Origin: a virus
Reading direction: 5' to 3' (one strand)
DNA length: 64,000 bases
IMG/VR virus record: IMGVR_UViG_3300024999_000045
Location: 66,450-130,449 of that record
Below, in pieces: positions 1 to 64,000 of this stretch (positions within the stretch are counted from its first letter, which is position 1; the number at the start of each line of letters is the position of its first letter). A program made the position numbers and the translations under genes. The notes under the pieces are model-generated. The model had not been told where the DNA came from, did not search any database, and saw only the letters and a list, made by a program, of their open reading frames with translations.

Positions 1-115
1 TTGCTGATGGTTGCGTAATATTTTGGGACGGAATAAGCAAAGGCTCAAAACACATGGCTGATTTAGCAGAAAAATATAAATTACAATTAAAAATTATCAA
101 ATTTGAGGTGTAAAC

Positions 116-310
116 ATGAAAAAGTTATTCCATATATACCTACCAACCTTAAGACAACGAACAATTGATTTAAGACGTTGGTATTATGTAGACATAGATG
201 GTGAACGTATGGATTGGTGGGACTGTGAATGTTGCATAAAGGATACTAAAGAAAGATATCCAGAAGCTAAATTCACAAAAATACCATTATATAAAACAAT
301 ATTAAAATAA
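116..310 (+). CDS. Hypothetical phage protein (64 aa)
   Basis: ORF track; GAGGTG RBS upstream. Confidence 0.6.
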   Translation: MKKLFHIYLPTLRQRTIDLRRWYYVDIDGERMDWWDCECCIKDTKERYPEAKFTKIPLYKTILK

Positions 311-324
311 TTAGAGGTGTTTAT

Positions 325-705
325 ATGTTTACAAAACCAATTCATGGCTGGACTACATTACAAATAGAAGGTTATAAATTCTCAGCAAGTTATTTAACTG
401 ACGTTCCAAATGATTGTATAGATGCATTTTATGGATTAAAAAACAACAGACCAACAACAATATTCTTCGATGATGAAGGTAAAGAATGTTATTTAATTTG
501 TGATACCTATACAAGTTATGTAATTTATATTGATGATTACAATAAAACAAAAGTTATTGAATTTAATAAAGGAATTAAAGAATTAGCACAAGAATTTATA
601 AATAATATTGAAGAAAACTTTGAAGATTGGCAACTTTGGGAATGTTATCACAATGAATTATTAGAAATTGATCTTACTGAATTAAAAGAACTTCTAAAAG
701 TTTAA
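325..705 (+). CDS. Hypothetical phage protein (126 aa)
   Basis: ORF track; GAGGTG RBS upstream. Confidence 0.7.
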   Translation: MFTKPIHGWTTLQIEGYKFSASYLTDVPNDCIDAFYGLKNNRPTTIFFDDEGKECYLICDTYTSYVIYIDDYNKTKVIEFNKGIKELAQEFINNIEENFEDWQLWECYHNELLEIDLTELKELLKV

Positions 706-723
706 ATACAATAAATGTTTCGT

Positions 724-1227
724 TTAAAGTTTATTTATTAATTTATTTAAGTGATTTTCTATTTTTTTAAAGTCGATTTTTTGTTTCTCATTATTAAAAT
801 ATAATTCAATATAGTCTTTATGCAAGTACATTTTAGCATATTCTAAACATAAAAAAATTGTCATATTTAATAAATTTTCTTCTTCTATATTTTGAGGATT
901 ATGTTTTACCTTTCTTTTAATTTTTTTATATACCTTTTTATTCTGGATTATATTTGTTGTATTGAGTTCTGATATTTTTATTTTTAATAACTCTATTTGT
1001 CGGGTATCAGTTTCTATATTATCACTATTCCCTAACAAATAATTATTATTTATTCCAAAAGCACTAGATAATATTTTTACTTCAATATCCGTTGGTGATT
1101 CTAAGCCACAAATATATTTATCTATTTGAGTTTGTTCTATATTAGAAATTTGTGCTAATAAATTAGTATTTAGATTATATTTAAATAATTCATGTTTTAA
1201 TCTTTTAATAAATATTTCTTTATTCAT
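724..1227 (-). CDS. XRE-like helix-turn-helix transcriptional regulator
   Basis: N-terminal LAQISNIEQTQIDKYICGLESPT...LSSAFGINNNYLLG matches the XRE HTH pattern; start moved to MNKEIF after a GAGGTG RBS. Confidence 0.65.
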   Translation of the reverse strand: MNKEIFIKRLKHELFKYNLNTNLLAQISNIEQTQIDKYICGLESPTDIEVKILSSAFGINNNYLLGNSDNIETDTRQIELLKIKISELNTTNIIQNKKVYKKIKRKVKHNPQNIEEENLLNMTIFLCLEYAKMYLHKDYIELYFNNEKQKIDFKKIENHLNKLINKL

Positions 1228-1312
1228 AAAATCACCTCTAATATAGAATACCATATTTTATATTACAATAAAACTAATTAAATAAAAATTATATTTGAAA
1301 GAGGTGGGATGC

Positions 1313-1474
1313 ATGAGTTATATTCCAGAAAGTCCATTATGTATGCTTATAGGGTTGGCGGATTGGTCGCAAAACGAATTAAAGAATGGAAGTAGAATTA
1401 AAGCTAGTAAAATACATAGAGTGTTAAAAAGAATAAATAAAAGAAGAAAAGATCATGGTTTAGTACATTTTTAA
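1313..1474 (+). CDS. Small hypothetical protein (53 aa, MSYIPESPLC...), not in the ORF track
   Basis: Translated by hand; GAGGTGG RBS upstream. Confidence 0.5.
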   Translation: MSYIPESPLCMLIGLADWSQNELKNGSRIKASKIHRVLKRINKRRKDHGLVHF

Positions 1475-1516
1475 TTTAAATGAAATTAACTTTTTAATTT
1501 AAAAAGGAGATATAAA

Positions 1517-1630
1517 ATGGCAATATATGTTGGATTTATGATTTGCGACAACTGCAATGTACATTCAAATTGGGGTGAAAGTTGGCACTGCCCTTTTTGT
1601 GGATGTGAAGAAGGTAAAAGAGATGAATAA
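1517..1630 (+). CDS. Small CxxC...CxxC zinc-finger protein (37 aa), not in the ORF track
   Basis: MAIYVGFMICDNCNVHSNWGESWHCPFCGCEEGKRDE; AAGGAG RBS; stop overlaps the next start. Confidence 0.6.
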   Translation: MAIYVGFMICDNCNVHSNWGESWHCPFCGCEEGKRDE

Positions 1631-2024
1631 AAATAATAAATATTGGATTCTAACATGCTTTATAGGAATAGTTATAATATACTCGCTTTGCATGTATCTA
1701 ATGGTTAAAAATTTAGAAATACCTACGAGAAACTCTCTTACAATAATTCAGCCTAATATTCAAAACTTTTATAAAACAATTGATGTTCAAATAACAGATA
1801 TTCAAACAGTTTGGGCAGATAATAGAATAAAAAAATATAAAATTTTAGTATGGAATGAAGAATATAATTTAGAACAAACATTTTACATAAGCAATTGGGA
1901 TAGGTATGGTTACGAATTAGAGAGTGGCCAACTAAATAAAAAAGATATAATAAAAGCTGAATTATTATCAAAAGTTTTAGAGGACAAAGTAATATCAAGA
2001 AATATTGAACAATTAGGATATTAA
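1623..2024 (+). CDS. Hypothetical protein with an N-terminal transmembrane segment
   Basis: ORF track 1557..2024; likely start MNKNNKYW overlapping the upstream stop; hydrophobic stretch ILTCFIGIVIIYSLCMYLMV. Confidence 0.6.
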   Translation: MNKNNKYWILTCFIGIVIIYSLCMYLMVKNLEIPTRNSLTIIQPNIQNFYKTIDVQITDIQTVWADNRIKKYKILVWNEEYNLEQTFYISNWDRYGYELESGQLNKKDIIKAELLSKVLEDKVISRNIEQLGY

Positions 2025-2034
2025 GGAGAAAATT

Positions 2035-2364
2035 ATGTGCAGAGGAACAACGAATAGTAAAGATGTATATTTAATAAAAGTATCAGAAGAAACAAAGAAA
2101 AGATTGTCCAGAACTAATCCTAAATGGATAGATGGCCACGGTGGAATAATAGTAGATTTGTGTATTGGTAAAGAAGTTGAATATTTAGTAAATCATAGGG
2201 TAATTACTTTAGGTTGTTGTTGTGGACATGGCATAGAAAAAGCTGAATGTTTAATAGATAGTTCAAGTAAAGAATTATGTGAAATCTTAGGTTATCACGC
2301 ACACGAATATAGTAAAGAACATACAGAAAATAATATATTGGAAATATATTTAAAGAATATTTAA
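2035..2364 (+). CDS. Hypothetical Cys/His-rich protein (LGCCCGHG motif)
   Basis: ORF track; AAGGAG RBS. Confidence 0.65.
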   Translation: MCRGTTNSKDVYLIKVSEETKKRLSRTNPKWIDGHGGIIVDLCIGKEVEYLVNHRVITLGCCCGHGIEKAECLIDSSSKELCEILGYHAHEYSKEHTENNILEIYLKNI

Positions 2365-2396
2365 ATAAAACTAATTTTTTATCAAAAGAGAGGAAG

Positions 2397-2597
2397 ATGA
2401 ATATGAATAAACAAGAAGAGTTATTTAATAGATTTAAAAGTTTAGGACTTAGATTAACTAGTTTAGGTTCATTTGTTCAAAATGAAGGGTTTAATCCAAC
2501 GTCTGAACAATTACTTGAGTTTGTAAACTTAACAAATGAAAATTTAAGTGATTTAAATAAATTAAGAGAAGATGTGTTAAGATTTTACCAAAACTAG
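2397..2597 (+). CDS. Hypothetical protein (66 aa)
   Basis: ORF track; GAGG RBS. Confidence 0.6.
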   Translation: MNMNKQEELFNRFKSLGLRLTSLGSFVQNEGFNPTSEQLLEFVNLTNENLSDLNKLREDVLRFYQN

Positions 2598-2713
2598 ATT
2601 TAAACGTATATTTTGAAAAATCAAAAAATCAAGAATGTAGTAATAGCAAGGGTTGTAGGGTTTGCATATTTGAATAAAAGAATCATTTTACATAAATAAA
2701 AGGAGGAAACTAT

Positions 2714-2956
2714 ATGATATATATAAATTGTTTAATATTTTTAATATTAGGAATATGTATAGGGTTATTAATAAAAGAATTAAAAAAACCAAAACAATAT
2801 ACATTTTGTTATTGTCCAGAATGTAAAAATGAACTTTGTGGGAGTGATAGTTTTATAGGTTACACCAAAGACGGATTAGTGCTTTATAAGTGTTCTAAGT
2901 GTGAAAAGGAAACTAAGTGGTATTTTGATACACCGGCACCATTTATTATAGATTAA
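2714..2956 (+). CDS. Membrane-anchored zinc-ribbon protein
   Basis: N-terminal hydrophobic helix, CPEC...CSKC; AGGAGG RBS. Confidence 0.6.
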   Translation: MIYINCLIFLILGICIGLLIKELKKPKQYTFCYCPECKNELCGSDSFIGYTKDGLVLYKCSKCEKETKWYFDTPAPFIID

Positions 2957-2980
2957 ATTACTGACTTAAAGGAGATAAAT

Positions 2981-3487
2981 ATGGATATTTGGTTTATTTC
3001 AGACACACATTTTGGACATACAAATATGATTGCATATGAAAATAGACCATTTAGTTCTACTGAACAAATGAATGAAGTTTTAATTGAAAACTGGAATAAA
3101 TGTGTTAAACCAAATGATATTATTTATCACCTTGGAGACATATTTTTATGCAGCGTTGTAAAAGAAAAAGAAATTGCAAGTAGATTAAATGGAAATAAAA
3201 AGTTATTTCTAGGTAATCACGACAAAGCAACACTTACTCATTATGAAAAATTAGGATTTAATGTTTTGTGTGATAGAAATTATTCATATTATGATGATTT
3301 TAAATACAAAGACTTTAATCCAGCACTAATGCATAGACCTATATTTATAAATAATAGATTTGTTATTCATGGTCATGTACATAGTAATATTAGTGAGTAT
3401 GAGAAAACATATCCAAACTCATATAGGTGTGTAAGTGTTGAAAATATAGGGTATAAACCTATACATATTGATGAGATATTGAAATAG
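2981..3487 (+). CDS. Calcineurin-like metallophosphoesterase
   Basis: DTHFGH, GD, GNHD and HGHVH motifs. Confidence 0.9.
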   Translation: MDIWFISDTHFGHTNMIAYENRPFSSTEQMNEVLIENWNKCVKPNDIIYHLGDIFLCSVVKEKEIASRLNGNKKLFLGNHDKATLTHYEKLGFNVLCDRNYSYYDDFKYKDFNPALMHRPIFINNRFVIHGHVHSNISEYEKTYPNSYRCVSVENIGYKPIHIDEILK

Positions 3488-3525
3488 AATAAGTTTTTTA
3501 TTTAAAGATTAAAAGGAGACTAACA

Positions 3526-4815
3526 ATGGAAAATTTAAGAGAAATCAGAGAAATATTCGATTTAATTGGCTCAACACCAAGCAAGAATGAAAAGAAAGAA
3601 ATTCTTGATAAGCATAGAGACAATGAGTTATTAAAAACTATATTAAATTTCATTTATAATCCGTTCATTTTAACAGGTATATCTAGTAAGAAAATTGATA
3701 AAAAAGTGAATATGGATTGGTGTCACGCAGCTACGATAGATAATAATATTACAAGTCTTATAAATTATCTAACTTTAAATAATACTGGTAAAGACGAAGA
3801 TATAGTTGCGTTAAAAGTTTTTATTAGAAAACAAACTGAGGAATCACAGGAATTTATAAGAGGAATTATAACTAAAAACATAAAAGTTGGTATGACTTCA
3901 TCAACAATAAATAAGGTTTTTGGTAAAGATTTTATACCTGAGTTCAAGGTTATGTTAGCGGAGAAATATAAAGACTATAAAGATAAATTAACTGGTGATT
4001 TTATAGTTACACAGAAGCTTGACGGAGTAAGATCAGTTTTTATCAAAGAAAATGGTAGTGTTAAAGTATTTAGTAGGCAAGGTCAACCTATTGAAGATTT
4101 AATTGAACTACTACCTGAATTTGAAAATTTCCCAGATAACACTGTATTTGATGGTGAATTATTAGCAGTTAATAACGAAAACTTAGATAGCAAAACTCTT
4201 TATAGAAAGACTGTTAAAATAACTCAATCAAAAGGTAATAAAACTGGAGTTGAATTCCATGCTTTTGATATGGTGCCACTAGAAGATTTTAAGCAAGGAA
4301 AATCAAATATTATATGTATAGTAAGAAAAAGAGGGCTTGAGTCTTTATTAGATTCAGGATATAAGTATATTAAATACGTTCCAGTGTTATATTATGGAAA
4401 TGATAAAAGTAAAATAGAGCCATTATTACAAAAGGCGAGAAATGAAGGCAACGAAGGGATTATGGTTAATTTAGCAAATGCACCTTATAGTTGCAAAAGA
4501 ACAAAAGATATTCTTAAGGTTAAAATTATGGAAAGCGTTGACTTGAAAGTTACAGGATATGAAGAAGGTGATAATAAATATACTGGAATGCTAGGTGCTT
4601 TAGTTGTAGATTATAAAGGATTTACTCTTAAAGTTGGTGGTGGTTATACAGATGTTGATAGAGTTGAAATATGGAAAAATAGAGATGATATGATTGGAAA
4701 AATTATTGAAGTGAGTTATTTTGAAGAAAGTGAGAACGAAAGAGGGGGTCTTAGTTTACGCTTTCCTGTTTATAAAGGGGTAAGAAATGACAAGACTTCG
4801 CCTTCATATAATTAA
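3526..4815 (+). CDS. lig: ATP-dependent DNA ligase
   Basis: Adenylation motif QKLDGVR, FDGEL, EGIMV, C-terminal OB fold (VGGG...LRFPVY). Confidence 0.93.
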   Translation: MENLREIREIFDLIGSTPSKNEKKEILDKHRDNELLKTILNFIYNPFILTGISSKKIDKKVNMDWCHAATIDNNITSLINYLTLNNTGKDEDIVALKVFIRKQTEESQEFIRGIITKNIKVGMTSSTINKVFGKDFIPEFKVMLAEKYKDYKDKLTGDFIVTQKLDGVRSVFIKENGSVKVFSRQGQPIEDLIELLPEFENFPDNTVFDGELLAVNNENLDSKTLYRKTVKITQSKGNKTGVEFHAFDMVPLEDFKQGKSNIICIVRKRGLESLLDSGYKYIKYVPVLYYGNDKSKIEPLLQKARNEGNEGIMVNLANAPYSCKRTKDILKVKIMESVDLKVTGYEEGDNKYTGMLGALVVDYKGFTLKVGGGYTDVDRVEIWKNRDDMIGKIIEVSYFEESENERGGLSLRFPVYKGVRNDKTSPSYN

Positions 4816-4868
4816 ACGAAATTAATCTTTTATTGAAATAAAAATATAATAACAGAGGAGAATGAAAA

Positions 4869-5979
4869 ATGGAATTTGTTTTAACAAAAATATCAGGTAT
4901 TGATGATGCAATGGTTTCTTTAAGAATGTCGAAGAGGGCATATACTAAAGAAGTTTCAAATGATTTACGTGAATTAGTTAGAAATAATCTAGATAACAAT
5001 GGATTTGCAACAAAAGAATTAGATGAACGATACATACAAGAGTTAAAAAAATTAGAGAAATATGGTATAGAATTTAATCATAACGTGCTTTTAAAGTTTA
5101 TTGATTTTACAATTGAAACTACTGGTCTACATAGAGGTGCTCAGGATTAATTATTTTACTAATTAGTAGAATATAACGGTCGTCTTAATTAGAAATAATT
5201 AAGATTACGAGGTGGTGAACCTGCAAATGCAGGGTGTGGTACAAATGTACTGCTAACGGTGAACACCTAAGCTCCCAATGGGAGTATGGCAATACCGTGT
5301 GAAGCACTTTATATAAAGTGAACATGTAACGACTATTCCAAAGGGAAGTAGTTTGTAGGCGAAATTCCTACTTACGAAGCGCCACCCACCTTAACGTAAA
5401 GACGAAGGTGAAGAGATAGTCTATTCCCTGATAAATATCTCGAAAGAGAGGGTATAAAAGGATCTTGATGCACATGCCCAACGTATGAATAATAGAATAG
5501 TTCGTTCATCAACAAGGCTTGCTAGATTTGAACAAGGTGAAAAATCAGATTATTATAAAGATAAAATCCTATTCTTTGATGAAGTTATGGATTTCCCAAA
5601 TGCAATAACTAATAATGATGGATTGGAATATATAAAAGCACCTTATGGATATGTAAGAAAAGATTTAAGAGAAGATAATGATGTTTTACGAGGTAATTAT
5701 CCATTATCAATTCCTTCTGATTGTATATGGAAATGTGATTATCCAAGTCTAAAGCATATATATAAAATGAGAAATAAATTTAGTCATGCTAATCCAGAAC
5801 TAAGAGATGGAATTGAAATGTTAGCAAACCAAATTGAAGCACAACTTCCTATATTGGGTAAATATATCAGACATGATTTAGCACGAACACAAGAAGGAGT
5901 GCAACCTACACATTGTATGGATACAGTAACTATCTCAAAAGAATATTTAAAATCATTAGAAAGAGCTGATAATAAATGA
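4869..5979 (+). CDS. Divergent ThyX-like (flavin-dependent thymidylate synthase fold) protein, about 265 aa, split by a group I intron; exons 4869-5147 and 5461-5979
   Basis: Removing 5148-5460 joins ...GLHRGAQD to DLDAHAQRMNNRIVRSSTRL in frame; motifs align with ThyX (FTI.G.SR..., H...SxR, L.h...lR....A..E.R) but the RHR motif is not canonical. Confidence 0.6.
5148..5460 (+). mobile_element. Group I intron without ORF (313 nt) in the ThyX-like gene
   Basis: Exon ends in U (GAT) and intron ends in G (...GGTATAAAAG); core P7 AACGACTA / AAGAGATAGTC; in-frame exon joining. Confidence 0.9.
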
Positions 5980-6527
5980 TAAATTTATTTTTGGATTTAG
6001 ATGCAACTATTGTAGACTCATCAAAAGCATATTGTGCCGTATATAATACATATTATTCACACTTAGAAGGATTTAAACCAGCAGACCATACAAAAGTGTA
6101 TCAATATAACTTCTCAGATGAATGTCTATTAGCCTTACAAGATAAAAGTAAAATATTTGGGAATCAAGACTTCTTTGATAATTTAATATTATTCGAAAAT
6201 GCTTATGAAGTTTTATTATCATTAAAAGATAAATATAACATTATTATTTGCACTTTAGGTGATAATGACAATATTTCACTCAAATCACAGTGGATTAAAG
6301 AAAACTTGCCATTTGTTAATAACTGTATATTCATTAATAGCAATGGTATTAATAGTAAAAGTATAGTAGATATGTCTGGTGGTATATTTATTGATGACCA
6401 CCAGGACAATTTATTTAGTAGTAATGCAGAATATAAATATTGTTATGGTGAAGTTAAAGGTTGGAATGATAAATGGGATGGTATTAGGTTAGAAAATTGG
6501 TTAGAAATTAAAGAGTGTGCACTATGA
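5976..6527 (+). CDS. HAD-superfamily 5'(3')-deoxyribonucleotidase-like protein
   Basis: DLDATI motif I and FIDD motif IV. Confidence 0.8.
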   Translation: MINLFLDLDATIVDSSKAYCAVYNTYYSHLEGFKPADHTKVYQYNFSDECLLALQDKSKIFGNQDFFDNLILFENAYEVLLSLKDKYNIIICTLGDNDNISLKSQWIKENLPFVNNCIFINSNGINSKSIVDMSGGIFIDDHQDNLFSSNAEYKYCYGEVKGWNDKWDGIRLENWLEIKECAL

Positions 6528-6964
6528 AAATAAATATAATAATTAACAAACAAATTATGAAATTATATGAAGACGATTATTTTATATTATATCCAAGAAG
6601 AAGAAAATTTCCTAAATACTTTAATAATCCCATACCAATGTCTCTTAATAAATTTATAGCAATGAAGCGCATGGCTCAGAATGATGTTAAACAAAAATAT
6701 AAATATTTCGCGATATGGTTAGCAAAATATTATAATATAGAAAATTTAAATTTAAAAAAAGCGATATTTACATATAGTTTTTATTTTGGAAACAAACAAA
6801 GGCATGATATAGATAATTACACACTTACACAGAAAATACTCGGAGACGGGTTTGTAGAAGCAAATGTTTTAGAAGATGATAATAGTAATAATTTATGGTT
6901 AAAATTTAATCCTTTTCAATACGATAAAGAAAATCCAAGAGTAGAAATATTCATAGAAAGTTAG
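6524..6964 (+). CDS. rusA: RusA-like Holliday junction resolvase
   Basis: DIDN...K...DG...DD catalytic pattern and C-terminal ENPRVEIFI. Confidence 0.75.
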   Translation: MKINIIINKQIMKLYEDDYFILYPRRRKFPKYFNNPIPMSLNKFIAMKRMAQNDVKQKYKYFAIWLAKYYNIENLNLKKAIFTYSFYFGNKQRHDIDNYTLTQKILGDGFVEANVLEDDNSNNLWLKFNPFQYDKENPRVEIFIES

Positions 6965-6971
6965 GATATAT

Positions 6972-8117
6972 ATGTCTAAAAAGTATACCATACAAGAAAT
7001 AAAAGATTATTTAAAGATATTTAATTGCAAATTATTAATAGAAGAATATAAAGATGTATTTTCGAAATTAAAAATAGAATGCTCTTGTAAAAATATATTT
7101 TATAGAGGGTTTAAAGACTTTAAATCAAGTGGCGGGACATGTAATATATGTACACAAAAAAATACAAATAATAAAACAAAATTAGATAAAAATATTGTAA
7201 AAAGTACAATTAATAAAATGGGCTATGAATTAAAGTCTTTAGACTATATTAATGCTAATTCAAAAATAGAAATAGAATCATATGAGGGTTATAAATATAA
7301 AGTTGTTTATGGTAGTCTACAACAAAGTCACATTCCAGACGCTTTTTCTATAACTAACCCTTTTTCTATTTATAATATTAATATATGGACAGAAAAAAAT
7401 ATTAAACCGTTTTTATTAATATCCTATAAATTTTTAGGTTCAAATTCAAAATTAACTTGGGCATGTAAAATATGTGGTGAAAACTGGGACGCAACATGGT
7501 CAAGTATTTATTCTAGTAAAAGTGGGTGCCCATATTGTGTTAATCAAAAAGTTAGTAAAAATAATAATTTATCAATTACTCACCCAAATTTATTAGAAGA
7601 GTGGCATTATACTAAAAATAAAAAGTCACCAAATTTATATACTCATGGTAGTGATTCTATAGTGTGGTGGGAGTGTAATACTTGTAGGTTTGAATGGAAA
7701 GCACGAATTGCCAACAGGACTAATGGGCGAAATTGCCCAAATTGTATGTTGTCTAAAGGTGAATTAAAAATATATGAATATTTAAAGAAAAATAATATCA
7801 ATTTTGAACAACAATATGAGTTTAATGATTTATTATCAGAACTAGGAAATCCACTAAAATTTGATTTTGTTATATTTAATAATAATGATAACATTAGCTG
7901 CTTAATCGAATTCGATGGAATACAACATTTTAAACCCGTAGACTATTTTGGTGGCGAAAAAGGGTTTATGGCACAACAAATCAGTGATGAAAGTAAAAAT
8001 GAGTATTGCAAAAACAACAATATTAAACTTAAAAGAATATCTTATTTAGAATTTGATAATATTGAAGAAATATTAACATACTTAATAAAAGAGTGTAATA
8101 TGCCTTGGATAAAATAA
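6972..8117 (+). CDS. Free-standing putative homing endonuclease (zinc-ribbon repeats plus C-terminal PD-(D/E)xK/DUF559-like domain)
   Basis: WACKICG..W, CPYC, VWWECNTC, CPNC; SKGE...FDF...IEFDGIQHF. Confidence 0.8.
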   Translation: MSKKYTIQEIKDYLKIFNCKLLIEEYKDVFSKLKIECSCKNIFYRGFKDFKSSGGTCNICTQKNTNNKTKLDKNIVKSTINKMGYELKSLDYINANSKIEIESYEGYKYKVVYGSLQQSHIPDAFSITNPFSIYNINIWTEKNIKPFLLISYKFLGSNSKLTWACKICGENWDATWSSIYSSKSGCPYCVNQKVSKNNNLSITHPNLLEEWHYTKNKKSPNLYTHGSDSIVWWECNTCRFEWKARIANRTNGRNCPNCMLSKGELKIYEYLKKNNINFEQQYEFNDLLSELGNPLKFDFVIFNNNDNISCLIEFDGIQHFKPVDYFGGEKGFMAQQISDESKNEYCKNNNIKLKRISYLEFDNIEEILTYLIKECNMPWIK

Positions 8118-8152
8118 AAACATAAAAACAAAATAAATTTACTCTTTATGTA

Positions 8153-8211
8153 TTGACATTATTTGTTATATAATATATTATATTTATATTGAATATGACA
8201 AATAATGTCAA
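8153..8211 (+). promoter_or_regulatory. sigmaA-type promoter of the agr-like operon with two inverted TGACA-N5-TGTCA-type operator copies
   Basis: TTGACA 8153-8158, 17 bp, TATTAT 8176-8181; 8153-8168 matches the reverse complement of 8196-8211 at 15/16 positions. Confidence 0.6.
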
Positions 8212-8229
8212 CAACAAAGGAGATTCACA

Positions 8230-9555
8230 ATGTTTAAAGAGTTTTTACAGAATTTAGTGGTTAATGTGCCATATATTACATTTATGATTTTAGGTTTTAT
8301 ATTTTTATTTGGATATAGAGATAAATTTTCAAAATCAAAAGTTATAACTTATATAATGATAGGTTCAATTTTAGATAGTGTAATACAAATATATTTAGAG
8401 AAAAACGCTTATATGTTTATCAGCATTTTAATTTCTATAATTTTAATTAGAATTATGTTTAAAATAAACCCATTAGCAACAATTGTATCCTACTTAATTT
8501 TATTTTTTATAGACTTCGTTGTGCAGATAATAATGTATATTATTTTAGCATTAGGTTTTAAACTAGATATTAATATATTTTCACATCAAGTATATTTTAC
8601 CTTATGTTATATAATAGTTTGGGTTTTGGCATTATATAATATTATTAAATCTAATTTTGTAATATTAAATATGCAAAAGTATAATATATTTTCAGATAAA
8701 AAATTTAATAAATTTATTGATGATAATGTAAAAATATTACTAACAACATTTTTAATCTTTATGATAGTAAATTGTATTAATTTATTAGTATATTATTATG
8801 GATTATCAAATCATAAGTCGTTTGAACCATTAACATATCTCACCTTGTTATTTTTTAACACAATTATTTTTGCAACTATGATAATTTGGTTGATAAGTAA
8901 ATTATATTCCTTAAAACAATACCAAATAAAATACAATTTAAGAAAAAAATATTCTAAGAGCATTAAACACTTAATTAAAGGACTAAAATACGAAAAAAGA
9001 ACTTTTTCTAATTATTTAAATGTTATAAATGGATATGTATCATTAGGAAAATGTAATGAAGCTCAAGAATATATACAAAAAATACACAAATCTATTGTTA
9101 CCGATAAAAAAGATGACAAATCTGAAGATGGATTAGATATTATAAATATTATTAATTCAAAAATCATAGCAGCAGAACAAAAAAATATTAATATACAAGT
9201 AAATAATGACGCCAATATGAAAATAAATGCATTCGAAATTGAATATGCTGTTACAATAATTATTGATTTTATATTTAAATATGTTGAAGTATTGAGTATT
9301 AGTAAAAGAAATATTAATGTAAATACTTATTCTGATGACCACAATTATTCCTTAGAGTTTGATTTTACTGGAGAGCAAATACCAGAAAATTATTTATTAG
9401 ATGAAAATGAAGATTTATATATTTCAAAATACATAATCAATACCAATAATGGCAATATGCAACTAACATATGAAAAAAATGATTTCAATTTTTACAACAA
9501 AATAAAAATATTATTTCCTAAAGAAGATGGTGCAAATGAACTTATTAAATATTAA
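8230..9555 (+). CDS. agrC: AgrC-like membrane sensor with degenerate DHp and GHKL domains (predicted pseudokinase)
   Basis: About 6-7 N-terminal TM helices; EKRTFSNYLNVINGY in place of RHD.xNHL.vI.G; eroded N, G1 and G2 boxes; adjacent to agrB and agrD. Confidence 0.75.
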   Translation: MFKEFLQNLVVNVPYITFMILGFIFLFGYRDKFSKSKVITYIMIGSILDSVIQIYLEKNAYMFISILISIILIRIMFKINPLATIVSYLILFFIDFVVQIIMYIILALGFKLDINIFSHQVYFTLCYIIVWVLALYNIIKSNFVILNMQKYNIFSDKKFNKFIDDNVKILLTTFLIFMIVNCINLLVYYYGLSNHKSFEPLTYLTLLFFNTIIFATMIIWLISKLYSLKQYQIKYNLRKKYSKSIKHLIKGLKYEKRTFSNYLNVINGYVSLGKCNEAQEYIQKIHKSIVTDKKDDKSEDGLDIINIINSKIIAAEQKNINIQVNNDANMKINAFEIEYAVTIIIDFIFKYVEVLSISKRNINVNTYSDDHNYSLEFDFTGEQIPENYLLDENEDLYISKYIINTNNGNMQLTYEKNDFNFYNKIKILFPKEDGANELIKY

Positions 9556-10108
9556 ATATTATGCTTTTAGTTTATCAAATTTTATAGCAAAAACAAGAAA
9601 TGAAAGCCATGCAAAAAGATATGAATATTATTATGGCTCATTAATATTATTAGAGACAATATTTCAATTAGTGTTATTTCTGGTAATTGGACTAGCTTTT
9701 AACATTTTAAAAGAAGTTATGATATCTTTATTAGCATTTGGAACTTTAAGGTTTTATGCAGGCGGCTATCATGCTAACACTTTTAAAAAATGCACTCTAT
9801 TTAGTCTAGTTATTATCTTATCTTCAGTATTTTTATCACAATATATATTGAATTTTATGAATATTATATTGATAATTATTTCCATTGTAGTATTATATAT
9901 TTATGCTCCAACCGATCATAAAAACAAGCCAATAACAAATGAAGCTCAGAGAAGTAAATTTAAGATTATATCTATTTTTATATTCGTTATTTGGATACTG
10001 CTAGGCACATTTTTATTAAAAGACTATTCCTTACTAATTAATATATCGTTGCTTTTTGAAAGTTTAAGTTTAATTAAGGTTTCAACCATGCCGAAATTTG
10101 GCAAATAA
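9527..10108 (+). CDS. agrB: Accessory gene regulator B (AIP-processing membrane peptidase)
   Basis: LRFYAGGYHANTFKKC (RxxxGGxH...C catalytic motif) and YAPTDHKNKPI; start could be 9536. Confidence 0.93.
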   Translation: MVQMNLLNIKYYAFSLSNFIAKTRNESHAKRYEYYYGSLILLETIFQLVLFLVIGLAFNILKEVMISLLAFGTLRFYAGGYHANTFKKCTLFSLVIILSSVFLSQYILNFMNIILIIISIVVLYIYAPTDHKNKPITNEAQRSKFKIISIFIFVIWILLGTFLLKDYSLLINISLLFESLSLIKVSTMPKFGK

Positions 10109-10128
10109 CATATAAGGAGGAACTAAAA

Positions 10129-10251
10129 ATGTTAATTTTTCTAGCTGATGTTTTAAGTGCGTTATTATCTGCCGTATCAACTCTTGATATGTCTATAATG
10201 TCACCTGTAATTATCCACCAACCAAAAGCACCAAAATCTTTAATTAAGTAA
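10129..10251 (+). CDS. agrD: AgrD autoinducing-peptide precursor (40 aa), not in the ORF track
   Basis: MLIFLADVLSALLSAVSTLDMSIMSPVIIHQPKAPKSLIK; AGGAGG RBS; clostridial AgrD tail HQPxxPxxL; follows agrB. Confidence 0.9.
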   Translation: MLIFLADVLSALLSAVSTLDMSIMSPVIIHQPKAPKSLIK

Positions 10252-10310
10252 TATGAATTAAACTCGACATTATAAGAAGTTTGACATAATAATAAGAAGT
10301 TTGTACATAG

Positions 10311-10344
10311 CACAAGCTCATTATATAATTTTAATGAGCTTGTG
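10311..10344 (+). terminator. Hairpin terminator after agrD
   Basis: CACAAGCTCATTA / TAATGAGCTTGTG 13-bp stem. Confidence 0.7.
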
Positions 10345-10411
10345 ATTACTTCTTAAATAACATAAACATAATAACGTATAATATAAAATTTACATATATA
10401 TGGAGGTAATT

Positions 10412-11092
10412 ATGAAAGGTAAAGTAATTGTTTTAGAATCACCAGACGGTTGTGGTAAAGCAACGCAAACAAAATTACTATATGATAAATTAAAATCTAA
10501 AGGCTATAATGTAATGCATTTAGATTATCCAAGATATAGTATGCCATCTTGTTTATTAGTGGAATCATATTTAAACGGTGAATTTGGTACTAATGCTCAA
10601 GAGATTAGTCCTTATATGGCGTCAAGTTTTTATGCAATAGACAGATATATAAGTCATCTAGTTGAATGGAAAGAATTTTATGATAATGGTGGAATTATGA
10701 TTTTCGACCGCTATTCTAGCAGCAATATTTTACACCAAACAAGCAAAATCAAAGATAAAGTTGAAAAATATAAACTTATTAATTGGTTGGAACAACTAGA
10801 ATTTGAAACATATTCATTGCCTAGACCTGATGTGGTGTTCTATTTAAATATGCCAATTGAACAAAGTATTAAACTTATGGAGAACAGAAAGAACAAAATT
10901 AATGGTGAAGATAAAAAAGATATCCATGAATCAGATAAACAACATTTAATTGATGCTCATGAGAATGCTACGGATATTATTAATATATACGAATGGACTG
11001 TAATTGATTGTATGGATAGGGATAAGAAACTTAAAAGCATTGATGATATACATGAAGAAATTTATGAATTGGCGGTTAGTTATTTAGAATAG
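10412..11092 (+). CDS. tmk: Thymidylate kinase
   Basis: P-loop ESPDGCGKATQ, DRY and PDVVFYL motifs. Confidence 0.92.
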   Translation: MKGKVIVLESPDGCGKATQTKLLYDKLKSKGYNVMHLDYPRYSMPSCLLVESYLNGEFGTNAQEISPYMASSFYAIDRYISHLVEWKEFYDNGGIMIFDRYSSSNILHQTSKIKDKVEKYKLINWLEQLEFETYSLPRPDVVFYLNMPIEQSIKLMENRKNKINGEDKKDIHESDKQHLIDAHENATDIINIYEWTVIDCMDRDKKLKSIDDIHEEIYELAVSYLE

Positions 11093-11194
11093 CATTAAAG
11101 TATAAACATAATAATTATTATTTATATATATCAACAGACATATTTAAAGAGAAAATGAATATAGTTTAAAAACTATTAATAAAGGAGATCAATA

Positions 11195-11413
11195 ATGAAA
11201 GTTGAAAATATAATATTGGAAGGTAAAAATACATATTTAATTTGGGTTAATAATCAAGAAAAAAACCTACCAAATATCCAAGATGATATAAATAAATATA
11301 AAAACATAAACACGAGGGTTGTTGTTTTTTATTCTGGTGATAAATATACCTTGCAAGAATCAACACAAAAACTAATAGAAGGATTAAACAACAATATTAC
11401 AAGTATATTTTAA
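11195..11413 (+). CDS. Small hypothetical protein directly upstream of the integrase
   Basis: ORF track; AAGGAG RBS. Confidence 0.6.
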   Translation: MKVENIILEGKNTYLIWVNNQEKNLPNIQDDINKYKNINTRVVVFYSGDKYTLQESTQKLIEGLNNNITSIF

Positions 11414-11485
11414 ATATACTTGTTTTTTTTACTTAAATTGGATATAATACTTTATTATAACACACTATACAAAGGAGTTACTGAG

Positions 11486-13048
11486 ATGGAAAATGCAGTT
11501 GGATATATTAGATTAAGTAGGGACGAAGATAAACAAAATTATAGTTCAATTATTAATCAAAAAAATATAATTATTGATTATTGTGAAAAAAATAACATTA
11601 AAATTATTGATTTTTATATTGATGATAATTATAGTGGATATACATTTGAAAGACCCTCTTTTAAAAAAATGTTATTAGATTTAGAAAATAAAAATATTGA
11701 CGTGATAATAGCGAAAGACCTTTCTAGAATTGGCAGACATAATGCAAGAACATTATTATTTTTAGAGTCAATAACAGAATTAAATAAAAATATTATTTTA
11801 ATTGATGAACAAAGCGGTGGATATAATTTAAAAAAAGACGACGATAGTATGATAGGAATCAAAACATGGGTAAATGAAATGTATGTAAAAGATATTTCAA
11901 AAAAAATAAGAAGTAGTTTTACATCTAAACAAAAAGAAGGAACTTTGGTTTTTAAGGCACCATTTGGATATAAAAAAGACAAAATAAGTAAATCAGATTT
12001 ACTTATAGACGAAGAAACATCTCAATATGTAAAATTAATTTTTGAGCTATATCTTCAAGGAAATGGTTATATTAAAATATGTAATATTTTAAATGATAAA
12101 AATATACCAACACCCTCTATAGTACAACAAAGAGATTTGTCTAATAACGGGAAAATATTTAAGAATAAGGTTTCTAAAATATGGCAGTCCCATCATATTC
12201 AAAGAATTATTAAAGACGATGTATATACGGGTAGTTTAAGGTGTGGAAAAACAAGAAAACAGGCAATTAAAGGTAAAACAATTTATCAAGATAAAGATCT
12301 TCATATTTTACACGAAAACCATCACGAGCCAATAATTTCTTTAGACGACTTTTCTATGGCACAAGATGTTAAAAATAAAAGAAATAAAACTCATTATAAA
12401 GGTGGGTCTAAAAATACGTATATGTTTTCTGGATTTGTTTTTTGTAATGATTGTGGTGGATATATGATTGGAAGGACATATAAAAATGGTGTAAAATATT
12501 ATGAATGTGGTAAATATAGTAAATATGGCCTTAAACAATGTACTACACATTATATAAAAGAAACATTGCTTATTAATTTGTTTAAAATATATTTACAAAA
12601 AGTAAAAAACCAAATTGAAGAATTTATAAAAGATATTAATATTGAAAATCATGAAAAAGACATAAATGAAATAATTAAAACACTTAAAAATGAATATATA
12701 ATTAAAAAAGAAGAATTAAAGACAATATTATCTGAAAAAATAAAAGCATTAATAAATGAAAAAAAAGACGAATATAAAGATATAGTAGAACAAAGTTATA
12801 AAGAAATTGAAGAAGAAAAAAAAGAAGAAATTAATTTTATATCAAATAGATTAAATAAACTTAATAACACAAAAGATGATGATATTTATATTAAAACTAA
12901 AAATTCAATTGATTTATATTCCAATTTAATTGAATCTAATAATTTTAAAAAAAAGGAATTAGAATTGATTTTAGATAAAATAATGGTTAACCATCAAAGA
13001 GATGTAGATATAAATTTAATATCAAATATTAATGATTTTATTGGGTAG
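11486..13048 (+). CDS. Large serine recombinase (phage integrase)
   Basis: YIRLSR catalytic Ser, DDNYSG...RPSF, DLSRIGR, recombinase domain, zinc ribbon (CNDCG...C...C), coiled coil; start after AAGGAG. Confidence 0.95.
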   Translation: MENAVGYIRLSRDEDKQNYSSIINQKNIIIDYCEKNNIKIIDFYIDDNYSGYTFERPSFKKMLLDLENKNIDVIIAKDLSRIGRHNARTLLFLESITELNKNIILIDEQSGGYNLKKDDDSMIGIKTWVNEMYVKDISKKIRSSFTSKQKEGTLVFKAPFGYKKDKISKSDLLIDEETSQYVKLIFELYLQGNGYIKICNILNDKNIPTPSIVQQRDLSNNGKIFKNKVSKIWQSHHIQRIIKDDVYTGSLRCGKTRKQAIKGKTIYQDKDLHILHENHHEPIISLDDFSMAQDVKNKRNKTHYKGGSKNTYMFSGFVFCNDCGGYMIGRTYKNGVKYYECGKYSKYGLKQCTTHYIKETLLINLFKIYLQKVKNQIEEFIKDINIENHEKDINEIIKTLKNEYIIKKEELKTILSEKIKALINEKKDEYKDIVEQSYKEIEEEKKEEINFISNRLNKLNNTKDDDIYIKTKNSIDLYSNLIESNNFKKKELELILDKIMVNHQRDVDINLISNINDFIG

Positions 13049-13051
13049 ATT

Positions 13052-13101
13052 TTATACTTTATAGTAGCACATTCACCTGAGAGTGCAATGATAAAGTATG
13101 A
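13052..13101. other. attP: Putative attP site of the serine integrase, central dinucleotide CC at 13076-13077
   Basis: Dyad centred at 13076/13077: TCA/TGA and GCAC/GTGC inner arms, perfect 9-bp outer arms ATACTTTAT/ATAAAGTAT; directly after the integrase stop. Confidence 0.75.
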
Positions 13102-13112
13102 GTGTACAACCC

Positions 13113-13141
13113 TTGATTTTACTACATTTATATAATATAAT
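13113..13141 (+). promoter_or_regulatory. sigmaA-type promoter of the mini zinc-domain gene
   Basis: TTGATT-N17-TATAAT. Confidence 0.55.
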
Positions 13142-13170
13142 TATATAATACCATAAAAGGAGTGACCCAT

Positions 13171-13506
13171 ATGTTATTTAAATCATTACTTAAATGTTCA
13201 AATTGCAACTATACATTCAGAGCAAGGAAAGAACGCAATCATATAAAATATCGCTGTAGTAATAGATTAAAAAATGGAATAAATTCTTGTTCAAATGACA
13301 GCGTAATAACTGAAGAAGAACTTATTTACCATACAAAAAAACAATTTGAGTTATATGAGATAGATTTTAACTTAGATAATGAATATTTAAAAACTGTAAT
13401 TAAAGATATTATAGTTCAACCAAATAATAATTATATGATTAATTATAAAAACAAATCATTTGACTCAACAATAATATCTGACACTAAGATTTATTGGGGA
13501 AATTGA
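13171..13506 (+). CDS. Stand-alone recombinase zinc-ribbon domain protein (candidate directionality factor)
   Basis: LFKSLLKCSNCN...YRCSNR...SC resembles the integrase zinc ribbon; no catalytic domain. Confidence 0.7.
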   Translation: MLFKSLLKCSNCNYTFRARKERNHIKYRCSNRLKNGINSCSNDSVITEEELIYHTKKQFELYEIDFNLDNEYLKTVIKDIIVQPNNNYMINYKNKSFDSTIISDTKIYWGN

Positions 13507-13620
13507 GATTTTAAAGGGGACAACAAAATATAATAAATTAAAATATAAGAAGGTAAAGTGAAAGGTTTATAATAAAAGGCTTTTAATAATTTTTATAGGG
13601 ACAACAATACAAAACATTTA

Positions 13621-13649
13621 TTGACAAAATGCGACATGATTGATATAAT
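13621..13649 (+). promoter_or_regulatory. Perfect sigmaA consensus promoter with no downstream ORF
   Basis: TTGACA-N17-TATAAT. Confidence 0.7.
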
Positions 13650-13714
13650 TAAATTCTGAAATTACTAAGCTATAATGTGTTCTGTCAAGCTCAGTTTTAA
13701 TCTTTTTTAAGACA

Positions 13715-13751
13715 GCCCAAAACCCGTAAACTAATTACGGGTTTTGGGCTA
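13715..13751. terminator. Strong hairpin where the left arm and the lysis operon converge
   Basis: AGCCCAAAACCCGTAA / TTACGGGTTTTGGGCT 16-bp perfect stem. Confidence 0.8.
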
Positions 13752-13755
13752 AACA

Positions 13756-14418
13756 TTATTTTTTTTCTAGTAATCCTACTCTATCTAAAATGGTCAATAA
13801 TTCACCCCATGTTATATTGGAATACAAATCTTTTCCATTTTGAATTAATCCACTTAATATTGCTTTATCTAGAACTGGTTTAGCCCAGTGTTCTGTTTTA
13901 GGTGTAATCATTTTATCTTCTCCTTTTTTAAATATGAAATATTTTTGGCATTGCTGCTTAAAAGTACTAATACTAGCCTTTGTTCTTACGGTACTATTAG
14001 GATCATGCACAATAATATTTCCATCCTTGACATCGTAAGCTAATATAAAATGTCCTCCTTGGGTAAAGTAACCCTTAGTCATACTACAAACTACTAGAGC
14101 ACCTTCTTGTAAATGTTTAACCACATCATCAGTTTTATATGATTCAATTAATTTTAAATTATATTTCTTAGCAATAAATGGAAAGAATTTAAAATCAGTC
14201 CCAGAATTCACAGTTCTATACCCATTATCAACACATAATTTAGCAACAAAATCAGGTAATATAGTAGTGTCATTCAGCAATGTTGATAATATCATAGCAG
14301 CACAAGTAATTCCACAACCACTTGAACCTATAGTTTGTTTTGGATTATTAGTAGAGGTGAAGCGTATTAAGCTCCACCTTTTGTTTGTTTGTAAATAATA
14401 ATTTGGTTTAATTTTCAT
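13756..14418 (-). CDS. Endolysin, C39-like cysteine peptidase with a short SLH-like C-terminal tail
   Basis: GSSGCGITCAAM (Cys), GHFIL (His), HDPN (Asp); position beside holin-like genes. Confidence 0.75.
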   Translation of the reverse strand: MKIKPNYYLQTNKRWSLIRFTSTNNPKQTIGSSGCGITCAAMILSTLLNDTTILPDFVAKLCVDNGYRTVNSGTDFKFFPFIAKKYNLKLIESYKTDDVVKHLQEGALVVCSMTKGYFTQGGHFILAYDVKDGNIIVHDPNSTVRTKASISTFKQQCQKYFIFKKGEDKMITPKTEHWAKPVLDKAILSGLIQNGKDLYSNITWGELLTILDRVGLLEKK

Positions 14419-14446
14419 AATATTCACCCTCTTATCTAAGTTTTAA

Positions 14447-14644
14447 TTAAAACTTAACTTTATCCGTTGGATTATTAGTTACTCCAACAATTCCTGCAAT
14501 ACCAAAAATAGTATCAACAATTGCTCTTAATGTTCCTTCTGGCATTCCAATTACATCATAAAATCCATAATTACCCATTATTAAAAATACAATTGACGCT
14601 AAACCTGTCCATAATACTGGACTTTTTAATCTTGATTGATTCAT
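14447..14644 (-). CDS. Holin
   Basis: Two TM helices; RLKSPVLW and GVTNNPT motifs; next to the endolysin. Confidence 0.85.
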   Translation of the reverse strand: MNQSRLKSPVLWTGLASIVFLIMGNYGFYDVIGMPEGTLRAIVDTIFGIAGIVGVTNNPTDKVKF

Positions 14645-14646
14645 AA

Positions 14647-14991
14647 TTATCCCTCCAATCCTTTTTTTATGAAATAATATGCTAAACCTATGCCACCACT
14701 AACCACTGCGGTGCTAATAGTAATAAAAAACCATTTAGTAACACCACTAATAACATCATTAATAGTTTTTGTAACTTCTTTCATATTTTCATTAATTGTC
14801 TCAGTAATGCTATTAATAGTTACAACTAAATCATCTATTTTCCCACATAAATTATTAATATCTTTTGAGTGACCAAGACCCTCGAGTTTTAATTTCATTA
14901 TTTCTTCCTCGTGTAATTTTAATTCTTCAGTATGCCCCTTTAATTCTTCAGATATATTCTTATGTTTTTCTTTGCACAATTCTTCGTTCAT
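14647..14991 (-). CDS. XhlA-like coiled-coil plus TM lysis accessory protein
   Basis: N-terminal coiled coil, C-terminal hydrophobic helix, lysis cassette position. Confidence 0.6.
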   Translation of the reverse strand: MNEELCKEKHKNISEELKGHTEELKLHEEEIMKLKLEGLGHSKDINNLCGKIDDLVVTINSITETINENMKEVTKTINDVISGVTKWFFITISTAVVSGGIGLAYYFIKKGLEG

Positions 14992-15357
14992 CTGTGATCT
15001 ACCTTTCTCTCAAAGAGCATAAAATTAGATTAATAAGTAAAATATATGAAACCTTACGGTATAATTGAGAAATTTATATAAAAGAACTAAATGTTCTGGA
15101 ATAAAATAAAAAGACAACAATATTTCAATTCTGTTGTCTTTTTTATAATATTTTGAAGTTTTTAGTATAATTTAAGCAAAACACACTAAAATCACCATTT
15201 TCCTTGATTTTAGTGTGTTTTGAGGTATTTTTGTTATTTTTCAGAAAATCGAAAATCAAGAATGTAGTCGTACCAAGGGCTGCGGGGTTCGTGTTTTTTG
15301 ATAAAATAAGCATTTTATTTAAAGTGTTAAATTATAATTTAAATTAATAAAAGCACC

Positions 15358-15579
15358 CTAGATGGATGCTTCTTCAACTGGTATATCTACATACTCATAC
15401 CAAACTTCTTCAGTTTCTTTTCTTGCTTTTAATATTGCATACTTGCCTTCTATTTCGTCTGCAATTGGTAATGTTTCTATCTGTATTGCTTGCAACTTTT
15501 CTTCTTCAGTTAATGTATTACCTTGTACAATTACACTTGCAAAATTGTCTTTACCATCAAATATATATATCATTATCAA
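15358..15579 (-). CDS. Small tail-fibre-associated protein
   Basis: LKARKETEEVWYEYVD-type C-terminus; follows the fibre gene. Confidence 0.55.
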   Translation of the reverse strand: MIMIYIFDGKDNFASVIVQGNTLTEEEKLQAIQIETLPIADEIEGKYAILKARKETEEVWYEYVDIPVEEASI

Positions 15580-16583
15580 ACCCTCCCATATCCTAGTAAA
15601 TTATAAAAATTGTTATATCTTCTTATTGTGTTTGTAGTAGAACCTCCAGCATACAGATATTTACCATCTAATGCTATGCCCCACACACTACCACCATAAT
15701 CTGATGTTGAGGTAATGTTAGTATATGTGGTTTTGCTATATTTTTTAACAACATTAAAGGTATCACCACCGACATAAAAATAGTCATCATCAAGTATTAT
15801 TTTTTGAATAATGCCGCCAACATTTGGTGTTGAAGCAATATATGCTAATGTTGATTTATTATATTTTCTAACAGTTTGAATTGTATCACCACCTGCATAG
15901 ATATAAGTGTCATCAACTGCTATCGAATTTATTTGCCCTCCATAACTAGCTGTTTCCCCTACATATGCTAATGTGGATTTATCATATTTTCTAACAGTTA
16001 GAGTTGTAGCACCACCAACATATACATAAGTGTCATCAACTGCTAAAGCATAAATCCCAGCTCCATAACTAGCTGTTGTCCCTACATACGCTAATGTGGA
16101 TTTATCATATTTTCTGACCATAGCGTAGGCGTGAGAACTCACATAAATATAACTATCATCATCAACCATTGAATGTATAGCAGTAGCAAAAAGAGGTGAC
16201 TCGCTTATATATGCCAGTGTTGATTTCAAATATTTTCTAACAGTTAGAGTTGTAGCACCACCAACATATACATAAGTGTCATCGACTAGTATCGAATTTA
16301 TTTGCCCCCCATAAGACGGGGTTTCCCCAATATAACTTAAATCTGATTTCAAATATTTTCTAACAGTTAGAGTTGTAGCACCACCAACATATACATAAGT
16401 GTCATCAACTGCTAAAGTATAAATCCACCCACCATATGTCACACTTGCAAACGAATGAGCGGAAGTTAATGTTCTATCCATAATTGCTTTATATACATTA
16501 TCATCAACGTCTACAACAACGCCTTTAGATACATCTACTGCACTTTTTACACTTTTAACCTTACCTAAAACAACTGCATCCAT
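15576..16583 (-). CDS. Beta-propeller repeat protein, probable receptor-binding or tail tip component
   Basis: About seven 41-aa repeats (AVDDTYVYVGG...VRKY.KSTLAY.G.T.SYGG.I). Confidence 0.65.
   Translation of the reverse strand: MDAVVLGKVKSVKSAVDVSKGVVVDVDDNVYKAIMDRTLTSAHSFASVTYGGWIYTLAVDDTYVYVGGATTLTVRKYLKSDLSYIGETPSYGGQINSILVDDTYVYVGGATTLTVRKYLKSTLAYISESPLFATAIHSMVDDDSYIYVSSHAYAMVRKYDKSTLAYVGTTASYGAGIYALAVDDTYVYVGGATTLTVRKYDKSTLAYVGETASYGGQINSIAVDDTYIYAGGDTIQTVRKYNKSTLAYIASTPNVGGIIQKIILDDDYFYVGGDTFNVVKKYSKTTYTNITSTSDYGGSVWGIALDGKYLYAGGSTTNTIRRYNNFYNLLGYGRV
15860..16420 (-). repeat. Tandem 123-bp intragenic repeats
   Basis: TATTTTCTAACAGTTAGAGTTGTAGCACCACCAACATATACATAAGTGTCATC at 15985, 16231 and 16354 (period 123 bp). 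Confidence 0.9.
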
Positions 16584-17081
16584 CTAACTCACCACCGTAT
16601 CTGTATAATTTCCGTCAACATCAAAATTATATTCCAATGTGACAGTTTCTAATGTACTTAAAGTTCTTACTTCTGTAATTTTAGTTGCTGTGTAAGTGAA
16701 ATTATCTGTTCTGATTATGTTAGTTAAATTACCTGTTTCCTTGTGTTCTACTTTGGTTATATCTTCACCTGTGTAAGTCGGAATTTGGGTTGTTCCTTGG
16801 ATGCTGTCATTATAAAGCAAATTATATTTATTTATATTATTCGATATTTCATCAACATTACTTTGTTCTGCCTTATTATTAAAATCAGTAGCAGTAGTAA
16901 GATAAGGCTGTAAAACTGTAAATAATTGTGATAATAAATCACTTTCATTAGTATAAGTATATGTGGTTCCACTACTTATACTAATATAAGACCCAGATAT
17001 AACCCCAAGACTTTCTTTAAAAGCCAGTTCATTGTATTTCTTTGCTTCACTTTTTAATGATGATAGTAAGTCATATTTCAA
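16584..17081 (-). CDS. Tail-associated hypothetical protein
   Basis: ORF track; synteny in the tail module. Confidence 0.55.
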   Translation of the reverse strand: MKYDLLSSLKSEAKKYNELAFKESLGVISGSYISISSGTTYTYTNESDLLSQLFTVLQPYLTTATDFNNKAEQSNVDEISNNINKYNLLYNDSIQGTTQIPTYTGEDITKVEHKETGNLTNIIRTDNFTYTATKITEVRTLSTLETVTLEYNFDVDGNYTDTVVS

Positions 17082-17096
17082 ATCAATTTCTCCTTT

Positions 17097-17396
17097 CTAT
17101 TTAATAAAATCTATAATAATATTATTTAATGAATTTCCTATTGCAAGAACATAACACTCCCAACCAGTAGCAACAGATAATCCTTGACGTATTTTTACAT
17201 TTGGAATTATATTTTCACTGCCCATTAATTTAATATTAGCTGTACCGTCCCCGTTGTTTATAACTATTTTAGCTGGATAATGATTATCGAATTTTACTTT
17301 TTTTAATTCTTTTTGAACATTTTCATGTATAATATCTTTAAACCAATTAATAAATCTTGGGTCATCAAAACTAATTTGTTGTTTATAATCACTCAT
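17097..17396 (-). CDS. Small tail tip protein
   Basis: ORF track; OB-like beta-rich pattern; synteny. Confidence 0.55.
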   Translation of the reverse strand: MSDYKQQISFDDPRFINWFKDIIHENVQKELKKVKFDNHYPAKIVINNGDGTANIKLMGSENIIPNVKIRQGLSVATGWECYVLAIGNSLNNIIIDFIK

Positions 17397-17408
17397 TTAA
17401 TCACCTTT

Positions 17409-18512
17409 CTATTCCCAAATTTGGCGTCCTTTCCATACATTCATAGACATTTGTCCATCATTAAGCAGAGGAAATGAAACACTTTTAACTAAATAACGGT
17501 CATTTAACCCATTCCCAGAATCCACAATTGAAATTACACTTCCACCTTCAATAATATCTATAGGTATAGATTCAACATCAACTGATTCGACTATTGATAT
17601 TCTATTTAATAATTCGTACGCTGCTCTCTGCTCACATAAATTTACAGTGGATATTAAATCATCTGTAATAACTTCTACTTTTTCACCAATTAAATCAACT
17701 CTTGTTGGAGAATTAGGATTTGTATCAGAACTTGTTGCAGAAACTAATACACCATTTACGTTATCACCCAAAATTTTAATGAAATTCTTTACCTTACTAA
17801 ATTCAAATCTTCTGCTAGATCCTAAATAGTTAACTTCAGTAGTTTTAAATTCCCAAACTACACCTTTAGTTAAATAATCAGGTTGTGGTTCAAACCTAGG
17901 AAATCCATCATTGTCAAAATAGCATGTGTAAGATAACATTTGCGATAACTTAATTAATATATCTGCAAATGTTTCTCCAGCGGAAACTATCAAAGTATAT
18001 GGTGAAATTTCATTTGTTGGATAAATAATAGGAACCTTAACTTCGCCAGCCTCTTGGAAAACACCTTTAATTGCAGCTTGAATACTAGTTCCTACTGGGA
18101 TTATATAATCATTTTTTAATGGATTTTCTAACAATACCCACTTATCATATAATTGAACACTCATTGATTTGTCAGATAATTTTGAAGTTACTTCTGGTTC
18201 ACCAGTTACAAATATTCCTCTTGAAACATAATAAGGTTCGCCATTAACAATATGTCCTGAGAACACTTTTATTTTAGAATTGATCCAGAATAATTTTTCT
18301 GGGTCTGGTGTATATAAACCTTTTGAATTATCTAGACTTAGATTACAGTTTCGCCGAGCGCCGAGATTGTCACTCATTTGCAAATCACCAGATATTAAAT
18401 CTCTAGTAATTTCACTAACAACATTCTCGAGTCCATCTAAAATTTGGATTTTACAAATTCTTTTTGCACTTGCAGCCTTCATTGTGGTTACGAAATCAGA
18501 AAATAAACTCAT
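17409..18512 (-). CDS. Tail hub / baseplate-like protein
   Basis: RRNCNLSL, G.F...EP, YFDNDGF.RF; synteny downstream of the tape measure gene. Confidence 0.65.
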   Translation of the reverse strand: MSLFSDFVTTMKAASAKRICKIQILDGLENVVSEITRDLISGDLQMSDNLGARRNCNLSLDNSKGLYTPDPEKLFWINSKIKVFSGHIVNGEPYYVSRGIFVTGEPEVTSKLSDKSMSVQLYDKWVLLENPLKNDYIIPVGTSIQAAIKGVFQEAGEVKVPIIYPTNEISPYTLIVSAGETFADILIKLSQMLSYTCYFDNDGFPRFEPQPDYLTKGVVWEFKTTEVNYLGSSRRFEFSKVKNFIKILGDNVNGVLVSATSSDTNPNSPTRVDLIGEKVEVITDDLISTVNLCEQRAAYELLNRISIVESVDVESIPIDIIEGGSVISIVDSGNGLNDRYLVKSVSFPLLNDGQMSMNVWKGRQIWE

Positions 18513-19357
18513 TATTCTTCACCAACTTCCACCCATTTGAAGCTAATGGAATAAATTTGACTACCTAATTTGTCATTATATTTAATACTAAATCCATGAG
18601 TAATTACTTTTGCGGAGAATCCATTTCCGTTTTTCAATATCTTAACTTCACCATCATAGATAAAATTTTCTATAGCTACTAATAAATCATTATTGATTAC
18701 TAAATCTCCGTCGTTTAATTGGTATGGTATCGCAGTAATTCCACCGACTTTGTACCTGCTCTCGCCAAATCTAACTGCTGCATATTTAGTGTTGTTTTTA
18801 TATATATTAACGTCATCCTCATTATTTATAGAGTCTGTTTCAACTTCCATATCAAATGTATAACTAATTTGTGAATCTAAACTTGTTAATATCCAATTAT
18901 CAAATACCACCATATTTTGTGCCTCCAATCCGAGTCCTTCTATTGAATTACTTACTGGATAAATTGTGTAATCATATTCAGTTGAACTTTTTGGTGTATA
19001 ATCAATATAAGAAGAATCAATACTAGAACTATTTAAAGTAGCAATTAATTTATAAATCTGCTCGTTTTTTTCTTTTCTTCTTATTTTCCATTGAGTTATT
19101 GGTAGTCCATCATTTTGTAGATTTCCACCTTCAAGGTTTTCATTGAAATTTGCCAAAAATAAACTATCTAAATTCCATTGTTGTTCAATATTTGTGTTGA
19201 TTATTTCATCATCAGATATAGTAATTCTTTTCATACTGATATTATCTAAATAACACTTACCAACAAATTTAACTGAATTATATTGTTTTTGAGGTGGTAT
19301 AGCAGTCACATTTATACTGTCCCCAAGCACATTTATAGATAAAAACATTAATACCAC
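18512..19357 (-). CDS. Distal tail protein (FN3-like segment)
   Basis: YIDYTPKSSTEYDYTIYPV; synteny. Confidence 0.6.
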   Translation of the reverse strand: MVLMFLSINVLGDSINVTAIPPQKQYNSVKFVGKCYLDNISMKRITISDDEIINTNIEQQWNLDSLFLANFNENLEGGNLQNDGLPITQWKIRRKEKNEQIYKLIATLNSSSIDSSYIDYTPKSSTEYDYTIYPVSNSIEGLGLEAQNMVVFDNWILTSLDSQISYTFDMEVETDSINNEDDVNIYKNNTKYAAVRFGESRYKVGGITAIPYQLNDGDLVINNDLLVAIENFIYDGEVKILKNGNGFSAKVITHGFSIKYNDKLGSQIYSISFKWVEVGEE

Positions 19358-19360
19358 CCC

Positions 19361-20401
19361 TTATTCTAAAATTTCTGTGTAAGTTTCTGTTACAATAATA
19401 ACTTTGTTATGTTTAACTCCAATTAAAAAATAGCCTTCTGGAATTATCCTTGGGCTACCTGCTGTAATTCTATATTGATTTTTGAAATAATATCTCTGAC
19501 CATCATATCCAAAACTAAAATCATCATCTAGTTTAAATAAATCACCATTAAAATCACTTAATAATTTTATATAATAAACACAAGTAAATTCTTGTGGAAT
19601 TAAGGTATTAAAAGATAAAATTGAACCACTTTCTAATTCTAGACTATAATTATATTTACCTAATGCAAAACTATAATCACCTTCAACTTCACCTATTATT
19701 TGAACTAGATTTGACCATTCTAATTTTAATGCACCATATTTTTCAATCGGCGTTATATAAAATTCAGGTATGTTATCTGGATATGAGTAGTTTGAAGTAA
19801 AATTAAATAATTCACTTTCTGCGCTCATATCATTTTGGTCAATAATAAATACTTTGATATTATATGTTAAACCACTAACCATCCCAGTTATTTCATGATT
19901 AATAGTGGTATTTGGAACTGAAGAATTAAATAGAAATCCAGTGTCAAATACAATCCCATTGACTAATTCATTATCATATAAAACAACCTTATAAGATTTT
20001 AAATTAACACCATTTAAGTGATTATATAAGAATGAAAAAGTGTAATTTTGTGAACTTATACTAGATGGAACACTCATTGTAATTGTAGGTTTTAATCTTG
20101 CTTGAAATAATACCCAATCGGATTCTACATATTCTGTGTCATTATAATAAACTCTAACTAAATATTTATAATCGTTAGCATTAATTAAAGTGTTTGCAAT
20201 TAAAGTTAGCGTTTCTTCAGATGATATTATTTTTGTAGAGTCATAAACTTGAACATTATCATCATTTTTTCTTATAAAAAGTTGAAATGCAACAGATTGA
20301 GTTTCGTCTGTTGCATTAACTTCCCATGTAAATATTATGTTTTGTGTCGCATCTACCCCAACACTGTTAGAAGGGGATAAAAAGGTTGGTGAATACATCA
20401 T
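19361..20401 (-). CDS. Tail protein with FN3/Ig-like domains
   Basis: FTWEVN...YKYLVRVY pattern; directly after the tape measure gene. Confidence 0.6.
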   Translation of the reverse strand: MMYSPTFLSPSNSVGVDATQNIIFTWEVNATDETQSVAFQLFIRKNDDNVQVYDSTKIISSEETLTLIANTLINANDYKYLVRVYYNDTEYVESDWVLFQARLKPTITMSVPSSISSQNYTFSFLYNHLNGVNLKSYKVVLYDNELVNGIVFDTGFLFNSSVPNTTINHEITGMVSGLTYNIKVFIIDQNDMSAESELFNFTSNYSYPDNIPEFYITPIEKYGALKLEWSNLVQIIGEVEGDYSFALGKYNYSLELESGSILSFNTLIPQEFTCVYYIKLLSDFNGDLFKLDDDFSFGYDGQRYYFKNQYRITAGSPRIIPEGYFLIGVKHNKVIIVTETYTEILE

Positions 20402-20419
20402 TATATTTTACCCCTTTCT

Positions 20420-23400
20420 TTATGATCTAGTTTTTCTAGTGATTTGGTGCATAAAATCAGTTACATCATTAGTTTGAACATTAACGCTATCTTTGCCAAA
20501 GTTAAAGTTATTTTCTATAGTTTGACCACCAATCCCAGCTAAAGTAGTAGGCATATTGAATGTTGGAAGTTTAATATTTGCAACTATATCTTTTACAATA
20601 TTTAAACCTTCTAAGAAATTAGGAGTATCTGTATCATTTAGTAGTAATTCTTTTTTATGAACATACATTAAGCCTTCTTGGTTTCCAGTATATAAACCAG
20701 TTTCACCAGTTACAAGACTACTTTTATATGAACCGTCAGCTTTAACTCCTGTTATTTTATAATCTCCACCAGCAGTTTTCACTATAGTTCCTACACTTAA
20801 ACCTTTTTGTGCCGTTCCATCTGCTTGGGCTTTTACTACTGTTGGGGCTGTAGATTTAGAACCATTATTTAGAATATTTCCAATAATTTCTTTCCCTTTG
20901 TCAATGAAACTTTCAACTTTATCAACAGTATTAGATACAAAAGTTCCTCCACTACTTTTACTAGAACCACCAGATGAAGGTATTTTACTTGGGTCAATAT
21001 TATCACCAGTTAATAATGCATTTTTAGCAGTTAATTTAGCAAATTCAGCGGCTTCATATTTAACCATTGCATCTACATTACCTTTAAATTTAATAAATAA
21101 ATTAGAATAGTGTATGTCGTATATTTTTTCAATACCAGCAAAATGTTTATCAAGTTTAATCTTTTCTTCGTCATTAGCTTTTTCAATAACATTACTTTGC
21201 TCATCAAATGCTTTCTTTTTAGTATCAATTAAACCTTTTTGATAATCAATTTCTGCTTTTAAACCATCTTGTTGTTTTCCAAATGCAATGTCTTTTTCCC
21301 AGTCAGCATAATCGGATTCCATACCGTAAAGAGTTTCGGTTTCTTGTTTTATCTTACGTGGATCACTAACCCATTCCCAAGCACCATTTTGAAAGATTTT
21401 AACGTCTTTCTCAGCTTTGATATTTGCAAGTTTTAACCTTTGTTCTTCTAAGTCAAGAAGTTTTTTAGCTCTCGTCTCTTCTTCTTCTTTTTCCTTATTA
21501 GTAGCAACAAGTATATCAAGTTTTTCTTGAAGGGCGTCTATTGTTGCATTAACACTATCTTCATAATCACTTTGGTTAGAACCATATATATCTTCTTCAA
21601 TATTAGCAATTTTTTGTTTTTGTTTTTCCTCAAGTTGAAGATATTTATTTTCTTTATCTAAATCAACTATGCGTTTTGATAGTGCTTTTGCATTTTCTAC
21701 CATATTAAGATTTGTTTCTTTAATTTCTTGATTTGTAGACTTTAAAACCGATTCAAGTTTCTCTTTAGTGGAAATAAATATATCATCTGTCTTATTTACC
21801 TCAGAAGTTGTACTTTCTAACTCAGAAAGTGATTTTGTGGTTTCTTTAACAATAGAATTATTAGCTGATAATTGTGCTTTTAAATTCTCATATTTTCCAC
21901 TAAAATCATCGTCTTTTAGTAGTTTTTCGTTGTCTTTTAGCGTTTCTAACTCATTATTGAACGGTTTTAGAGCGTTTTCAGAGTCTTGAAATAAAATGGA
22001 TATTTTATTTGAAGATATTGTTTGATTAAGAGAGAAAATCTCTTTATTTAATGCCATTCCAGCGTTTTCGTTGTCTTTATACAAATCTTTTAAAGTTTTA
22101 AGAGTATTTTTAACACCTTCGACTCTATCTTGTTCGTCAGGATTATCTATTAGTGAATTAAATAAATTTTTATAAGTGTCTGTTTCATTATTATTCTCAT
22201 CAAACCATTCATTGCTATTGTCATATCCAGAAGATTTTCTAACACTATCCGCTGTTTTTGATAAATTATTATTTGCAATATCAAGTTGGCCTAATTTGAT
22301 TTTTCTGTTTTCAAGTAATTCAAGTGTTTTTTCTTCTTCTTTATTGTAATCTTTTTGTTGTTTGGCAATTTCAATTTGATATTCTAAAATTTCTGCTTTA
22401 CGTTCTGTTTGTAATTGATCATAACTTATTGAATTTATGATATATTCCTTTGAATCTTTTAATGACCCTTTTGAGGAAGTATCTTTATCGGGATCGGGAT
22501 CTGGAGTTCCATTTCCCACAATTGGATCCTTTATCACTACAGGGTCATTTATTTCTTTAATAAGTTTTTCTATATCGGTTATTTGGTCTAAATAGTCTTG
22601 AGCTTCCTGTACTAATTCTCCAGATTTAATACCTTTAGTTAAAAATGCCTCTTGCATTTTTTTTGTAGATTCCTCGTTTAACTCCCAAACAAAATCTTTT
22701 TCATTTTTATATTTTTCATCTTTTAATTTTGCTCCCAAAATTTCATTAGCGAAAATACTTGCGGGATCAGACATTCCAAAATTAGTAGATTCAACCCCAT
22801 AGTTAGCGGCTAAACTAGCCATTTGATTATAAGTTACAGTTTTTTTACCTTTAACAGATTCCCCTGCATTATAATATTTTCCACCAAGCGCAGATTCATC
22901 TACAACTACTTTTTCATAATGTTTTTTTTCTAATGCTAATAATTTCTTTTTAGCATCAAGAGACTCTATATAAGCAGCTTTCTCTGCATTGCTAAATGCT
23001 TTTACTTTATTTGTTGCTTCAACATATGAATTTCCTAATATATCTACTTTATCTGCTAATTGTGGGAATAATTTTGCCATTTCAATTTGAATACTATGAA
23101 GTTTTTGTTCTTCCTCTTTTGTTCCTTTAGAAGCTTTTTTTAGTTCATCATATTCAGATGCAAGACTATCTAAAGTTTTTATTTTAGAATTGTTCCCTTT
23201 TATTTCTTCTGCTGTACTTTTGGCGGATTTAAGATTTTCCTCGTGTAATTTTTTTGCATTATCCGCTGCTTTTTGTGATGCATTACCCCACAACATTAAT
23301 CCACCAACTATTGCACCTATTAATAATGGTATTCCGCCAACTAATATATTCATAATTGTTAATTGTGTATTTAATGCGCCAGTTGCCGTACTAGCTCCAA

Positions 23401-25674
23401 ACATAATTGGTATTAATGCTTTTAATGCATTACTCCAAGATAATATACCTTGTGCAGCTAATTGAATATTAATTGCTTTTAATGATAATGAAAGTTTTAT
23501 AGCAATCCCCATAATTACTATAAACAAAATATTTAATGAACCAAATTTTTGATTTAATCTATCTAACACTTCAACCATAGCAATTCCAAAATCAACAATT
23601 TCTTTTATTGAATCTGATTTTACTAATCCTTGCCAAAATTTAGTAACAGTTTCTTTGAAAGTATTTACCTTTGCATTTATTGAAGTCATATAAGTTTCTT
23701 GTTCCTTAGCGCTACTTCCGGCACTATTTAATGCAGATTCTGTTGCTTTAATTCCATCCTCAATATTATTTAATAACGATGCAACTACAGTACCTTGTCT
23801 TTTACCCGCAATCATCTCTAAAAGTGTAGCACGTTTTTTATCTGTCAAATCTTTCCATACTTGGGAAACATCTTTCATAATTTCAAATGTAGATTTAAAA
23901 CTATCATTATCTTTCATAATTTCTACACCAGATAATAATTTTATAGATTTTCTAAGTTCTGGGATTAATTCGCCTGACTCTTCATTTATTCCACGAAGCC
24001 TCATAGACACAGTTTTTAGGGCTGTTCCTACAACTTCGGGATCTTGAATTGCCTTTATACCCTCGGTTTCCCGATATTTTTTAGGGGAGTAGACTATACC
24101 ACCATCCTTTTAAAAGGACGCCCTTCGGTAGTCGTTGAGGGGAGTTAGTTTAAATAACTCAGCCCTGCTGATTGCCCAATCCTTTAAATTGTCACACTTT
24201 GGTATTAAAGGCTCTAAGGGGTTTCCAGCATATTCAGGGTTTTCTATATATATTACTATATATAGGCACTAGTATGTTAATGCATTTGCAGCCGTAATTA
24301 ATCCGATACTTTCTTCTAATGTATTTCCAGCTTCATATAATGAGGCTGAACTTCTCTTTAATGCATCTCCAATTCCACCTGATGTTATTGCGAAATTATT
24401 CAACTTTGTTATCCTAAAGGCTTTTTATCCTCTAGTTCTTATAGTTTCCTATAAGTTCAGCATATCTTTTCACCCTTAATATTACTTAGTGGGGCGCCCC
24501 TGCCTCTTGGACGAATTATAGTCTACTTTCATAGTATCATCGTCTATGCGTTGCGGCTGGTTAATATTTTAATATTAACCTTCACCTCTGATTAGCTTAT
24601 ATTTTTATACTTAGCTTTCCAGATTTTTTCAGGAGTTATCATTAGTATCTTAAGATACTAAGCGGCAATAAATTTACCGACTTCATTCGCGGCATCAATT
24701 AAGTGGGCGGTTTCAGATATTTCTAAATTGAAGCCTTTTAATGTTGAAATAATTGATTCAGTTGCTTCATCAATTCCAATATCGCCAATGTTACTATAAA
24801 TTAAAGCTTGTTTTGCTAATTCAGCAGATTCTTTTATACTATAGTTTAATTTTGCAAATGAAGTGGTAGCATCAATTGCAGCTTTACTGCTATGTCCAAC
24901 TTCAATAGCCATGCTATTAGCAGTTTTTAGAAATTTATCATAAGATTCTTCTGTCTCATCCGTAACTTTTTTCAAATTTACGATTGATGTATCTAATTGT
25001 GTAATTGTAGAAATTGCAGATCTTATAGCACGTACTGTCCCAAAAATGGCTGTTCCAGCAGCCGCCCACATGAGCATTTTTTTGGTATTTTTTGCAAACT
25101 CATTAAACCCACCTTCTGCATTAACTTTAGTTTCTTTTAAACCCGTGTTAAGAGTTTTTACAGACATATTTATTTCTTTCATTCTGGCAGACGCTGCTTT
25201 TGGTGCTAATCCATCTAAACTAGAGAGATTCTTTTTAATATTATTAATTTCATTTTGAACTGGAATATTATTTACTTGACTTTTATAACTTGCCTGAGTA
25301 CTTCTTAATTGCAACTCAATCTTTTGTTTATATAGAGCAACTTGTTCTTTTAATTTTAAATTTGTTTGTTGTTCTGCATTACGTATTTTATCTGCATTTG
25401 ATTTTGCAGTATTACCTAATTTTACATGCGCTGCTCTTGTTTTTTCTATTTCTTTGTTATCAACATTAGCAACGATTTTTATAGGTTTAATATTTTTATT
25501 TAGTTCTTTTATTTGCCTATTGATATCGCTTACTTTTGTTTTATTAATATCAATAGAAATGCTCAATGGTTTTAATTTTTTACTAAATTCTTTTAATTCT
25601 TTATTAAAAGAATTTATTGATTTGGAACTTTGATCCAGTTGTGACCTAATTATAATACTTAAATCATTTATCAT
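20420..25674 (-). CDS. Tail tape measure protein, about 1583 aa, three exons (25674-24676, 24400-24280, 24051-20420)
   Basis: Spliced reading DAANEVG|NNFAITSGGIGDALKRS...TAANA-S|IQDPEVVGTALKTVSMRLRG restores the TP901-type TMP core; total 4752 nt is divisible by 3. Confidence 0.9.
24052..24279 (-). mobile_element. Group I intron without ORF (228 nt), tape measure intron 2
   Basis: P1 exon GCAU pairs with intron GUGC giving a U-G pair at the splice site; P4 UGCUGG/UCAGCA; P7 GACUA/UAGUC; terminal G. Confidence 0.9.
24401..24675 (-). mobile_element. Group I intron without ORF (275 nt), tape measure intron 1
   Basis: P1 exon CGGU pairs with GCCG; P7 GCAUA/UAUGC; terminal G (...AACAAAGTTG); in-frame joining. 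Confidence 0.9.
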
Positions 25675-25763
25675 AAAATTACCTCCTTTTTGAAGTATAA
25701 AAAATATCTCTACATCTCAATTCACAAAAAATATGAATTCAAATATAGAGATAAAATTGCATT

Positions 25764-25794
25764 AAAAAAGAAGTAGATTTTAGTCTACTTCTTC
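25764..25794 (-). terminator. Intrinsic terminator between the free-standing endonuclease and the tape measure gene
   Basis: AGAAGTAGA/TCTACTTCT stem plus U-tract on the - strand. Confidence 0.65.
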
Positions 25795-25818
25795 AAAACT
25801 TTTATTTGATTTTTATAT

Positions 25819-27591
25819 TTAACTTGTTCTATATTTCATATAACAATCTCTATTACAAAAATGTAATTTACTGTTTTTAAAACGACCTTCAGTTATCTCA
25901 AATTCACTAGAACAATTATCACATTTTATTATTTTAGAACCCAATTTCTGATGTTCTAAGTGACATTTTTTAGAACAAAAATTTAATTTTCCTTCTTTAC
26001 AATTAATAATATATGTTTCATATTCTTGGCCGCAATTATTACAATTTATTTTATTTTTTTTAGTTTCATCTGTATTATAATCATAAGAACATTTTCGACT
26101 GCAAAAATGTTTCTTTGTTCTATTATATAAAGAAATAGACTTTTCAACATCTTTATAACAATTATCACATTTAAATGTAATTAATTTTCGTATCTTATTT
26201 CTTTCTGTACGATCAAGTAAATTATCAATATCTTTGGCTTTATATTCTATATATGGCTTAATAATATTATTATTTAAAACCAATTGATTGTTTATTATAG
26301 AATAATTAAAACTATTATATTCTAATAAATTCCCATTGTTTTTTATATAGAATTTAATTAAATGTTCGCATAATTTAATATTATTCATAATGTCTGTTTC
26401 CCATAAATACAATATTTCTATTTTATAATATTTTTTTATATATGTGTGCTTGGATTTATCTCTCTTTATATCTTTTTGTTGCATTTGATTTAAACAATTA
26501 TATTTTAATGGATTACTATGGAAATAATCTCCCATAACTTCAATACACAAATTATGTTCTAATATATAATTATCTACAGAATAATATTTATAATTATATT
26601 CATTCTCATATTTTATGTCTAATTTTTTTAGTAACTTATTTACTTCTTTTTGTGGTTTCGTTTGTCTATCAAAAATACCAGTTGAATACATTTTTGTTGT
26701 CAATATTCTTTGAGCATTTCTTTGTTTTGCCGTATGTTTTGTGCCAAATTGAGAGTGTTTTTCTCCTAAATAATATTTAGATCTATACTCCCAATAACAT
26801 GTTTGACTACAAAAATTATGATTATCGTTATATTTATTTTTCTTATTATAATCATAAGGAATAACTTCTATGTCCAAATTACAATTTGTGCATTTTGTTT
26901 CTATTCTATTATATTGATAACTATCTTCGCCTTTAGGCTCAAATTCTTTTTTATATTTCCAATAACAATTCGAGCTGCAAAAAGTATTTTTACTTTTTAA
27001 ATATACACTTAAAAAATCAACAGTTTCTTTTTGACAATATTTACAGTTTGATTTAACATTTAATGCTTTATTTGCTATTATTAAATCTGTACTTAGTAAT
27101 AAAGTGATATCTTTAAAAGATTTACTTGGAACTTTATCGACTAATTCATTAATAAAAACTATTTTATTATTTATAATTGAATCTATAATAATTTTGTATT
27201 CATTTAAATTCCAATTTTCTTTAATAATTAAATTGCTTTTTCTTTTTAAATAACTACAAACCTTACACGAATAAACATATCCGCCACACGTTTTAACATC
27301 TTTATTAAATTCTTCTAAAGGCAACAATAAATCACAAGTACTGCATTTTCTGTAACCTTCTTGCACTTCAATAAAAAACTCTGGAATAAATTTGTTACAT
27401 ATTTCTTTATATGTCATTTTAAAATGCTTTTGCAAAGGAAACATACTAAAACCTTTATTTTTCATTTTTTCGTATTCTGTTCTATATGGATGTCTATTTA
27501 ATAGCTCTGATAATTCTTTTATCTCTTTTATTGAAACGTCCATTCTTTCTTGGTCTGATAAATCACAAAATTTAGAAAATTGATTTGCCAT
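25819..27591 (-). CDS. Free-standing putative homing endonuclease (multiple CxxC/FCS zinc fingers plus Vsr/DUF559-like nuclease domain)
   Basis: Repeated CxxC...FCSxxC; TKPQ...YSVDNY...IEVMGDYFH...RDKSK. Confidence 0.8.
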   Translation of the reverse strand: MANQFSKFCDLSDQERMDVSIKEIKELSELLNRHPYRTEYEKMKNKGFSMFPLQKHFKMTYKEICNKFIPEFFIEVQEGYRKCSTCDLLLPLEEFNKDVKTCGGYVYSCKVCSYLKRKSNLIIKENWNLNEYKIIIDSIINNKIVFINELVDKVPSKSFKDITLLLSTDLIIANKALNVKSNCKYCQKETVDFLSVYLKSKNTFCSSNCYWKYKKEFEPKGEDSYQYNRIETKCTNCNLDIEVIPYDYNKKNKYNDNHNFCSQTCYWEYRSKYYLGEKHSQFGTKHTAKQRNAQRILTTKMYSTGIFDRQTKPQKEVNKLLKKLDIKYENEYNYKYYSVDNYILEHNLCIEVMGDYFHSNPLKYNCLNQMQQKDIKRDKSKHTYIKKYYKIEILYLWETDIMNNIKLCEHLIKFYIKNNGNLLEYNSFNYSIINNQLVLNNNIIKPYIEYKAKDIDNLLDRTERNKIRKLITFKCDNCYKDVEKSISLYNRTKKHFCSRKCSYDYNTDETKKNKINCNNCGQEYETYIINCKEGKLNFCSKKCHLEHQKLGSKIIKCDNCSSEFEITEGRFKNSKLHFCNRDCYMKYRTS

Positions 27592-27701
27592 AAATAATCC
27601 TCCTGTAGGGTTTTAATTCCTGAAATATAAAATTGAGGAAGAACTCAGGATGTTCTTGTCAAAATAATCGATCAAATTATTTCTATCCCCAAAACTTTAA
27701 A

Positions 27702-28019
27702 TTAACTATTATAAATTCTAACATCTATATCATTATTCAATACCAAAATTGAATCATTATAACCCTCATAATTTTCTACTTCAATTATTTTACTTATGTA
27801 ATTTATATCAATATCAAATCTACTTTCATCTTCATTTGAATATAAGGTTAATATATCAAGTTTATCAACGCCCCAGTATTCAAAATCTTCTAAAAATAAC
27901 ACTGTTTTAATACAATTGGAAATCTCGATTACTAACATTTTACCTTCTGATTGCTTAAGTCTTTTCTCTAAATCATTAATACTAATCTCTTTGTTTTCTT
28001 CATAAGTATTTTTTCTCAT
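27702..28019 (-). CDS. Hypothetical accessory protein
   Basis: ORF track 27702..28064; likely start MRKNTY after an AGGAG RBS. Confidence 0.6.
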   Translation of the reverse strand: MRKNTYEENKEISINDLEKRLKQSEGKMLVIEISNCIKTVLFLEDFEYWGVDKLDILTLYSNEDESRFDIDINYISKIIEVENYEGYNDSILVLNNDIDVRIYNS

Positions 28020-28086
28020 AAAAAATCTCCTATAGTATATGATGTTAAAGTAAAGGTTGCGCAACCATTAATACTTTACAAACATT

Positions 28087-28120
28087 ATTCTATAAGAGAT
28101 TGTCTTGAGTGTCAAGACAA
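28087..28120 (-). promoter_or_regulatory. sigmaA promoter with a palindromic operator over the -35 element
   Basis: TTGACA-N17-TAGAAT; TTGTCTTGA-N3-TCAAGACAA palindrome at 28100-28120. Confidence 0.65.
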
Positions 28121-28159
28121 TTTTCAATTTATTTTTCCATAATATAAGAAATATTTTTA

Positions 28160-28354
28160 TTATTCTATATAAAATATACTTTCTACTGGTGTATTAAGCA
28201 TTTTACTAATATTTAAACCGACTTCCAAACTTGTGTTATATTTATTTAATATTATATTTGATAATGTTTTATGAGATATTCCAATTTTTTCAGCTAACCA
28301 AGTTTGTTTAATACCACGTTCTTTTAAAATTTCTTTTAACTTATTTTTTACCAC
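28160..28354 (-). CDS. Small XRE-family HTH regulator
   Basis: LKEILKERGIKQTWLAEKIGIS...PVESIF. Confidence 0.9.
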   Translation of the reverse strand: MVKNKLKEILKERGIKQTWLAEKIGISHKTLSNIILNKYNTSLEVGLNISKMLNTPVESIFYIE

Positions 28355-28438
28355 AATAATAAAATCCTTTCAAAATTTAATATATCAATAAAAATGTTGG
28401 ATATTCCAAATAAAAGTTTAGTTTATTGATATAAAACT

Positions 28439-28467
28439 ATTGTAAGGCAAAACTTTTATCTTGTCAA
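28439..28467 (-). promoter_or_regulatory. sigmaA promoter of the XRE gene
   Basis: TTGACA-N17-TACAAT. Confidence 0.6.
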
Positions 28468-28491
28468 TTAAGATTTTTGGTTTAATAATTT

Positions 28492-29307
28492 TTATTCTTT
28501 ATCTTCTAAATACAACTTACAACTATGAACACCGTCATCATAAACTATTCCCTCAAGGTTTACAAAACTATCATAAAATATATAACCACCAACCGTAGAT
28601 TTTGAATTTTTTAAAGATTCAAAAAAATCTACTTCTCGTAATTCTTCTTTACTTGAAATATTTTCAGAATAGTTTGTTATTGTTAAAGGATAATATTTTT
28701 CTCCAATATAGTCACTAAATCCAACAATATTAATTTTTTTATTTTCTAATTCTGTTTTTTCTTTATTCCACACATGTAAAAAGATACCCTCTTTATTATT
28801 ATAATCATGTTTAGCTATATTAACAGCTACTACAAAACCATCTTCAAATACACATGTATTATAAGTTATATTTCCTAGAGGCATAAATTTTTGTATAGAA
28901 ATTTTTACTGGAGTATTAGTATTTTCTACCTTAACTTCCTCAACCACTGGTTCAACTTTAGCTACTTCCTTAACTTCTTCTTTAACTACAGGTTTAACAC
29001 TAGCCTCAATGTCCTTAGTAGGCAAAACGTCAGCCCCACCAACTTTATCATTGATGCTAACCGTTCTTGTAGTTTCATTCCAAATAATATTCTTATTTAA
29101 TAATTCTCCAACGGATCGGAGTGGAATATACGTTGTACCTTCCAAAATAAAATTATCTGAATCAACTTTCTTACCATTAACCTCAACATTTACCGAATTC
29201 ATAGCAACATCAATACTCTTCCAAACACCATTTGCTAACACAGGAACCGTCAAAGTCACCAACAACGTAACTACCATACCTAAAATAAAACCTTTAAAAA
29301 CTTTCAT
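28492..29307 (-). CDS. Secreted protein with a copper-amine-oxidase N-terminal (stalk)-like domain
   Basis: Signal peptide MKVFKGFILG...LA; GTTYIPLRSVGELLNKNIIWNETTRTV. Confidence 0.75.
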   Translation of the reverse strand: MKVFKGFILGMVVTLLVTLTVPVLANGVWKSIDVAMNSVNVEVNGKKVDSDNFILEGTTYIPLRSVGELLNKNIIWNETTRTVSINDKVGGADVLPTKDIEASVKPVVKEEVKEVAKVEPVVEEVKVENTNTPVKISIQKFMPLGNITYNTCVFEDGFVVAVNIAKHDYNNKEGIFLHVWNKEKTELENKKINIVGFSDYIGEKYYPLTITNYSENISSKEELREVDFFESLKNSKSTVGGYIFYDSFVNLEGIVYDDGVHSCKLYLEDKE

Positions 29308-29431
29308 AATTTAACCTCCATATATAATATTATTATTTACAATATCAAACATTATATTACATATGGGAATTTATTGCAACGTTGTCAATAGGTTTTATGG
29401 AATTTTAGTCGTTTTGGTTGATGTTATATTT

Positions 29432-30439
29432 TTATTTATCTTTTAAATCACTCATCATTTGTTTGATTTTATCTCTTGTTTCAGCTTTAGACTTAGGTTT
29501 AACATAACTCTGACGAGTGGTTTCTATTGATTTATGATTTCCAATTTCAGCAGCAAGACTAATGTCCCCAGTTTTTTCAGTAATCATATTAAGAGTTGTT
29601 TTTCTAATACAATGGGCATGAAAATCTTCAATGCCTAATATTTTTCCCATTTTACGAATTCTATTTTGTAACGTACCTTTTTTCATTGCATTATATTGGT
29701 TATTATATCTTGAAATAAACAAAGAATCTATTTCTAAATTATCCATTTCTTTTCTCATTTCCAACCATTCATTAATTAAATCTCTAGTTGATTCAGAAAA
29801 TGCAACTTCTACTCTATATCCTCTTTTTTCTCTAATATCTTTAAACAACATATTTTCTAAATCAAAAGAACTAAGAATTAATTTTTCTAAAGCACCTATT
29901 CTATTTGCACTATCTAATGCAATCTCAAATAATATTTTATCTTGAATATCAAACTTTGTACTATCTTTTAGTCCTTCTTTTATTCTTTCTACTTCTTCAT
30001 CATTTAAAAAATATGAATTGATTATTTTTTCATCATTAGCACCTTGCATTCTATCTATTTTCTTATCAAAAGGATGCATTGGCACTAATCTTCTTTTCAT
30101 TGACCATAAATAAAATGAAGATATGGCAGCAACTTTATTATTTACTGCTTTTTTATTATTCTTTAATGTATCTACACAAAATCCCATATATCCTTCAATT
30201 ATATCAATAGCATCTTCAAAAAAACTATCTTCATATAATCCAACATTATTCCAATCTTCTGATAAATAAACTAAAAATTGTGTCATATTACTTTTATAAA
30301 CTTTGTAAGTTGTATTTTCTACTTCTTTATTCTTTAAAATACTAGATTTTAGATATTTTTCATACAAAACTAAATTATCTTTATTAATTAAAGCCTTTTT
30401 ATCATCTGTGAAATATCTTATTTTTACAATCTTTCCCAT
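29432..30439 (-). CDS. Tyrosine recombinase
   Basis: Catalytic R (SANRI), HxxR (HCIRKT), H/Y (NHKS...SY); likely start MGKIV after a GGTGGG RBS. Confidence 0.9.
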   Translation of the reverse strand: MGKIVKIRYFTDDKKALINKDNLVLYEKYLKSSILKNKEVENTTYKVYKSNMTQFLVYLSEDWNNVGLYEDSFFEDAIDIIEGYMGFCVDTLKNNKKAVNNKVAAISSFYLWSMKRRLVPMHPFDKKIDRMQGANDEKIINSYFLNDEEVERIKEGLKDSTKFDIQDKILFEIALDSANRIGALEKLILSSFDLENMLFKDIREKRGYRVEVAFSESTRDLINEWLEMRKEMDNLEIDSLFISRYNNQYNAMKKGTLQNRIRKMGKILGIEDFHAHCIRKTTLNMITEKTGDISLAAEIGNHKSIETTRQSYVKPKSKAETRDKIKQMMSDLKDK

Positions 30440-30496
30440 TTTATCCCCACCTATTATTATATTTATATCTATATATAAATTCATTAATTTTCTAAT

Positions 30497-30961
30497 TTAC
30501 TTCAGACTTAATTTAAGTCCAGTCATTGTCATTCCTTTTTTAAACGATAACAATAATTTTCCACTTTTTAAATCATCTCTTGTATTTTGTGTAAAAGGTC
30601 TTGGCTTTTCATATTCATAAGGTGATTTACCAAACATATCTCCAGTAAAATCATAACCTTCGCCAGTTTCTACTACTCTTGCAATATTTTTACCAGTAAA
30701 ATCATCTTCTCTGACATTGGTTATAATTACACCATTTTGTAGAGTATTTCTGTCAATTTCAATATCTTCTAATAATCCACCAGTGCGTTCATATTTATGT
30801 GGACTTTCACTTTGGCTATCATATTGATCATAAACATCTGTTTGAATATGTTCTTGCATCAAAAGTTTAACATCTTCAGCCACAACCGTATCTAAAACTA
30901 CTTTTAGCTGTTTATCAACGTATTTTGCCAATTCAGCCATATTTTTAAAGGTTTTGCCCAT
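30497..30961 (-). CDS. Virion morphogenesis protein (gp10-like neck/tail completion)
   Basis: YERTGGL and PRPF motifs; synteny. Confidence 0.55.
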   Translation of the reverse strand: MGKTFKNMAELAKYVDKQLKVVLDTVVAEDVKLLMQEHIQTDVYDQYDSQSESPHKYERTGGLLEDIEIDRNTLQNGVIITNVREDDFTGKNIARVVETGEGYDFTGDMFGKSPYEYEKPRPFTQNTRDDLKSGKLLLSFKKGMTMTGLKLSLK

Positions 30962-31088
30962 TTTATCACCTTTTCTTCAAATGGTATTATTTACCAACCT
31001 TGAAACCCTTGGTATTAAAGGGTTTCAAAATCAGTTTTTTAGATAAAATCACTCTTTTATTGAAAGTTATATTTCTCAATAATTATGT

Positions 31089-31418
31089 TTATATTGGTCT
31101 AGAAATCAATTCTGGCTTAACAATTATAATAACTGGATTATTTATTGAAATCTCTGTTTGATTACTATAAATAATCTCAAGTTCTGTAATATATGAACCG
31201 CTAATAGCTGTATCTTCTCTAGTTAAAATATACATACATTCGGCAGCATTAGCATCTGTGATGCTACATTCCCTTATTAATACTGTTTCTGTATTTTTTT
31301 CTTTCATTTTAAAATAAACCATAGCACCATAAAGTGATTCAACTCTGCTATCTTTTTTAATTGTAAATATTAGTTTAATATTATTGTCGAATTGATTAAC
31401 TTCAATTTTGCTTGCCAT
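31089..31418 (-). CDS. BppU-N-like baseplate/adaptor protein
   Basis: ITDANAAECMYILTREDTAISGSYITELEI pattern. Confidence 0.6.
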   Translation of the reverse strand: MASKIEVNQFDNNIKLIFTIKKDSRVESLYGAMVYFKMKEKNTETVLIRECSITDANAAECMYILTREDTAISGSYITELEIIYSNQTEISINNPVIIIVKPELISRPI

Positions 31419-31933
31419 TATAGATTCACCTCAATTCTGTATTCCGAAGTGCATTCACAATCAATGTAGTAATATTTCTCATTGACTGGTAATTTTACAT
31501 CAACTTTTAAATTATTATCTTGATTCTCACCAAGAGATATTTGACTAGACTCACCAGTATCTTGAATTCCCATTAATTTAATATCATAACCACTACCATC
31601 AATTAACATCTCGTATTCTTGAGGTGTCCAAGGTAGTGTGACAAAAGGACTTCCGTAATCTTCTTCACCCTCTGCTTTTCTGTATATTAAAATTTTAGGA
31701 ACTGGCTCACCATACCAAGTAATTTTGATATGGTTTTTATCTATCAATTCCGTATCAAAGAATATTCTGCTTTTAATACTTTCAAGTATATTAAAACTAG
31801 CAATCTGCCAATCTATAACTCTTTCTTCAATAATAAAGCCTTGAAGTATAAATGCAGTTTCTCTTATTGGAAATTTAATACTAGTTACTTGTGCGGTCTC
31901 ACGTAAGGGAAATTTAATTGATAATTGAGTCAT
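31418..31933 (-). CDS. Structural protein (FN3-like)
   Basis: ORF track; synteny. Confidence 0.5.
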   Translation of the reverse strand: MTQLSIKFPLRETAQVTSIKFPIRETAFILQGFIIEERVIDWQIASFNILESIKSRIFFDTELIDKNHIKITWYGEPVPKILIYRKAEGEEDYGSPFVTLPWTPQEYEMLIDGSGYDIKLMGIQDTGESSQISLGENQDNNLKVDVKLPVNEKYYYIDCECTSEYRIEVNL

Positions 31934-31946
31934 TTATATTCCCCCC

Positions 31947-33038
31947 CTATACCTCTATTGGATCATAAAATAATTCCATTGCAGAATTATAAACTTTTTG
32001 GTCTTCTGCGCCATCACCCATAATAGTACGAATATAAACTTTTCCATTTATATCTTTAGAATATGAAGTAGACTTTTTTATTTCATAGATTCCTGTTGTA
32101 ATTCCGCTGCCAGGTATAAGTGAAGCGCCACCAGAAAAAGGATAGGTATTCAAAGTATCAATATATGAATAAACTACAGTTGTAGTGCCCCAACCTAAAG
32201 GAGTGTCTGTATCAGATACATTATTAACCCAAATTTTAATTTCAGGCAATCCATTTGCATTTGTAAATACTTTAAACCTTAAAGGCATAAAATCAATCCA
32301 ATTAAATGTTTGACTAGTAAATAAAATTGTTCCAAAATCAAAAGCACCACTTAATTTTATACCTGCGCCTTTTCTTATTTCAAAAAATGCGGTATTAATA
32401 TTGGTAGTAGGATTATATATTCTTTTAATATTAACCAAATAACCTTTTTCATCACCAAGACAATTCATTCTAAATCCGAACATTAAAAACGCGGAACCCG
32501 AAATTGCGTTCGCTGTAAAGTTCATATTATAAGTTACATCAAAATTTTCTTGATTTCCCCATCCGTTTGAGTTTGCTTTACCATAAAACGAAGCTAACCC
32601 AGTTTCCCCTTGGCAGGTCAAGCTAGAACCAGTCCATTTCCACAATGTTCCAACTCTTGCTAGAGGAATCCAATTAGAAGTTTGTGGGTTTGTAAAATCA
32701 TCTACTGTTTTATTTAATCCAATAAGAGTTTGTCCTGCTGGTATGTTAGGCAAACTTAAAGTTTCAACAAATCCTTCATCTGGTAACATACTAAAAGTTT
32801 TCCAATTAGAAGCTAATGTTTCTGAAGAATATTCTTCAGCAGCAACATCAATTAGAGAATTTAAAGTTGACCCAGTAATCGAAAGATTATTTGCGTCATT
32901 TGTTCCTAAATTTTTAACTATAACAGGAGCGATATTTGGTTGGTTTTTACGTATAATACCAAAATCATGTCCACCAGTAACTTTATCCAAACTTATTTCA
33001 ACATCTTCTAAGTCAAAAAATTTTATATCAATTGCCAT
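31947..33038 (-). CDS. Tail structural protein, paralog of the intron-split gene upstream
   Basis: N-terminal 100 aa aligns with the 34747..35166 product; lectin-like beta-sandwich centre. Confidence 0.6.
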   Translation of the reverse strand: MAIDIKFFDLEDVEISLDKVTGGHDFGIIRKNQPNIAPVIVKNLGTNDANNLSITGSTLNSLIDVAAEEYSSETLASNWKTFSMLPDEGFVETLSLPNIPAGQTLIGLNKTVDDFTNPQTSNWIPLARVGTLWKWTGSSLTCQGETGLASFYGKANSNGWGNQENFDVTYNMNFTANAISGSAFLMFGFRMNCLGDEKGYLVNIKRIYNPTTNINTAFFEIRKGAGIKLSGAFDFGTILFTSQTFNWIDFMPLRFKVFTNANGLPEIKIWVNNVSDTDTPLGWGTTTVVYSYIDTLNTYPFSGGASLIPGSGITTGIYEIKKSTSYSKDINGKVYIRTIMGDGAEDQKVYNSAMELFYDPIEV

Positions 33039-35166
33039 TACTGTGCACCTCCAGCATCTACTTTAAATATACTATATTGTCCACCGAATAAACTTGTAGT
33101 AGATAATACATTATCTTTTACCCATACAATTCCGTCTTGTGTTGGTACTTCCATTTTAATATCATCATAATAAACTAATATACTTCCAGAACCAGGATGA
33201 CTTCCTAAAACTGGTTTAGCAGAATTAATATATGTATTTGCATTATCAACCCAAGAATATAAAGGGTCAGTAGATAATTCATTTTGATACCAAAAATCAA
33301 ATCTGTTTCCAGTTAATTTAACTTTGAAATAATCATGAGTCCCACGAACACCTACAGTTCCAGATTGATATAATAAACTCCAAGCGCTAACACCACTTGA
33401 AAATTTACCACTCCAAACCTGAATAACACCTTGATTTTGTGGTATTAATCCACCGAAATATTGTGCTTGTCCTTGAATTAAAACAATATATCCAGTGTCA
33501 TAATCGCCAATATCTCGTAAAATATATCCAGCATAAACTCCGTCACGAACAGTTAATTTTGTTGAAAATGCGAAATCAGTAGCAGATGCCAGCCCACCCC
33601 ATAATGCTCTTGAATGTTCTGAATCTGTATTGTGTTGGAGCCAACCATTGTAAACTTTTATATTCGCATATATTCGCTAAATATATGCCGTTCTCTAAGG
33701 AACTGCTTATGCTTTCACATAAGAATAGACTATATCATCATCTATTTATAATAGACGCTTACCACTTCCACCACCAATCGCTTGTGATGTACTAAGTTTA
33801 TATTAAATTATATTTTTGAGAAAATTCTAAGCTTTTATTTATACGGTTTGGAACATACTGCATGTTGAATTTATAATAAAAATCTTTAGGTATATATTTT
33901 AAATAATCCCTAACTAAATCATAAAATTTACGAAATGCAGTAGCATTAAAATAAATTCTATAATAGATTTTACCTTTATATTTTTCAAATCCAGAATTGT
34001 CAGTGTGTATTCTTAGGTCTATATCAAACCTATTTTTAAACATATTTACAATTTTTACATTTTCTTCATAGGTAAATGATTGAGTATTTAAATATCCAAA
34101 CCTTTTACCTGCATTATTCCTAAAAGAAACATGCCATTGTCCATCGTCTAAAAACCAAAACAACAAACCTAGTTTATTAATGTTATTTAAAACATAATCA
34201 GAAACTATTTTTTTATTTTCCTTATTAAAAAATTTATTTTCTGTTTCAAAATAAAATCTCTTTGAAACCCATAAATTTGTTTGGGTATACATAATTTCCC
34301 CAAAGGTTGTCTTCTTAATAAAGTCCTTTTTAATTGTGCTTCTTAATCTCTGATTAAATATATTAAACAACCATTCACAATAAAATTTTTGTTTATTGGT
34401 ATGATATATTTTTATTACTCCACCTTCTTTTGAATAATATCCGTCGCCTAATAATAAACCGTATAAAGCAAAGCTTATATCTTTGTCACTCATATTTTTA
34501 ATTTCCTCATTCATGTGAATACTCACTCCTTTTATAATATAAACTCTTAGTCGTTGAACTTTACTCTATTCGAGTCTTAGCTGCTGATCGTCCATTGTAT
34601 TAACACTTAGGATTTAACCATATGTCATACACATTTGTTTTTTCTACTTTCGTAACATTCACGCTTGGTTTTATTTCATACCTACGTTGTAGTCAATGTG
34701 TCTTTGGGATGTTCCAGCAGTTCAATAAGTTTTCTATGCTAATTGCTTAACATAGGAAGCAAGTTACTTCCCATACATATTCATTCCCACCCCAAACAAT
34801 CCAGTTTTGGTCTGGTTTTGTTCCAGCAGCAGTTGAATATTGACTAAAATCTTCAAAATATATATCTTTTCCAGGCATCCATGAATTTGCAGGAATATCT
34901 GGTACTTGTAATAAGGTTGTAAAATCTGAACTCTTACTTAAACTTAAATTTTTCCATTGTTTAGCCTCTAAATAATTTTTACCAGTTTGGAAATATTCTT
35001 CGATAGAAACTTGAGGTGTAATTGCTGTTTCATCACCAGCATTAAAAATAGCAATGGGGACTTTTTTCTCAGTCCCCTTAAAAATGCTACCTAAATTTAA
35101 ATTACTATCAATTCTTGTTTTCAAACCAGAGGCTTCTTCTATTACATAAAATTGCAAATCAATCAT
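33038..35166 (-). CDS. Tail structural protein of about 338 aa split by a group I intron; exon 2 (about 33653-33038) is missing from the ORF track
   Basis: Exon 2 frame YNGWLQHNTD...DAGGAQ* is open for about 205 codons and its stop overlaps the next ATG; paralogy to 31947..33038. Confidence 0.75.
33655..34765 (-). mobile_element. Group I intron carrying a LAGLIDADG ORF between the two P7 strands (P8 region)
   Basis: P1 GAAGU/GCUUC; P4 UGCUGG/UCAGCA; P7 GACUA...UAGUC flanking the ORF; 3' end ...GAATATAAAAG. Confidence 0.85.
33798..34526 (-). CDS. Intron-encoded LAGLIDADG homing endonuclease
   Basis: LYGLLLGDG and FWFLDDG motifs. Confidence 0.9.
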   Translation of the reverse strand: MSIHMNEEIKNMSDKDISFALYGLLLGDGYYSKEGGVIKIYHTNKQKFYCEWLFNIFNQRLRSTIKKDFIKKTTFGEIMYTQTNLWVSKRFYFETENKFFNKENKKIVSDYVLNNINKLGLLFWFLDDGQWHVSFRNNAGKRFGYLNTQSFTYEENVKIVNMFKNRFDIDLRIHTDNSGFEKYKGKIYYRIYFNATAFRKFYDLVRDYLKYIPKDFYYKFNMQYVPNRINKSLEFSQKYNLI

Positions 35167-35184
35167 TTATTAGCCTCCTACTTA

Positions 35185-38100
35185 CTAAATATTTGTTTTC
35201 AATGCTCTTGTAGCAAGACCTAATAAAACTACTGGGTCATCACCAAATCTAGGCACATCAACAAGTATTTCAATTTTATTTATACCACCAGCATCAATTT
35301 TGTTGTTTATATGGTCTTCAAAACCTTTATTATCAATAGAAAACTTAATATCTAATCCATCTTCTTGTTTAGGATACAAAGAATAAATTAAAGGTTGAGT
35401 TCCTATATTTTTAATATATCTAGTAGTACTTTTTTGTCTTCCTCTATTAACATTTTTAAACTCAATAAAATAAGTCTTATTCAGCGTATCAGTGCCAAAA
35501 AGACTTTCTTCAATAGTACATTCTGGGTCAATATATAAAGTAACCCCACTTTTTAATGATTTAAATATTGATAAAGGTATTGCTTCTGCCATTAATTTAT
35601 AACCAACATCATCTGGATGAACACCAGAACCACGTCTTATTAAATTACTATATTCATCAAATCTACTATCACCATCATATAATGGATTTAAATTACCTGG
35701 AACATTTGGTTCTTCAAGAGGTGTAGGTGGAATGTTTTCTTTACCAGCATTATAAAAATCAACATAATATACATCATCACGACTATTACAATAATTTATA
35801 ATCCAAGTATTAAAATCCCATAATGCAGTTCTATAAATTCCTTGTGCGGTAGTTCTAGGAATTAATGTTCCAATAATTGGTACTATATTATTTGCAATTG
35901 ACAACTCAACCATTTCAATTAAATTATCTTTTGCTAAATCCATTTTGTATATTAAATATTCTACATTGTCTTTATTCTCAGCCATTGCCCAATAAAGGTC
36001 GTTTGTTCCGCCTTGTAATACTACATAATTAGGAGATTTAGAAATGACATCTCTCTCAAATCTATCTAACATTCTTTGTGTTGTATCAGAACCATAACCA
36101 TTATTTAATACTATAAAGTCATCCTTTAATCTTCTTTGTAACCAATATTGATATTGAGAAGTTATCCGACCAGTTCCAGATTCAGCCCAATATCCAGGGT
36201 GCCCAGCAGTTATACTATCACCAAGAGTACAAACTGTTATCTTTCTGATTTCCGTTTCAATGGGAACAGCTAATCTATAAGCATTAATTATAGTAGATTC
36301 AATTGGAGCACCATCACTAGATACTGTACTAACATATATAGTATATAAAGGATAATTACTTTGAATTAAATTAGTATTACTAATAGCCATAGAATTTGTA
36401 AATTTAGAACTAACATTTTGGTTAGAAATTGCTGCGCTTAAATAACCATTCTCAAATCTTAATCCCGTATTTGTTGATGCAATTTCTATAAATCCATTTT
36501 CATATCTGACATCTTCAGTAATTATAGTTTCATTTAATACATAACTAGTTTTGGTATCAGAATTACTAACAGCCATTTCATTATCATATTTTATAGTAGT
36601 TGGATAATATGTAGCAGTTGAAATTACATAATTATCATCAAACCTTAAAGCATAAGACAATGTAATTGTGTCTATTCCAGTTGAAAATGTTGTATCAACC
36701 GTCCAAGTTATTGTATCAACTTCATAAGACTGTTTTAAGTTTATATTACTTACGTAAGTGTCTATATAATTTTCAGTAATAGTTTCATTTATAACAAAGG
36801 TATTAATTGGTTCTTTACAATAAGTTATTGCAAATGCAAAAGTTTCGGTTGGTTCAGATATTAACCCACCAACATAATTTGCTTTCATATAACAAGAAAA
36901 TTCAATAACATCTTCGGGTATAATTATTTCATAAAAATTATTAGTAGTTGTAATACTGTCTTCAACACTATTAAATATATAGAATATCTCATAATTATTT
37001 ATATAATCTACAGTATCCCAAGTTAACATTAAACCATTTTCAGTACGTTCTCTTTTAAAATTACTAGGAGTTACTGGCTCAACTAAAACATACATTATTT
37101 CAATAGTAGAACTATAATTGCTTTCCTCTAATAAATTAGAAGATTTAACTTTACCAACTATAGTATCAAGATGTTCAGTGACAGTTACTTCATAATAATT
37201 ATTAGAAGTTTCAATTACTGTTTCTACCCCACCATTTATAGTGTAAGCAAATTTATATCCAGAGCCGTCTACACTTGTAGAGTCCCAAGTAAATCTAGCA
37301 ATTCCGCTACCATTCCAGTTAACACAAAGATTAGTAGGAATTTGTAATGGTTGATAAGTTGTAGAACTTGCAATTACTACTCTTGAAGAAAACCCTTCAT
37401 ATCCATTATTTGTATAAAATAAGTTTAAATTAATAGTTGATCCTAAAGCTAATGGAATATTAAAAGCAGTAGTTCCAACTGTAATAGTTTCTACAATTTC
37501 TAGTCCACCATCAATTGAATATTTTAACTTTAATCCATCATCTATTAATGAATTATCAGACCAAGCAAGGTTAATATTATTAGTAACACTATCATATTTC
37601 CATTGTATTATACTTGGCGGCATTAATAATATCGCCGATGTAGAATATGCACTTTGTCCAATGCTATTATAATGTGCTAAACTAATATCCAATTTTTCTT
37701 GAACACTAGATTTTGGTATTGTTAATATATATTGATAAGCATCACCAATTGTTATTATAGAAGTTGATGGGACGCTTATAATATTTTCCGTACCATTATC
37801 AACAATATATTTTAATTTATATCCATCTTCATTAACTGAATTATCATCAAAATTAACTGTTATATCCCAATCTGTTCCGTTTTCTACAATAGAAGTTGTA
37901 ACATTGGTTACTAAATTTCTAGGAGATGATTTTGTTGTTAATGTATTAGAATTTTCTGATTCACTATTACCATAAGTATCAGTTATATAAGCAACAACAT
38001 AAACACTTTGATTAACTTCTTCAGTATAATTAAATATATAACTAGTTTCTATAGTATCTATTATGTTTATACTTCCAAGATAATCAGTAATATATAATTT

Positions 38101-39645
38101 ATATCCAGTAGCACCAGTTACAGCATTCCAAGAATAAGTTACTTTATCTAAATTATCTTCAATAAGTTGATTAATAATTGTAGAATCTACTAAAGTTAAT
38201 CCCCAAGTTGTATAAGCAGATGAACCTTGTGAGTTAGTTGCTCTAATTAAATATTCATATAAAGAATTATAAGAATAAACAATTTCATCTAAATATGTAT
38301 TTGTATTAGGTGATAAACTAGTTAAAATAGTTTCAATTTCTCCACTATTTACTTTTCTATATATTTCATAATTAGCTTCTAGAGTTGAATTATCTGTCCA
38401 GTCAAGTTGGAATCCACTTGGTAATTGAGTTATGAATAAATCTGTTGGTGCATTTGGTAATGTGTTAATTGCTACTAAACTAGATTTATCTGATTCAGAA
38501 TCAACGGTATAACTTGTAACAGAAAGATTTAAATTCTGCTCTGATGTACTTGTAAATTGACGCGATAAATCTATTCCTTCATAAACTAGTTCGTCTAAAC
38601 TATTGTATAATCTATAACCATCAACATTTACAACACTATCCCAAGAATAAGTAATATTATAACCTTCTGTTGTTGCTTGTAAATTAGTTGGAGTTGGTAA
38701 TAAAAATATAGATTTTTCTATACCAGTTGATATACCAGTTGCGTTTACTGAAGATACTTTATATTCATAATTTACTCCAGTTAAGTATGAGAAAGTGTCT
38801 GTGTATGTTGTTGTGGATTGATTTAAAGATAATGATACCCAATTACTATCTACTTTCTTATAAACATTAAACCCAGTTTCAATACCAGAATTATCTACCC
38901 AATCAAGTTGAAAACCAGTTTCTAATCTATTAATAGTTAAATTAGTCGGATTATTAGGAATTGTTTTTACATTAATCGTTGCAGTTGCAACAGATTCACC
39001 AATATCATTATATGCAGTTAAATAATATTCATCATTTTGTTCTACTTCAGAAGGTAATTCATAACTTGTTGAAGTTGTAGTATTAAATAAAACATTGTTT
39101 TTATATAAATTATATCCTGTTGTATTAGTAGTCGCAGTCCAAGATAAGGTTGCGTTATAGCCATTGTAAGATTGAGTGAAGTTTGTTGGAACAGATGGTG
39201 GCATAGGTACTAAATCGCCTAAAAGTTGGCACTCCCAACATTGCAGAATCAAACCAGTACACGAACCATCAATTTTAAAATATCTATATCCAATACTAGA
39301 GTTGATAGTAAAGGTTTTCCATGCATTAGAAGTATAAGTTTGGTTACTAAAAGATATAATAGAAGTCCAATTAATACCATCTTGACTACCATATACGGTA
39401 AAATTCATAAAATTTCTATCAATATCAGCGCTACTATAAATACGCAAACTACTTAATGTATATAAATTACCACAATCAACCGCTAACCAACCAACTTTAG
39501 TATTTGCTGGCATCCATTTTGCTGCAATACTATTATCAAATGCTTTATATGGAGCGTATGTTGCGCTATATTGATTACTTGCACTTATAATAAATGGGGT
39601 TGGTGTAGTATCACTTGTCATTATTGGTACTATATTTGTTGCCAT
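35185..39645 (-). CDS. Large tail appendage protein: discoidin/F5-8C-like domain, FN3 repeats, C-terminal SGNH/GDSL esterase
   Basis: ASNQYS...YKAFD...GWLAVD; multiple P.NL....W FN3 repeats; LGDSIT, GYGSDTT, GGTND, GVHP blocks. Confidence 0.8.
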   Translation of the reverse strand: MATNIVPIMTSDTTPTPFIISASNQYSATYAPYKAFDNSIAAKWMPANTKVGWLAVDCGNLYTLSSLRIYSSADIDRNFMNFTVYGSQDGINWTSIISFSNQTYTSNAWKTFTINSSIGYRYFKIDGSCTGLILQCWECQLLGDLVPMPPSVPTNFTQSYNGYNATLSWTATTNTTGYNLYKNNVLFNTTTSTSYELPSEVEQNDEYYLTAYNDIGESVATATINVKTIPNNPTNLTINRLETGFQLDWVDNSGIETGFNVYKKVDSNWVSLSLNQSTTTYTDTFSYLTGVNYEYKVSSVNATGISTGIEKSIFLLPTPTNLQATTEGYNITYSWDSVVNVDGYRLYNSLDELVYEGIDLSRQFTSTSEQNLNLSVTSYTVDSESDKSSLVAINTLPNAPTDLFITQLPSGFQLDWTDNSTLEANYEIYRKVNSGEIETILTSLSPNTNTYLDEIVYSYNSLYEYLIRATNSQGSSAYTTWGLTLVDSTIINQLIEDNLDKVTYSWNAVTGATGYKLYITDYLGSINIIDTIETSYIFNYTEEVNQSVYVVAYITDTYGNSESENSNTLTTKSSPRNLVTNVTTSIVENGTDWDITVNFDDNSVNEDGYKLKYIVDNGTENIISVPSTSIITIGDAYQYILTIPKSSVQEKLDISLAHYNSIGQSAYSTSAILLMPPSIIQWKYDSVTNNINLAWSDNSLIDDGLKLKYSIDGGLEIVETITVGTTAFNIPLALGSTINLNLFYTNNGYEGFSSRVVIASSTTYQPLQIPTNLCVNWNGSGIARFTWDSTSVDGSGYKFAYTINGGVETVIETSNNYYEVTVTEHLDTIVGKVKSSNLLEESNYSSTIEIMYVLVEPVTPSNFKRERTENGLMLTWDTVDYINNYEIFYIFNSVEDSITTTNNFYEIIIPEDVIEFSCYMKANYVGGLISEPTETFAFAITYCKEPINTFVINETITENYIDTYVSNINLKQSYEVDTITWTVDTTFSTGIDTITLSYALRFDDNYVISTATYYPTTIKYDNEMAVSNSDTKTSYVLNETIITEDVRYENGFIEIASTNTGLRFENGYLSAAISNQNVSSKFTNSMAISNTNLIQSNYPLYTIYVSTVSSDGAPIESTIINAYRLAVPIETEIRKITVCTLGDSITAGHPGYWAESGTGRITSQYQYWLQRRLKDDFIVLNNGYGSDTTQRMLDRFERDVISKSPNYVVLQGGTNDLYWAMAENKDNVEYLIYKMDLAKDNLIEMVELSIANNIVPIIGTLIPRTTAQGIYRTALWDFNTWIINYCNSRDDVYYVDFYNAGKENIPPTPLEEPNVPGNLNPLYDGDSRFDEYSNLIRRGSGVHPDDVGYKLMAEAIPLSIFKSLKSGVTLYIDPECTIEESLFGTDTLNKTYFIEFKNVNRGRQKSTTRYIKNIGTQPLIYSLYPKQEDGLDIKFSIDNKGFEDHINNKIDAGGINKIEILVDVPRFGDDPVVLLGLATRALKTNI

Positions 39646-39719
39646 TTAAAAATCCACCTCCTTCTTAAAAATTTTAAATAAAATAGGATTTTTATTTAAA
39701 AAAATAAAGGACAAGTCAT

Positions 39720-40007
39720 TTAAACTTGCCCTTCTTTAAATTCTATTGCCATTTCTATAATTCTTTCATCACTAACTATGTTATTAGTTAATTCATATTC
39801 TTCTTCAATTGTTATTCTACTTGAACATTGAATATTTAATTTTTCTATAATTAATTTTGCCATTTGTTTTGCAGTTTCTAAATCTTGAAATGATACGTTT
39901 TCATAGTTAGGGGAAATGTGTTGTCTGATAAATAATTTTCCACTTTTTAAAATTTCGTAACCATAAGTTCCATCATTTTCAAGTAATATACAATATGTGT
40001 ATTCCAT
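39720..40007 (-). CDS. Small tail-associated protein (DUF4907-like pattern)
   Basis: GTYGYEIL...FIRQ...F...ETAKQMAKLIIEKL; family assignment from memory only. Confidence 0.45.
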   Translation of the reverse strand: MEYTYCILLENDGTYGYEILKSGKLFIRQHISPNYENVSFQDLETAKQMAKLIIEKLNIQCSSRITIEEEYELTNNIVSDERIIEMAIEFKEGQV

Positions 40008-40025
40008 TTAAAATCCTCCTTAAAA

Positions 40026-40895
40026 TCACGCAGGTTCTTCATCTGCCACTATAACAATTTTTACATCTTTTTTCTTTTGAGTTGGAAGTCCGGCAGGTGG
40101 GTCATTTTTAACAAATACTTTATGTGTTACTGGTGATAAATCAACCAAACCAACAAGATAGATAATTGCATTTTGATTATGACTTGCTCTAGAAGTTCCG
40201 TTATATCCTCTTAAAACTTGAATATCAACTCCAGAAACTGCAACAACTTTCATTTCTTCACTATCTATTTTAATAGTACTACCAACTGCATATTTTAGAG
40301 CATTATTTGATTTAATAATGTTTGATGTGTCTAAATTATCTACTGCTAAAGTTAATATTGAAGGATCTATTCCAGTTGTGATAGATGCACCAGCAGCTAA
40401 GAATGTTCCAGCAGTATTATAAGTAGTATCACTTGGGTCTGGCAAAGCTAGAGAAACGGCAGAAGTATCTGCTGTTAAAACTGCACCAATTGAATGAGAT
40501 GACATTGTTGAAGATTTTCCATCTGCTGTATAGTTACGTGTTACACGGATTGATGTGCCACTTAAAACTTCTTCTACACGCATACGCTCAAGACCAACTT
40601 TTAAAATTGTCCCGATATTGAAGCCATCGATACTGTCACAAATCACGGACGTATCTGAAATACTGGAAATTAATGCTTGTGCTAAAATATAAGAAACTCC
40701 CTCTACGTTTAGTTTAATTGAAGTATATATAAGCGGTGGCGGATTTAAATCTGGACTCACGTTAGCCCGCGCAGGTGAATTATTTAAATAAATTTGCGTA
40801 ATAACACTTTCTCCCTCGGATGTGTGTTTTGTTTGGATGGGTAACGAACTGCTAACATTTCCGCTTCCATCGGAATTTAAAGTTAAATAAATCAT
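40026..40895 (-). CDS. Structural protein with two internal beta-repeats
   Basis: Duplicated G.ILK...E.M.V..VSG....V.R.Y unit. Confidence 0.6.
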   Translation of the reverse strand: MIYLTLNSDGSGNVSSSLPIQTKHTSEGESVITQIYLNNSPARANVSPDLNPPPLIYTSIKLNVEGVSYILAQALISSISDTSVICDSIDGFNIGTILKVGLERMRVEEVLSGTSIRVTRNYTADGKSSTMSSHSIGAVLTADTSAVSLALPDPSDTTYNTAGTFLAAGASITTGIDPSILTLAVDNLDTSNIIKSNNALKYAVGSTIKIDSEEMKVVAVSGVDIQVLRGYNGTSRASHNQNAIIYLVGLVDLSPVTHKVFVKNDPPAGLPTQKKKDVKIVIVADEEPA

Positions 40896-41018
40896 TTTAT
40901 TTTTCTCCTTTATAATTAAATTTTTTCAATTAAAAAAGACACATTTTGTGTCCCTATGTTCAAACTTTTTATTTTTTCTTCTAATTTTTATATTAAAAAA
41001 GAGATAACACAGTATCCC

Positions 41019-41603
41019 TTATCCCTTTGAATTTCCTTTGTTAGCAAATTCCATTAAATTTTGTAACTCTTTTAACTTACTTGGGTCAAAATTCTTCACA
41101 GTATCAATTAAATTTGGCATTTGTTCAGTAATTTCACCTAAAAATGATTTAATAACACTATTAAAAGTGTTTTGACTTTCTAAACGCTTTTTAAATTCAT
41201 TAATTTCTAAATTAATTTGTTCTGATAGCATTGAAATTTCTTCTTGTGGTAATTCAAAATAAATAGCATTAAAAATACCAAAATCAGGTCGCATAATTAA
41301 ATCATATCTTTCAGATATATTTACATATTTGCTACCATCTTCATTAATCCCAAATTCTTCATTATCAAATAAATTAGTAAAATATTTCACTAAACAATAA
41401 TCAAAAAATAAGTCTTTTTTAAATGATGAATATAATCCATCTTCATCAAAGCAATATTCTATTACTTCATTTATAAAATTACCTTTTTCATTTATTGAGA
41501 GGTATTCTTTTACCTCAACATCAATTTCATTGATTTTTATAACTTTATTTTGTAAATCGCTTAATTTTCCTATAATTTTTCTCAATATTGATTTTTTAGC
41601 CAT
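41019..41603 (-). CDS. Probable tail assembly chaperone
   Basis: Acidic, helical; downstream of the major tail gene. Confidence 0.45.
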   Translation of the reverse strand: MAKKSILRKIIGKLSDLQNKVIKINEIDVEVKEYLSINEKGNFINEVIEYCFDEDGLYSSFKKDLFFDYCLVKYFTNLFDNEEFGINEDGSKYVNISERYDLIMRPDFGIFNAIYFELPQEEISMLSEQINLEINEFKKRLESQNTFNSVIKSFLGEITEQMPNLIDTVKNFDPSKLKELQNLMEFANKGNSKG

Positions 41604-41789
41604 TTTGTTCTCCTTTTAATCGTTTTTGGGTATTTTCACTGATTTTTAGAAACTCATTTTTTTGAAACCTAGTCGTACCAAGGGTTACGGGGTTCGGTAT
41701 TTTAAATAAAATAGTCATTTTGTTTAATTTAAAAAAAGATAAAAAAATAGACGGTGTAAACAATTTTCATCATTTACACCGTCAGGTTA

Positions 41790-42068
41790 TTATCTTTTAC
41801 TATTATATTTATTTTCTATAATAGTCTTCTCTGGTTCAAGCTTTACAATTGGCTTTACTTCTTCAATCGTAAAATCTTTCCAGTTTTTTTCGACAGGAGT
41901 AAACATTTGCTTTATTTCTTCAATACTAAAATTAAAGATTTGAACTCCATTTGTTATAGTGCAATTTTCACCATTTTGTTTTACAGTATAAACCGTATTT
42001 AAGCTAATTCCATTTCTAGGACAAGCAGGCGAATTATATCTAACTTTTACGTCATTAAGATTTCTCAT
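41790..42068 (-). CDS. Hypothetical protein
   Basis: ORF track; GGTG RBS; followed by a hairpin at 41750-41783. Confidence 0.6.
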   Translation of the reverse strand: MRNLNDVKVRYNSPACPRNGISLNTVYTVKQNGENCTITNGVQIFNFSIEEIKQMFTPVEKNWKDFTIEEVKPIVKLEPEKTIIENKYNSKR

Positions 42069-42088
42069 TTAATCACCATTCCTAATTA

Positions 42089-42874
42089 TTAAGCTAACAC
42101 AATTGTATCAAAGAATACTTTATCTCCATCAATCTCAACTGTATACAAGTCACACTCAAAAAGCATCTCAGTAGCACCATCACTTGTCATTGTGAATTCG
42201 AAGTTTGGTTTAACCTTTGCCTTTTTGATATCAAACTTAACAACATGTTTTGTTCCATCTACTTCGTCAGTAACAACCCCATCACCAGTAATTCTAATAA
42301 ATCCTGGGAAATCATTAGCAGTAACTGAAATTTTCTTAGCAGTAATAGCGGTTTGATATTCATAATAAGCAATAAAAACTGTACCTTCTGCTCCAGAAGT
42401 TGCATGTAAAGTAATTACTTTATCTATGATTGAATAAGTGTTTTCAGTAGTAGCAGGTGTTCCAATTAATTGCTCAATTCCATTATCTCTTCCCGCATCT
42501 TTAATATATATTCTTAAACTGCCAGTTAAAGGTGTCTCAGCAAGAGTAATAGTATTTGTAGCACTTGCTGTTAAAACTTCTCTGTTTGGAGCATTAGTAG
42601 CTCCAGTTATAACTGCTTTACCAAGCAATTCGCCTAGTGCTTCAAGGTCTACAACTGGAAAAGAAGCATTAAATGTAGCATCTTTTGTATGGTCTTTAGA
42701 ATATAGTTTATAGTTTCCTTGACCTCCACGTAAATCTAGTCTTTCAGATGAAGTTCCAACAGATGAACTTTTAGCATAATCTGAATAAAAAATCGGATCC
42801 CCACCGAAACCATTTGTATTAAATTTTGAAACTGTAATATTTAAAACTTCATCGAACACGAACTGTTTTGACAT
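42089..42874 (-). CDS. Major tail tube protein
   Basis: Size, position, LRGGQGN, FPGFIRITGD...F.MTSDG motifs; no sheath gene nearby. Confidence 0.7.
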   Translation of the reverse strand: MSKQFVFDEVLNITVSKFNTNGFGGDPIFYSDYAKSSSVGTSSERLDLRGGQGNYKLYSKDHTKDATFNASFPVVDLEALGELLGKAVITGATNAPNREVLTASATNTITLAETPLTGSLRIYIKDAGRDNGIEQLIGTPATTENTYSIIDKVITLHATSGAEGTVFIAYYEYQTAITAKKISVTANDFPGFIRITGDGVVTDEVDGTKHVVKFDIKKAKVKPNFEFTMTSDGATEMLFECDLYTVEIDGDKVFFDTIVLA

Positions 42875-42908
42875 TTATATTTCCTCCTGTATTATGTTTA
42901 TATTTTAC

Positions 42909-43649
42909 TTATAATTTACTAGACCAATGTTTTAAAGACTCATCTTTCGATGCTCCATGAATCAACGAATTGATATTTATGTGATAAGTATCAATAGCAT
43001 TTAATCTTTTAAATTGGTCTATTAATTGATAAATTGTTAAATTTCCTATATTTAGTAAATTTATACTAGGGTGTTTTGCGCAAACGGCAGATATAATATC
43101 ATTTAAGTTATTATCATCAACATTCTTTTCTTTGTTATTAAAACACTTATTATATTTTTTACGCATTTCTTCTAATTTCTTTTCAAAGGAATTTTTTGGC
43201 TTATTTACTTTACTATTTAGACAATTTTGGATTTTTAATACCTTAGCAAGTTCATCAAAATTATCTTCATTAATAATTAAATATTCTGGCTTATCTGGAT
43301 TAAATTCGCCAATCATAAATCCAAAATTGGTATAAGAAATCTTCTGTTTTAAAAAACTTTCTAAACCTAATAATATTAATTTCATTACCTTTTCTTTACT
43401 TTTACATAAAGTTTGAACGTATAAATATGGGGTAATTTCATCTAATATATCTTCATTTTCAATATTTGCTATAAGGTCTTCTTTATTGCAGCATAATAAT
43501 CCAAGAAATTCATTATAATCTGAAATTCCTATTTTAATAAGAATCTCATCAAGTAATAATGGATAAATACTTCCTATACTTTCTATGTAGAGAGGGGAAT
43601 TTAATAATAATCTAGATTCAATATCTAATTCTTTAATCTTATCATCCAT
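42909..43649 (-). CDS. Conserved tail-region protein
   Basis: LTIYQLIDQFKRL C-terminus; synteny. Confidence 0.55.
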   Translation of the reverse strand: MDDKIKELDIESRLLLNSPLYIESIGSIYPLLLDEILIKIGISDYNEFLGLLCCNKEDLIANIENEDILDEITPYLYVQTLCKSKEKVMKLILLGLESFLKQKISYTNFGFMIGEFNPDKPEYLIINEDNFDELAKVLKIQNCLNSKVNKPKNSFEKKLEEMRKKYNKCFNNKEKNVDDNNLNDIISAVCAKHPSINLLNIGNLTIYQLIDQFKRLNAIDTYHININSLIHGASKDESLKHWSSKL

Positions 43650-44149
43650 TATTTAAAACCTTTATTTGCATCACCAACATTATAAGTTAATCTATAACCT
43701 ATATAATTAATAGGTGCGCTAATAGGTCTTCCGTCATCATACGTTATTTTACCTAATCCCGTAATTCTCTCATAAAATAATAAATCGTTTACCCTATCAC
43801 ATATTTTGCATAGTCTTAAATCTTTTTCATCAAAATCAAAATGTACTAGAACATCTATTATTATATTTTGATTTGCAATTAAATAATTTCCATTTGACCT
43901 ACGATTGCCAGGATAAACTAATATTCTACATTTAGAAACAGTATCAAGACCATCAACTTTTGGAGTAGTTTTAATTGAATCATTTATGAATATCCACAAA
44001 TCTTCTTCATCGAGTTCTAATACATTTGGTTTGTCTGTCGATAAAGGGTCGTCAATACCACTAGTTGGTTTATAATAAAGGAGTCTTAATAATGTCTCAT
44101 CTTCACAAAAAACCTTAAAAACATCTTTTATACATTTCTCCATATTCAT
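43649..44149 (-). CDS. Probable tail terminator protein
   Basis: Synteny; RLCKICDRVNDLL...GYRLTY pattern. Confidence 0.55.
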   Translation of the reverse strand: MNMEKCIKDVFKVFCEDETLLRLLYYKPTSGIDDPLSTDKPNVLELDEEDLWIFINDSIKTTPKVDGLDTVSKCRILVYPGNRRSNGNYLIANQNIIIDVLVHFDFDEKDLRLCKICDRVNDLLFYERITGLGKITYDDGRPISAPINYIGYRLTYNVGDANKGFK

Positions 44150-44166
44150 ATTAATACATCACTCCT

Positions 44167-44841
44167 TTATATAACTCTATCTGCTAATAATTGAATAATA
44201 CCAACATTATTTAATACCTTTGAATAATCTATTCCAATAATTTTATAATCTAATCCATACATATTAAAGGTTTTACCTTCTTTTATATTTTCGTTTGTGC
44301 TATAAGACATTGTCACGGATAAATTATTATAAGGCAAATTAACATTTCTATTATCATCAAAAGAATATTGTTTAGTAGATGCAACACAATTAAATGTATC
44401 TAATGTACCTTCAACGCTTTCATAAATAGGTCTTCCTAAACTATCAGTTCCGACTTTAGTCTTTGTAATAGTAGAGGGAAAAGAAATTGTATTATTACAA
44501 ATAGAAATTATGAATTTATCACAAGTTTCAATTGTTTTATATTGTTTTGTAATTATTAACCAGTTATTATTTCTCCAATTAAAAAAATCACCAGCATTTA
44601 TATTATCTTCAGTTCTGCTTAATAGGATTTTAAAGTCATCTTTCTTGTCAGTATCAGAGTGATCCTGTATAGAAATTCTTACTTCATTTAATCCATTAAT
44701 TAAAACATCAAATGCATTTGGTGAATTGTTTAAATAATTTTCAAAATCAGTTTTCCCAAGAGATGTAACTTTTCCTTCTTCATTTATTCCAAAAGCATTT
44801 ACTCTTGATTTAAATGTATCCAAGTAAGCCAAATTATTCAC
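44167..44841 (-). CDS. Probable head closure / head-tail joining protein
   Basis: Synteny in the neck module. Confidence 0.55.
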   Translation of the reverse strand: MNNLAYLDTFKSRVNAFGINEEGKVTSLGKTDFENYLNNSPNAFDVLINGLNEVRISIQDHSDTDKKDDFKILLSRTEDNINAGDFFNWRNNNWLIITKQYKTIETCDKFIISICNNTISFPSTITKTKVGTDSLGRPIYESVEGTLDTFNCVASTKQYSFDDNRNVNLPYNNLSVTMSYSTNENIKEGKTFNMYGLDYKIIGIDYSKVLNNVGIIQLLADRVI

Positions 44842-45178
44842 CTCTCATAGACAGCTTTTTAACTCTATTAATGTTACCAAGAACAGTTTTTCTATATAAT
44901 TTTTGTTTTTCAATATTAGTTAAATTGTCTTGAATATCTATATATCTTAAACCCTCAAGTTGATTGGCAATGCTTATGTAAGAACAATTATTTAAGAACA
45001 TTTCATTAGCACCAATTATTTCTTCAATTAACGAATCAAGATAAGAAACCCAATCAAATTCTTGTTCTTTGAGTGGTAACAATTTATATATCTGATTTAC
45101 TAGGTAATCACAATATTCATTAAAAGTTGTTATATTAATACTACCATTAAACTTTATAGGGATTATATTCATAGTCAT
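44834..45178 (-). CDS. Hypothetical neck-region protein
   Basis: ORF track; overlaps both neighbours. Confidence 0.55.
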   Translation of the reverse strand: MTMNIIPIKFNGSINITTFNEYCDYLVNQIYKLLPLKEQEFDWVSYLDSLIEEIIGANEMFLNNCSYISIANQLEGLRYIDIQDNLTNIEKQKLYRKTVLGNINRVKKLSMRGE

Positions 45179-45624
45179 TAGATGCCTCCTGAAAGTCCCG
45201 TAAAGTTGGCACCGTTATCATTTCTGAATGAGTATTTAGTTTGCATTTCGTTACATTCATCTTGCATTTCTCTTTTCAACTTAATTAAAGCTTCCAAATG
45301 AGAAGCCTGACTTGAAATTCTGAAATCCTTATCTTGCATCTTTTGCCTAATATTATCGTATCTATTAACATCTCTTTTAAATTTCTCTAATTTCATCAAA
45401 CTTGATAAAATCTCAATTTCATCTAAACCTAAAGTCTGATTAAACTGTTTAAAGTCATCATCTTTATCTCTTAAATCAACTTTAGGATAATTAAACTGAA
45501 CAATTGCACTATTAAGTAGTTTTAACATATCAAATTCAGCATCATCTTGGCTTAAAAGAGTATATATCGGGTCATCAATTTTTGATAAATAACTATCAAA
45601 TACTTCTTCATACGAAGTGGACAT
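45178..45624 (-). CDS. Probable head-tail adaptor
   Basis: MSTSYEEVFDSYLSKI...SQASHL pattern; synteny. Confidence 0.6.
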   Translation of the reverse strand: MSTSYEEVFDSYLSKIDDPIYTLLSQDDAEFDMLKLLNSAIVQFNYPKVDLRDKDDDFKQFNQTLGLDEIEILSSLMKLEKFKRDVNRYDNIRQKMQDKDFRISSQASHLEALIKLKREMQDECNEMQTKYSFRNDNGANFTGLSGGI

Positions 45625-45639
45625 CTTTATCGCACTCCC

Positions 45640-46185
45640 TTATTGTGTATTTTTAATATCTTCAAATAGGTCTTCTTTTTTAGTAAAGGTTTTTATAATT
45701 TCCATTTTTGCATAATCATCAAATTTTTTCTCTCTAAAAAGCTCGATTGCTCTTTCAATAACTTTCTCAACAACTGCTTTATTATAATTAGTGATTATTT
45801 TTTCAAAATTGGATTTATTTGATTTGAGTATTAAATCATCAACATCTTTAATTTTATTGACATCATTATAAACAGTCTCTAATCTTAAATATGTTATTAC
45901 GTCTTCAACTGAAATTTCTTCATCCATAACTTCTATAATTCTTATCCATAAATTTTCTAACATTACTTTGTGCGAATTTTTTATACGCAATAATTCATCC
46001 ACTGTTATATATTCAATGTCACCATAATCGGACATTCTATATTCTTGAAGTGTTATTTTACTTTTATATAAAAATATTGCATTGGAATTATTCATGATTA
46101 CAATTTCAGTATCTTTACTTATGTTCTTCTTTCTTTTTACAACTTCTTTTGTACTTATAGTAGTGTCATTTTTAGTTTTTTGCAT
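45640..46185 (-). CDS. Hypothetical protein following the capsid gene
   Basis: ORF track. Confidence 0.6.
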   Translation of the reverse strand: MQKTKNDTTISTKEVVKRKKNISKDTEIVIMNNSNAIFLYKSKITLQEYRMSDYGDIEYITVDELLRIKNSHKVMLENLWIRIIEVMDEEISVEDVITYLRLETVYNDVNKIKDVDDLILKSNKSNFEKIITNYNKAVVEKVIERAIELFREKKFDDYAKMEIIKTFTKKEDLFEDIKNTQ

Positions 46186-46210
46186 TTTAAATCCCCCTTG
46201 TTTTCGTTAA

Positions 46211-46242
46211 AAATACAGAGAAGATTTCTCTTCTCTGTATTT
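46211..46242 (-). terminator. Terminator after the major capsid gene
   Basis: AAATACAGAGAAGA / TCTTCTCTGTATTT stem plus U-run. Confidence 0.8.
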
Positions 46243-46261
46243 AAATATAATGTTTATACTA

Positions 46262-47239
46262 TTAAGCTAATTGATATATTGCAAAATTTCTAGAAATTAG
46301 AACCGCAACTCCTGCTTTTCTACCGAAGAAGAATTCTAATTGACTATCATTTCTTACGCCAGCAGGTGTATCATAAACATAAGCATCACCTTCAAGAATA
46401 AGTTTAACGATTTTTTCACCATTTGGAACAACTAATAAGAAACTATCATTAACTCCAAAAGTATCAGTTCCAGCAAGATGTGCTTGAGGAAGTTCTAACA
46501 AAGCAGTTCCAGCAACATATCCATAATGCCCCATCATGTTTAATTCATCTTTCATTCTTTCAGATGGAGTAGCATCTGTGATTTTACCTAATGCTTTTTT
46601 AGTACCAAATACAACTGCTTTTTGACCAGTAGATGCTTCAATATGAGCAATCATATCTGTAAGAGTTGTTTTGTCATAAACCGCATTTACTTTATACGGA
46701 GCAACTAAAGCACTATATGAACCATAAATAGCATTGTAAATTTTTACTGCAACTTCATGAGCATATGATTGCATCACTTTATCAATCATTTTTGACCAAT
46801 TAATTCTGCCAGCAATAAATTTATCTAGTTCCTCATAGATTTTAACACCCATAAGTTCTGTTGCTACAGTAAGTTTTGTACCGTATATTTTTTGTCTACG
46901 AATATCAGTATTTCCATCAGCAATTGTTGCTACTTTAAACAATGAATTATCTTCAACATCAAATTCAATTGTATCGCCAAGATCAGTATCTCTTGTTTCA
47001 ACAAATTCGTCAAATTTTCCTGTTAAAAGTTCTCCTAATCCAATAGATAATACTTCTGACATTATTGCAAAAACTTTATATTTATTTTCTTGGAAACTAT
47101 AAATATTCCATTCTCCACCACAAGCTTCAATTACAGCAGTTTTTATTGCTAGTTCAGCTTCGTCTTTTGAATATTTTTGTACACTTCCGTTATAAACGTC
47201 ACGTGATAATTTTTGTAAATCAGTTAATTTTGAAATCAT
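46262..47239 (-). CDS. Major capsid protein
   Basis: 325 aa, downstream of protease/scaffold and decoration genes, followed by a strong terminator. Confidence 0.85.
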   Translation of the reverse strand: MISKLTDLQKLSRDVYNGSVQKYSKDEAELAIKTAVIEACGGEWNIYSFQENKYKVFAIMSEVLSIGLGELLTGKFDEFVETRDTDLGDTIEFDVEDNSLFKVATIADGNTDIRRQKIYGTKLTVATELMGVKIYEELDKFIAGRINWSKMIDKVMQSYAHEVAVKIYNAIYGSYSALVAPYKVNAVYDKTTLTDMIAHIEASTGQKAVVFGTKKALGKITDATPSERMKDELNMMGHYGYVAGTALLELPQAHLAGTDTFGVNDSFLLVVPNGEKIVKLILEGDAYVYDTPAGVRNDSQLEFFFGRKAGVAVLISRNFAIYQLA

Positions 47240-47265
47240 TTATTTTATTCCTCCCTTTATTTTAA

Positions 47266-47733
47266 TTAAGCAACTATAACTTCTAATACAGAAGCAGCTA
47301 CTCCGTTTAGAGTTGTTTTGTCTATTACAACAAAAGCTAGTTTTTGAGTCGTTGGTGCCAGAGCGCCTGCAACCATTTTTAATGCTGTGTCCACTGGGAT
47401 AACATATTCACCAACAACAGTAGCATTTGTAATACCATCATCTGTTATTGTTATAATGTCACCTTTTTCCATTACATAAAATCTTCCTGATTTACCTATT
47501 TCTAAAGTAAATTCATCTTCTAATTTTCTTTCGTCATACATAACACCAACTGAAGCATGAATTGCCATTCTATCGGCAGCAATTGCTACTGGAGCAGTTA
47601 CAACATATCCTTCTTTATCAGCACTAAGTGCGCCTAGTGAAACCACATTTCCTTGTTCTACTGCTACAGCCGCAACGCCATTTACTATATGAGCTGTACT
47701 TTTTACTTTATCAAGTCTAATCATTGTACTCAT
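47266..47733 (-). CDS. Probable capsid decoration protein
   Basis: Ala/Val-rich beta protein directly upstream of the capsid gene. Confidence 0.6.
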   Translation of the reverse strand: MSTMIRLDKVKSTAHIVNGVAAVAVEQGNVVSLGALSADKEGYVVTAPVAIAADRMAIHASVGVMYDERKLEDEFTLEIGKSGRFYVMEKGDIITITDDGITNATVVGEYVIPVDTALKMVAGALAPTTQKLAFVVIDKTTLNGVAASVLEVIVA

Positions 47734-47760
47734 ATTAATCCTCCTGTAATTTTCTGTTTT

Positions 47761-49023
47761 TTATTTTTTATTGAAATAAGCTGATGCTGAACCATAAGGC
47801 TCTACAACAGTGTTATTTTCTGTTGGAATAAAAACTTTAGATTTAACATTGTTATTATTTTTAGATTTTGAAAACTCTTTTTTAGATTTATATGCTAATG
47901 CACACAATTGGTCTTCTAGAATTGTCAAGTCCATAGATAATGCGTTTTCTCTAAGTTTTGTTAAATTTTCTATTGAAATTTCATTTTCAAAATTTTCAAA
48001 TAGTAAATCTATCTCAATTTGCTTTTCTTTTGTTTCAATATCTAACTTAAAATTAGATAGTTCTTCATTTAACTTTTCTAACTCTACAATTTTATTTTGC
48101 AGAACGTTAAATTCATTTTTTAGCAATTCAAATTCGTCAATGTTTTCCTCAGAATTTTCTTCAATTATTTCTCCGATTATTTCTTTAATTACAACTTCTT
48201 CAACAATTACTTTGTCTTCATTGATTTCAACTTCTGTTTTTTCACCTTCTGTTTCATCAACAATGTCAGATGTTTCATTATTTTCTTCAAAAGTTTCTGT
48301 GACTTCTTCTTTAACTTCTTCTACTATTTCTTCTGTTACTTCTTCAACATTTTCAATATTAGTTTCGTCTGTCACTGTTTTCACCTCCTTTAAAGAAAAT
48401 TTGAGTTCGTTTAACATTTGATTGAATTCTGATTTGAATTCTTCTTTATTGAATGAATAATTTATTATCTTACTTGATTCAAAGCAGGGTTCTACACTTG
48501 GATCTAAGACACAGAGCGCAGAGAACAAGGCGTCTTCAACTATGTAACAGTCGTTTTCATCCCATTTTCCTTTTAATATAGAAATTTCCATTGAGTGATT
48601 ATGATTCCCATCTAAAACCTTTTCGACATTTTTATATCTTCCAGTCCATAGGAATGCTGTACAACATAGATATTCATGTTCTGTAATTCCATCTTTTTCT
48701 CTTACAATTTCCCAAGTTATTTCTGTATCACTAGGAACCAGTCCTATCGGAACGGTAGTGTCTACAAACCTTACGCCGTTATCATCTATTTCTACACGTC
48801 CTCCGTGCGACCCGAAACTTTTATCTTCTTCTATCCATTCGCCAATCACGGGTATATTCTTTATTGTTGGCAACATCTTTTCTATAACTTCTTTGCTAAA
48901 GTAACTATTATTTCTGTTCTTGCCAGCATATAAAACCCTTATTCGTACACGACTAAATTCGGGATTTATCTTTTCAATACTAGTAATCGTAGATTCAAAT
49001 TGTAATCTTTTAATATCTTCCAA
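47761..49023 (-). CDS. Prohead protease / scaffold fusion
   Basis: HGG, HSMEI and FSALCVL protease motifs; acidic coiled-coil C-terminal scaffold. Confidence 0.8.
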   Translation of the reverse strand: MEDIKRLQFESTITSIEKINPEFSRVRIRVLYAGKNRNNSYFSKEVIEKMLPTIKNIPVIGEWIEEDKSFGSHGGRVEIDDNGVRFVDTTVPIGLVPSDTEITWEIVREKDGITEHEYLCCTAFLWTGRYKNVEKVLDGNHNHSMEISILKGKWDENDCYIVEDALFSALCVLDPSVEPCFESSKIINYSFNKEEFKSEFNQMLNELKFSLKEVKTVTDETNIENVEEVTEEIVEEVKEEVTETFEENNETSDIVDETEGEKTEVEINEDKVIVEEVVIKEIIGEIIEENSEENIDEFELLKNEFNVLQNKIVELEKLNEELSNFKLDIETKEKQIEIDLLFENFENEISIENLTKLRENALSMDLTILEDQLCALAYKSKKEFSKSKNNNNVKSKVFIPTENNTVVEPYGSASAYFNKK

Positions 49024-49063
49024 ATACTTTACTCCTTTCGCGCAAACATAAATAATATTATAT

Positions 49064-50578
49064 TTATATTTGTATATTAAAATTTTTCATAAAAAAAGAA
49101 GTTAGTTTTTCTCTAACTCCCTGAAAATTATTTTTTAAATCATAAGGATATAAATCTATAAAATAAATATCTTTATTTGACTTATAAAATTCATTTTTTC
49201 TATAAGTTTTTTGAACATAATTTTTTATTAAATCAGACTTATTTTTAATATTAAATAAACCATAATATTCTATAAAAAAAGGTTTGCTTAAAACAATATT
49301 TCTTAATTTTTTAATATAAAAATCGGGTAAATAATTTTCATTATTTTTTTTATTATAGAATTTATTCTTCTTTTTATTTGCTGTAATATTTAATTTAAGT
49401 TCATTATTCAAATAGTTGTATAAAGATACTTCCTCGTTCGAATCCAATATTACACCATCATATGATATATGTTTATTAAAGTTTTCAATTTTTATATCCC
49501 ATTCAGGGTGTAATTTGTTTAGCCATTCATAAAAATTATTATAATGATTATATGTTTGCAATATATATATTAATGTGCCAAGCCCTAATTCTCTAAGATT
49601 TTTTGCGTTAAATATGCTAGATAAATAAACCTTATCTTTGTTAATATTAAATTTTAACTTATTGTTTAAAATATATTCTAAATAATTATCACAATTTAAA
49701 ACATCTTTCCAATAATTTAAAGGAACGTTTATAAGTTCAAAAGGGTAAAAGTTATATTCTGGGAAAACTAAATTTAAATAATCACAAAAACATATTTTAA
49801 AATTTTTATAAAAATATATTTTATATTTAATTAAAGTTTTAGAATCAATTTTTAATATCTCACCCTTAGATTTATAACCCAATACATTATTTATTATATA
49901 TTTAGATAGTTTTATTAAATTATTATCATTAATAAGTTCTAATGGTATACATTTTAATTTTTTACCGTTTGGTGCTCCATAATATAACCATTTCCACCAC
50001 TGAATGATATCATAAGTATCTATTAAGTCATTTTTATTAAGAACAATACCCCATTTACTTCTGTATCTTTGAATTTTTGAAGAATTTTTTGAATAATCAT
50101 CTGTTTGAACAATGGGTATTTTATTTATATTAAATATACTTAATCTTAATGTACTAAATCTAGATCTTATAGCTTGTAAACTTCTATTTGGCAATAATTT
50201 CTTTATTTCTTCAAAGGTAGATAGTCCTCCAGAATTTCTTCTTAAAATTTCTTCTTCCTCGTAAGACCATTTGTTATTCCCATCTGCTATTTTTATATTA
50301 TGTTTTTTAGCTTGAGCATATATAGAATACATATTTTTATCTGATAATAATTTTTGTAATTCTTTTATTGTTTTATTTTGATTATTAAATAAAATTTCAA
50401 TATCTTTATCGGAAAAATAATTATATTTAGTTCCAAATTTAATTTTATCTCTTTTACACTTATTGATAATACTATCTTTAGTCCTATATGGAAACAACTC
50501 ACACAAGTAATCTATATTTTGGCCTTCATTTTTCTTTAGTAAATTAATTTCTTCTTCTGTCCATTTTTTACTACACAT
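49064..50578 (-). CDS. Free-standing putative homing endonuclease (Myb-like WTxEE repeats plus C-terminal PD-(D/E)xK domain)
   Basis: KWTEEEINLL, KWSYEEEEIL; DSNEE...YLPDFY...IEYYGL. Confidence 0.75.
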   Translation of the reverse strand: MCSKKWTEEEINLLKKNEGQNIDYLCELFPYRTKDSIINKCKRDKIKFGTKYNYFSDKDIEILFNNQNKTIKELQKLLSDKNMYSIYAQAKKHNIKIADGNNKWSYEEEEILRRNSGGLSTFEEIKKLLPNRSLQAIRSRFSTLRLSIFNINKIPIVQTDDYSKNSSKIQRYRSKWGIVLNKNDLIDTYDIIQWWKWLYYGAPNGKKLKCIPLELINDNNLIKLSKYIINNVLGYKSKGEILKIDSKTLIKYKIYFYKNFKICFCDYLNLVFPEYNFYPFELINVPLNYWKDVLNCDNYLEYILNNKLKFNINKDKVYLSSIFNAKNLRELGLGTLIYILQTYNHYNNFYEWLNKLHPEWDIKIENFNKHISYDGVILDSNEEVSLYNYLNNELKLNITANKKKNKFYNKKNNENYLPDFYIKKLRNIVLSKPFFIEYYGLFNIKNKSDLIKNYVQKTYRKNEFYKSNKDIYFIDLYPYDLKNNFQGVREKLTSFFMKNFNIQI

Positions 50579-50711
50579 CTTTAAACACCTCGTAAATTGT
50601 TTTATTTTCTCGTAAAATATAAATAAGGGAAAAAAGGTTACGAGGCACTTTCTTATCAGTTTAAATAGCTAATCCAAACCTATCCCAAAATTTCAAACTT
50701 TAAATTCAACT

Positions 50712-50909
50712 TTAAAAATTCATCATATTAGTAACAACATATTTATTTTTATTACTTAAATCGAAATTAACAAATTTTAAAACTTTTTCGTTATTTTCAA
50801 ATATCCAAGCATTTTTATTATAAAAAGTTGTTTCATTGATTAATTTAAAACCGTTTTTTATTAATTTTATTTTTAACTGCTCATCGAAACAGTATAAAAA
50901 TCTATCCAT
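50712..50909 (-). CDS. Small conserved protein downstream of the portal gene
   Basis: ORF track; GGAGG RBS. Confidence 0.6.
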   Translation of the reverse strand: MDRFLYCFDEQLKIKLIKNGFKLINETTFYNKNAWIFENNEKVLKFVNFDLSNKNKYVVTNMMNF

Positions 50910-50956
50910 ATAATTACCTCCATTAAAAAAAGAACTAACTAAGTTCTTCTAATCTT

Positions 50957-52432
50957 TTAAGCACGACCCTCGTTGCCACCACTATCTTTTGTAGTAGAAC
51001 CTTTAGGACTTAAATCTTCTTCATTGGATTCAGGTCTACCATTTTCATCGCCACTTTGAGTATGTGAATTGCTTAAAGGTATCATCTTATTATGAAGGTC
51101 TAAAAATGTATTTTCTAATTCTAATAGACTTATAAAAGTAGATTGTTTAACCCCACTTGCAACAACTGGAAGTAATTTAGAGTATCCATAAGTTGCATTC
51201 TTGAGATAAATGTCAATCATTTCTTTTCTGTTGTACCAAGTAATAGGTAAAAACGTAAAACTAAAATTATAGTTTTTAGATTCAATTAAATAATCTAATT
51301 TAACATTAAACCATTTTTCATACATACTAAGTAATCTAAACATAATAGATTCATCAGAATTAACACTAAACTTTAATGATAAATTACCGGTACTATTAAA
51401 TAATATTTGGGCAACCCCAGCTTCATTAAATACAGAACGCTCTGCTTTTAATAAATTGTCTTTAGAAACAGACGATTTGTCTTGTAAACTAATTGAATCT
51501 ATTTCTGCTGGAGTTGTTATTAAGTCAACATTATCGTTGTTTTTTATCATTTTTTTAGCATTATCATGTAATTGTAAAGCCTCTTCAAGTTTAAAAATCA
51601 TTTGTTTTTTATCATCTAAAGGTAGTTTTTGAATCAATATTTTAGTAAGTTCTAATTTGTCTTTGGATTTTTCTAATGATTTATAATACTCAAGTTCAAT
51701 TAAAGTATCTAAAACTCCAATAAAAAAAGGCGTTCCTAAATCATCAAATTGAAAACACATTGCATTTTCAGGATTTAGTTGCACCCAAGTGTTATAGCCA
51801 CTTTTAACATTTTTATATTTTGCATATTCAATTCCTATTTCTTTAGGGAATTGTTTTAAAATATTTCTTAAGTCTGTATCAGATTTTATTAGGTCAAAGT
51901 AAATCAAATTAAATTCTACTGCATAATTACCGTCTATTTTATAAGGCGTTCTACAATAATCCGATGGTAATTGTTGAATATCTGAATTTTCATCTTCTTC
52001 TCTTAGATAACCATAAAAAACTCCATCTGTTAAAACTAATTCATTAATCTTAGCAAAACTATCTTTTATAAATAAATTATCAAGGAAACTGTGAACTTTA
52101 TAATAAGATTTTTCAAAATTACTCTCTTTAACACGTTTATGTGTTTGATTTTTTGGAGCCACAAGATAATCAAATGTTAACATATCTGCAAAGTGATGAA
52201 TTAATCTTTTATATAGACCAGATTTATTATAAAAATATCTAGATGCTTCTCTTAGCTTTTTTATATCATTATTATTTATAAATTTTTGAATTTGTTCTTT
52301 TGTATATTTAAGTCTCATATTAGTAGCTTTACTTGTTAATGTATAAAGACCATCTGATAATTTTTTAAATTCAATAGTATCTCGTTCTTTAGTTTTACTT
52401 TTTGGTTCTTTTTTATCTGCGATGACTAGCAC
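50957..52432 (-). CDS. Portal protein
   Basis: About 490 aa directly after terminase; IPLSNSHTQSG...GRP C-terminal pattern. Confidence 0.85.
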   Translation of the reverse strand: MLVIADKKEPKSKTKERDTIEFKKLSDGLYTLTSKATNMRLKYTKEQIQKFINNNDIKKLREASRYFYNKSGLYKRLIHHFADMLTFDYLVAPKNQTHKRVKESNFEKSYYKVHSFLDNLFIKDSFAKINELVLTDGVFYGYLREEDENSDIQQLPSDYCRTPYKIDGNYAVEFNLIYFDLIKSDTDLRNILKQFPKEIGIEYAKYKNVKSGYNTWVQLNPENAMCFQFDDLGTPFFIGVLDTLIELEYYKSLEKSKDKLELTKILIQKLPLDDKKQMIFKLEEALQLHDNAKKMIKNNDNVDLITTPAEIDSISLQDKSSVSKDNLLKAERSVFNEAGVAQILFNSTGNLSLKFSVNSDESIMFRLLSMYEKWFNVKLDYLIESKNYNFSFTFLPITWYNRKEMIDIYLKNATYGYSKLLPVVASGVKQSTFISLLELENTFLDLHNKMIPLSNSHTQSGDENGRPESNEEDLSPKGSTTKDSGGNEGRA

Positions 52433-52440
52433 CTCCTTAC

Positions 52441-55360
52441 TTAATTCTTAAACATAAATTTCGACCAATCATTATTTTTTTTAGATCCGCCAGTTAATTC
52501 ATTTTCTAATATCTTTATATAATAATTTGCATAACCTAAACTACTATATCTATCTTTTCTTGCACCAGAAGTTTCTTTGATTTTAACTTTACCATCATTA
52601 ATGGTATATTCTAAATTAACTAACTCATTAACTAAACTTGTAGTTTGTAAGTATGGAAATTCCATATTGGCTTTTTCTTCTTCTGATTTTCTTATATAAT
52701 CTTTATTATTAATTAAATGTTCCATACCTTCTAATTCATTAACTAATAATTTAATTCTCCCTTTTTGAAAATCATTTCTTAAATATGTTGCAATTTTATG
52801 ATTTATTTCTGCTCCTGCTTTTATACTAAATATTATTGGGAGAGCATTTTCAGAAGTACTTCTCTCTGCCATGTCTTCATTGTTAAAGCAAGTCCAAGCT
52901 TCATATTCGACATCTCTTTCCTCATCGTATAAAACTTTAACACAATCATCAAATATTGAAATTCCGTTCCCATAGGTATCCATAACTACATAGTCAGCTT
53001 TAAAATCCTCATATAACTGTTTTAATCTAATAGCCTGTTTTGTTGAATGTTGTCCATTTAATGACTCTATATAAACCACTTGTTTTTCGTATTCTTCACC
53101 TGAAGGAGTTGGAATTAATCTTATACAAGTAAATATAGTATTATCATTAACATTTCCACCCATCAAGGCCAAATCGACACCAATAACTCTTTTTTCACCA
53201 TTTCTTCGTTCATCTTTTACTTTTTTCTTTTTATCATAGTCAATATTTAAAGTAGGAATGAATGGTTTTTTAAGAACTCTACATTTAGTTACGTCTTCAA
53301 ATTTAAAATAAGCATTTTCATTTTGGCCAAAGAATAAACAGTCCATTTCCATACTCCACGAAATAGAGTCGAAATCCTTTTCTTGCATTTCATCTAAAAC
53401 TTGCTCTTTCATAAGAAGATTTTCGGCAATTGACAATTGATAAGGTAATCCACAAACAAAATACTTTTTACCTTCCAACATTGCTTCTTTATATGCTAAA
53501 AACTTATCCCATGACCAATGACTTTTATACCAAGCAGAACTTATATAAATTTCTTTATTACGTTCTGTTAAATGTTTATATTCTGGTTTATTTAAATAGT
53601 TAGGTTGTCTTGGTGCGGTTAAGAATTTTCTTAAAACTTTATTTATAATAGATAAATCTATCATTCTAAATTCATCCGCAATAACCATATTAGCTCTAGC
53701 ACTACGGGCATTATCATTACTAGCAACTACTTTAATCCAACTGCCATTATGAAAACTAACATAAGTATCATTTGTTCCAGTTTTGAATTCAAATATTTCT
53801 CTTTGCAAATTAGAAGATTTATCTTTTAATTCTGCAACCTTTTCTGAAATTATGTTTCTTGCTTGGCCTTTTGTCGTTATTGTTATCCATAAGGCTTTTT
53901 ATCCCTATGTTCTTACACTTTACCATTGTGTAAGACCAGCATATATTTTCACCTTCAACATTACTTGTTAAGGTGGCGAGCACTCGTGCCAATATTATAT
54001 TCTGTTTTCACAGGTTCAATTGGTATGCGTTACGGTGAGCCACACTTTTTAAAATGTGCTTTACCTCGGTATTATCCCATATAATGGAGGACTTCACCGA
54101 TTTTGCTCTCTAATTGTGAAAAGCATTTCTACTTTAAACGGCTAATCTATTATTCATTTCCACTGCTTTATCATATTTTCTATTAAGATAAATATTTGAA
54201 TTTAAGTAAAATAGTTTTAAAAAAGTTAAGATACTTTTTTTATCATAAATCATTAATTTATAATTACCTTTTCTTTTAATATAAATTTGAGAGGTAATAT
54301 TATGAAGTTTAAAATATTCTTTAATTTCTTCTAATATAATAAGTGATGCGCCAACTATTTCCATAGAGTGACGTAATCTACCATTTTTATCAACTGCACA
54401 ATATAAACATCCGTCGCCATCAACGAATCCCCTTATATAGGCAAAATAAAACTCCTCCTTTATTTTAGGAAGAGCTAAGTTAAATGTTTTATTTGGAATT
54501 ACACCTAAGTTTATTAAATCTTTGCACATTTTAGTTGAGTTTATGACTATTTCGCATGCATTATATGCTTTGTCTTTAATTTTGTTTATTATTTTTTTTA
54601 TATCAACATTTCCGTTAATAAACTCATTAAATTTTTCTAAATGTGGTTTATCTTCTAATTTTAAAGATATTTTCAATCTAGACCCACCATCTTTTTTATT
54701 ATGCACACAACCATCTGCTCCAATAAAACCTAACCAATATGCTTTTTCTTCTGTGTTAATTATTTCAAAAACATCACTATTATATTTATATCTTATCCTA
54801 GATTTTTCATCTTTTATAAGACCCATTTTACGTAGTTTTGATTGAACGGCACTTCTGCTTCTATTCAAATATGTTGACGTATCTTTAATAGTATTAATTC
54901 TAAAGTTATCTTTTAAATAATCAATTTCTTCAATTGACCAATGACCACTAATAACTGTTCCCATTATTCCTCCAATGTTTAATTAGTTATTTGTAGAAAT
55001 GAATTCCTAACCACTTGCCAAAACTATTTTTGTTCCTGGATATAATATACATCTTATTACACAATATATAGCTATTAGAAAAGATTTTCCCTGACCCCTG
55101 GCGGCTAAATACATAAAATAATGTGAATAATCCATCATAAAAATAAGAATTTTCTGGAATAATTTTAATTTAATATTTAAATATTCTTCTGCAAATCTAT
55201 GTGGATTTGCTCTATAAAAAGAAGTCCATAAAGCTATACCATTCATTAGTTTTTCGGACTTAGTTAGATTCTCAACTGTTTTGTTAACAGTTTTAGTCTT
55301 AGTAAATATATTACCATTGTTTTTATTTCTATTTCTATCAACACTAAAATTCTTTGCCAT
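52441..55360 (-). CDS. terL: Terminase large subunit, about 594 aa, split by a group I intron; exons 55360-55010 and 53874-52441
   Basis: Walker A region LAARGQGKS; spliced KIVLASG|TKGQARNII; Walker B ADEFR; nuclease GVDLA...YVVMD...KDRYSS. Confidence 0.93.
53875..55009 (-). mobile_element. Group I intron with a LAGLIDADG ORF placed 5' of the catalytic core
   Basis: Exon ends in U and intron ends in G (...AACAATAACG); P4 UCGGUG/UACCGA; P7 GCAUA/UAUGC; CATTTCTAC/GTAGAAATG complementary flanks around the ORF. Confidence 0.92.
54134..54964 (-). CDS. Intron-encoded two-motif LAGLIDADG endonuclease with an N-terminal Myb-like HTH
   Basis: WLGFIGADG and [10 protein letters not shown]; WSIEEIDYL. 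Confidence 0.92.
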   Translation of the reverse strand: MGTVISGHWSIEEIDYLKDNFRINTIKDTSTYLNRSRSAVQSKLRKMGLIKDEKSRIRYKYNSDVFEIINTEEKAYWLGFIGADGCVHNKKDGGSRLKISLKLEDKPHLEKFNEFINGNVDIKKIINKIKDKAYNACEIVINSTKMCKDLINLGVIPNKTFNLALPKIKEEFYFAYIRGFVDGDGCLYCAVDKNGRLRHSMEIVGASLIILEEIKEYFKLHNITSQIYIKRKGNYKLMIYDKKSILTFLKLFYLNSNIYLNRKYDKAVEMNNRLAV

Positions 55361-56271
55361 TAATCATCACATCCATTTTCTTCGGATGTAAGACTTACCG
55401 TATGCTTTAATATTTCCTCTTCATACATTTTTAAAGAATTATCTTCCATATTTATCATTTTAGCGAAATGACCAGTAAACCAAGTTTTAATATATTTTGC
55501 AATACCATCAACATCTTTAAATTCATCTTCAGGTTCTGGTATTGGTCTTTCATTTTCCCACTTTTTAACCAAATTTCCAAATGTGGCTTGTTCTAATGCA
55601 TTTGCACCAGTTTCTTGTACAGGTTTTATATTTAAATCGGTCATTAGATTACGCAATACATTCATCATTTTTTCATATTGTGCTGGATTTTCTCTTACGT
55701 TTTCAGCAGCTAACATAGTTTTAGATATTTCTTTTAGAAGAATTTTTTGTATAGGAGAACTTGAGTCATAATTTGCTAATAGATCATTATGAAGTTCTTC
55801 AAGAAAAACATATTCTTCTTTTTTATATCCGCCACCCCAAGTCCTTATTATCTGCGGTGTTACCTCATAAGTCAATAAATCAACGAATTTTTCATTATTA
55901 GATGATGTTTTATTAGATATTTCTAAATTATCACTATTTGAAAAATCATAAAGCTTATATTGAGGAAGGCTATTAACCTTTTGCACATACATTCTAATTA
56001 TTGGTGTTTTATTTTTTATATTTTGTATAACTGATTCTACTAAATTATGTTCAAAGTAAATATCAAGATATCTACAAGTGTGATACATTGCAATTTTAAT
56101 ATCAGTATTTTTTGTAATAAAATCTTCATAAAGTTCTACAATACAATCTTTACATATTGACATTTTTTTATCAAACTTACAAATGACACTATTTGTTTGA
56201 TAGAAATCTTCTTCTATTTTATCTTTGCCACACATATTACATTTCTTTTTAATTTTCTTAGAAATCGCCAC
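55360..56271 (-). CDS. Probable terminase small subunit-like protein
   Basis: N-terminal CxxC...CKDC; directly upstream of and overlapping terL. Confidence 0.5.
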
Positions 56272-56276
56272 TTATT

Positions 56277-56711
56277 TCACCCCTTGAACATCATCAATAC
56301 TCTATTAATTATCTCTTGTCTTGTTAGCTCACTTCTTTCAATCTTTGCATATTTTTCTATTTCAGAACGACTTCTTACTTTCGTGTCAGCAGGTAAAAAC
56401 AAACGCACATCATTATAAACCTGTTTATACTTTATTAATTGCCTAACAACACTTTCGTCTACCATATTTCTACATTTAGCTTCTATGGCTATATCATCCG
56501 CTAACACATCTATTTGAGTTCCTTCAATGCCTACTTCCATTTGTACATTGCTATATTTTCCTAAATATTTTTTGTAACATTCTATATTAAATTCATATCC
56601 TACTAAGCAATTAATGCGACCTGCGTTATAATCTTTTGTTTCAAATATTTTCAATGCTGCATTAAGGAAATTATTTTTTCTATACATTTCTTTGTGTATA
56701 TTATCAAACAT
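56277..56711 (-). CDS. PD-(D/E)xK nuclease-like protein
   Basis: QIDVLADDIAIEAK...QLIKY. Confidence 0.6.
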   Translation of the reverse strand: MFDNIHKEMYRKNNFLNAALKIFETKDYNAGRINCLVGYEFNIECYKKYLGKYSNVQMEVGIEGTQIDVLADDIAIEAKCRNMVDESVVRQLIKYKQVYNDVRLFLPADTKVRSRSEIEKYAKIERSELTRQEIINRVLMMFKG

Positions 56712-56750
56712 TTAATCACCTCAAAATATTTATATAAATAATTTTTGTTG

Positions 56751-57470
56751 TTATATTTTGTTTTTATAATTTAAATATGTTAATATATTTTGACATCGTT
56801 TCTTATTATAAAACTCTTGTTCAGGATACCATTTGAAAAAATCAATATTTCTTTTCCTAGAGTTGCACAATTTACAAACTGGAATAATATTTTTTATTGT
56901 ATATCCTCCACCTTTTGTTACAGGGATGAAGTGTTCTTGTGTTAATTTTTTTTCGGTACCACAATAAGCGCATTTGTGTTCAAAATATTCTTTACACGCA
57001 TTCCATTGCTCAAGAGTAAAAGTTCTTTCTAAATTTTTCTCTTTTGCCCTTCGGTTGTGATTTTTTATTCTGAGTTTTTCTTTATTATTTTGACAATATT
57101 TTTGTTGAGCCTTTTTTACTTTATCTTTATTCTTTAATTTCCATTTGTCACCATATGCTTTCGCATATTCAATGTAGTATTCTTTGTGTTGTTCTTTATA
57201 CTCTTTAGATTGTTGTTTGATTTTTTCTATATTATTTATATAATAAAGACGTCTTAGTTCTTTAAGTCTGATTTTATTTTTTTCCTTATAAATCTTCATA
57301 TATTTATTATGTTTTTCTTTATTGGTTTCATTATATAAATGCCTTTGCTGCTTAAGGCATTTAATACATACATGCCTAAATCCGTCTTTGCTTCCTTTTT
57401 CTCTTTTTTCAAAATATTCATTAGTTGCTGGCAATTCTTCATTACACTTACTGCATATTTTAGTTTTCAT
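56751..57470 (-). CDS. HNH endonuclease
   Basis: CAYCG...QEHFIPVTKGG...NIIPVCKLCNSRK; likely start MKTKIC after a GGAG RBS. Confidence 0.9.
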   Translation of the reverse strand: MKTKICSKCNEELPATNEYFEKREKGSKDGFRHVCIKCLKQQRHLYNETNKEKHNKYMKIYKEKNKIRLKELRRLYYINNIEKIKQQSKEYKEQHKEYYIEYAKAYGDKWKLKNKDKVKKAQQKYCQNNKEKLRIKNHNRRAKEKNLERTFTLEQWNACKEYFEHKCAYCGTEKKLTQEHFIPVTKGGGYTIKNIIPVCKLCNSRKRNIDFFKWYPEQEFYNKKRCQNILTYLNYKNKI

Positions 57471-57619
57471 TAATACTCTCCATTGTATTTTATTCTCCAA
57501 ATTAAACATGCAAAAAGCACAGTTGGAGTACTGTGCTTGTCAGGAGCTACCCTATTTTGCAAAAAAAATATCTTATCTTTCATTTAAAAGAATATGTTTT
57601 CGTTTAAAAGAATTTGTTT

Positions 57620-57694
57620 TGGAGCTTGCTAGAGGATTTGAACCCCTAATACCCTGCTTACAAGGCAGGTGCCCTACCATTAGACAAAGCAAGC
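57620..57694 (-). tRNA. tRNA-Thr (anticodon TGT)
   Basis: Cloverleaf: acceptor GCTTGCT/AGCAAGC, anticodon arm CCTGC-CTTGTAA-GCAGG, TTCAAAT T-loop, encoded CCA. Confidence 0.95.
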
Positions 57695-57698
57695 AAAT

Positions 57699-57980
57699 AA
57701 AAAAAACACCCTCGCGAGTGTTTATGTTCTGACTTGGTACGCATTGTTAAGAGGCTTATCAGATTCTGTTTATGAATATACAAGTCGCATTTTATGGTAG
57801 CGAAACACCACTTTTAAAACTCTCCACTTTGTGGTAGGAGCTCACCAATTTTAACGTTCCCTACTATTTGGCAAGGGGTTTCCATTCTTCTTTGTTTGGG
57901 ATTTTCACCCATTTCATTGTTTAAATCACTAGTGCTTTATTCTCTGGTTGAAACACCGAACATTCCGTCTTGCTAATATG
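57699..57980 (-). ncRNA. Candidate structured non-coding RNA ending in an intrinsic terminator
   Basis: ORF-less, GC-enriched; several helices (GCAAG/CUUGC, GGG-UGAAAAU-CCC, GACUUG/CAAGUC); terminator AAACAC-UCGCGAGG-GUGUUUUUUU. Confidence 0.45.
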
Positions 57981-57986
57981 GTTAAA

Positions 57987-58664
57987 TTACTTTGCTTTCC
58001 AAAAATAGTGACCACCTATTTGTTTATCAAATATTGCCCAATTACCAAAATTACAAGTAGGAGTTGCAAAGTATAGAACATCATCATCTACTGATTTTTC
58101 ACCATTTAGTGCAGCTTGTACTGCATTTATAGTTGACTCTGTTGGAACTACTCTGTTAATAGCACCATTACTTACAACTTGAAACTGATTCTTTGCATAA
58201 ATAACACCAGTAATTGTATTAGGGAATTTAGGACTTTTAACTCTATTTAATATTACATTTACAACAGCAACTTTACCCATATGTGGTTGATTTCCAGACT
58301 CTGACTGAACACATTTATATAGAAGATTTAATTCTGTACTAGAAATATTAAATTCAGTCATAGTTTCTCTAATACTAACCCCTCTTGAAATTGCTTGAGG
58401 TTTATTCACTGTTTGTGTTTTTATATTTATACTATCATTTAATTCATTGATTTTATTATTACTTTTTTCTAATTCTTGGTTTTTGGTATCATTATTTATC
58501 TTTAACTCATTAACTTGTTTATGTAAAGAAATCATTTTTGTATTTTGATTATTTATAATTTCCTTTTGTTTATTTATTGTTTTCAATTGAATTCCTAAAA
58601 AACATCCAATAAATAAAGCCATTAACACATATAGTAATATTGTTTTTTTAAACAAATAATTCAC
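57987..58664 (-). CDS. SleB/CwlJ-like cell wall hydrolase (Hydrolase_2) with TM anchor and coiled coil
   Basis: LYKCVQSESG...VAVVNVILNRV...FPNTITGVIY...QF...IGGHYF. Confidence 0.88.
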   Translation of the reverse strand: MNYLFKKTILLYVLMALFIGCFLGIQLKTINKQKEIINNQNTKMISLHKQVNELKINNDTKNQELEKSNNKINELNDSINIKTQTVNKPQAISRGVSIRETMTEFNISSTELNLLYKCVQSESGNQPHMGKVAVVNVILNRVKSPKFPNTITGVIYAKNQFQVVSNGAINRVVPTESTINAVQAALNGEKSVDDDVLYFATPTCNFGNWAIFDKQIGGHYFWKAK

Positions 58665-58683
58665 TCCAATTTTTTAGATTAGA

Positions 58684-60030
58684 TTATACATAACTATTTA
58701 TAATAGACTCTAATCCTTTTTTATCATCCCAAACAAATGCTTGTGCTTTCTTTTGACCACCAACATAACCACTATTGTAAGTCCAAGCGTCATTTCCACA
58801 AATTGCACTTATCCATCTGAATATAATTCCATTTTGCTCATCAATCATTTTTTCTTTATGAAAATGTGAAAGATGAAATTCTCTATACTTAGCTTTTCCC
58901 CATAATTCAGGTACGTCATTTTGCATACAATATACTATGTTCTTGCGCTCATCTGCCCCATGCGCCCAACCAATTAAAGAATCGCCAATAAGTCTATATT
59001 TTCTATTATTAAAAATAGAATCAACTTTAACGTCTACTTCTTTTTGAAATTCAAAATGCCAATAAATAGCTTCTGTCATAGTAAAAGATGTTACTTTATC
59101 ATGATTTCCACCAACATAAATTACTTCTACTGGAGCAATTTTTGCTAGTTCATGTATTATTAATATTGTATTTTTAAGTAATATTTTATATAAAACATCA
59201 TACTTAACATCAGTATCTTGCGCTGTTCCTTTGGTTGTTGTATTGAATATACCATCAATATTCGCAAAATCTTGACCTGTTAAAAATATTATTTTTTTAA
59301 TGTTATAATGTTTTGTTTTGTTAATTATGTCATAAACAACATCCCATAACCTTTGAATTCCAATCTCTGTTGAATATTCATTTCTTGTTTCATCTATACA
59401 ACATAATTTATTAATATGAACATCTGCTAAATTTATTTCTAGTGTTTTACCTTCTTCACAATAAGAAGTTGTTGGCTTATTTTTTATATCATCAATTTTA
59501 ATATCTTTTAAAACTTCTTTAATCCATTCAATATTAAATGTACTCTTAACTGGTTTAACGCTGATTTTGCTAGAATATAATTCTTGAATTCCATTCTTTT
59601 TACTATTCATATTCCAAATGCTACTCTTAGCTGAAATAAGTTCCCAAGCATTACTATCATAGGAGTGGGATTTTAGTAAGAACTCTGGTGTCTTAGACTG
59701 TTCCTCATTCATAAGTATTAATTTATCACTTGATTGTGAACCGTCATTGTTAATTTCAATCTTACTATGCTTTTTCTGTATATCTTCAATATCAAGTTTA
59801 TTTAAAGTTTCTCTATATTGATTCTCTTTAAAATATTTTAATACTGCATAACTACCAAATTCACCTTGACAAGATTTTCTTAGTGTATCTCTATGTATAT
59901 CTAACCCCAATATATCAACAATATCTTGCCAATCTAAATCAGGTGAATTATTACTCATTTTATCTTCAATTAACTTTAATCCATATTCAAAAACGCTTTC
60001 TTTTTCATCCCTTTTAATCACTTTTACCAT
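58684..60030 (-). CDS. Metallophosphoesterase-fold protein with an N-terminal helical extension
   Basis: ADVHIN, GQDF, GGNHD, WAHG and SHFH motifs. Confidence 0.8.
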   Translation of the reverse strand: MVKVIKRDEKESVFEYGLKLIEDKMSNNSPDLDWQDIVDILGLDIHRDTLRKSCQGEFGSYAVLKYFKENQYRETLNKLDIEDIQKKHSKIEINNDGSQSSDKLILMNEEQSKTPEFLLKSHSYDSNAWELISAKSSIWNMNSKKNGIQELYSSKISVKPVKSTFNIEWIKEVLKDIKIDDIKNKPTTSYCEEGKTLEINLADVHINKLCCIDETRNEYSTEIGIQRLWDVVYDIINKTKHYNIKKIIFLTGQDFANIDGIFNTTTKGTAQDTDVKYDVLYKILLKNTILIIHELAKIAPVEVIYVGGNHDKVTSFTMTEAIYWHFEFQKEVDVKVDSIFNNRKYRLIGDSLIGWAHGADERKNIVYCMQNDVPELWGKAKYREFHLSHFHKEKMIDEQNGIIFRWISAICGNDAWTYNSGYVGGQKKAQAFVWDDKKGLESIINSYV

Positions 60031-60151
60031 CCTTTTAATCACTTTTTCAGGTGTTTTATACCCTTTTACTGCATTGCAAGAGACTCTTGATGCATTATTT
60101 GCTATTGTTTTTATGCATTAACAAATTTCTTACAAATTGTAAGCGTTGCTA

Positions 60152-60250
60152 AGTTGCCTTTTTTAAAACATATATTAAATTCTTTTTTACATTTATGTTT
60201 ACATTTCAAACATTCATCTAAAACATAAAATTCTTGTTTAGTAGCCATAT
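60152..60250 (-). CDS. Small Cys-rich ORF (32 aa, MATKQEFYVLDECLKCKHKC...)
   Basis: Translated by hand; GGGTG RBS. Confidence 0.4.
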
Positions 60251-60359
60251 AGTTTCACCCTTTTACCTATTTATTATTATGTTTATATTTTACAATGATT
60301 TAATTAAATCTATCTCTAATACATATATAGACAACTAAGGCTTTTTGCAAGTCATTTTG

Positions 60360-61565
60360 TTAATTATCTTCTTTTTGCCTACAAATTTTACAACTAGGAT
60401 AAAATCCATCCTTAGTATTAGGATGTTTTCCAAAATGTCTTTCATTTGCTAATTTAATTTTATTACATCTCGAACATTTTTTATATTTTCCTTTAACAAT
60501 ATTTAAGTAGTACCAATCTTCATATATTTCTTCAAATTTATCTTTAACTAGTTTGCAAATACTATTTAATCTACAAGTAATATTTTGATGTTTGCATCCT
60601 AACATTCCAGCAATAGATTCAAATGTTGCATCTTCATCACGCCACAATCTAATTATTTCTTTTTGAAGGTCGTCTAAATTAATATCATTTAATATCTGTT
60701 CCATATCATATATTAAAACACCTAAATCAGTAGATATTCCTCTTGGTGACATTTTTAATAAAGCTAAAATTTGTCTTTTATCAAACCAATCAAACATATC
60801 AAAATCAACAAAACATGAATCTTGAGTTATGTGCTTAAATACAATTGGCTTCTTTATTATATTTTTTAAGTCTATTTGGTCTTTTCTCATAAGTTTCATT
60901 TGATGTCTGTATCTTTTACTAAGTAATTTATATTTCATATATTGTTTGAAATTCTTTTTACATTTTTCAATTAATCCTTTTTCATAATCACGAACATATA
61001 TTAATCTTTTTCTCATTCCATCTATTGAAAACTGATACTTGTTTAAACTCTCAAGTTTTTCATCTTTGTAATCATCTTTAAAAATTACTTGCTGATTAGA
61101 CATTTTATAATTATCACCTTTACGAATTAAATAATCTATAACTTCGTAATAATTACCGTCATCCATATTTTCATTTTTCAAAACATCATCAAGCTTCAAT
61201 TCTCTATTAATTAGATTTTTAAATTTTTCTTCTGTGTAAAAGTTGTATTTTACTTTCTTATCCATTTTTTCACCATCTGGAGCAAATAATAAATAATTAG
61301 CCATTTTTTCTAACTCTTTACTAACTGGATCATCTGAACTCAATATACCAGATTTATTTGGATTAGGATTAAAATATGGTTTAGTTTTATTCTGATCATA
61401 ATATTCTTCAAAAAATCCATCTAAATTTCCAGCCTCGTTATATAATATTTTATTTACTTCATCTAATCTTCCTTCTGTGGTTGTAACATTAAAATCTAAA
61501 TTATTAACAAAATAATTCGCTGTCTTTCCATTTAATTCACCTTTTAATTTATTATATAACATCAT
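60360..61565 (-). CDS. Putative phage transcription factor with a sigma-region-4-like HTH and a C-terminal zinc finger
   Basis: LQKEIIRLW...TFESIAGMLGCKHQNIT; CSRC...CKIC; heads the late-gene strand. Confidence 0.55.
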   Translation of the reverse strand: MMLYNKLKGELNGKTANYFVNNLDFNVTTTEGRLDEVNKILYNEAGNLDGFFEEYYDQNKTKPYFNPNPNKSGILSSDDPVSKELEKMANYLLFAPDGEKMDKKVKYNFYTEEKFKNLINRELKLDDVLKNENMDDGNYYEVIDYLIRKGDNYKMSNQQVIFKDDYKDEKLESLNKYQFSIDGMRKRLIYVRDYEKGLIEKCKKNFKQYMKYKLLSKRYRHQMKLMRKDQIDLKNIIKKPIVFKHITQDSCFVDFDMFDWFDKRQILALLKMSPRGISTDLGVLIYDMEQILNDINLDDLQKEIIRLWRDEDATFESIAGMLGCKHQNITCRLNSICKLVKDKFEEIYEDWYYLNIVKGKYKKCSRCNKIKLANERHFGKHPNTKDGFYPSCKICRQKEDN

Positions 61566-61580
61566 CTCTTATTTCTCCTT

Positions 61581-61760
61581 TTAATATTCAACTGCATCAA
61601 CAAATTTGACGATTTTAAATTTATATTTTTTAGTACATTTCTTGCAGCAATAATTATCATCTTCTGTATTTACATATATATGTTGATAGTTCTCAAACTC
61701 TTTGCCACAATAATGGCATTCTTCATATATATCGTTTATTATTTCTTTATTATCTCTCAT
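61581..61760 (-). CDS. Small zinc-finger protein (59 aa), not in the ORF track
   Basis: CHYCG...YCCKKC; GGAGG RBS. Confidence 0.65.
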   Translation of the reverse strand: MRDNKEIINDIYEECHYCGKEFENYQHIYVNTEDDNYCCKKCTKKYKFKIVKFVDAVEY

Positions 61761-61803
61761 ACAAAATCCTCCACAAACATTAATTAAATGTTATTATGTT
61801 TAT

Positions 61804-61917
61804 ATTATATCATGGAAATTGATTCTTGTCAATAACGTGAATTACTTATAATTTCCAATGATAAATATGAAAGAATTAATTCACGGTCTTGACAAATAAG
61901 AAATAAAGTGTTACAAT
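61804..61917. promoter_or_regulatory. Divergent pair of sigmaA promoters with an inverted repeat between them
   Basis: - strand TTGACA(61832)-N17-TATAAT(61809); + strand TTGACA(61889)-N17-TACAAT(61912) with TG; CGTGAATTA/TAATTCACG at 61836 and 61877. Confidence 0.75.
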
Positions 61918-62013
61918 AAAAACATTATAATAAAAAGTAATGAAATTTAATCAAAAATATCACCTACTCAAAGTCAAAAAATAAGCTTTGAGTAATTTTT
62001 AAAAAGGGAGATG

Positions 62014-62092
62014 AAGTCGGTTTTGATACGGCTCCGTATCAATATTTCATTTTTTTTGAAAAAGTGATACGGCTCCGTATCAAAACCGACTT
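62014..62092. repeat. Nested palindrome and direct-repeat element
   Basis: TGATACGG-CT-CCGTATCA at 62024 and 62065, enclosed by AAGTCGGTTT...AAACCGACTT. Confidence 0.9.
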
Positions 62093-62363
62093 GTAATGAA
62101 TTAACTAATATAAAGAATTAACATATAATTGCGAATTCGTTCCGAATATCGCTTGAGGGTTCGTTAGGGTTTCTCTTTTTAAAAATTTTATTGTTACTTT
62201 TTCATAGTATATTTTTACACTATTCTTTTATGTGATAGGTTGTTTTTTATTTTATAAATACTTTATTATTTGGATTATGTTTTAAAACTTTACTTTTCAA
62301 TTTGATTTTCTGTTTTGTTTTAAATTTAGTTTTCCTGCTATAAAATTATTGGAGGTTATGTTT

Positions 62364-63065
62364 ATGGGTTATGCTAAGTTACAAAAAGATTTCTTTTACA
62401 ATAATAAAAAAGTTTCTTTTAAAGATATTGGGACATTAGGATTCTGTTTGTATTGTTATTTGGTTAGGAGTCAAAGATTTGATAATGGCATTAGTGTTAG
62501 TGTTGATGTTATACTTGAAGAGTTGTATCTTCAACGTAGAGATAAAAATGATATTATCAATTCTTTGCTTGATTTAGAAAAGTATAGTCTTATTACTATT
62601 GATCAATGTAATAGTGTTTTTGATGATAAGATTAATATTCACGCTATCATACATATTAGTATTATTGAGTCTGAGAATTATATTCCTATGAATAGTTATG
62701 ATTGGGATATTTATAAATACTTTACCAAAAATAAAAGTTCTTATGTTTTGTATTGGTTGATACAGGTTTACTATAGTAAAGATTATAAATATTCTTTCCC
62801 ATCATATGAATTAATGTGTTATGTTACTGGTTTTAGTAATTCAACTATTGGTAAGATTATTGATGAATTTAGAGTTATGGGAATATTTCATGTTTATAAT
62901 AAAGGTTGGAGAGATTTAGAGCTAGGTGTGACTCAGAAAAAAAAATACAATAATGAATACAATATTAATATTCCAGGTATTGAGAAGATTTTAGATATGA
63001 GTGTTATAGAATATAAAGCTCTGGCTAGTGAATTAAAGAAAAAAGATTCTTCTACAATAGAGTAG
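62364..63065 (+). CDS. Tandem winged-helix protein, replication-initiator-like
   Basis: Two wHTH-like units (FCLYCYL...; YSFPSYELMCYVTGFSNSTIGKIIDEF); start MGYAK after a GGAGG RBS. Confidence 0.55.
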   Translation: MGYAKLQKDFFYNNKKVSFKDIGTLGFCLYCYLVRSQRFDNGISVSVDVILEELYLQRRDKNDIINSLLDLEKYSLITIDQCNSVFDDKINIHAIIHISIIESENYIPMNSYDWDIYKYFTKNKSSYVLYWLIQVYYSKDYKYSFPSYELMCYVTGFSNSTIGKIIDEFRVMGIFHVYNKGWRDLELGVTQKKKYNNEYNINIPGIEKILDMSVIEYKALASELKKKDSSTIE

Positions 63066-63158
63066 TATAATATAAACATTATTATATTGTTTAGTTGTTT
63101 GTAATAATTTAATGTTTAAGTTTGTGAAATTTGTTAATAATTATTCTGAGGTGATATT

Positions 63159-63278
63159 GTGAGTTTGACATTGAGTGAAATTGAAAAGTTGCTTATTGCA
63201 GATAATGTAAAATATAGGTATGATTATTATGAAGATTGTAGAATTATTATTGATGCGTTTGGAAATATTTATGCTTGA
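63159..63278 (+). CDS. Small ORF (39 aa, GTG start)
   Basis: GAGGTG RBS; translated by hand. Confidence 0.4.
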   Translation: MSLTLSEIEKLLIADNVKYRYDYYEDCRIIIDAFGNIYA

Positions 63279-63279
63279 T

Positions 63280-64000
63280 GGTAAAAGTTAATATTTATTC
63301 ATTTAAAGGCTCTAGGATTAAATTTATATGGTTAGGTAGGTATTTTATCAAGCGATGAATAATAATTGATTCTAGGTACCATTCTGTTGCAAGGAAAGGT
63401 ATGTGCGTTATAATGTTTATGTTATTGTGGTATTAATTTTGAGTATTAATGTTATTTTTATATTATTAGATAAAATTTAATATGATTTGAGATAGTAGAT
63501 CTAATTTTAGGTCTATTTTTTATGCTTATTTTTATGTGTAAATTTAATTTGTGTTTGCAGCTAAAGATTTATAATTTCCAGTTTGAGATATTTTTAGATA
63601 TCATATAACCAAAATTTTATAGATTTATATGATATGCAATTATTATGTTTATTGTGTGGTAATTTAGCGTGATATCGATGTGATGTATGCCTGGTATGGA
63701 TTTAGGGTAATTTTAGGTAGGATTATAGGGAATAAATTTGCGCTGATTTAGGTTGGATTTGAGTGATTTTAGGTAAATTCGAATAGATGTAGTGATGGTA
63801 TAGGTTTATAGGGTATTAGGGTAAGAATATGGGTAAATTTGTGATTTGTGATAGTGCTGTAAGTGGTGTGGTTATTGAGGTTATCGAGTGGTGATTCGAT
63901 GTGATTTTAGGGTGGATTGGGATGTTTTGAGTGGAAATGGGGTGATTTGGGAATTGTTGGTATTTATTGGTATTTTGGATAGGATGGGAATTATTTTTAG
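63280..64000. other. Non-coding, strongly G/T-skewed tract
   Basis: No long ORF; only 3 C in the last 160 nt of the + strand. Confidence 0.8.

Follow-up and report, generated by a model that had tools for sequence, protein, structure and literature searches.

The accessory genes of a large SPβ-like phage are punctuated by a real, non-random palindrome, ATAAAA-N6-TTTTAT, which recurs throughout the 130,449-bp IMG/VR record of this phage and in the window analysed here (the whole 64-kb stretch of 64,000 nucleotides, to which all coordinates refer). Our preferred reading, to which we assign a probability of about 0.4, is that the palindrome may be a site with dyad symmetry that a dimer encoded by the phage reads and that doubles as a short shared linker for module exchange.

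Enrichment and strict spacing of the palindrome

Six exact copies are present in the window against 0.28 expected from dinucleotide shuffles, and each of the other spacers between 0 and 20 yields 0–1 exact copies, showing a real enrichment that is confined to N6. Likewise, the whole record contains 16 exact copies at N6 and 0–2 at any other spacer (0–20 scanned). With up to one mismatch, it contains 58 copies at N6, of which 44 are intergenic; by comparison, spacers of 2–11 give 13–33 copies, with 1–9 intergenic. A de novo scan returned TAAAA-N6-TTTTA as the top spaced palindrome.

The left and right arms tolerate mismatches to a similar degree, with the outermost and innermost arm positions varying most, and the family-wide consensus, ATRAAA-N6-TTTYAT, displays mirror-symmetric R/Y degeneracy. 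The 6-bp spacers differ in every copy, have no consensus and are unconstrained in sequence. The palindrome spans 18–26 bp. The arms reach ~11 bp in the IMG/VR phage (11-6-11), but copies in one of the compared elements (G001) lack extended arms, and family-wide conservation covers 6 bp per arm only.

Placement at the borders of accessory-gene units

The ~44 intergenic copies with at most one mismatch have a stop codon directly before them and the next ribosome-binding site (RBS) after them. The stop codon lies 0–6 nt upstream of the palindrome or within its left arm, the RBS begins 1–8 nt past the right arm, and the start codon follows 15–27 nt downstream. In long intergenic regions, the palindrome still adjoins the upstream stop codon and is followed by σA-like promoters. 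Almost all intergenic copies are located within the co-directional accessory/early gene block, and only 3 of 45 conserved adjacent gene pairs have a palindrome between them, which places the sites beside accessory genes and not beside core genes.

Four of the copies listed in the initial annotation read exactly ATAAAA-N6-TTTTAT. The first (2365..2382) lies directly past the stop of ORF 2035–2364, 14–20 nt before the next start, and the second (15301..15318) is found at the 3′ end of copy B of a repeated element, in a 580-bp non-coding stretch within a minus-strand block. The third (31043..31060) is located between the minus-strand genes 31089–31418 and 30497–30961 and adjoins a G+C-containing hairpin. 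The fourth (39678..39695) has, on the minus strand, an intrinsic-terminator-like hairpin on one side and, on the other, the RBS of a gene for a 1486-aa tail protein; the perfect 9-N6-9 palindrome noted there (39675–39698) holds, and its arms extend even to 12 bp.

The three listed copies at 2674, 3484 and 41706 each carry one mismatch. The copy at 2674..2691 (right arm TTTTAC) lies at the 3′ end of repeated-element copy A, 22 nt before the start at 2714, and the copy at 3484..3501 (left arm ATAGAA) holds in that arm the TAG stop of ORF 2981–3487, 24 nt before the ligase start. The copy at 41706..41723 (TTTTGT) occupies the 3′ end of repeated-element copy C. By comparison, the site proposed at 706 has the arms ATACAA and TTTCGT and is not a member of the motif. 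The sites at 1480 and 4816 have two mismatches to the strict motif and one to ATRAAA-N6-TTTYAT, a class with roughly 50% background at one mismatch, and are counted as degenerate members by their position after a stop codon: ATGAAA-N6-TTTTAA (1480..1497) lies 5 nt past the stop of ORF 1295–1474, just before the next RBS, and ACGAAA-N6-TTTTAT (4816..4833) lies directly past the ligase stop codon.

The earlier statement that all sites are intergenic applies to those it listed but missed two exact intragenic copies, one (21991..22008) inside the tape-measure gene 20420–24010 on the minus strand and the other (39087..39104) inside the gene of the 1486-aa tail protein. Similarly, partition into 1–3-gene units is seen in 25 of the 38 units of the plus-strand block, but nine units hold 6–14 genes, namely replication genes.

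Conservation in sequence rather than by RNA pairing

The location between stop codon and RBS could suit an intercistronic RNA stem-loop with a role in transcription termination, ribonuclease cleavage or the protection of mRNA ends, as could the near absence of canonical terminators from the plus strand of the motif-rich block, the stem_loop features that two sites carry in the SPβ annotation, and the pairing of some copies over 11–12 bp in the A+T-rich IMG/VR phage (–6.3 kcal/mol at 39678). However, the mean folding energy of the sites, –1.74 kcal/mol, equals the background of control intergenic 30-mers (–1.50 kcal/mol). In G001, the combinations A..C, A..T, G..T and G..C occur 21, 15, 9 and 3 times in mRNA sense, without covariation; A·C combinations exceed G·U, indicating that the arms are kept in sequence and not by pairing. 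Furthermore, several sites are located in divergent promoter regions or 3′ of a canonical terminator. An RNA element is thus very unlikely. An intrinsic terminator was rejected on account of stems made of A/T only, background folding energy and no U-tract after the stem, and a search of Rfam gave no match.

Even harder to credit is a promoter or initiation signal, used by the host σA polymerase (left arm plus T, TAAAAT) or by the phage polymerase YonO. A T is the first spacer base in half of the exact sites and creates a –10-like hexamer, such a hexamer lies 3′ of the conserved box in four long repeated elements (once with a TG extension), and YonO co-occurs with the motif. Against this, an RBS 1–8 nt past the right arm is too close for a start site and its leader to fit in between, –35 conservation is absent, and the dyad symmetry would be left unexplained. 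In addition, YonO initiates at one start only, upstream of yonK (PMC5467207).

The long elements are ~100 nt in length, and three lie in the window on the plus strand. Copy A (2598..2700) contains a G+C-containing 25–27-bp box (2638–2664) followed by the palindrome, copy B (15217..15330; box 15265–15291) is flanked by minus-strand genes, and copy C (41622..41735; box 41670–41696) lies in a minus-strand block. The box is a candidate operator of the phage's MrpR/SroF homologue.

Distribution in the SPβ-like family

Homologues of MrpR/SroF, YopP and YopQ identify the IMG/VR phage as SPβ-like. SPβ, phi3T, SPR and six other SPβ-like elements (G001, G003, G004, G006, G007 and G008) also show enrichment of the motif, and again at no spacer other than N6. 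A genome carries 13–16 exact and ~45 near-exact copies. Between Bacillus SPβ and the Clostridium-type IMG/VR phage the arms do not differ, while the shared proteins are only 25–45% identical. Within host genomes, the motif is confined to prophage: in a 7.7-Mb Paenibacillaceae genome, ~23 of 30 matches fall on one prophage contig (C22, 196–402 kb), and the remainder equals the control count. The accessible SPβ literature contains no description of the palindrome that we could find, although SPβ is a long-studied model phage and the palindrome persists across such distant relatives.

Gene-block boundaries at the palindrome

The initial annotation predicted gene-block breakpoints at the sites, and this is what we observe in the SPβ family; the comparison was drawn from SPβ, phi3T and SPR, which are not close relatives of the IMG/VR phage. 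Palindrome-bearing intergenic gaps coincide with homology-block boundaries up to ~11 times more often than other gaps, and among 44 boundaries, 8 are no more than 15 nt away from a palindrome, where 1.4 would be expected. For gaps of at most 150 nt in the early region, boundaries are carried by 6/19 palindrome gaps versus 5/78 others, 7/19 versus 7/78, and 6/15 versus 5/86, respectively, in the three sets of counts. The mosaic junctions fall at the palindrome arms, and in one case two palindromes enclose a 3.2-kb block in which SPβ and phi3T share 99.97% identity. The excess is weaker in the phi3T–SPR comparisons, with odds ratios of 1.3–2.9 that are not significant. At orthologous sites, the substitution rates of arms (5.2%), spacers (5.9%) and flanks (8.6%) do not differ, in a comparison of low power. 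The boundaries of the phi3T/phi3Ts replacement carry no palindrome, and of the 16 junctions in SPβ×phi3Ts hybrids made in the laboratory, 15 lie in long homology (bioRxiv 10.1101/2020.05.06.055103).

This excess at the arms is accounted for equally well by short-homology recombination and by a recombinase. In the latter case, the palindromes would be core sites at which a tyrosine recombinase moves accessory genes between SPβ-like phages, the enzyme being a YomM-like or YopP-like phage protein or, as with pdif modules, the Xer of the host, and arm conservation would reflect compatibility with a shared gene pool. The 6-N6-6 geometry (11-6-11 in the IMG/VR phage) agrees with the layout of two inverted arms around a 6–8-bp crossover region, and the flanking of accessory rather than core genes, the junction excess with its bracketed block and the identity of the arms across very distant phages are all in keeping with such a system. 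The enzyme put forward in the initial annotation, a Xer-like tyrosine recombinase of 350 aa (29432..30484, minus strand), retains its catalytic residues (R, HxxR, H and Y) and occupies the syntenic position of yomM in SPβ; the gene next to it on the upstream side (30497–30961) is 46% identical to the phi3T_30 product. Moreover, two or three recombinase-fold genes per genome occur in the SPβ-like family, and 1–3 Phage_integrase genes were found in every element compared.

Nevertheless, we obtained no evidence that this or any recombinase acts at the sites, and several observations make such a system unlikely. Classical exchange requires matching crossover regions, and with all 6-bp spacers different, copies would be unable to exchange strands in this way. 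Across the family, conservation is limited to 6 bp per arm, with no extended arms in G001. The motif does not appear to be tracked by any recombinase family: the motif-free G009–G011 also have YopP, and YomM-like genes were undetected in G000, G004, G006 and G008 with the SPβ query. In addition, 45–65 active direct sites per genome would be self-destructive by deleting essential genes, and both the hybrid junctions in long homology and the palindrome-free replacement boundaries speak against it.

A related proposal, in which YomM-/YopP-like enzymes or the host Xer swap single genes or small blocks between co-resident phages at a common-currency dyad site, appears quite doubtful. The arms are identical across distant phages, whereas even SPβ and phi3T have different SroF boxes. 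A regulator encoded by a phage would not usually show such constancy, which is better suited to a common currency for exchange. If true, the proposal would amount to phage-borne cassette exchange, an analogue of integrons and pdif modules inside a virus genome.

A putative dimer-read site that may double as a linker

Under the reading that we prefer, the palindrome would be a double-stranded DNA signal whose ATRAAA half-sites, exactly six unconstrained bp apart, are recognised by a dimeric protein that SPβ-like phages encode. Placed at the borders of small accessory-gene units, where it follows the stop codon and precedes the next promoter or RBS, it would most likely act as an operator, silencer or insulator site. 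Because the same 18–26 bp recur between otherwise unrelated genes, they could also provide a shared linker through which SPβ-like phages may swap gene blocks during co-infection, by short-homology recombination, and exchange would then be a by-product and not the selected function. The repressor operators mentioned as an alternative in the initial annotation fit the dyad-symmetric, sequence-conserved arms better than recombinase sites do.

Two leads to the putative binder are the YopQ/SroE-like second repressor, assigned to the DndB family in the ESM Atlas, and the HU-like YonN. Of the motif-bearing elements with a Sro module, 9/9 have a YopQ/SroE-like gene, versus 1/5 of the motif-free elements. 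G010 lacks YopQ, YonO and YonN but has a variant of the motif, and G012 carries YopQ but has a different intergenic cassette. The co-occurrence of YopQ/SroE with the motif is imperfect and confounded by relatedness. If a protein does read the palindrome, it would represent an unrecognised genome-wide control layer in a family known for an unusual multi-repressor system, of which SroE/YopQ is the second repressor.

Comparison with known systems

Our comparison with integrons reveals that the palindrome, like attC, is imperfect and abuts or overlaps the stop codon of each gene in a co-directional, largely promoterless array. However, attC sites are 57–141 nt in length, are conserved in structure and not in sequence, with R″/L″–L′/R′ boxes, recombine as a folded single strand and belong to an IntI/attI/Pc platform, all of which the palindrome lacks. 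A search for an integron integrase found none (best match 16 bits against a cut-off of 265), and with a length of only 18–26 bp the palindrome was rejected as an attC site.

With dif and pdif sites, the palindrome shares inverted arms around a 6-bp centre and A/T runs beside it, and pdif brackets 1–3-gene modules. By comparison, Xer sites have 11-bp arms of defined and differing sequence, one for XerC and one for XerD, whereas the palindrome has 6 conserved bp that are the same in both arms. To our knowledge, the Bacillus dif site does not match the palindrome beyond A+T richness.

The SPBRE/Phi3TRE boxes are likewise elements repeated across the same phage genomes, and their reader MrpR (SroF) has a recombinase fold and a homologue in the IMG/VR phage. 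These boxes are 24–26 bp, non-palindromic, promoter-embedded, read by a monomer and phage-specific, with ~10 copies (PMC10516654; bioRxiv 10.1101/2025.11.27.690993), whereas the palindrome is identical in SPβ, phi3T and the IMG/VR phage, numbers 13–65 copies and also occurs where a promoter is absent. The palindrome was rejected as an MrpR/SroF operator, being dyad-symmetric and the same in SPβ and phi3T, whose SroF boxes differ. MrpR homologues are also found in motif-free elements. A closer match in kind to SPBRE/Phi3TRE is the 25–27-bp box within the long element.

The KorB operator (OB) of plasmid RK2 is a 13-bp contiguous palindrome present in a dozen copies and bound by a dimer of the ParB superfamily for global silencing. 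The two systems resemble each other in that a mobile element has one short palindrome scattered along it, and KorB and the DndB-family YopQ/SroE fall within one broad superfamily. They differ in that OB is contiguous and positioned relative to promoters, and binding of the palindrome by YopQ/SroE is a lead from co-occurrence only.

The PeSL (promoter-early stem-loop) cassettes of T4-type phages, reportedly described by Arbiol et al. in 2010, are said to be ~70 bp in length, to combine a σ70 early promoter with a stable stem-loop and to flank small accessory genes, with recombination between copies thought to shuffle modules. The palindrome similarly recurs in intergenic positions beside small accessory genes of co-directional arrays and coincides with mosaic boundaries, but it is an 18–26-bp dyad with a free 6-bp spacer, with neither a –35/–10 promoter pair nor a stable hairpin, and its host elements are temperate Firmicute siphophages rather than T4-type phages. 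With the required strains and genetic tools already available, the palindrome offers a concrete, testable case of the "linker sequence" idea for phage module exchange.

A spaced palindrome between genes of an SPβ-like phage

The palindrome ATAAAA-N6-TTTTAT is a real element conserved across the SPβ-like family, and no description of it was found in the literature consulted. In the window, six exact copies occur, as compared with 0.28 in shuffled sequence. Variation of the spacer length provides a stronger control than shuffling: over spacers 0–20, the window contains six exact copies at N6 and 0–1 at each other length, and the whole record contains 16 at N6 versus 0–2 at other lengths. With up to one mismatch, 58 copies (44 intergenic) are found at N6, versus 13–33 copies (1–9 intergenic) at spacers 2–11. 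These spacer scans rule out chance or base composition as the source of the palindromes. The initial annotation was thus largely right in observing them, although its site at 706 is not a member, and those at 1480 and 4816 each agree with the degenerate family consensus ATRAAA-N6-TTTYAT alone, at one mismatch. Its statement that all sites are intergenic needs amending for two exact copies that it missed, at 21991 and 39087, which lie within genes. The proposed partition into 1–3-gene units describes 16 one-gene, seven two-gene and two three-gene units of the plus-strand block (38 sites per 130 genes), but not two units of four genes and nine of 6–14 genes.

The upstream gene ends in a stop codon 0–6 nt 5' of the left arm or within it (A-TAA-AA), and the next gene's Shine-Dalgarno sequence begins 3–8 nt past the right arm. 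In long intergenic regions (75–270 nt), the palindrome still adjoins the upstream stop codon, with σA-like promoters located downstream, as at genome positions 26237 (promoter at 26296) and 35093 (promoter at 35140). The palindrome itself was rejected as a σA promoter: a –35 element is not conserved and the space is insufficient for a leader. Single mismatches at intergenic sites fall 12 times in the left arm and 18 times in the right, a similar tolerance for both. The central AA/TT positions of the arms are the least variable, and the six spacer bases show neither consensus nor self-complementarity.

The genome is that of an SPβ-like phage, with a gene for an MrpR/SroF homologue (Pfam MrpR_N_CB, 55 bits; PDB YopR, 1e-12) that follows a YopQ/SroE-like gene and a YopP-like gene of recombinase fold. 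The record also codes for a ribonucleotide reductase, a large serine recombinase and a DNA polymerase III alpha; the gene for the last (genome positions 50197–54642, or L007:10197-14642 in locus coordinates) contains an intein (Intein_splicing, 67.6 bits). The window (positions 66450–130449; 26.5% G+C) is the second half of the 130,449-bp IMG/VR record, for which CheckV estimates 69% completeness. As far as about 80 kb, the plus strand carries some 130 small genes (early, replication and accessory); past that point, tail, head, portal and terminase genes lie mostly on the minus strand. Relatives of the ligase point to hosts of Clostridium type. A thyX-like gene at window positions 4869–5979 is in two pieces (4869–5150 and 5485–5979), split by a group I intron at 5163–5443 (Rfam Intron_gpI, 49.2 bits versus a gathering score of 50; E 1.4e-11). 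A 276-aa ORF at 54134–54964, which may be an intron or homing-endonuclease insertion, breaks up the terminase-related frames at window positions 52441–56271 (52441–53808, 55007–55360 and 55360–56271; 31–58% identity to phi3T genes). A 580-bp non-coding stretch contains a bidirectional terminator-like hairpin at 15107–15146 and a 17-bp-stem hairpin at 15176–15222, and a small RNA may be encoded at 15100–15230. Window positions 62000–64000, at the record end, are non-coding and G/T-rich with a G-over-C skew of +0.50, and Tandem Repeats Finder reported no tandem repeats there. Judging from SPβ synteny, the yonN/yonO region should lie past the contig end.

Distribution of the palindrome and conservation of its arms

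An IMG/VR pattern scan with spacer controls at each locus retrieved records with strong N6-specific enrichment. The rare MrpR_N_CB domain is present in four of five examined records (the present one and four chosen by motif enrichment). Exact N6 copies number 13–14 in SPβ (0–3 at other spacers), 16 in phi3T, 13 in SPR, 25 in G003, 29 in G007, 13 in G006 (a Clostridium rectalis contig) and 16 in G008 (a Paenibacillaceae prophage with arms mostly ATGAAA). Furthermore, when spaced palindromes were sought de novo in motif-enriched genomes, TAAAA-N6-TTTTA ranked first. Of 30 matches in the 7.7-Mb G008 genome, about 23 fall on the prophage contig C22 (span 196–402 kb) and the remainder equals the control count; in G006 and G007 the motif is likewise confined to the prophage. 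Because of this restriction within host genomes, with chromosomal counts outside the prophage at control level, a host regulon is unlikely.

The palindrome is absent from the related elements pPAV141, G011, G012 and G013, and G010 carries an asymmetric variant instead. On G010 contig C4 (loci L180–L185, Bacillus gaemokensis), this variant, TAATAAAA-N6-TTTTAATAACTATT, occurs 10 times ahead of ribosome-binding sites (RBSs), and ACTGT-N9-ACAGT occurs six times versus 0.2 expected. G012, a Clostridium MAG, has at the equivalent position (contig C388, 47–54 kb; locus L201) no palindrome but a different two-hairpin intergenic cassette, in which GGGACTT-N5-AAGTCCC and then GCTAGTT-N3-AACTAGC precede each RBS. 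Palindromic punctuation of early gene arrays is therefore general, with a sequence specific to the lineage.

A reading as an RNA hairpin or terminator was rejected: folding is close to background (mean –1.74 kcal/mol for 30-nt segments at the 44 intergenic sites versus –1.50 for other intergenic 30-mers), no U-tract follows the stem, and the arms do not covary. In G001, which has 65 copies with ATRAAA/TTTYAT arms (reversed-pattern control, 0), the arm combinations in mRNA sense are A..C 21, G..T 9, A..T 15 and G..C 3. Since the commonest combination is non-pairing and the rarest is the compensated one, the arms are preserved as sequence and not as a pair, as is characteristic of paired half-sites in double-stranded DNA. 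No Rfam family matched the palindrome or a long element of about 100 nt that contains it.

Palindromes at boundaries of homology

No close relative of the phage was found by megablast to phages, by scanning viral and metagenome contigs with the ligase or by a YopQ-based genome scan. The identical ligase is encoded on five contigs, the longest of 134,554 bp; the 20 loci of the ligase-alignment scan are all at ≤61% identity, and the nearest (L136) is without the motif. Gene-order comparison with G003, G004, G006, G007 and other distant relatives gave no signal, with too few homologues. For want of a close relative, SPβ, phi3T and SPR were chosen for a boundary test, as all three carry the motif and their genomes are related in mosaic fashion.

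Between SPβ and phi3T (homology blocks of ≥300 bp and ≥85% identity), 8 of 44 block boundaries lie ≤15 nt from a palindrome versus 1.4 expected, and none of 2000 randomisations reached 8. A stricter test took the intergenic gap as its unit, in the early region only and for gaps ≤150 nt. Boundaries occur in 6/19 palindrome gaps versus 5/78 other gaps for SPβ against phi3T (p = 0.007), 7/19 versus 7/78 for SPβ against SPR (p = 0.006) and 6/15 versus 5/86 for phi3T against SPβ (p = 0.001). The figures for phi3T against SPR (2/15 versus 9/86; OR 1.3), SPR against SPβ (4/14 versus 7/63; OR 3.2) and SPR against phi3T (5/14 versus 10/63; OR 2.9) are not significant. Boundary offsets concentrate at the left arm's outer edge and inside or slightly past the right arm. 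The clearest bracketed case is the 3.2-kb yopW–yoqD block, 99.97% identical between SPβ (NC_001884, 83687–86899; locus L126) and phi3T (76354–79566; locus L131), whose homology extends from the initial base of one palindrome to a point within the right arm of another. Because this near-identical block has a palindrome at each end and unrelated flanks, a recent exchange between the two phages is suggested.

Some replacements do not involve the sites. That between phi3T and phi3Ts has no palindrome at its boundaries, and in laboratory SPβ×phi3Ts hybrids recombination took place mostly within long homology (bioRxiv 10.1101/2020.05.06.055103); the single non-homologous hybrid junction, near yosA, is not mappable to a palindrome. 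Substitution rates did not differ between arms and spacers at orthologous SPβ-family sites, a comparison of low power. Comparison within the SPβ family supports the claim that palindromes mark module boundaries.

Candidate proteins acting at the palindrome

In a presence/absence profile of candidate genes over 15 elements, the best correlate of the motif is the YopQ/SroE-like gene, found in 9/9 motif-bearing elements with a Sro module and absent from 4/5 motif-free ones, followed by YonO and the HU-like YonN. The exceptions are G010 (motif variant, without YopQ, YonO or YonN) and G012 (YopQ, no motif). The YopQ/SroE-like protein belongs to the DndB family (ESM Atlas), and the mode of action of SroE, the second repressor, was called unclear in a 2025 preprint (bioRxiv 10.1101/2025.11.27.690993). 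As a candidate reader it is a lead only, its co-occurrence being confounded by relatedness. YopP-like and MrpR-like genes are present in motif-free elements too. MrpR/SroF binds as a monomer to 24–26-bp non-palindromic, phage-specific boxes (PMC10516654; bioRxiv 10.1101/2025.11.27.690993); those of SPβ are embedded in promoters and unrelated to the palindrome, and MrpR was rejected as its binder.

The tyrosine recombinase at window positions 29432–30484, nominated by the initial annotation as the cassette-shuffling enzyme, lies within the tail-gene block at exactly the position of SPβ yomM, next to an upstream gene whose product is 46% identical to that of phi3T_30. It retains R, HxxR, H and Y and is Xer-like, but far under equivalog cut-offs. 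Its action on the sites is unsupported. More generally, a dedicated site-specific system exchanging cassettes at the palindromes is improbable: the spacers are heterogeneous between copies, the conserved arms are short, no recombinase tracks the motif, and the genome would be endangered by dozens of active sites in direct order. We retain it as the main rival because the arm sequence is strikingly constant across very distant phages, which a fast-evolving regulator would explain less easily than a shared exchange signal, and because the sites prefer accessory genes. Our preferred reading, with a probability of roughly 40%, is that the palindrome is a dyad that a protein would bind for regulation or architecture, and that its part as a recombination linker would be secondary.

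A long repeated element with a candidate operator

A repeat of about 100 nt is present on the plus strand at window positions 2598–2700, 15217–15330 and 41622–41735, and at genome positions 58030–58125, upstream of the ribonucleotide reductase gene. All four copies are plus-oriented, including within the minus-strand block. The element comprises a 25–27-bp G+C-containing box of pattern TAGTnnTAnCAAGGGnTnnnGGGTT and, about 10 nt on, a copy of the palindrome. Four unrelated viral contigs (L001–L004; IMG/VR, 35–48% G+C) each have a single match to this 25-nt box pattern, which in L001 lies within a terminator-like hairpin directly past a tRNA gene. Because size, copy number and asymmetry agree, the box would fit as a candidate operator for the MrpR/SroF homologue of the present phage, a counterpart of SPBRE and Phi3TRE.

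Follow-up and report, generated by a model that had tools for sequence, protein, structure and literature searches.

What role can an agr-type operon play in a temperate phage when its receptor no longer looks like a working kinase? The question is raised by positions 8230–10251 of a 64,000-nt stretch of DNA (hereafter the window, positions 66,450 to 130,449 of the IMG/VR record IMGVR_UViG_3300024999_000045), which belongs to a large, SPbeta-like phage from groundwater. A sequence-only reading had described agrC-like, agrB and agrD genes in one operon and had taken the receptor for a phosphorylation-independent peptide sensor that could act as a decoy on host AgrC, sequester host AgrA or bind a phage regulator, giving an arbitrium-like signal. 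Here, we followed up this reading with homology searches, structure modelling and an analysis of the rest of the phage record.

Organization of the phage agr operon

The operon extends from promoter to terminator and encodes an AgrC-like membrane receptor, AgrB and AgrD, with all three ORFs on the plus strand (Table 1). Domain matches, promoter and terminator bear out the earlier description of a single operon, and the distance of 1.17 kb between agrD and the integrase start at 11420 agrees with the 1.2 kb that had been read; a thymidylate kinase gene lies in between. The start of agrB overlaps the receptor gene by 29 nt.

Table 1. Features of the agr operon and its surroundings, and the phage response regulator. 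Positions are those of the window, except for the response regulator, which lies elsewhere in the phage record.
Feature	Position	Strand	Basis
Receiver-LytTR (AgrA-type) response regulator	G000:C1:13340-14071		PF00072 5.6e-19; PF04397 4.1e-17
Sigma-A-like promoter (candidate), 5' of receptor gene	8153..8181	+	TTGACA, 17 nt, TATTAT; 11/12 consensus positions; best of region
Perfect 14-nt inverted repeat	8153..8212	.	TTGACATTATTTGT 8153-8166, ACAAATAATGTCAA 8199-8212
AgrC-derived receptor, 441 aa	8230..9555	+	SPOB_a match, homologue alignment, structure model
AgrB peptidase/cyclase, 193 aa	9527..10108	+	PF04647 1.3e-38; NF002210 2.1e-18
AgrD precursor, 40 aa	10129..10251	+	TIGR04223 1.7e-7
Two 15-nt direct repeats (candidate LytTR-type box)	10269..10303	+	ATTATAAGAAGTTTG, ATAATAAGAAGTTTG; 20 nt start to start; between agrD stop and terminator
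Terminator-like hairpin, operon end	10311..10344	+	13-bp stem
Thymidylate kinase gene, between operon and integrase	10400..11092	+	PF02223 1.3e-17
Large serine recombinase (integrase)	11420..13048	+	Resolvase 9.2e-24, Recombinase 6.8e-20, Zn_ribbon_recom 4.4e-13

The promoter, a candidate identified by pattern, is the top match within 7900–11500, and the hairpin is the sole terminator-like site in the same region. The arms of the inverted repeat lie on either side of the −10 region and leader start, and the repeat may serve as an operator or form a hairpin in the leader; no second copy of this palindrome was found in the 130-kb record. The direct repeats behind agrD are a putative LytTR-type box, and their 12-nt core occurs as a pair only there within the 130-kb record. 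The operon is not bordered by palindromes of the type TAAAA-N6-TTTYAT. The G+C content of the operon (0.20) is the lowest of the region, with its minimum within the receptor gene, which is compatible with drift or recent import and counts against the model proposed below.

AgrB reads RFYAGGYHANTFKKC, with the catalytic His and Cys seven residues apart (motif GGYHANTFKKC), so that the RxxxGGxH...C motif seen in the sequence-only reading is indeed kept; the two residues presumably correspond to H77 and C84 of the Staphylococcus aureus protein. AgrD matches TIGR04223 with 31.2 bits against a cut-off of 19 (E 1.7e-7). It contains no Cys, and Ser25-Pro-Val-Ile-Ile stands directly before HQPKAPKSL. 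Because the spacing of Ser25 resembles that in S. aureus AgrD, where we take the matching residue to be the ring position, the derived peptide probably ends in SPVII and carries a Ser lactone ring.

The receptor keeps the fold of a histidine kinase

The receptor comprises six to seven membrane helices (residues 2–194), a DHp helical hairpin (200–294) and a catalytic-domain-like alpha/beta region (301–432). Structure modelling, which had been suggested as a check of the pseudokinase idea, recovered a kinase fold: the AF2 model has a pLDDT of 86.2, with the DHp dimerization hairpin modelled confidently, and the catalytic-like domain superposes on kinase catalytic domains with Z scores of 15–16 over ~125 residues at ~2 Å rmsd. 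The best Foldseek match was the cytoplasmic domain of S. aureus AgrC (6e95), and the closest structural neighbours included DivL (Z 16.2), AgrC (4bxi, Z 15.1) and RetS, while only the kinase family was returned from the ESM Atlas.

By sequence, the receptor matches canonical AgrC-like kinases of Bacillota (P0003, P0004, P0005 and the kinase of locus L085, all with SPOB_a and HATPase_c_5 domains) over its full length at 24–31% identity, sharing their membrane domain, DHp and catalytic fold. AgrB follows the kinase in 37 of the 160 loci of such kinases, as it follows the receptor in the phage operon, and at L085 a regulator gene lies directly upstream of the kinase gene. Identity to the nearest kinases is 18–27% in the membrane domain (residues 1–225 aligning with P0003, P0004 and P0005 in this range), 26–36% in DHp and 28–35% in the catalytic-like part, with no collapse in the dead domain. 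The only domain-model match accepted for the receptor was SPOB_a in DHp (29.4 bits; cut-off 28.1). TPR and PPR matches to residues 236–287 were weak and were set aside as helical-hairpin look-alikes. Even at E≤10, no HATPase model matched the receptor or any other part of the 130-kb record.

The catalytic motifs are lost

Residue conservation was counted in an alignment of 49 homologues (A3), and the motifs of the nearest kinases were taken from the canonical AgrC-like kinases. At the phospho-His column, occupied by His in 46 of the 49 homologues, the receptor has R257 within EKRTFSNYL, encoded by AGA, which is three changes from CAT or CAC. The adjacent T258 stands where 44 homologues have Asp or Glu. 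The N box reads IIIDFIF, with I343 and F347 in place of Asn residues found in 43/49 and 45/49 homologues; the G1 region reads FTGEQI against N[TS]GK in the nearest kinases, with the G1 residue lost; and an in-frame deletion has left a gap of ~16 residues where these kinases have the ATP lid FEEGFTTK...DHGFG. Thus, of the five motifs that the canonical kinases keep (QKHGFINH, IIDNAFEA, N[TS]GK, FEEGFTTK and DHGFGLY), the phage receptor has lost all. What it has kept is the Asn at H+4 (N261; Asn in 41/49 homologues) and, in the same alignment, the structural residues Y281, A315, L396 and G408.

These data agree with the sequence-only reading on each of its motif calls, namely the Arg for the phospho-His, the retained H+4 Asn, the altered N box and G1 (there given as DFTGEQ) and the missing lid. 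The call of a pseudokinase likewise finds good support, all catalytic positions being lost in a predicted fold and an open frame that are kept. The receptor is predicted to be unable to bind ATP or to be phosphorylated at the normal site.

The frame itself argues for a maintained pseudokinase rather than debris, the probability of its being open by chance being ~1e-21 for the whole gene and 1e-7 when only the catalytic-like part is considered. The remaining frames contain 15–60 stops. The open frame and the retained core are indirect support for a gene kept under selection. The receptor protein is identical on six contigs, identical operon DNA was found in sequencing runs of two studies, possibly including the source of the record itself, and there were no base differences over 8100–10400 among contigs from four runs of these two studies. 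This lack of variation among the copies found means that purifying selection is not directly measurable, which weighs against the main proposal. Small indels at 8757–8767 were disregarded, coming from one low-depth contig of 152 bases. Two partial proteins (P0001 and P0002) could be taken for a split receptor gene, which we rejected: they come from contigs of 937 and 636 bases, and the full-length protein on six contigs leaves them no evidence of a frameshift.

Relatives of the receptor and an independent Arg-for-His family

After the identical copies, the next relatives of the receptor are normal kinases at ~30% identity, with none between 30% and 100%. A word-index search with the receptor gave no matches, nor did the operon (blastn) or the receptor (tblastn) against 50,697 phage records; among the phage records, AgrB had a single distant match, in a Ruminococcus phage. 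Scans of IMG/VR with the receptor, a kinase alignment (A2), the regulator described below, AgrB, P0004 and P0059 recovered no relatives.

A second AgrC-like family (P0008, P0059, P0096, P0097, P0098 and P0099) also has Arg at the phospho-His column, within the conserved motif Arg-Glu-Phe/Tyr-Arg-Asn-x-Leu-Gln-Val, even though its members share only 27–37% identity. It resembles the phage receptor in having the same architecture, the H+4 Asn and no HATPase match, but forms a separate clade (100/100 support), whereas the phage receptor branches among normal kinases. The change to Arg is therefore independent and arose at least twice. That the state is kept in an independent lineage indicates that it can be stable and useful, and suggests a recurring design rather than an accident.

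The phage encodes a response regulator at its lysogeny module

The sequence-only reading had noted that no response regulator occurs in the window. This is correct for the window, but not for the phage as a whole: a receiver-LytTR regulator of the AgrA type is encoded outside the window, 60 kb upstream of the agr operon. Its receiver residues D15, D16, D63, T94 and K114, in columns that are invariant or nearly so, are intact. The gene lies directly 3' of homologues of YopP, YopQ and MrpR, in a module with matches to MrpR_N_CB (9.2e-15), phrog_5830 (1.2e-60) and phrog_5732 (2e-88). YopP, YopQ and YopR of phage phi3T were matched colinearly (1.5e-17, 4.3e-42 and 4.5e-25), while a search with phi3T AimR gave no match (best E 4.1) in the 130-kb record, which may miss a few kb.

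Of all its matches, the phage regulator scores highest (128 bits; 93.6 for the runner-up) with the L085 regulator, which adjoins a kinase of the clade nearest to the receptor. Judged by these matches, the phage regulator and receptor are of common ancestry, both being closest to one bacterial regulator-kinase locus. Two points speak against the model proposed below: the genes are 60 kb apart and not co-transcribed, and the phage record (130,449 bases, the longest receptor-bearing contig having 134,554) is 69% complete according to CheckV, so that a kinase could lie in unseen sequence. A predicted complex of the dimer of receptor residues 225–441 with the receiver domain of the regulator scored 0.27 against a mark of 0.32 and was used neither for nor against an interaction.

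The idea of a phosphorylation-independent sensor thus keeps its pseudokinase, supported by motifs, fold and frame, and loses its premise of a system without a regulator. With an intact phage regulator beside an MrpR-type repressor, binding to the phage's own regulator becomes the leading option and sequestration of host AgrA a secondary one.

A binding-based model and its alternatives

We propose that AgrB matures AgrD to a small cyclic peptide, which would build up as infected or lysogenic cells become more numerous. The receptor, presumably descended from an ordinary AgrC-like kinase whose membrane sensor, dimerizing hairpin and catalytic-domain fold it keeps, would be a peptide-gated pseudokinase that signals through binding rather than phosphotransfer. 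Its likeliest partner would be the phage LytTR regulator beside the MrpR-type master repressor. This regulator would have to obtain its phosphate from a host kinase or from acetyl phosphate, and the receptor would hold, release or dephosphorylate it, with the retained H+4 Asn, and an Arg where the phosphoryl group would lie, as a possible basis for the contact. The peptide level would thereby be coupled to the lysis-lysogeny module, in the place that arbitrium takes in SPbeta and phi3T. In this model we infer the peptide sensing, the choice of partner, the direction of control and the lysis-lysogeny output. Overall, we give about an even chance to a phage-owned agr-type communication system in which a peptide-gated pseudokinase acts on the phage LytTR regulator by binding, and such phosphorylation-free peptide sensing may serve the choice between lysis and lysogeny. 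The support for an arbitrium-like role is circumstantial; the idea gains from the fact that the phage has SPbeta-type YopP, YopQ and YopR homologues and no detectable AimR.

Alternatively, the receptor could be directed at the host, forming heterodimers with an AgrC-type kinase or soaking up host peptide or AgrA, in which case it would rewire host quorum sensing rather than count phages, possibly with cross-inhibition of host receptors by the phage peptide. The retained, confidently modelled dimerization hairpin would suit this role, as would the place among the top structural neighbours of RetS and DivL, which act on other kinases; the ChrS pseudokinase works via heterodimers with HrrS and cross-phosphorylation (PMC9491836), and host-directed effects were proposed for phage phiCDHM1 by its authors (PMC3901668). 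However, a pure jammer would not need the intact regulator of shared ancestry that the phage has, and neither 185,579 species genomes nor the metagenome scan yielded a relative closer than 42% to the nearest kinase clade. We regard a host-directed jammer as unlikely. To the same degree, we doubt that the receptor is dead cargo and that only AgrB and AgrD matter, as in clostridial agrBD-only loci, with a host kinase reading the peptide and phosphorylating the phage regulator. The kinase motifs are all gone from a gene that has the lowest G+C, there is no relative at 30–100% identity to show a conserved state, and the intact receiver of the regulator needs a real kinase, of which the phage record has none. 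Yet 441 codons have stayed open at 20% G+C (P ~1e-21), the lid deletion is in frame, structural residues are kept, and identity is even across the domains. The overlap of the receptor gene with agrB looks like translational coupling, and the independent lineage with Arg for His retains that state among members of only 27–37% identity.

Far less probable still is that the receptor remains active as a kinase or in phosphotransfer by means of unconventional residues such as His247 or His286, a host kinase binding the ATP in trans. There are two His residues in the DHp hairpin, and the matching family, SPOB_a, is named for the sensor-kinase domain of the type of Spo0B, a phosphotransferase whose catalytic-like domain does not bind ATP. 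Nevertheless, a search for an alternative conserved His gave none, since position 247 is mostly Glu in the homologues and position 286 is variable, and the receptor lacks the lid, the G1 residue and the two Asn residues that bind Mg/ATP.

The binding model can be extended, in a form that we consider rather doubtful, to SPbeta-like phages of anaerobic Bacillota having swapped arbitrium for agr-derived counting, in which a peptide-gated dead kinase would control a phosphorylatable LytTR regulator through binding, the receptor Arg would contact its phospho-Asp, and the Arg-for-His family would be the same solution arisen independently. If true, these proteins would constitute a new class of peptide receptors at the membrane, reading or buffering the phosphorylation of a regulator instead of writing it.

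Comparison with known systems

Phage-borne agr genes have been known since the Clostridioides difficile phage phiCDHM1, and the absence of a regulator from such phages is emphasized in reviews (PMC3901668; PMC11945551). The agr3 locus of phiCDHM1 (agrC-agrB-agrD; PMC3901668) resembles the present operon in being phage-borne, in the order receptor-AgrB-AgrD, in a G+C content below that of the remaining phage genome and in a PxxP motif in AgrD. In contrast, the AgrC of phiCDHM1 contains a HATPase_c domain and no regulator accompanies it in that phage, whereas the receptor studied here is devoid of kinase chemistry and the phage encodes a LytTR regulator of its own, which completes a four-part set of signal, maturase, receptor and regulator. 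No sequence similarity between the receptor and phiCDHM1 was detectable by tblastn against the 50,697 phage records.

Arbitrium (AimR-AimP-AimX of SPbeta and phi3T) shares with this system a peptide signal, a large temperate phage of SPbeta type, the YopP/YopQ/MrpR module and a regulator gene adjoining that module. Unlike arbitrium, the present system has no detectable AimR homologue, its peptide is processed by AgrB and is probably cyclic, sensing is predicted to occur at the membrane instead of following import, and the signalling genes occupy two sites separated by 60 kb. As the regulator gene adjoins the master-repressor module in a phage type that is well understood, its output is directly testable.

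Finally, a kinase fold without kinase chemistry is also found in DivL of Caulobacter (PMC4211667) and in a frameshift variant of ChrS (PMC9491836), which transmit their signals by binding to another kinase or to a response regulator. DivL, a cytoplasmic protein with PAS domains, carries Tyr in place of the His, while the phage receptor has Arg, a peptide-receptor membrane domain and a viral origin, and offers a clean natural case of a peptide receptor kinase turned pseudokinase. If it gates the regulator by binding, it would represent a new two-component wiring and a second, unrelated route to phage-phage communication.

Genomic context and the agr operon

The linear IMG/VR virus record from which bases 66450-130449 were taken comprises 130,449 bases, with a CheckV completeness of 69%. 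Over 8100-10400, contigs assembled from groundwater and sediment metagenomes of two studies show zero base differences; the top-ranked run contains every sampled word and may itself be the sample behind the assembly of the window. Letter-for-letter copies of the AgrC-like receptor protein occur on 6 contigs of up to 134,554 bases. The genes around the agr operon are phage genes: ligase, a ThyX-like gene, nucleotidase, RusA and an HNH endonuclease upstream; on the downstream side, thymidylate kinase and a large serine recombinase come first, followed by opposite-strand genes for lysis and structure. The HNH/homing endonuclease gene directly adjoins the operon, which may have a bearing on how the cassette arrived. 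Just past the integrase, a 114-aa ORF is either a second serine recombinase fragment or a small accessory protein. Two further regions outside the window were read by eye, one with two ORFs and one with a 404-aa ORF (table).

Features of the phage record (G000:C1, whole-record coordinates; unprefixed, window coordinates) and of metagenome contig L085
Feature	Coordinates	Strand	Details
Receptor ORF	8230-9555	+	First ORF of operon
AgrB	9527-10108	+	PF04647, 1.3e-38; motif GGYHANTFKKC
AgrD	10129-10251	+	TIGR04223, 31.2 bits against a cut-off of 19
Promoter-like site	8153-8181		Best of region, 11/12 positions
Inverted repeat	8153-8212		Perfect, 14 nt
Direct repeats	10269-10303		Two of 15 nt, start-to-start 20 nt
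Terminator-like hairpin	10311-10344		Only one of region
HNH/homing endonuclease	6972-8117		phrog_559, 1.5e-62
114-aa ORF	13162-13506		Sole match, recombinase zinc-ribbon domain (8.1e-10)
404-aa ORF	G000:C1:5559-6773		Resembles TnpB/OrfB-type transposon protein; few kb ahead of YopP-MrpR block
Palindrome	L084:8217-8259 (G000:C1:13216-13258)		Perfect, 19 bp; between mrpR-like and regulator genes
Response regulator	G000:C1:13340-14071		Outside window, 60 kb before agr operon
Two ORFs	G000:C1:17078-18853		Resemble ClpX and YyaC-type sporulation protease
Regulator-kinase locus	L085:718-2803		mreB-like gene, then 243-aa LytTR regulator, then normal AgrC-like kinase

As the sequence-only reading had proposed, the agrC-like gene, agrB and agrD form one operon, with three plus-strand ORFs between the promoter-like and terminator-like sites and a 29-nt overlap between the receptor gene and agrB; the AgrB motif is likewise intact. 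AgrD lacks Cys and carries Ser25-Pro-Val-Ile-Ile immediately before HQPKAPKSL, from which a five-residue Ser lactone is predicted on the S. aureus AgrD spacing. The inverted repeat, of which the record has no other copy, surrounds the operon promoter's -10 region and may act as an operator or form a hairpin in the leader.

Predicted loss of kinase chemistry in the receptor

The only Pfam match of the receptor was the DHp model SPOB_a (29.4 bits), and even with the threshold at E<=10 no HATPase model matched the receptor or any other part of the record. HMMER, run in full against 1.84 billion representative proteins, yielded 56 matches; the nearest of full length (P0003, P0004 and P0005; 24-31% identity to the receptor) are ordinary kinases that carry SPOB_a, HATPase_c and HATPase_c_5 along with the motifs QKHGFINH, IIDNAFEA, N[TS]GK, FEEGFTTK and DHGFGLY. 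In an alignment of 49 homologues, the phospho-His column 257 holds His in 46 and Arg in two, and the receptor has Arg, encoded by an AGA codon three changes away from a His codon. Flanking residues also differ (Thr258, where 44/49 have Asp or Glu; Tyr262, where 43/49 have His), and the N box is lost, with Ile343 and Phe347 at positions that are Asn in 43/49 and 45/49 homologues, respectively. Relative to the kinases, an in-frame deletion has removed about 16 residues from the F box and ATP lid. The H+4 Asn is retained (N261; Asn in 41/49), as are Y281, A315, L396 and G408, fold-defining residues conserved in the homologues. The substitutions, the deletion and the retained Asn had all been read from the sequence and are borne out here. 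Since His247 and His286 fall in variable columns, the receptor has no conserved substitute His, which counts against the rival, unlikely proposal of unconventional phosphotransfer.

In another rival reading the receptor is dead cargo and only AgrB and AgrD are functional. The evidence points away from a decaying gene. At 20% G+C, a run of 441 codons would remain free of stops with a probability of about 1e-21 (1e-7 for the catalytic-like part alone), and the remaining five frames contain 15-60 stops. Identity to the nearest kinases is 18-27% in the membrane domain, 26-36% in DHp and 28-35% in the catalytic-like part; it is thus even across domains, with no collapse in the dead one. The AF2 model, confident at a mean pLDDT of 86.2, combines a membrane part of six to seven helices with a long helical hairpin and an alpha/beta domain, and its first Foldseek match was the S. 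aureus AgrC cytoplasmic domain. VIA-align superposed about 125 residues on kinase catalytic domains at about 2 A rmsd (Z 15-16), with the pseudokinase DivL among the tied top rows and AgrC 4bxi at Z 15.1. This is the pattern of a pseudoenzyme, in which the chemistry is gone and fold and frame are retained. All copies are identical, so selection is indicated indirectly, by the open frame and the retained core.

Arg also occupies the phospho-His column in two of the receptor's matches, P0008 and P0034. A profile search recovered six Arg-for-His proteins (P0008, P0059, P0096, P0097, P0098 and P0099; 27-37% mutual identity) sharing the motif Arg-Glu-Phe/Tyr-Arg-Asn-x-Leu-Gln-Val, with the H+4 Asn retained, a degenerate N box and no HATPase match above cut-off. 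They are AgrC-like membrane proteins from metagenomes, with one MAG labelled Bacillota. In a maximum-likelihood tree, this long-branched family is a clade with 100/100 support and the phage receptor is placed among normal kinases, its exact sister being unsure (it pairs with long-branch P0011 at 89/90). His-to-Arg thus arose at least twice, and one of the lineages has preserved this state across deep divergence.

A phage response regulator and its probable origin

The sequence-only reading found no response regulator, which holds within the window; the record does encode one outside it. This regulator combines receiver (5.6e-19) and LytTR (4.1e-17) domains and has all of the receiver residues D15, D16, D63, T94 and K114. 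Directly before it lies the SPbeta repression module in the form of YopP, YopQ and MrpR (YopR) homologues, supported by profiles (MrpR_N_CB, 9.2e-15; phrog_5830, 1.2e-60; phrog_5732, 2e-88) and by colinear matches of the phi3T YopP, YopQ and YopR proteins (1.5e-17, 4.3e-42 and 4.5e-25). A search of the record with phi3T AimR gave no match (best E 4.1). After the palindrome ahead of the regulator gene come tandem repeats of TTATAATAAA and an extended -10 (TGGTATAAT), which suggests that this gene is served by a promoter of its own.

The best match found for the phage regulator (128 bits) is encoded on L085, a 2.8-kb metagenome contig, with a normal kinase immediately downstream that belongs to the clade nearest to the receptor and is among the receptor's closest relatives; the best match in a non-exhaustive word search of 5.8 billion proteins reached 93.6 bits. 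Because this pair matches both phage proteins, a single locus of the regulator-kinase-agrB-agrD type, later split in the phage, is the most likely ancestor of receptor and regulator. AgrB lies within 1.5 kb of the kinase in 37 of 160 fetched loci, usually just downstream, like the phage order.

Proposed mechanism

We propose that the receptor senses the peptide through its conserved membrane domain and that the dead kinase would then act through binding. The phage regulator has an intact receiver and would therefore be phosphorylated by something not encoded in the record, e.g. acetyl phosphate or a kinase of the host. Holding the regulator, releasing it or removing its phosphate are possible actions of the receptor. 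In HisKA kinases, the H+4 Asn is the position of phosphatase action; extrapolated to the receptor, its retained Asn may serve this role, and the Arg that replaces the phospho-His would lie opposite the phospho-Asp of the regulator. Host-directed jamming by the receptor is a rival to this scheme. Lysis-lysogeny control is the likeliest output, because the regulator adjoins MrpR and the record has no detectable AimR. The direct repeats between the agrD stop and the terminator have no second occurrence in the record and are overlapped by a TTGACA hexamer. Their period resembles that of LytTR regulator boxes, and by analogy with the AimR site after aimP these candidate repeats could be the regulator's single target.

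Comparison with known systems

The observation of a phage agr operon with a degenerate receptor kinase is confirmed. Its interpretation as pseudokinase signalling is partly supported and is sharpened here: lost chemistry with a kept fold agrees with it, and the assumption of a phage without a regulator does not stand. Bacterial histidine pseudokinases are already known, e.g. DivL (PMC4211667) and evolved ChrS (PMC9491836). Among the papers listed that name both 'AgrC' and 'pseudokinase', two deal with DivL, one reviews phosphorelays in general and one treats an animal virus; by title and abstract, none looks to concern an AgrC-type pseudokinase. Receiver-LytTR regulators in GenBank phages are rare and distant (16 of 50,697 records; partial matches with no more than 40% identity), and a 2025 review states that agr-carrying phages lack AgrA (PMC11945551). 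Phage phiCDHM1 carries agrC-agrB-agrD, with an HATPase_c domain in AgrC and no regulator (PMC3901668), whereas the receptor of the present phage is without any HATPase match and the phage has its own receiver-LytTR regulator.
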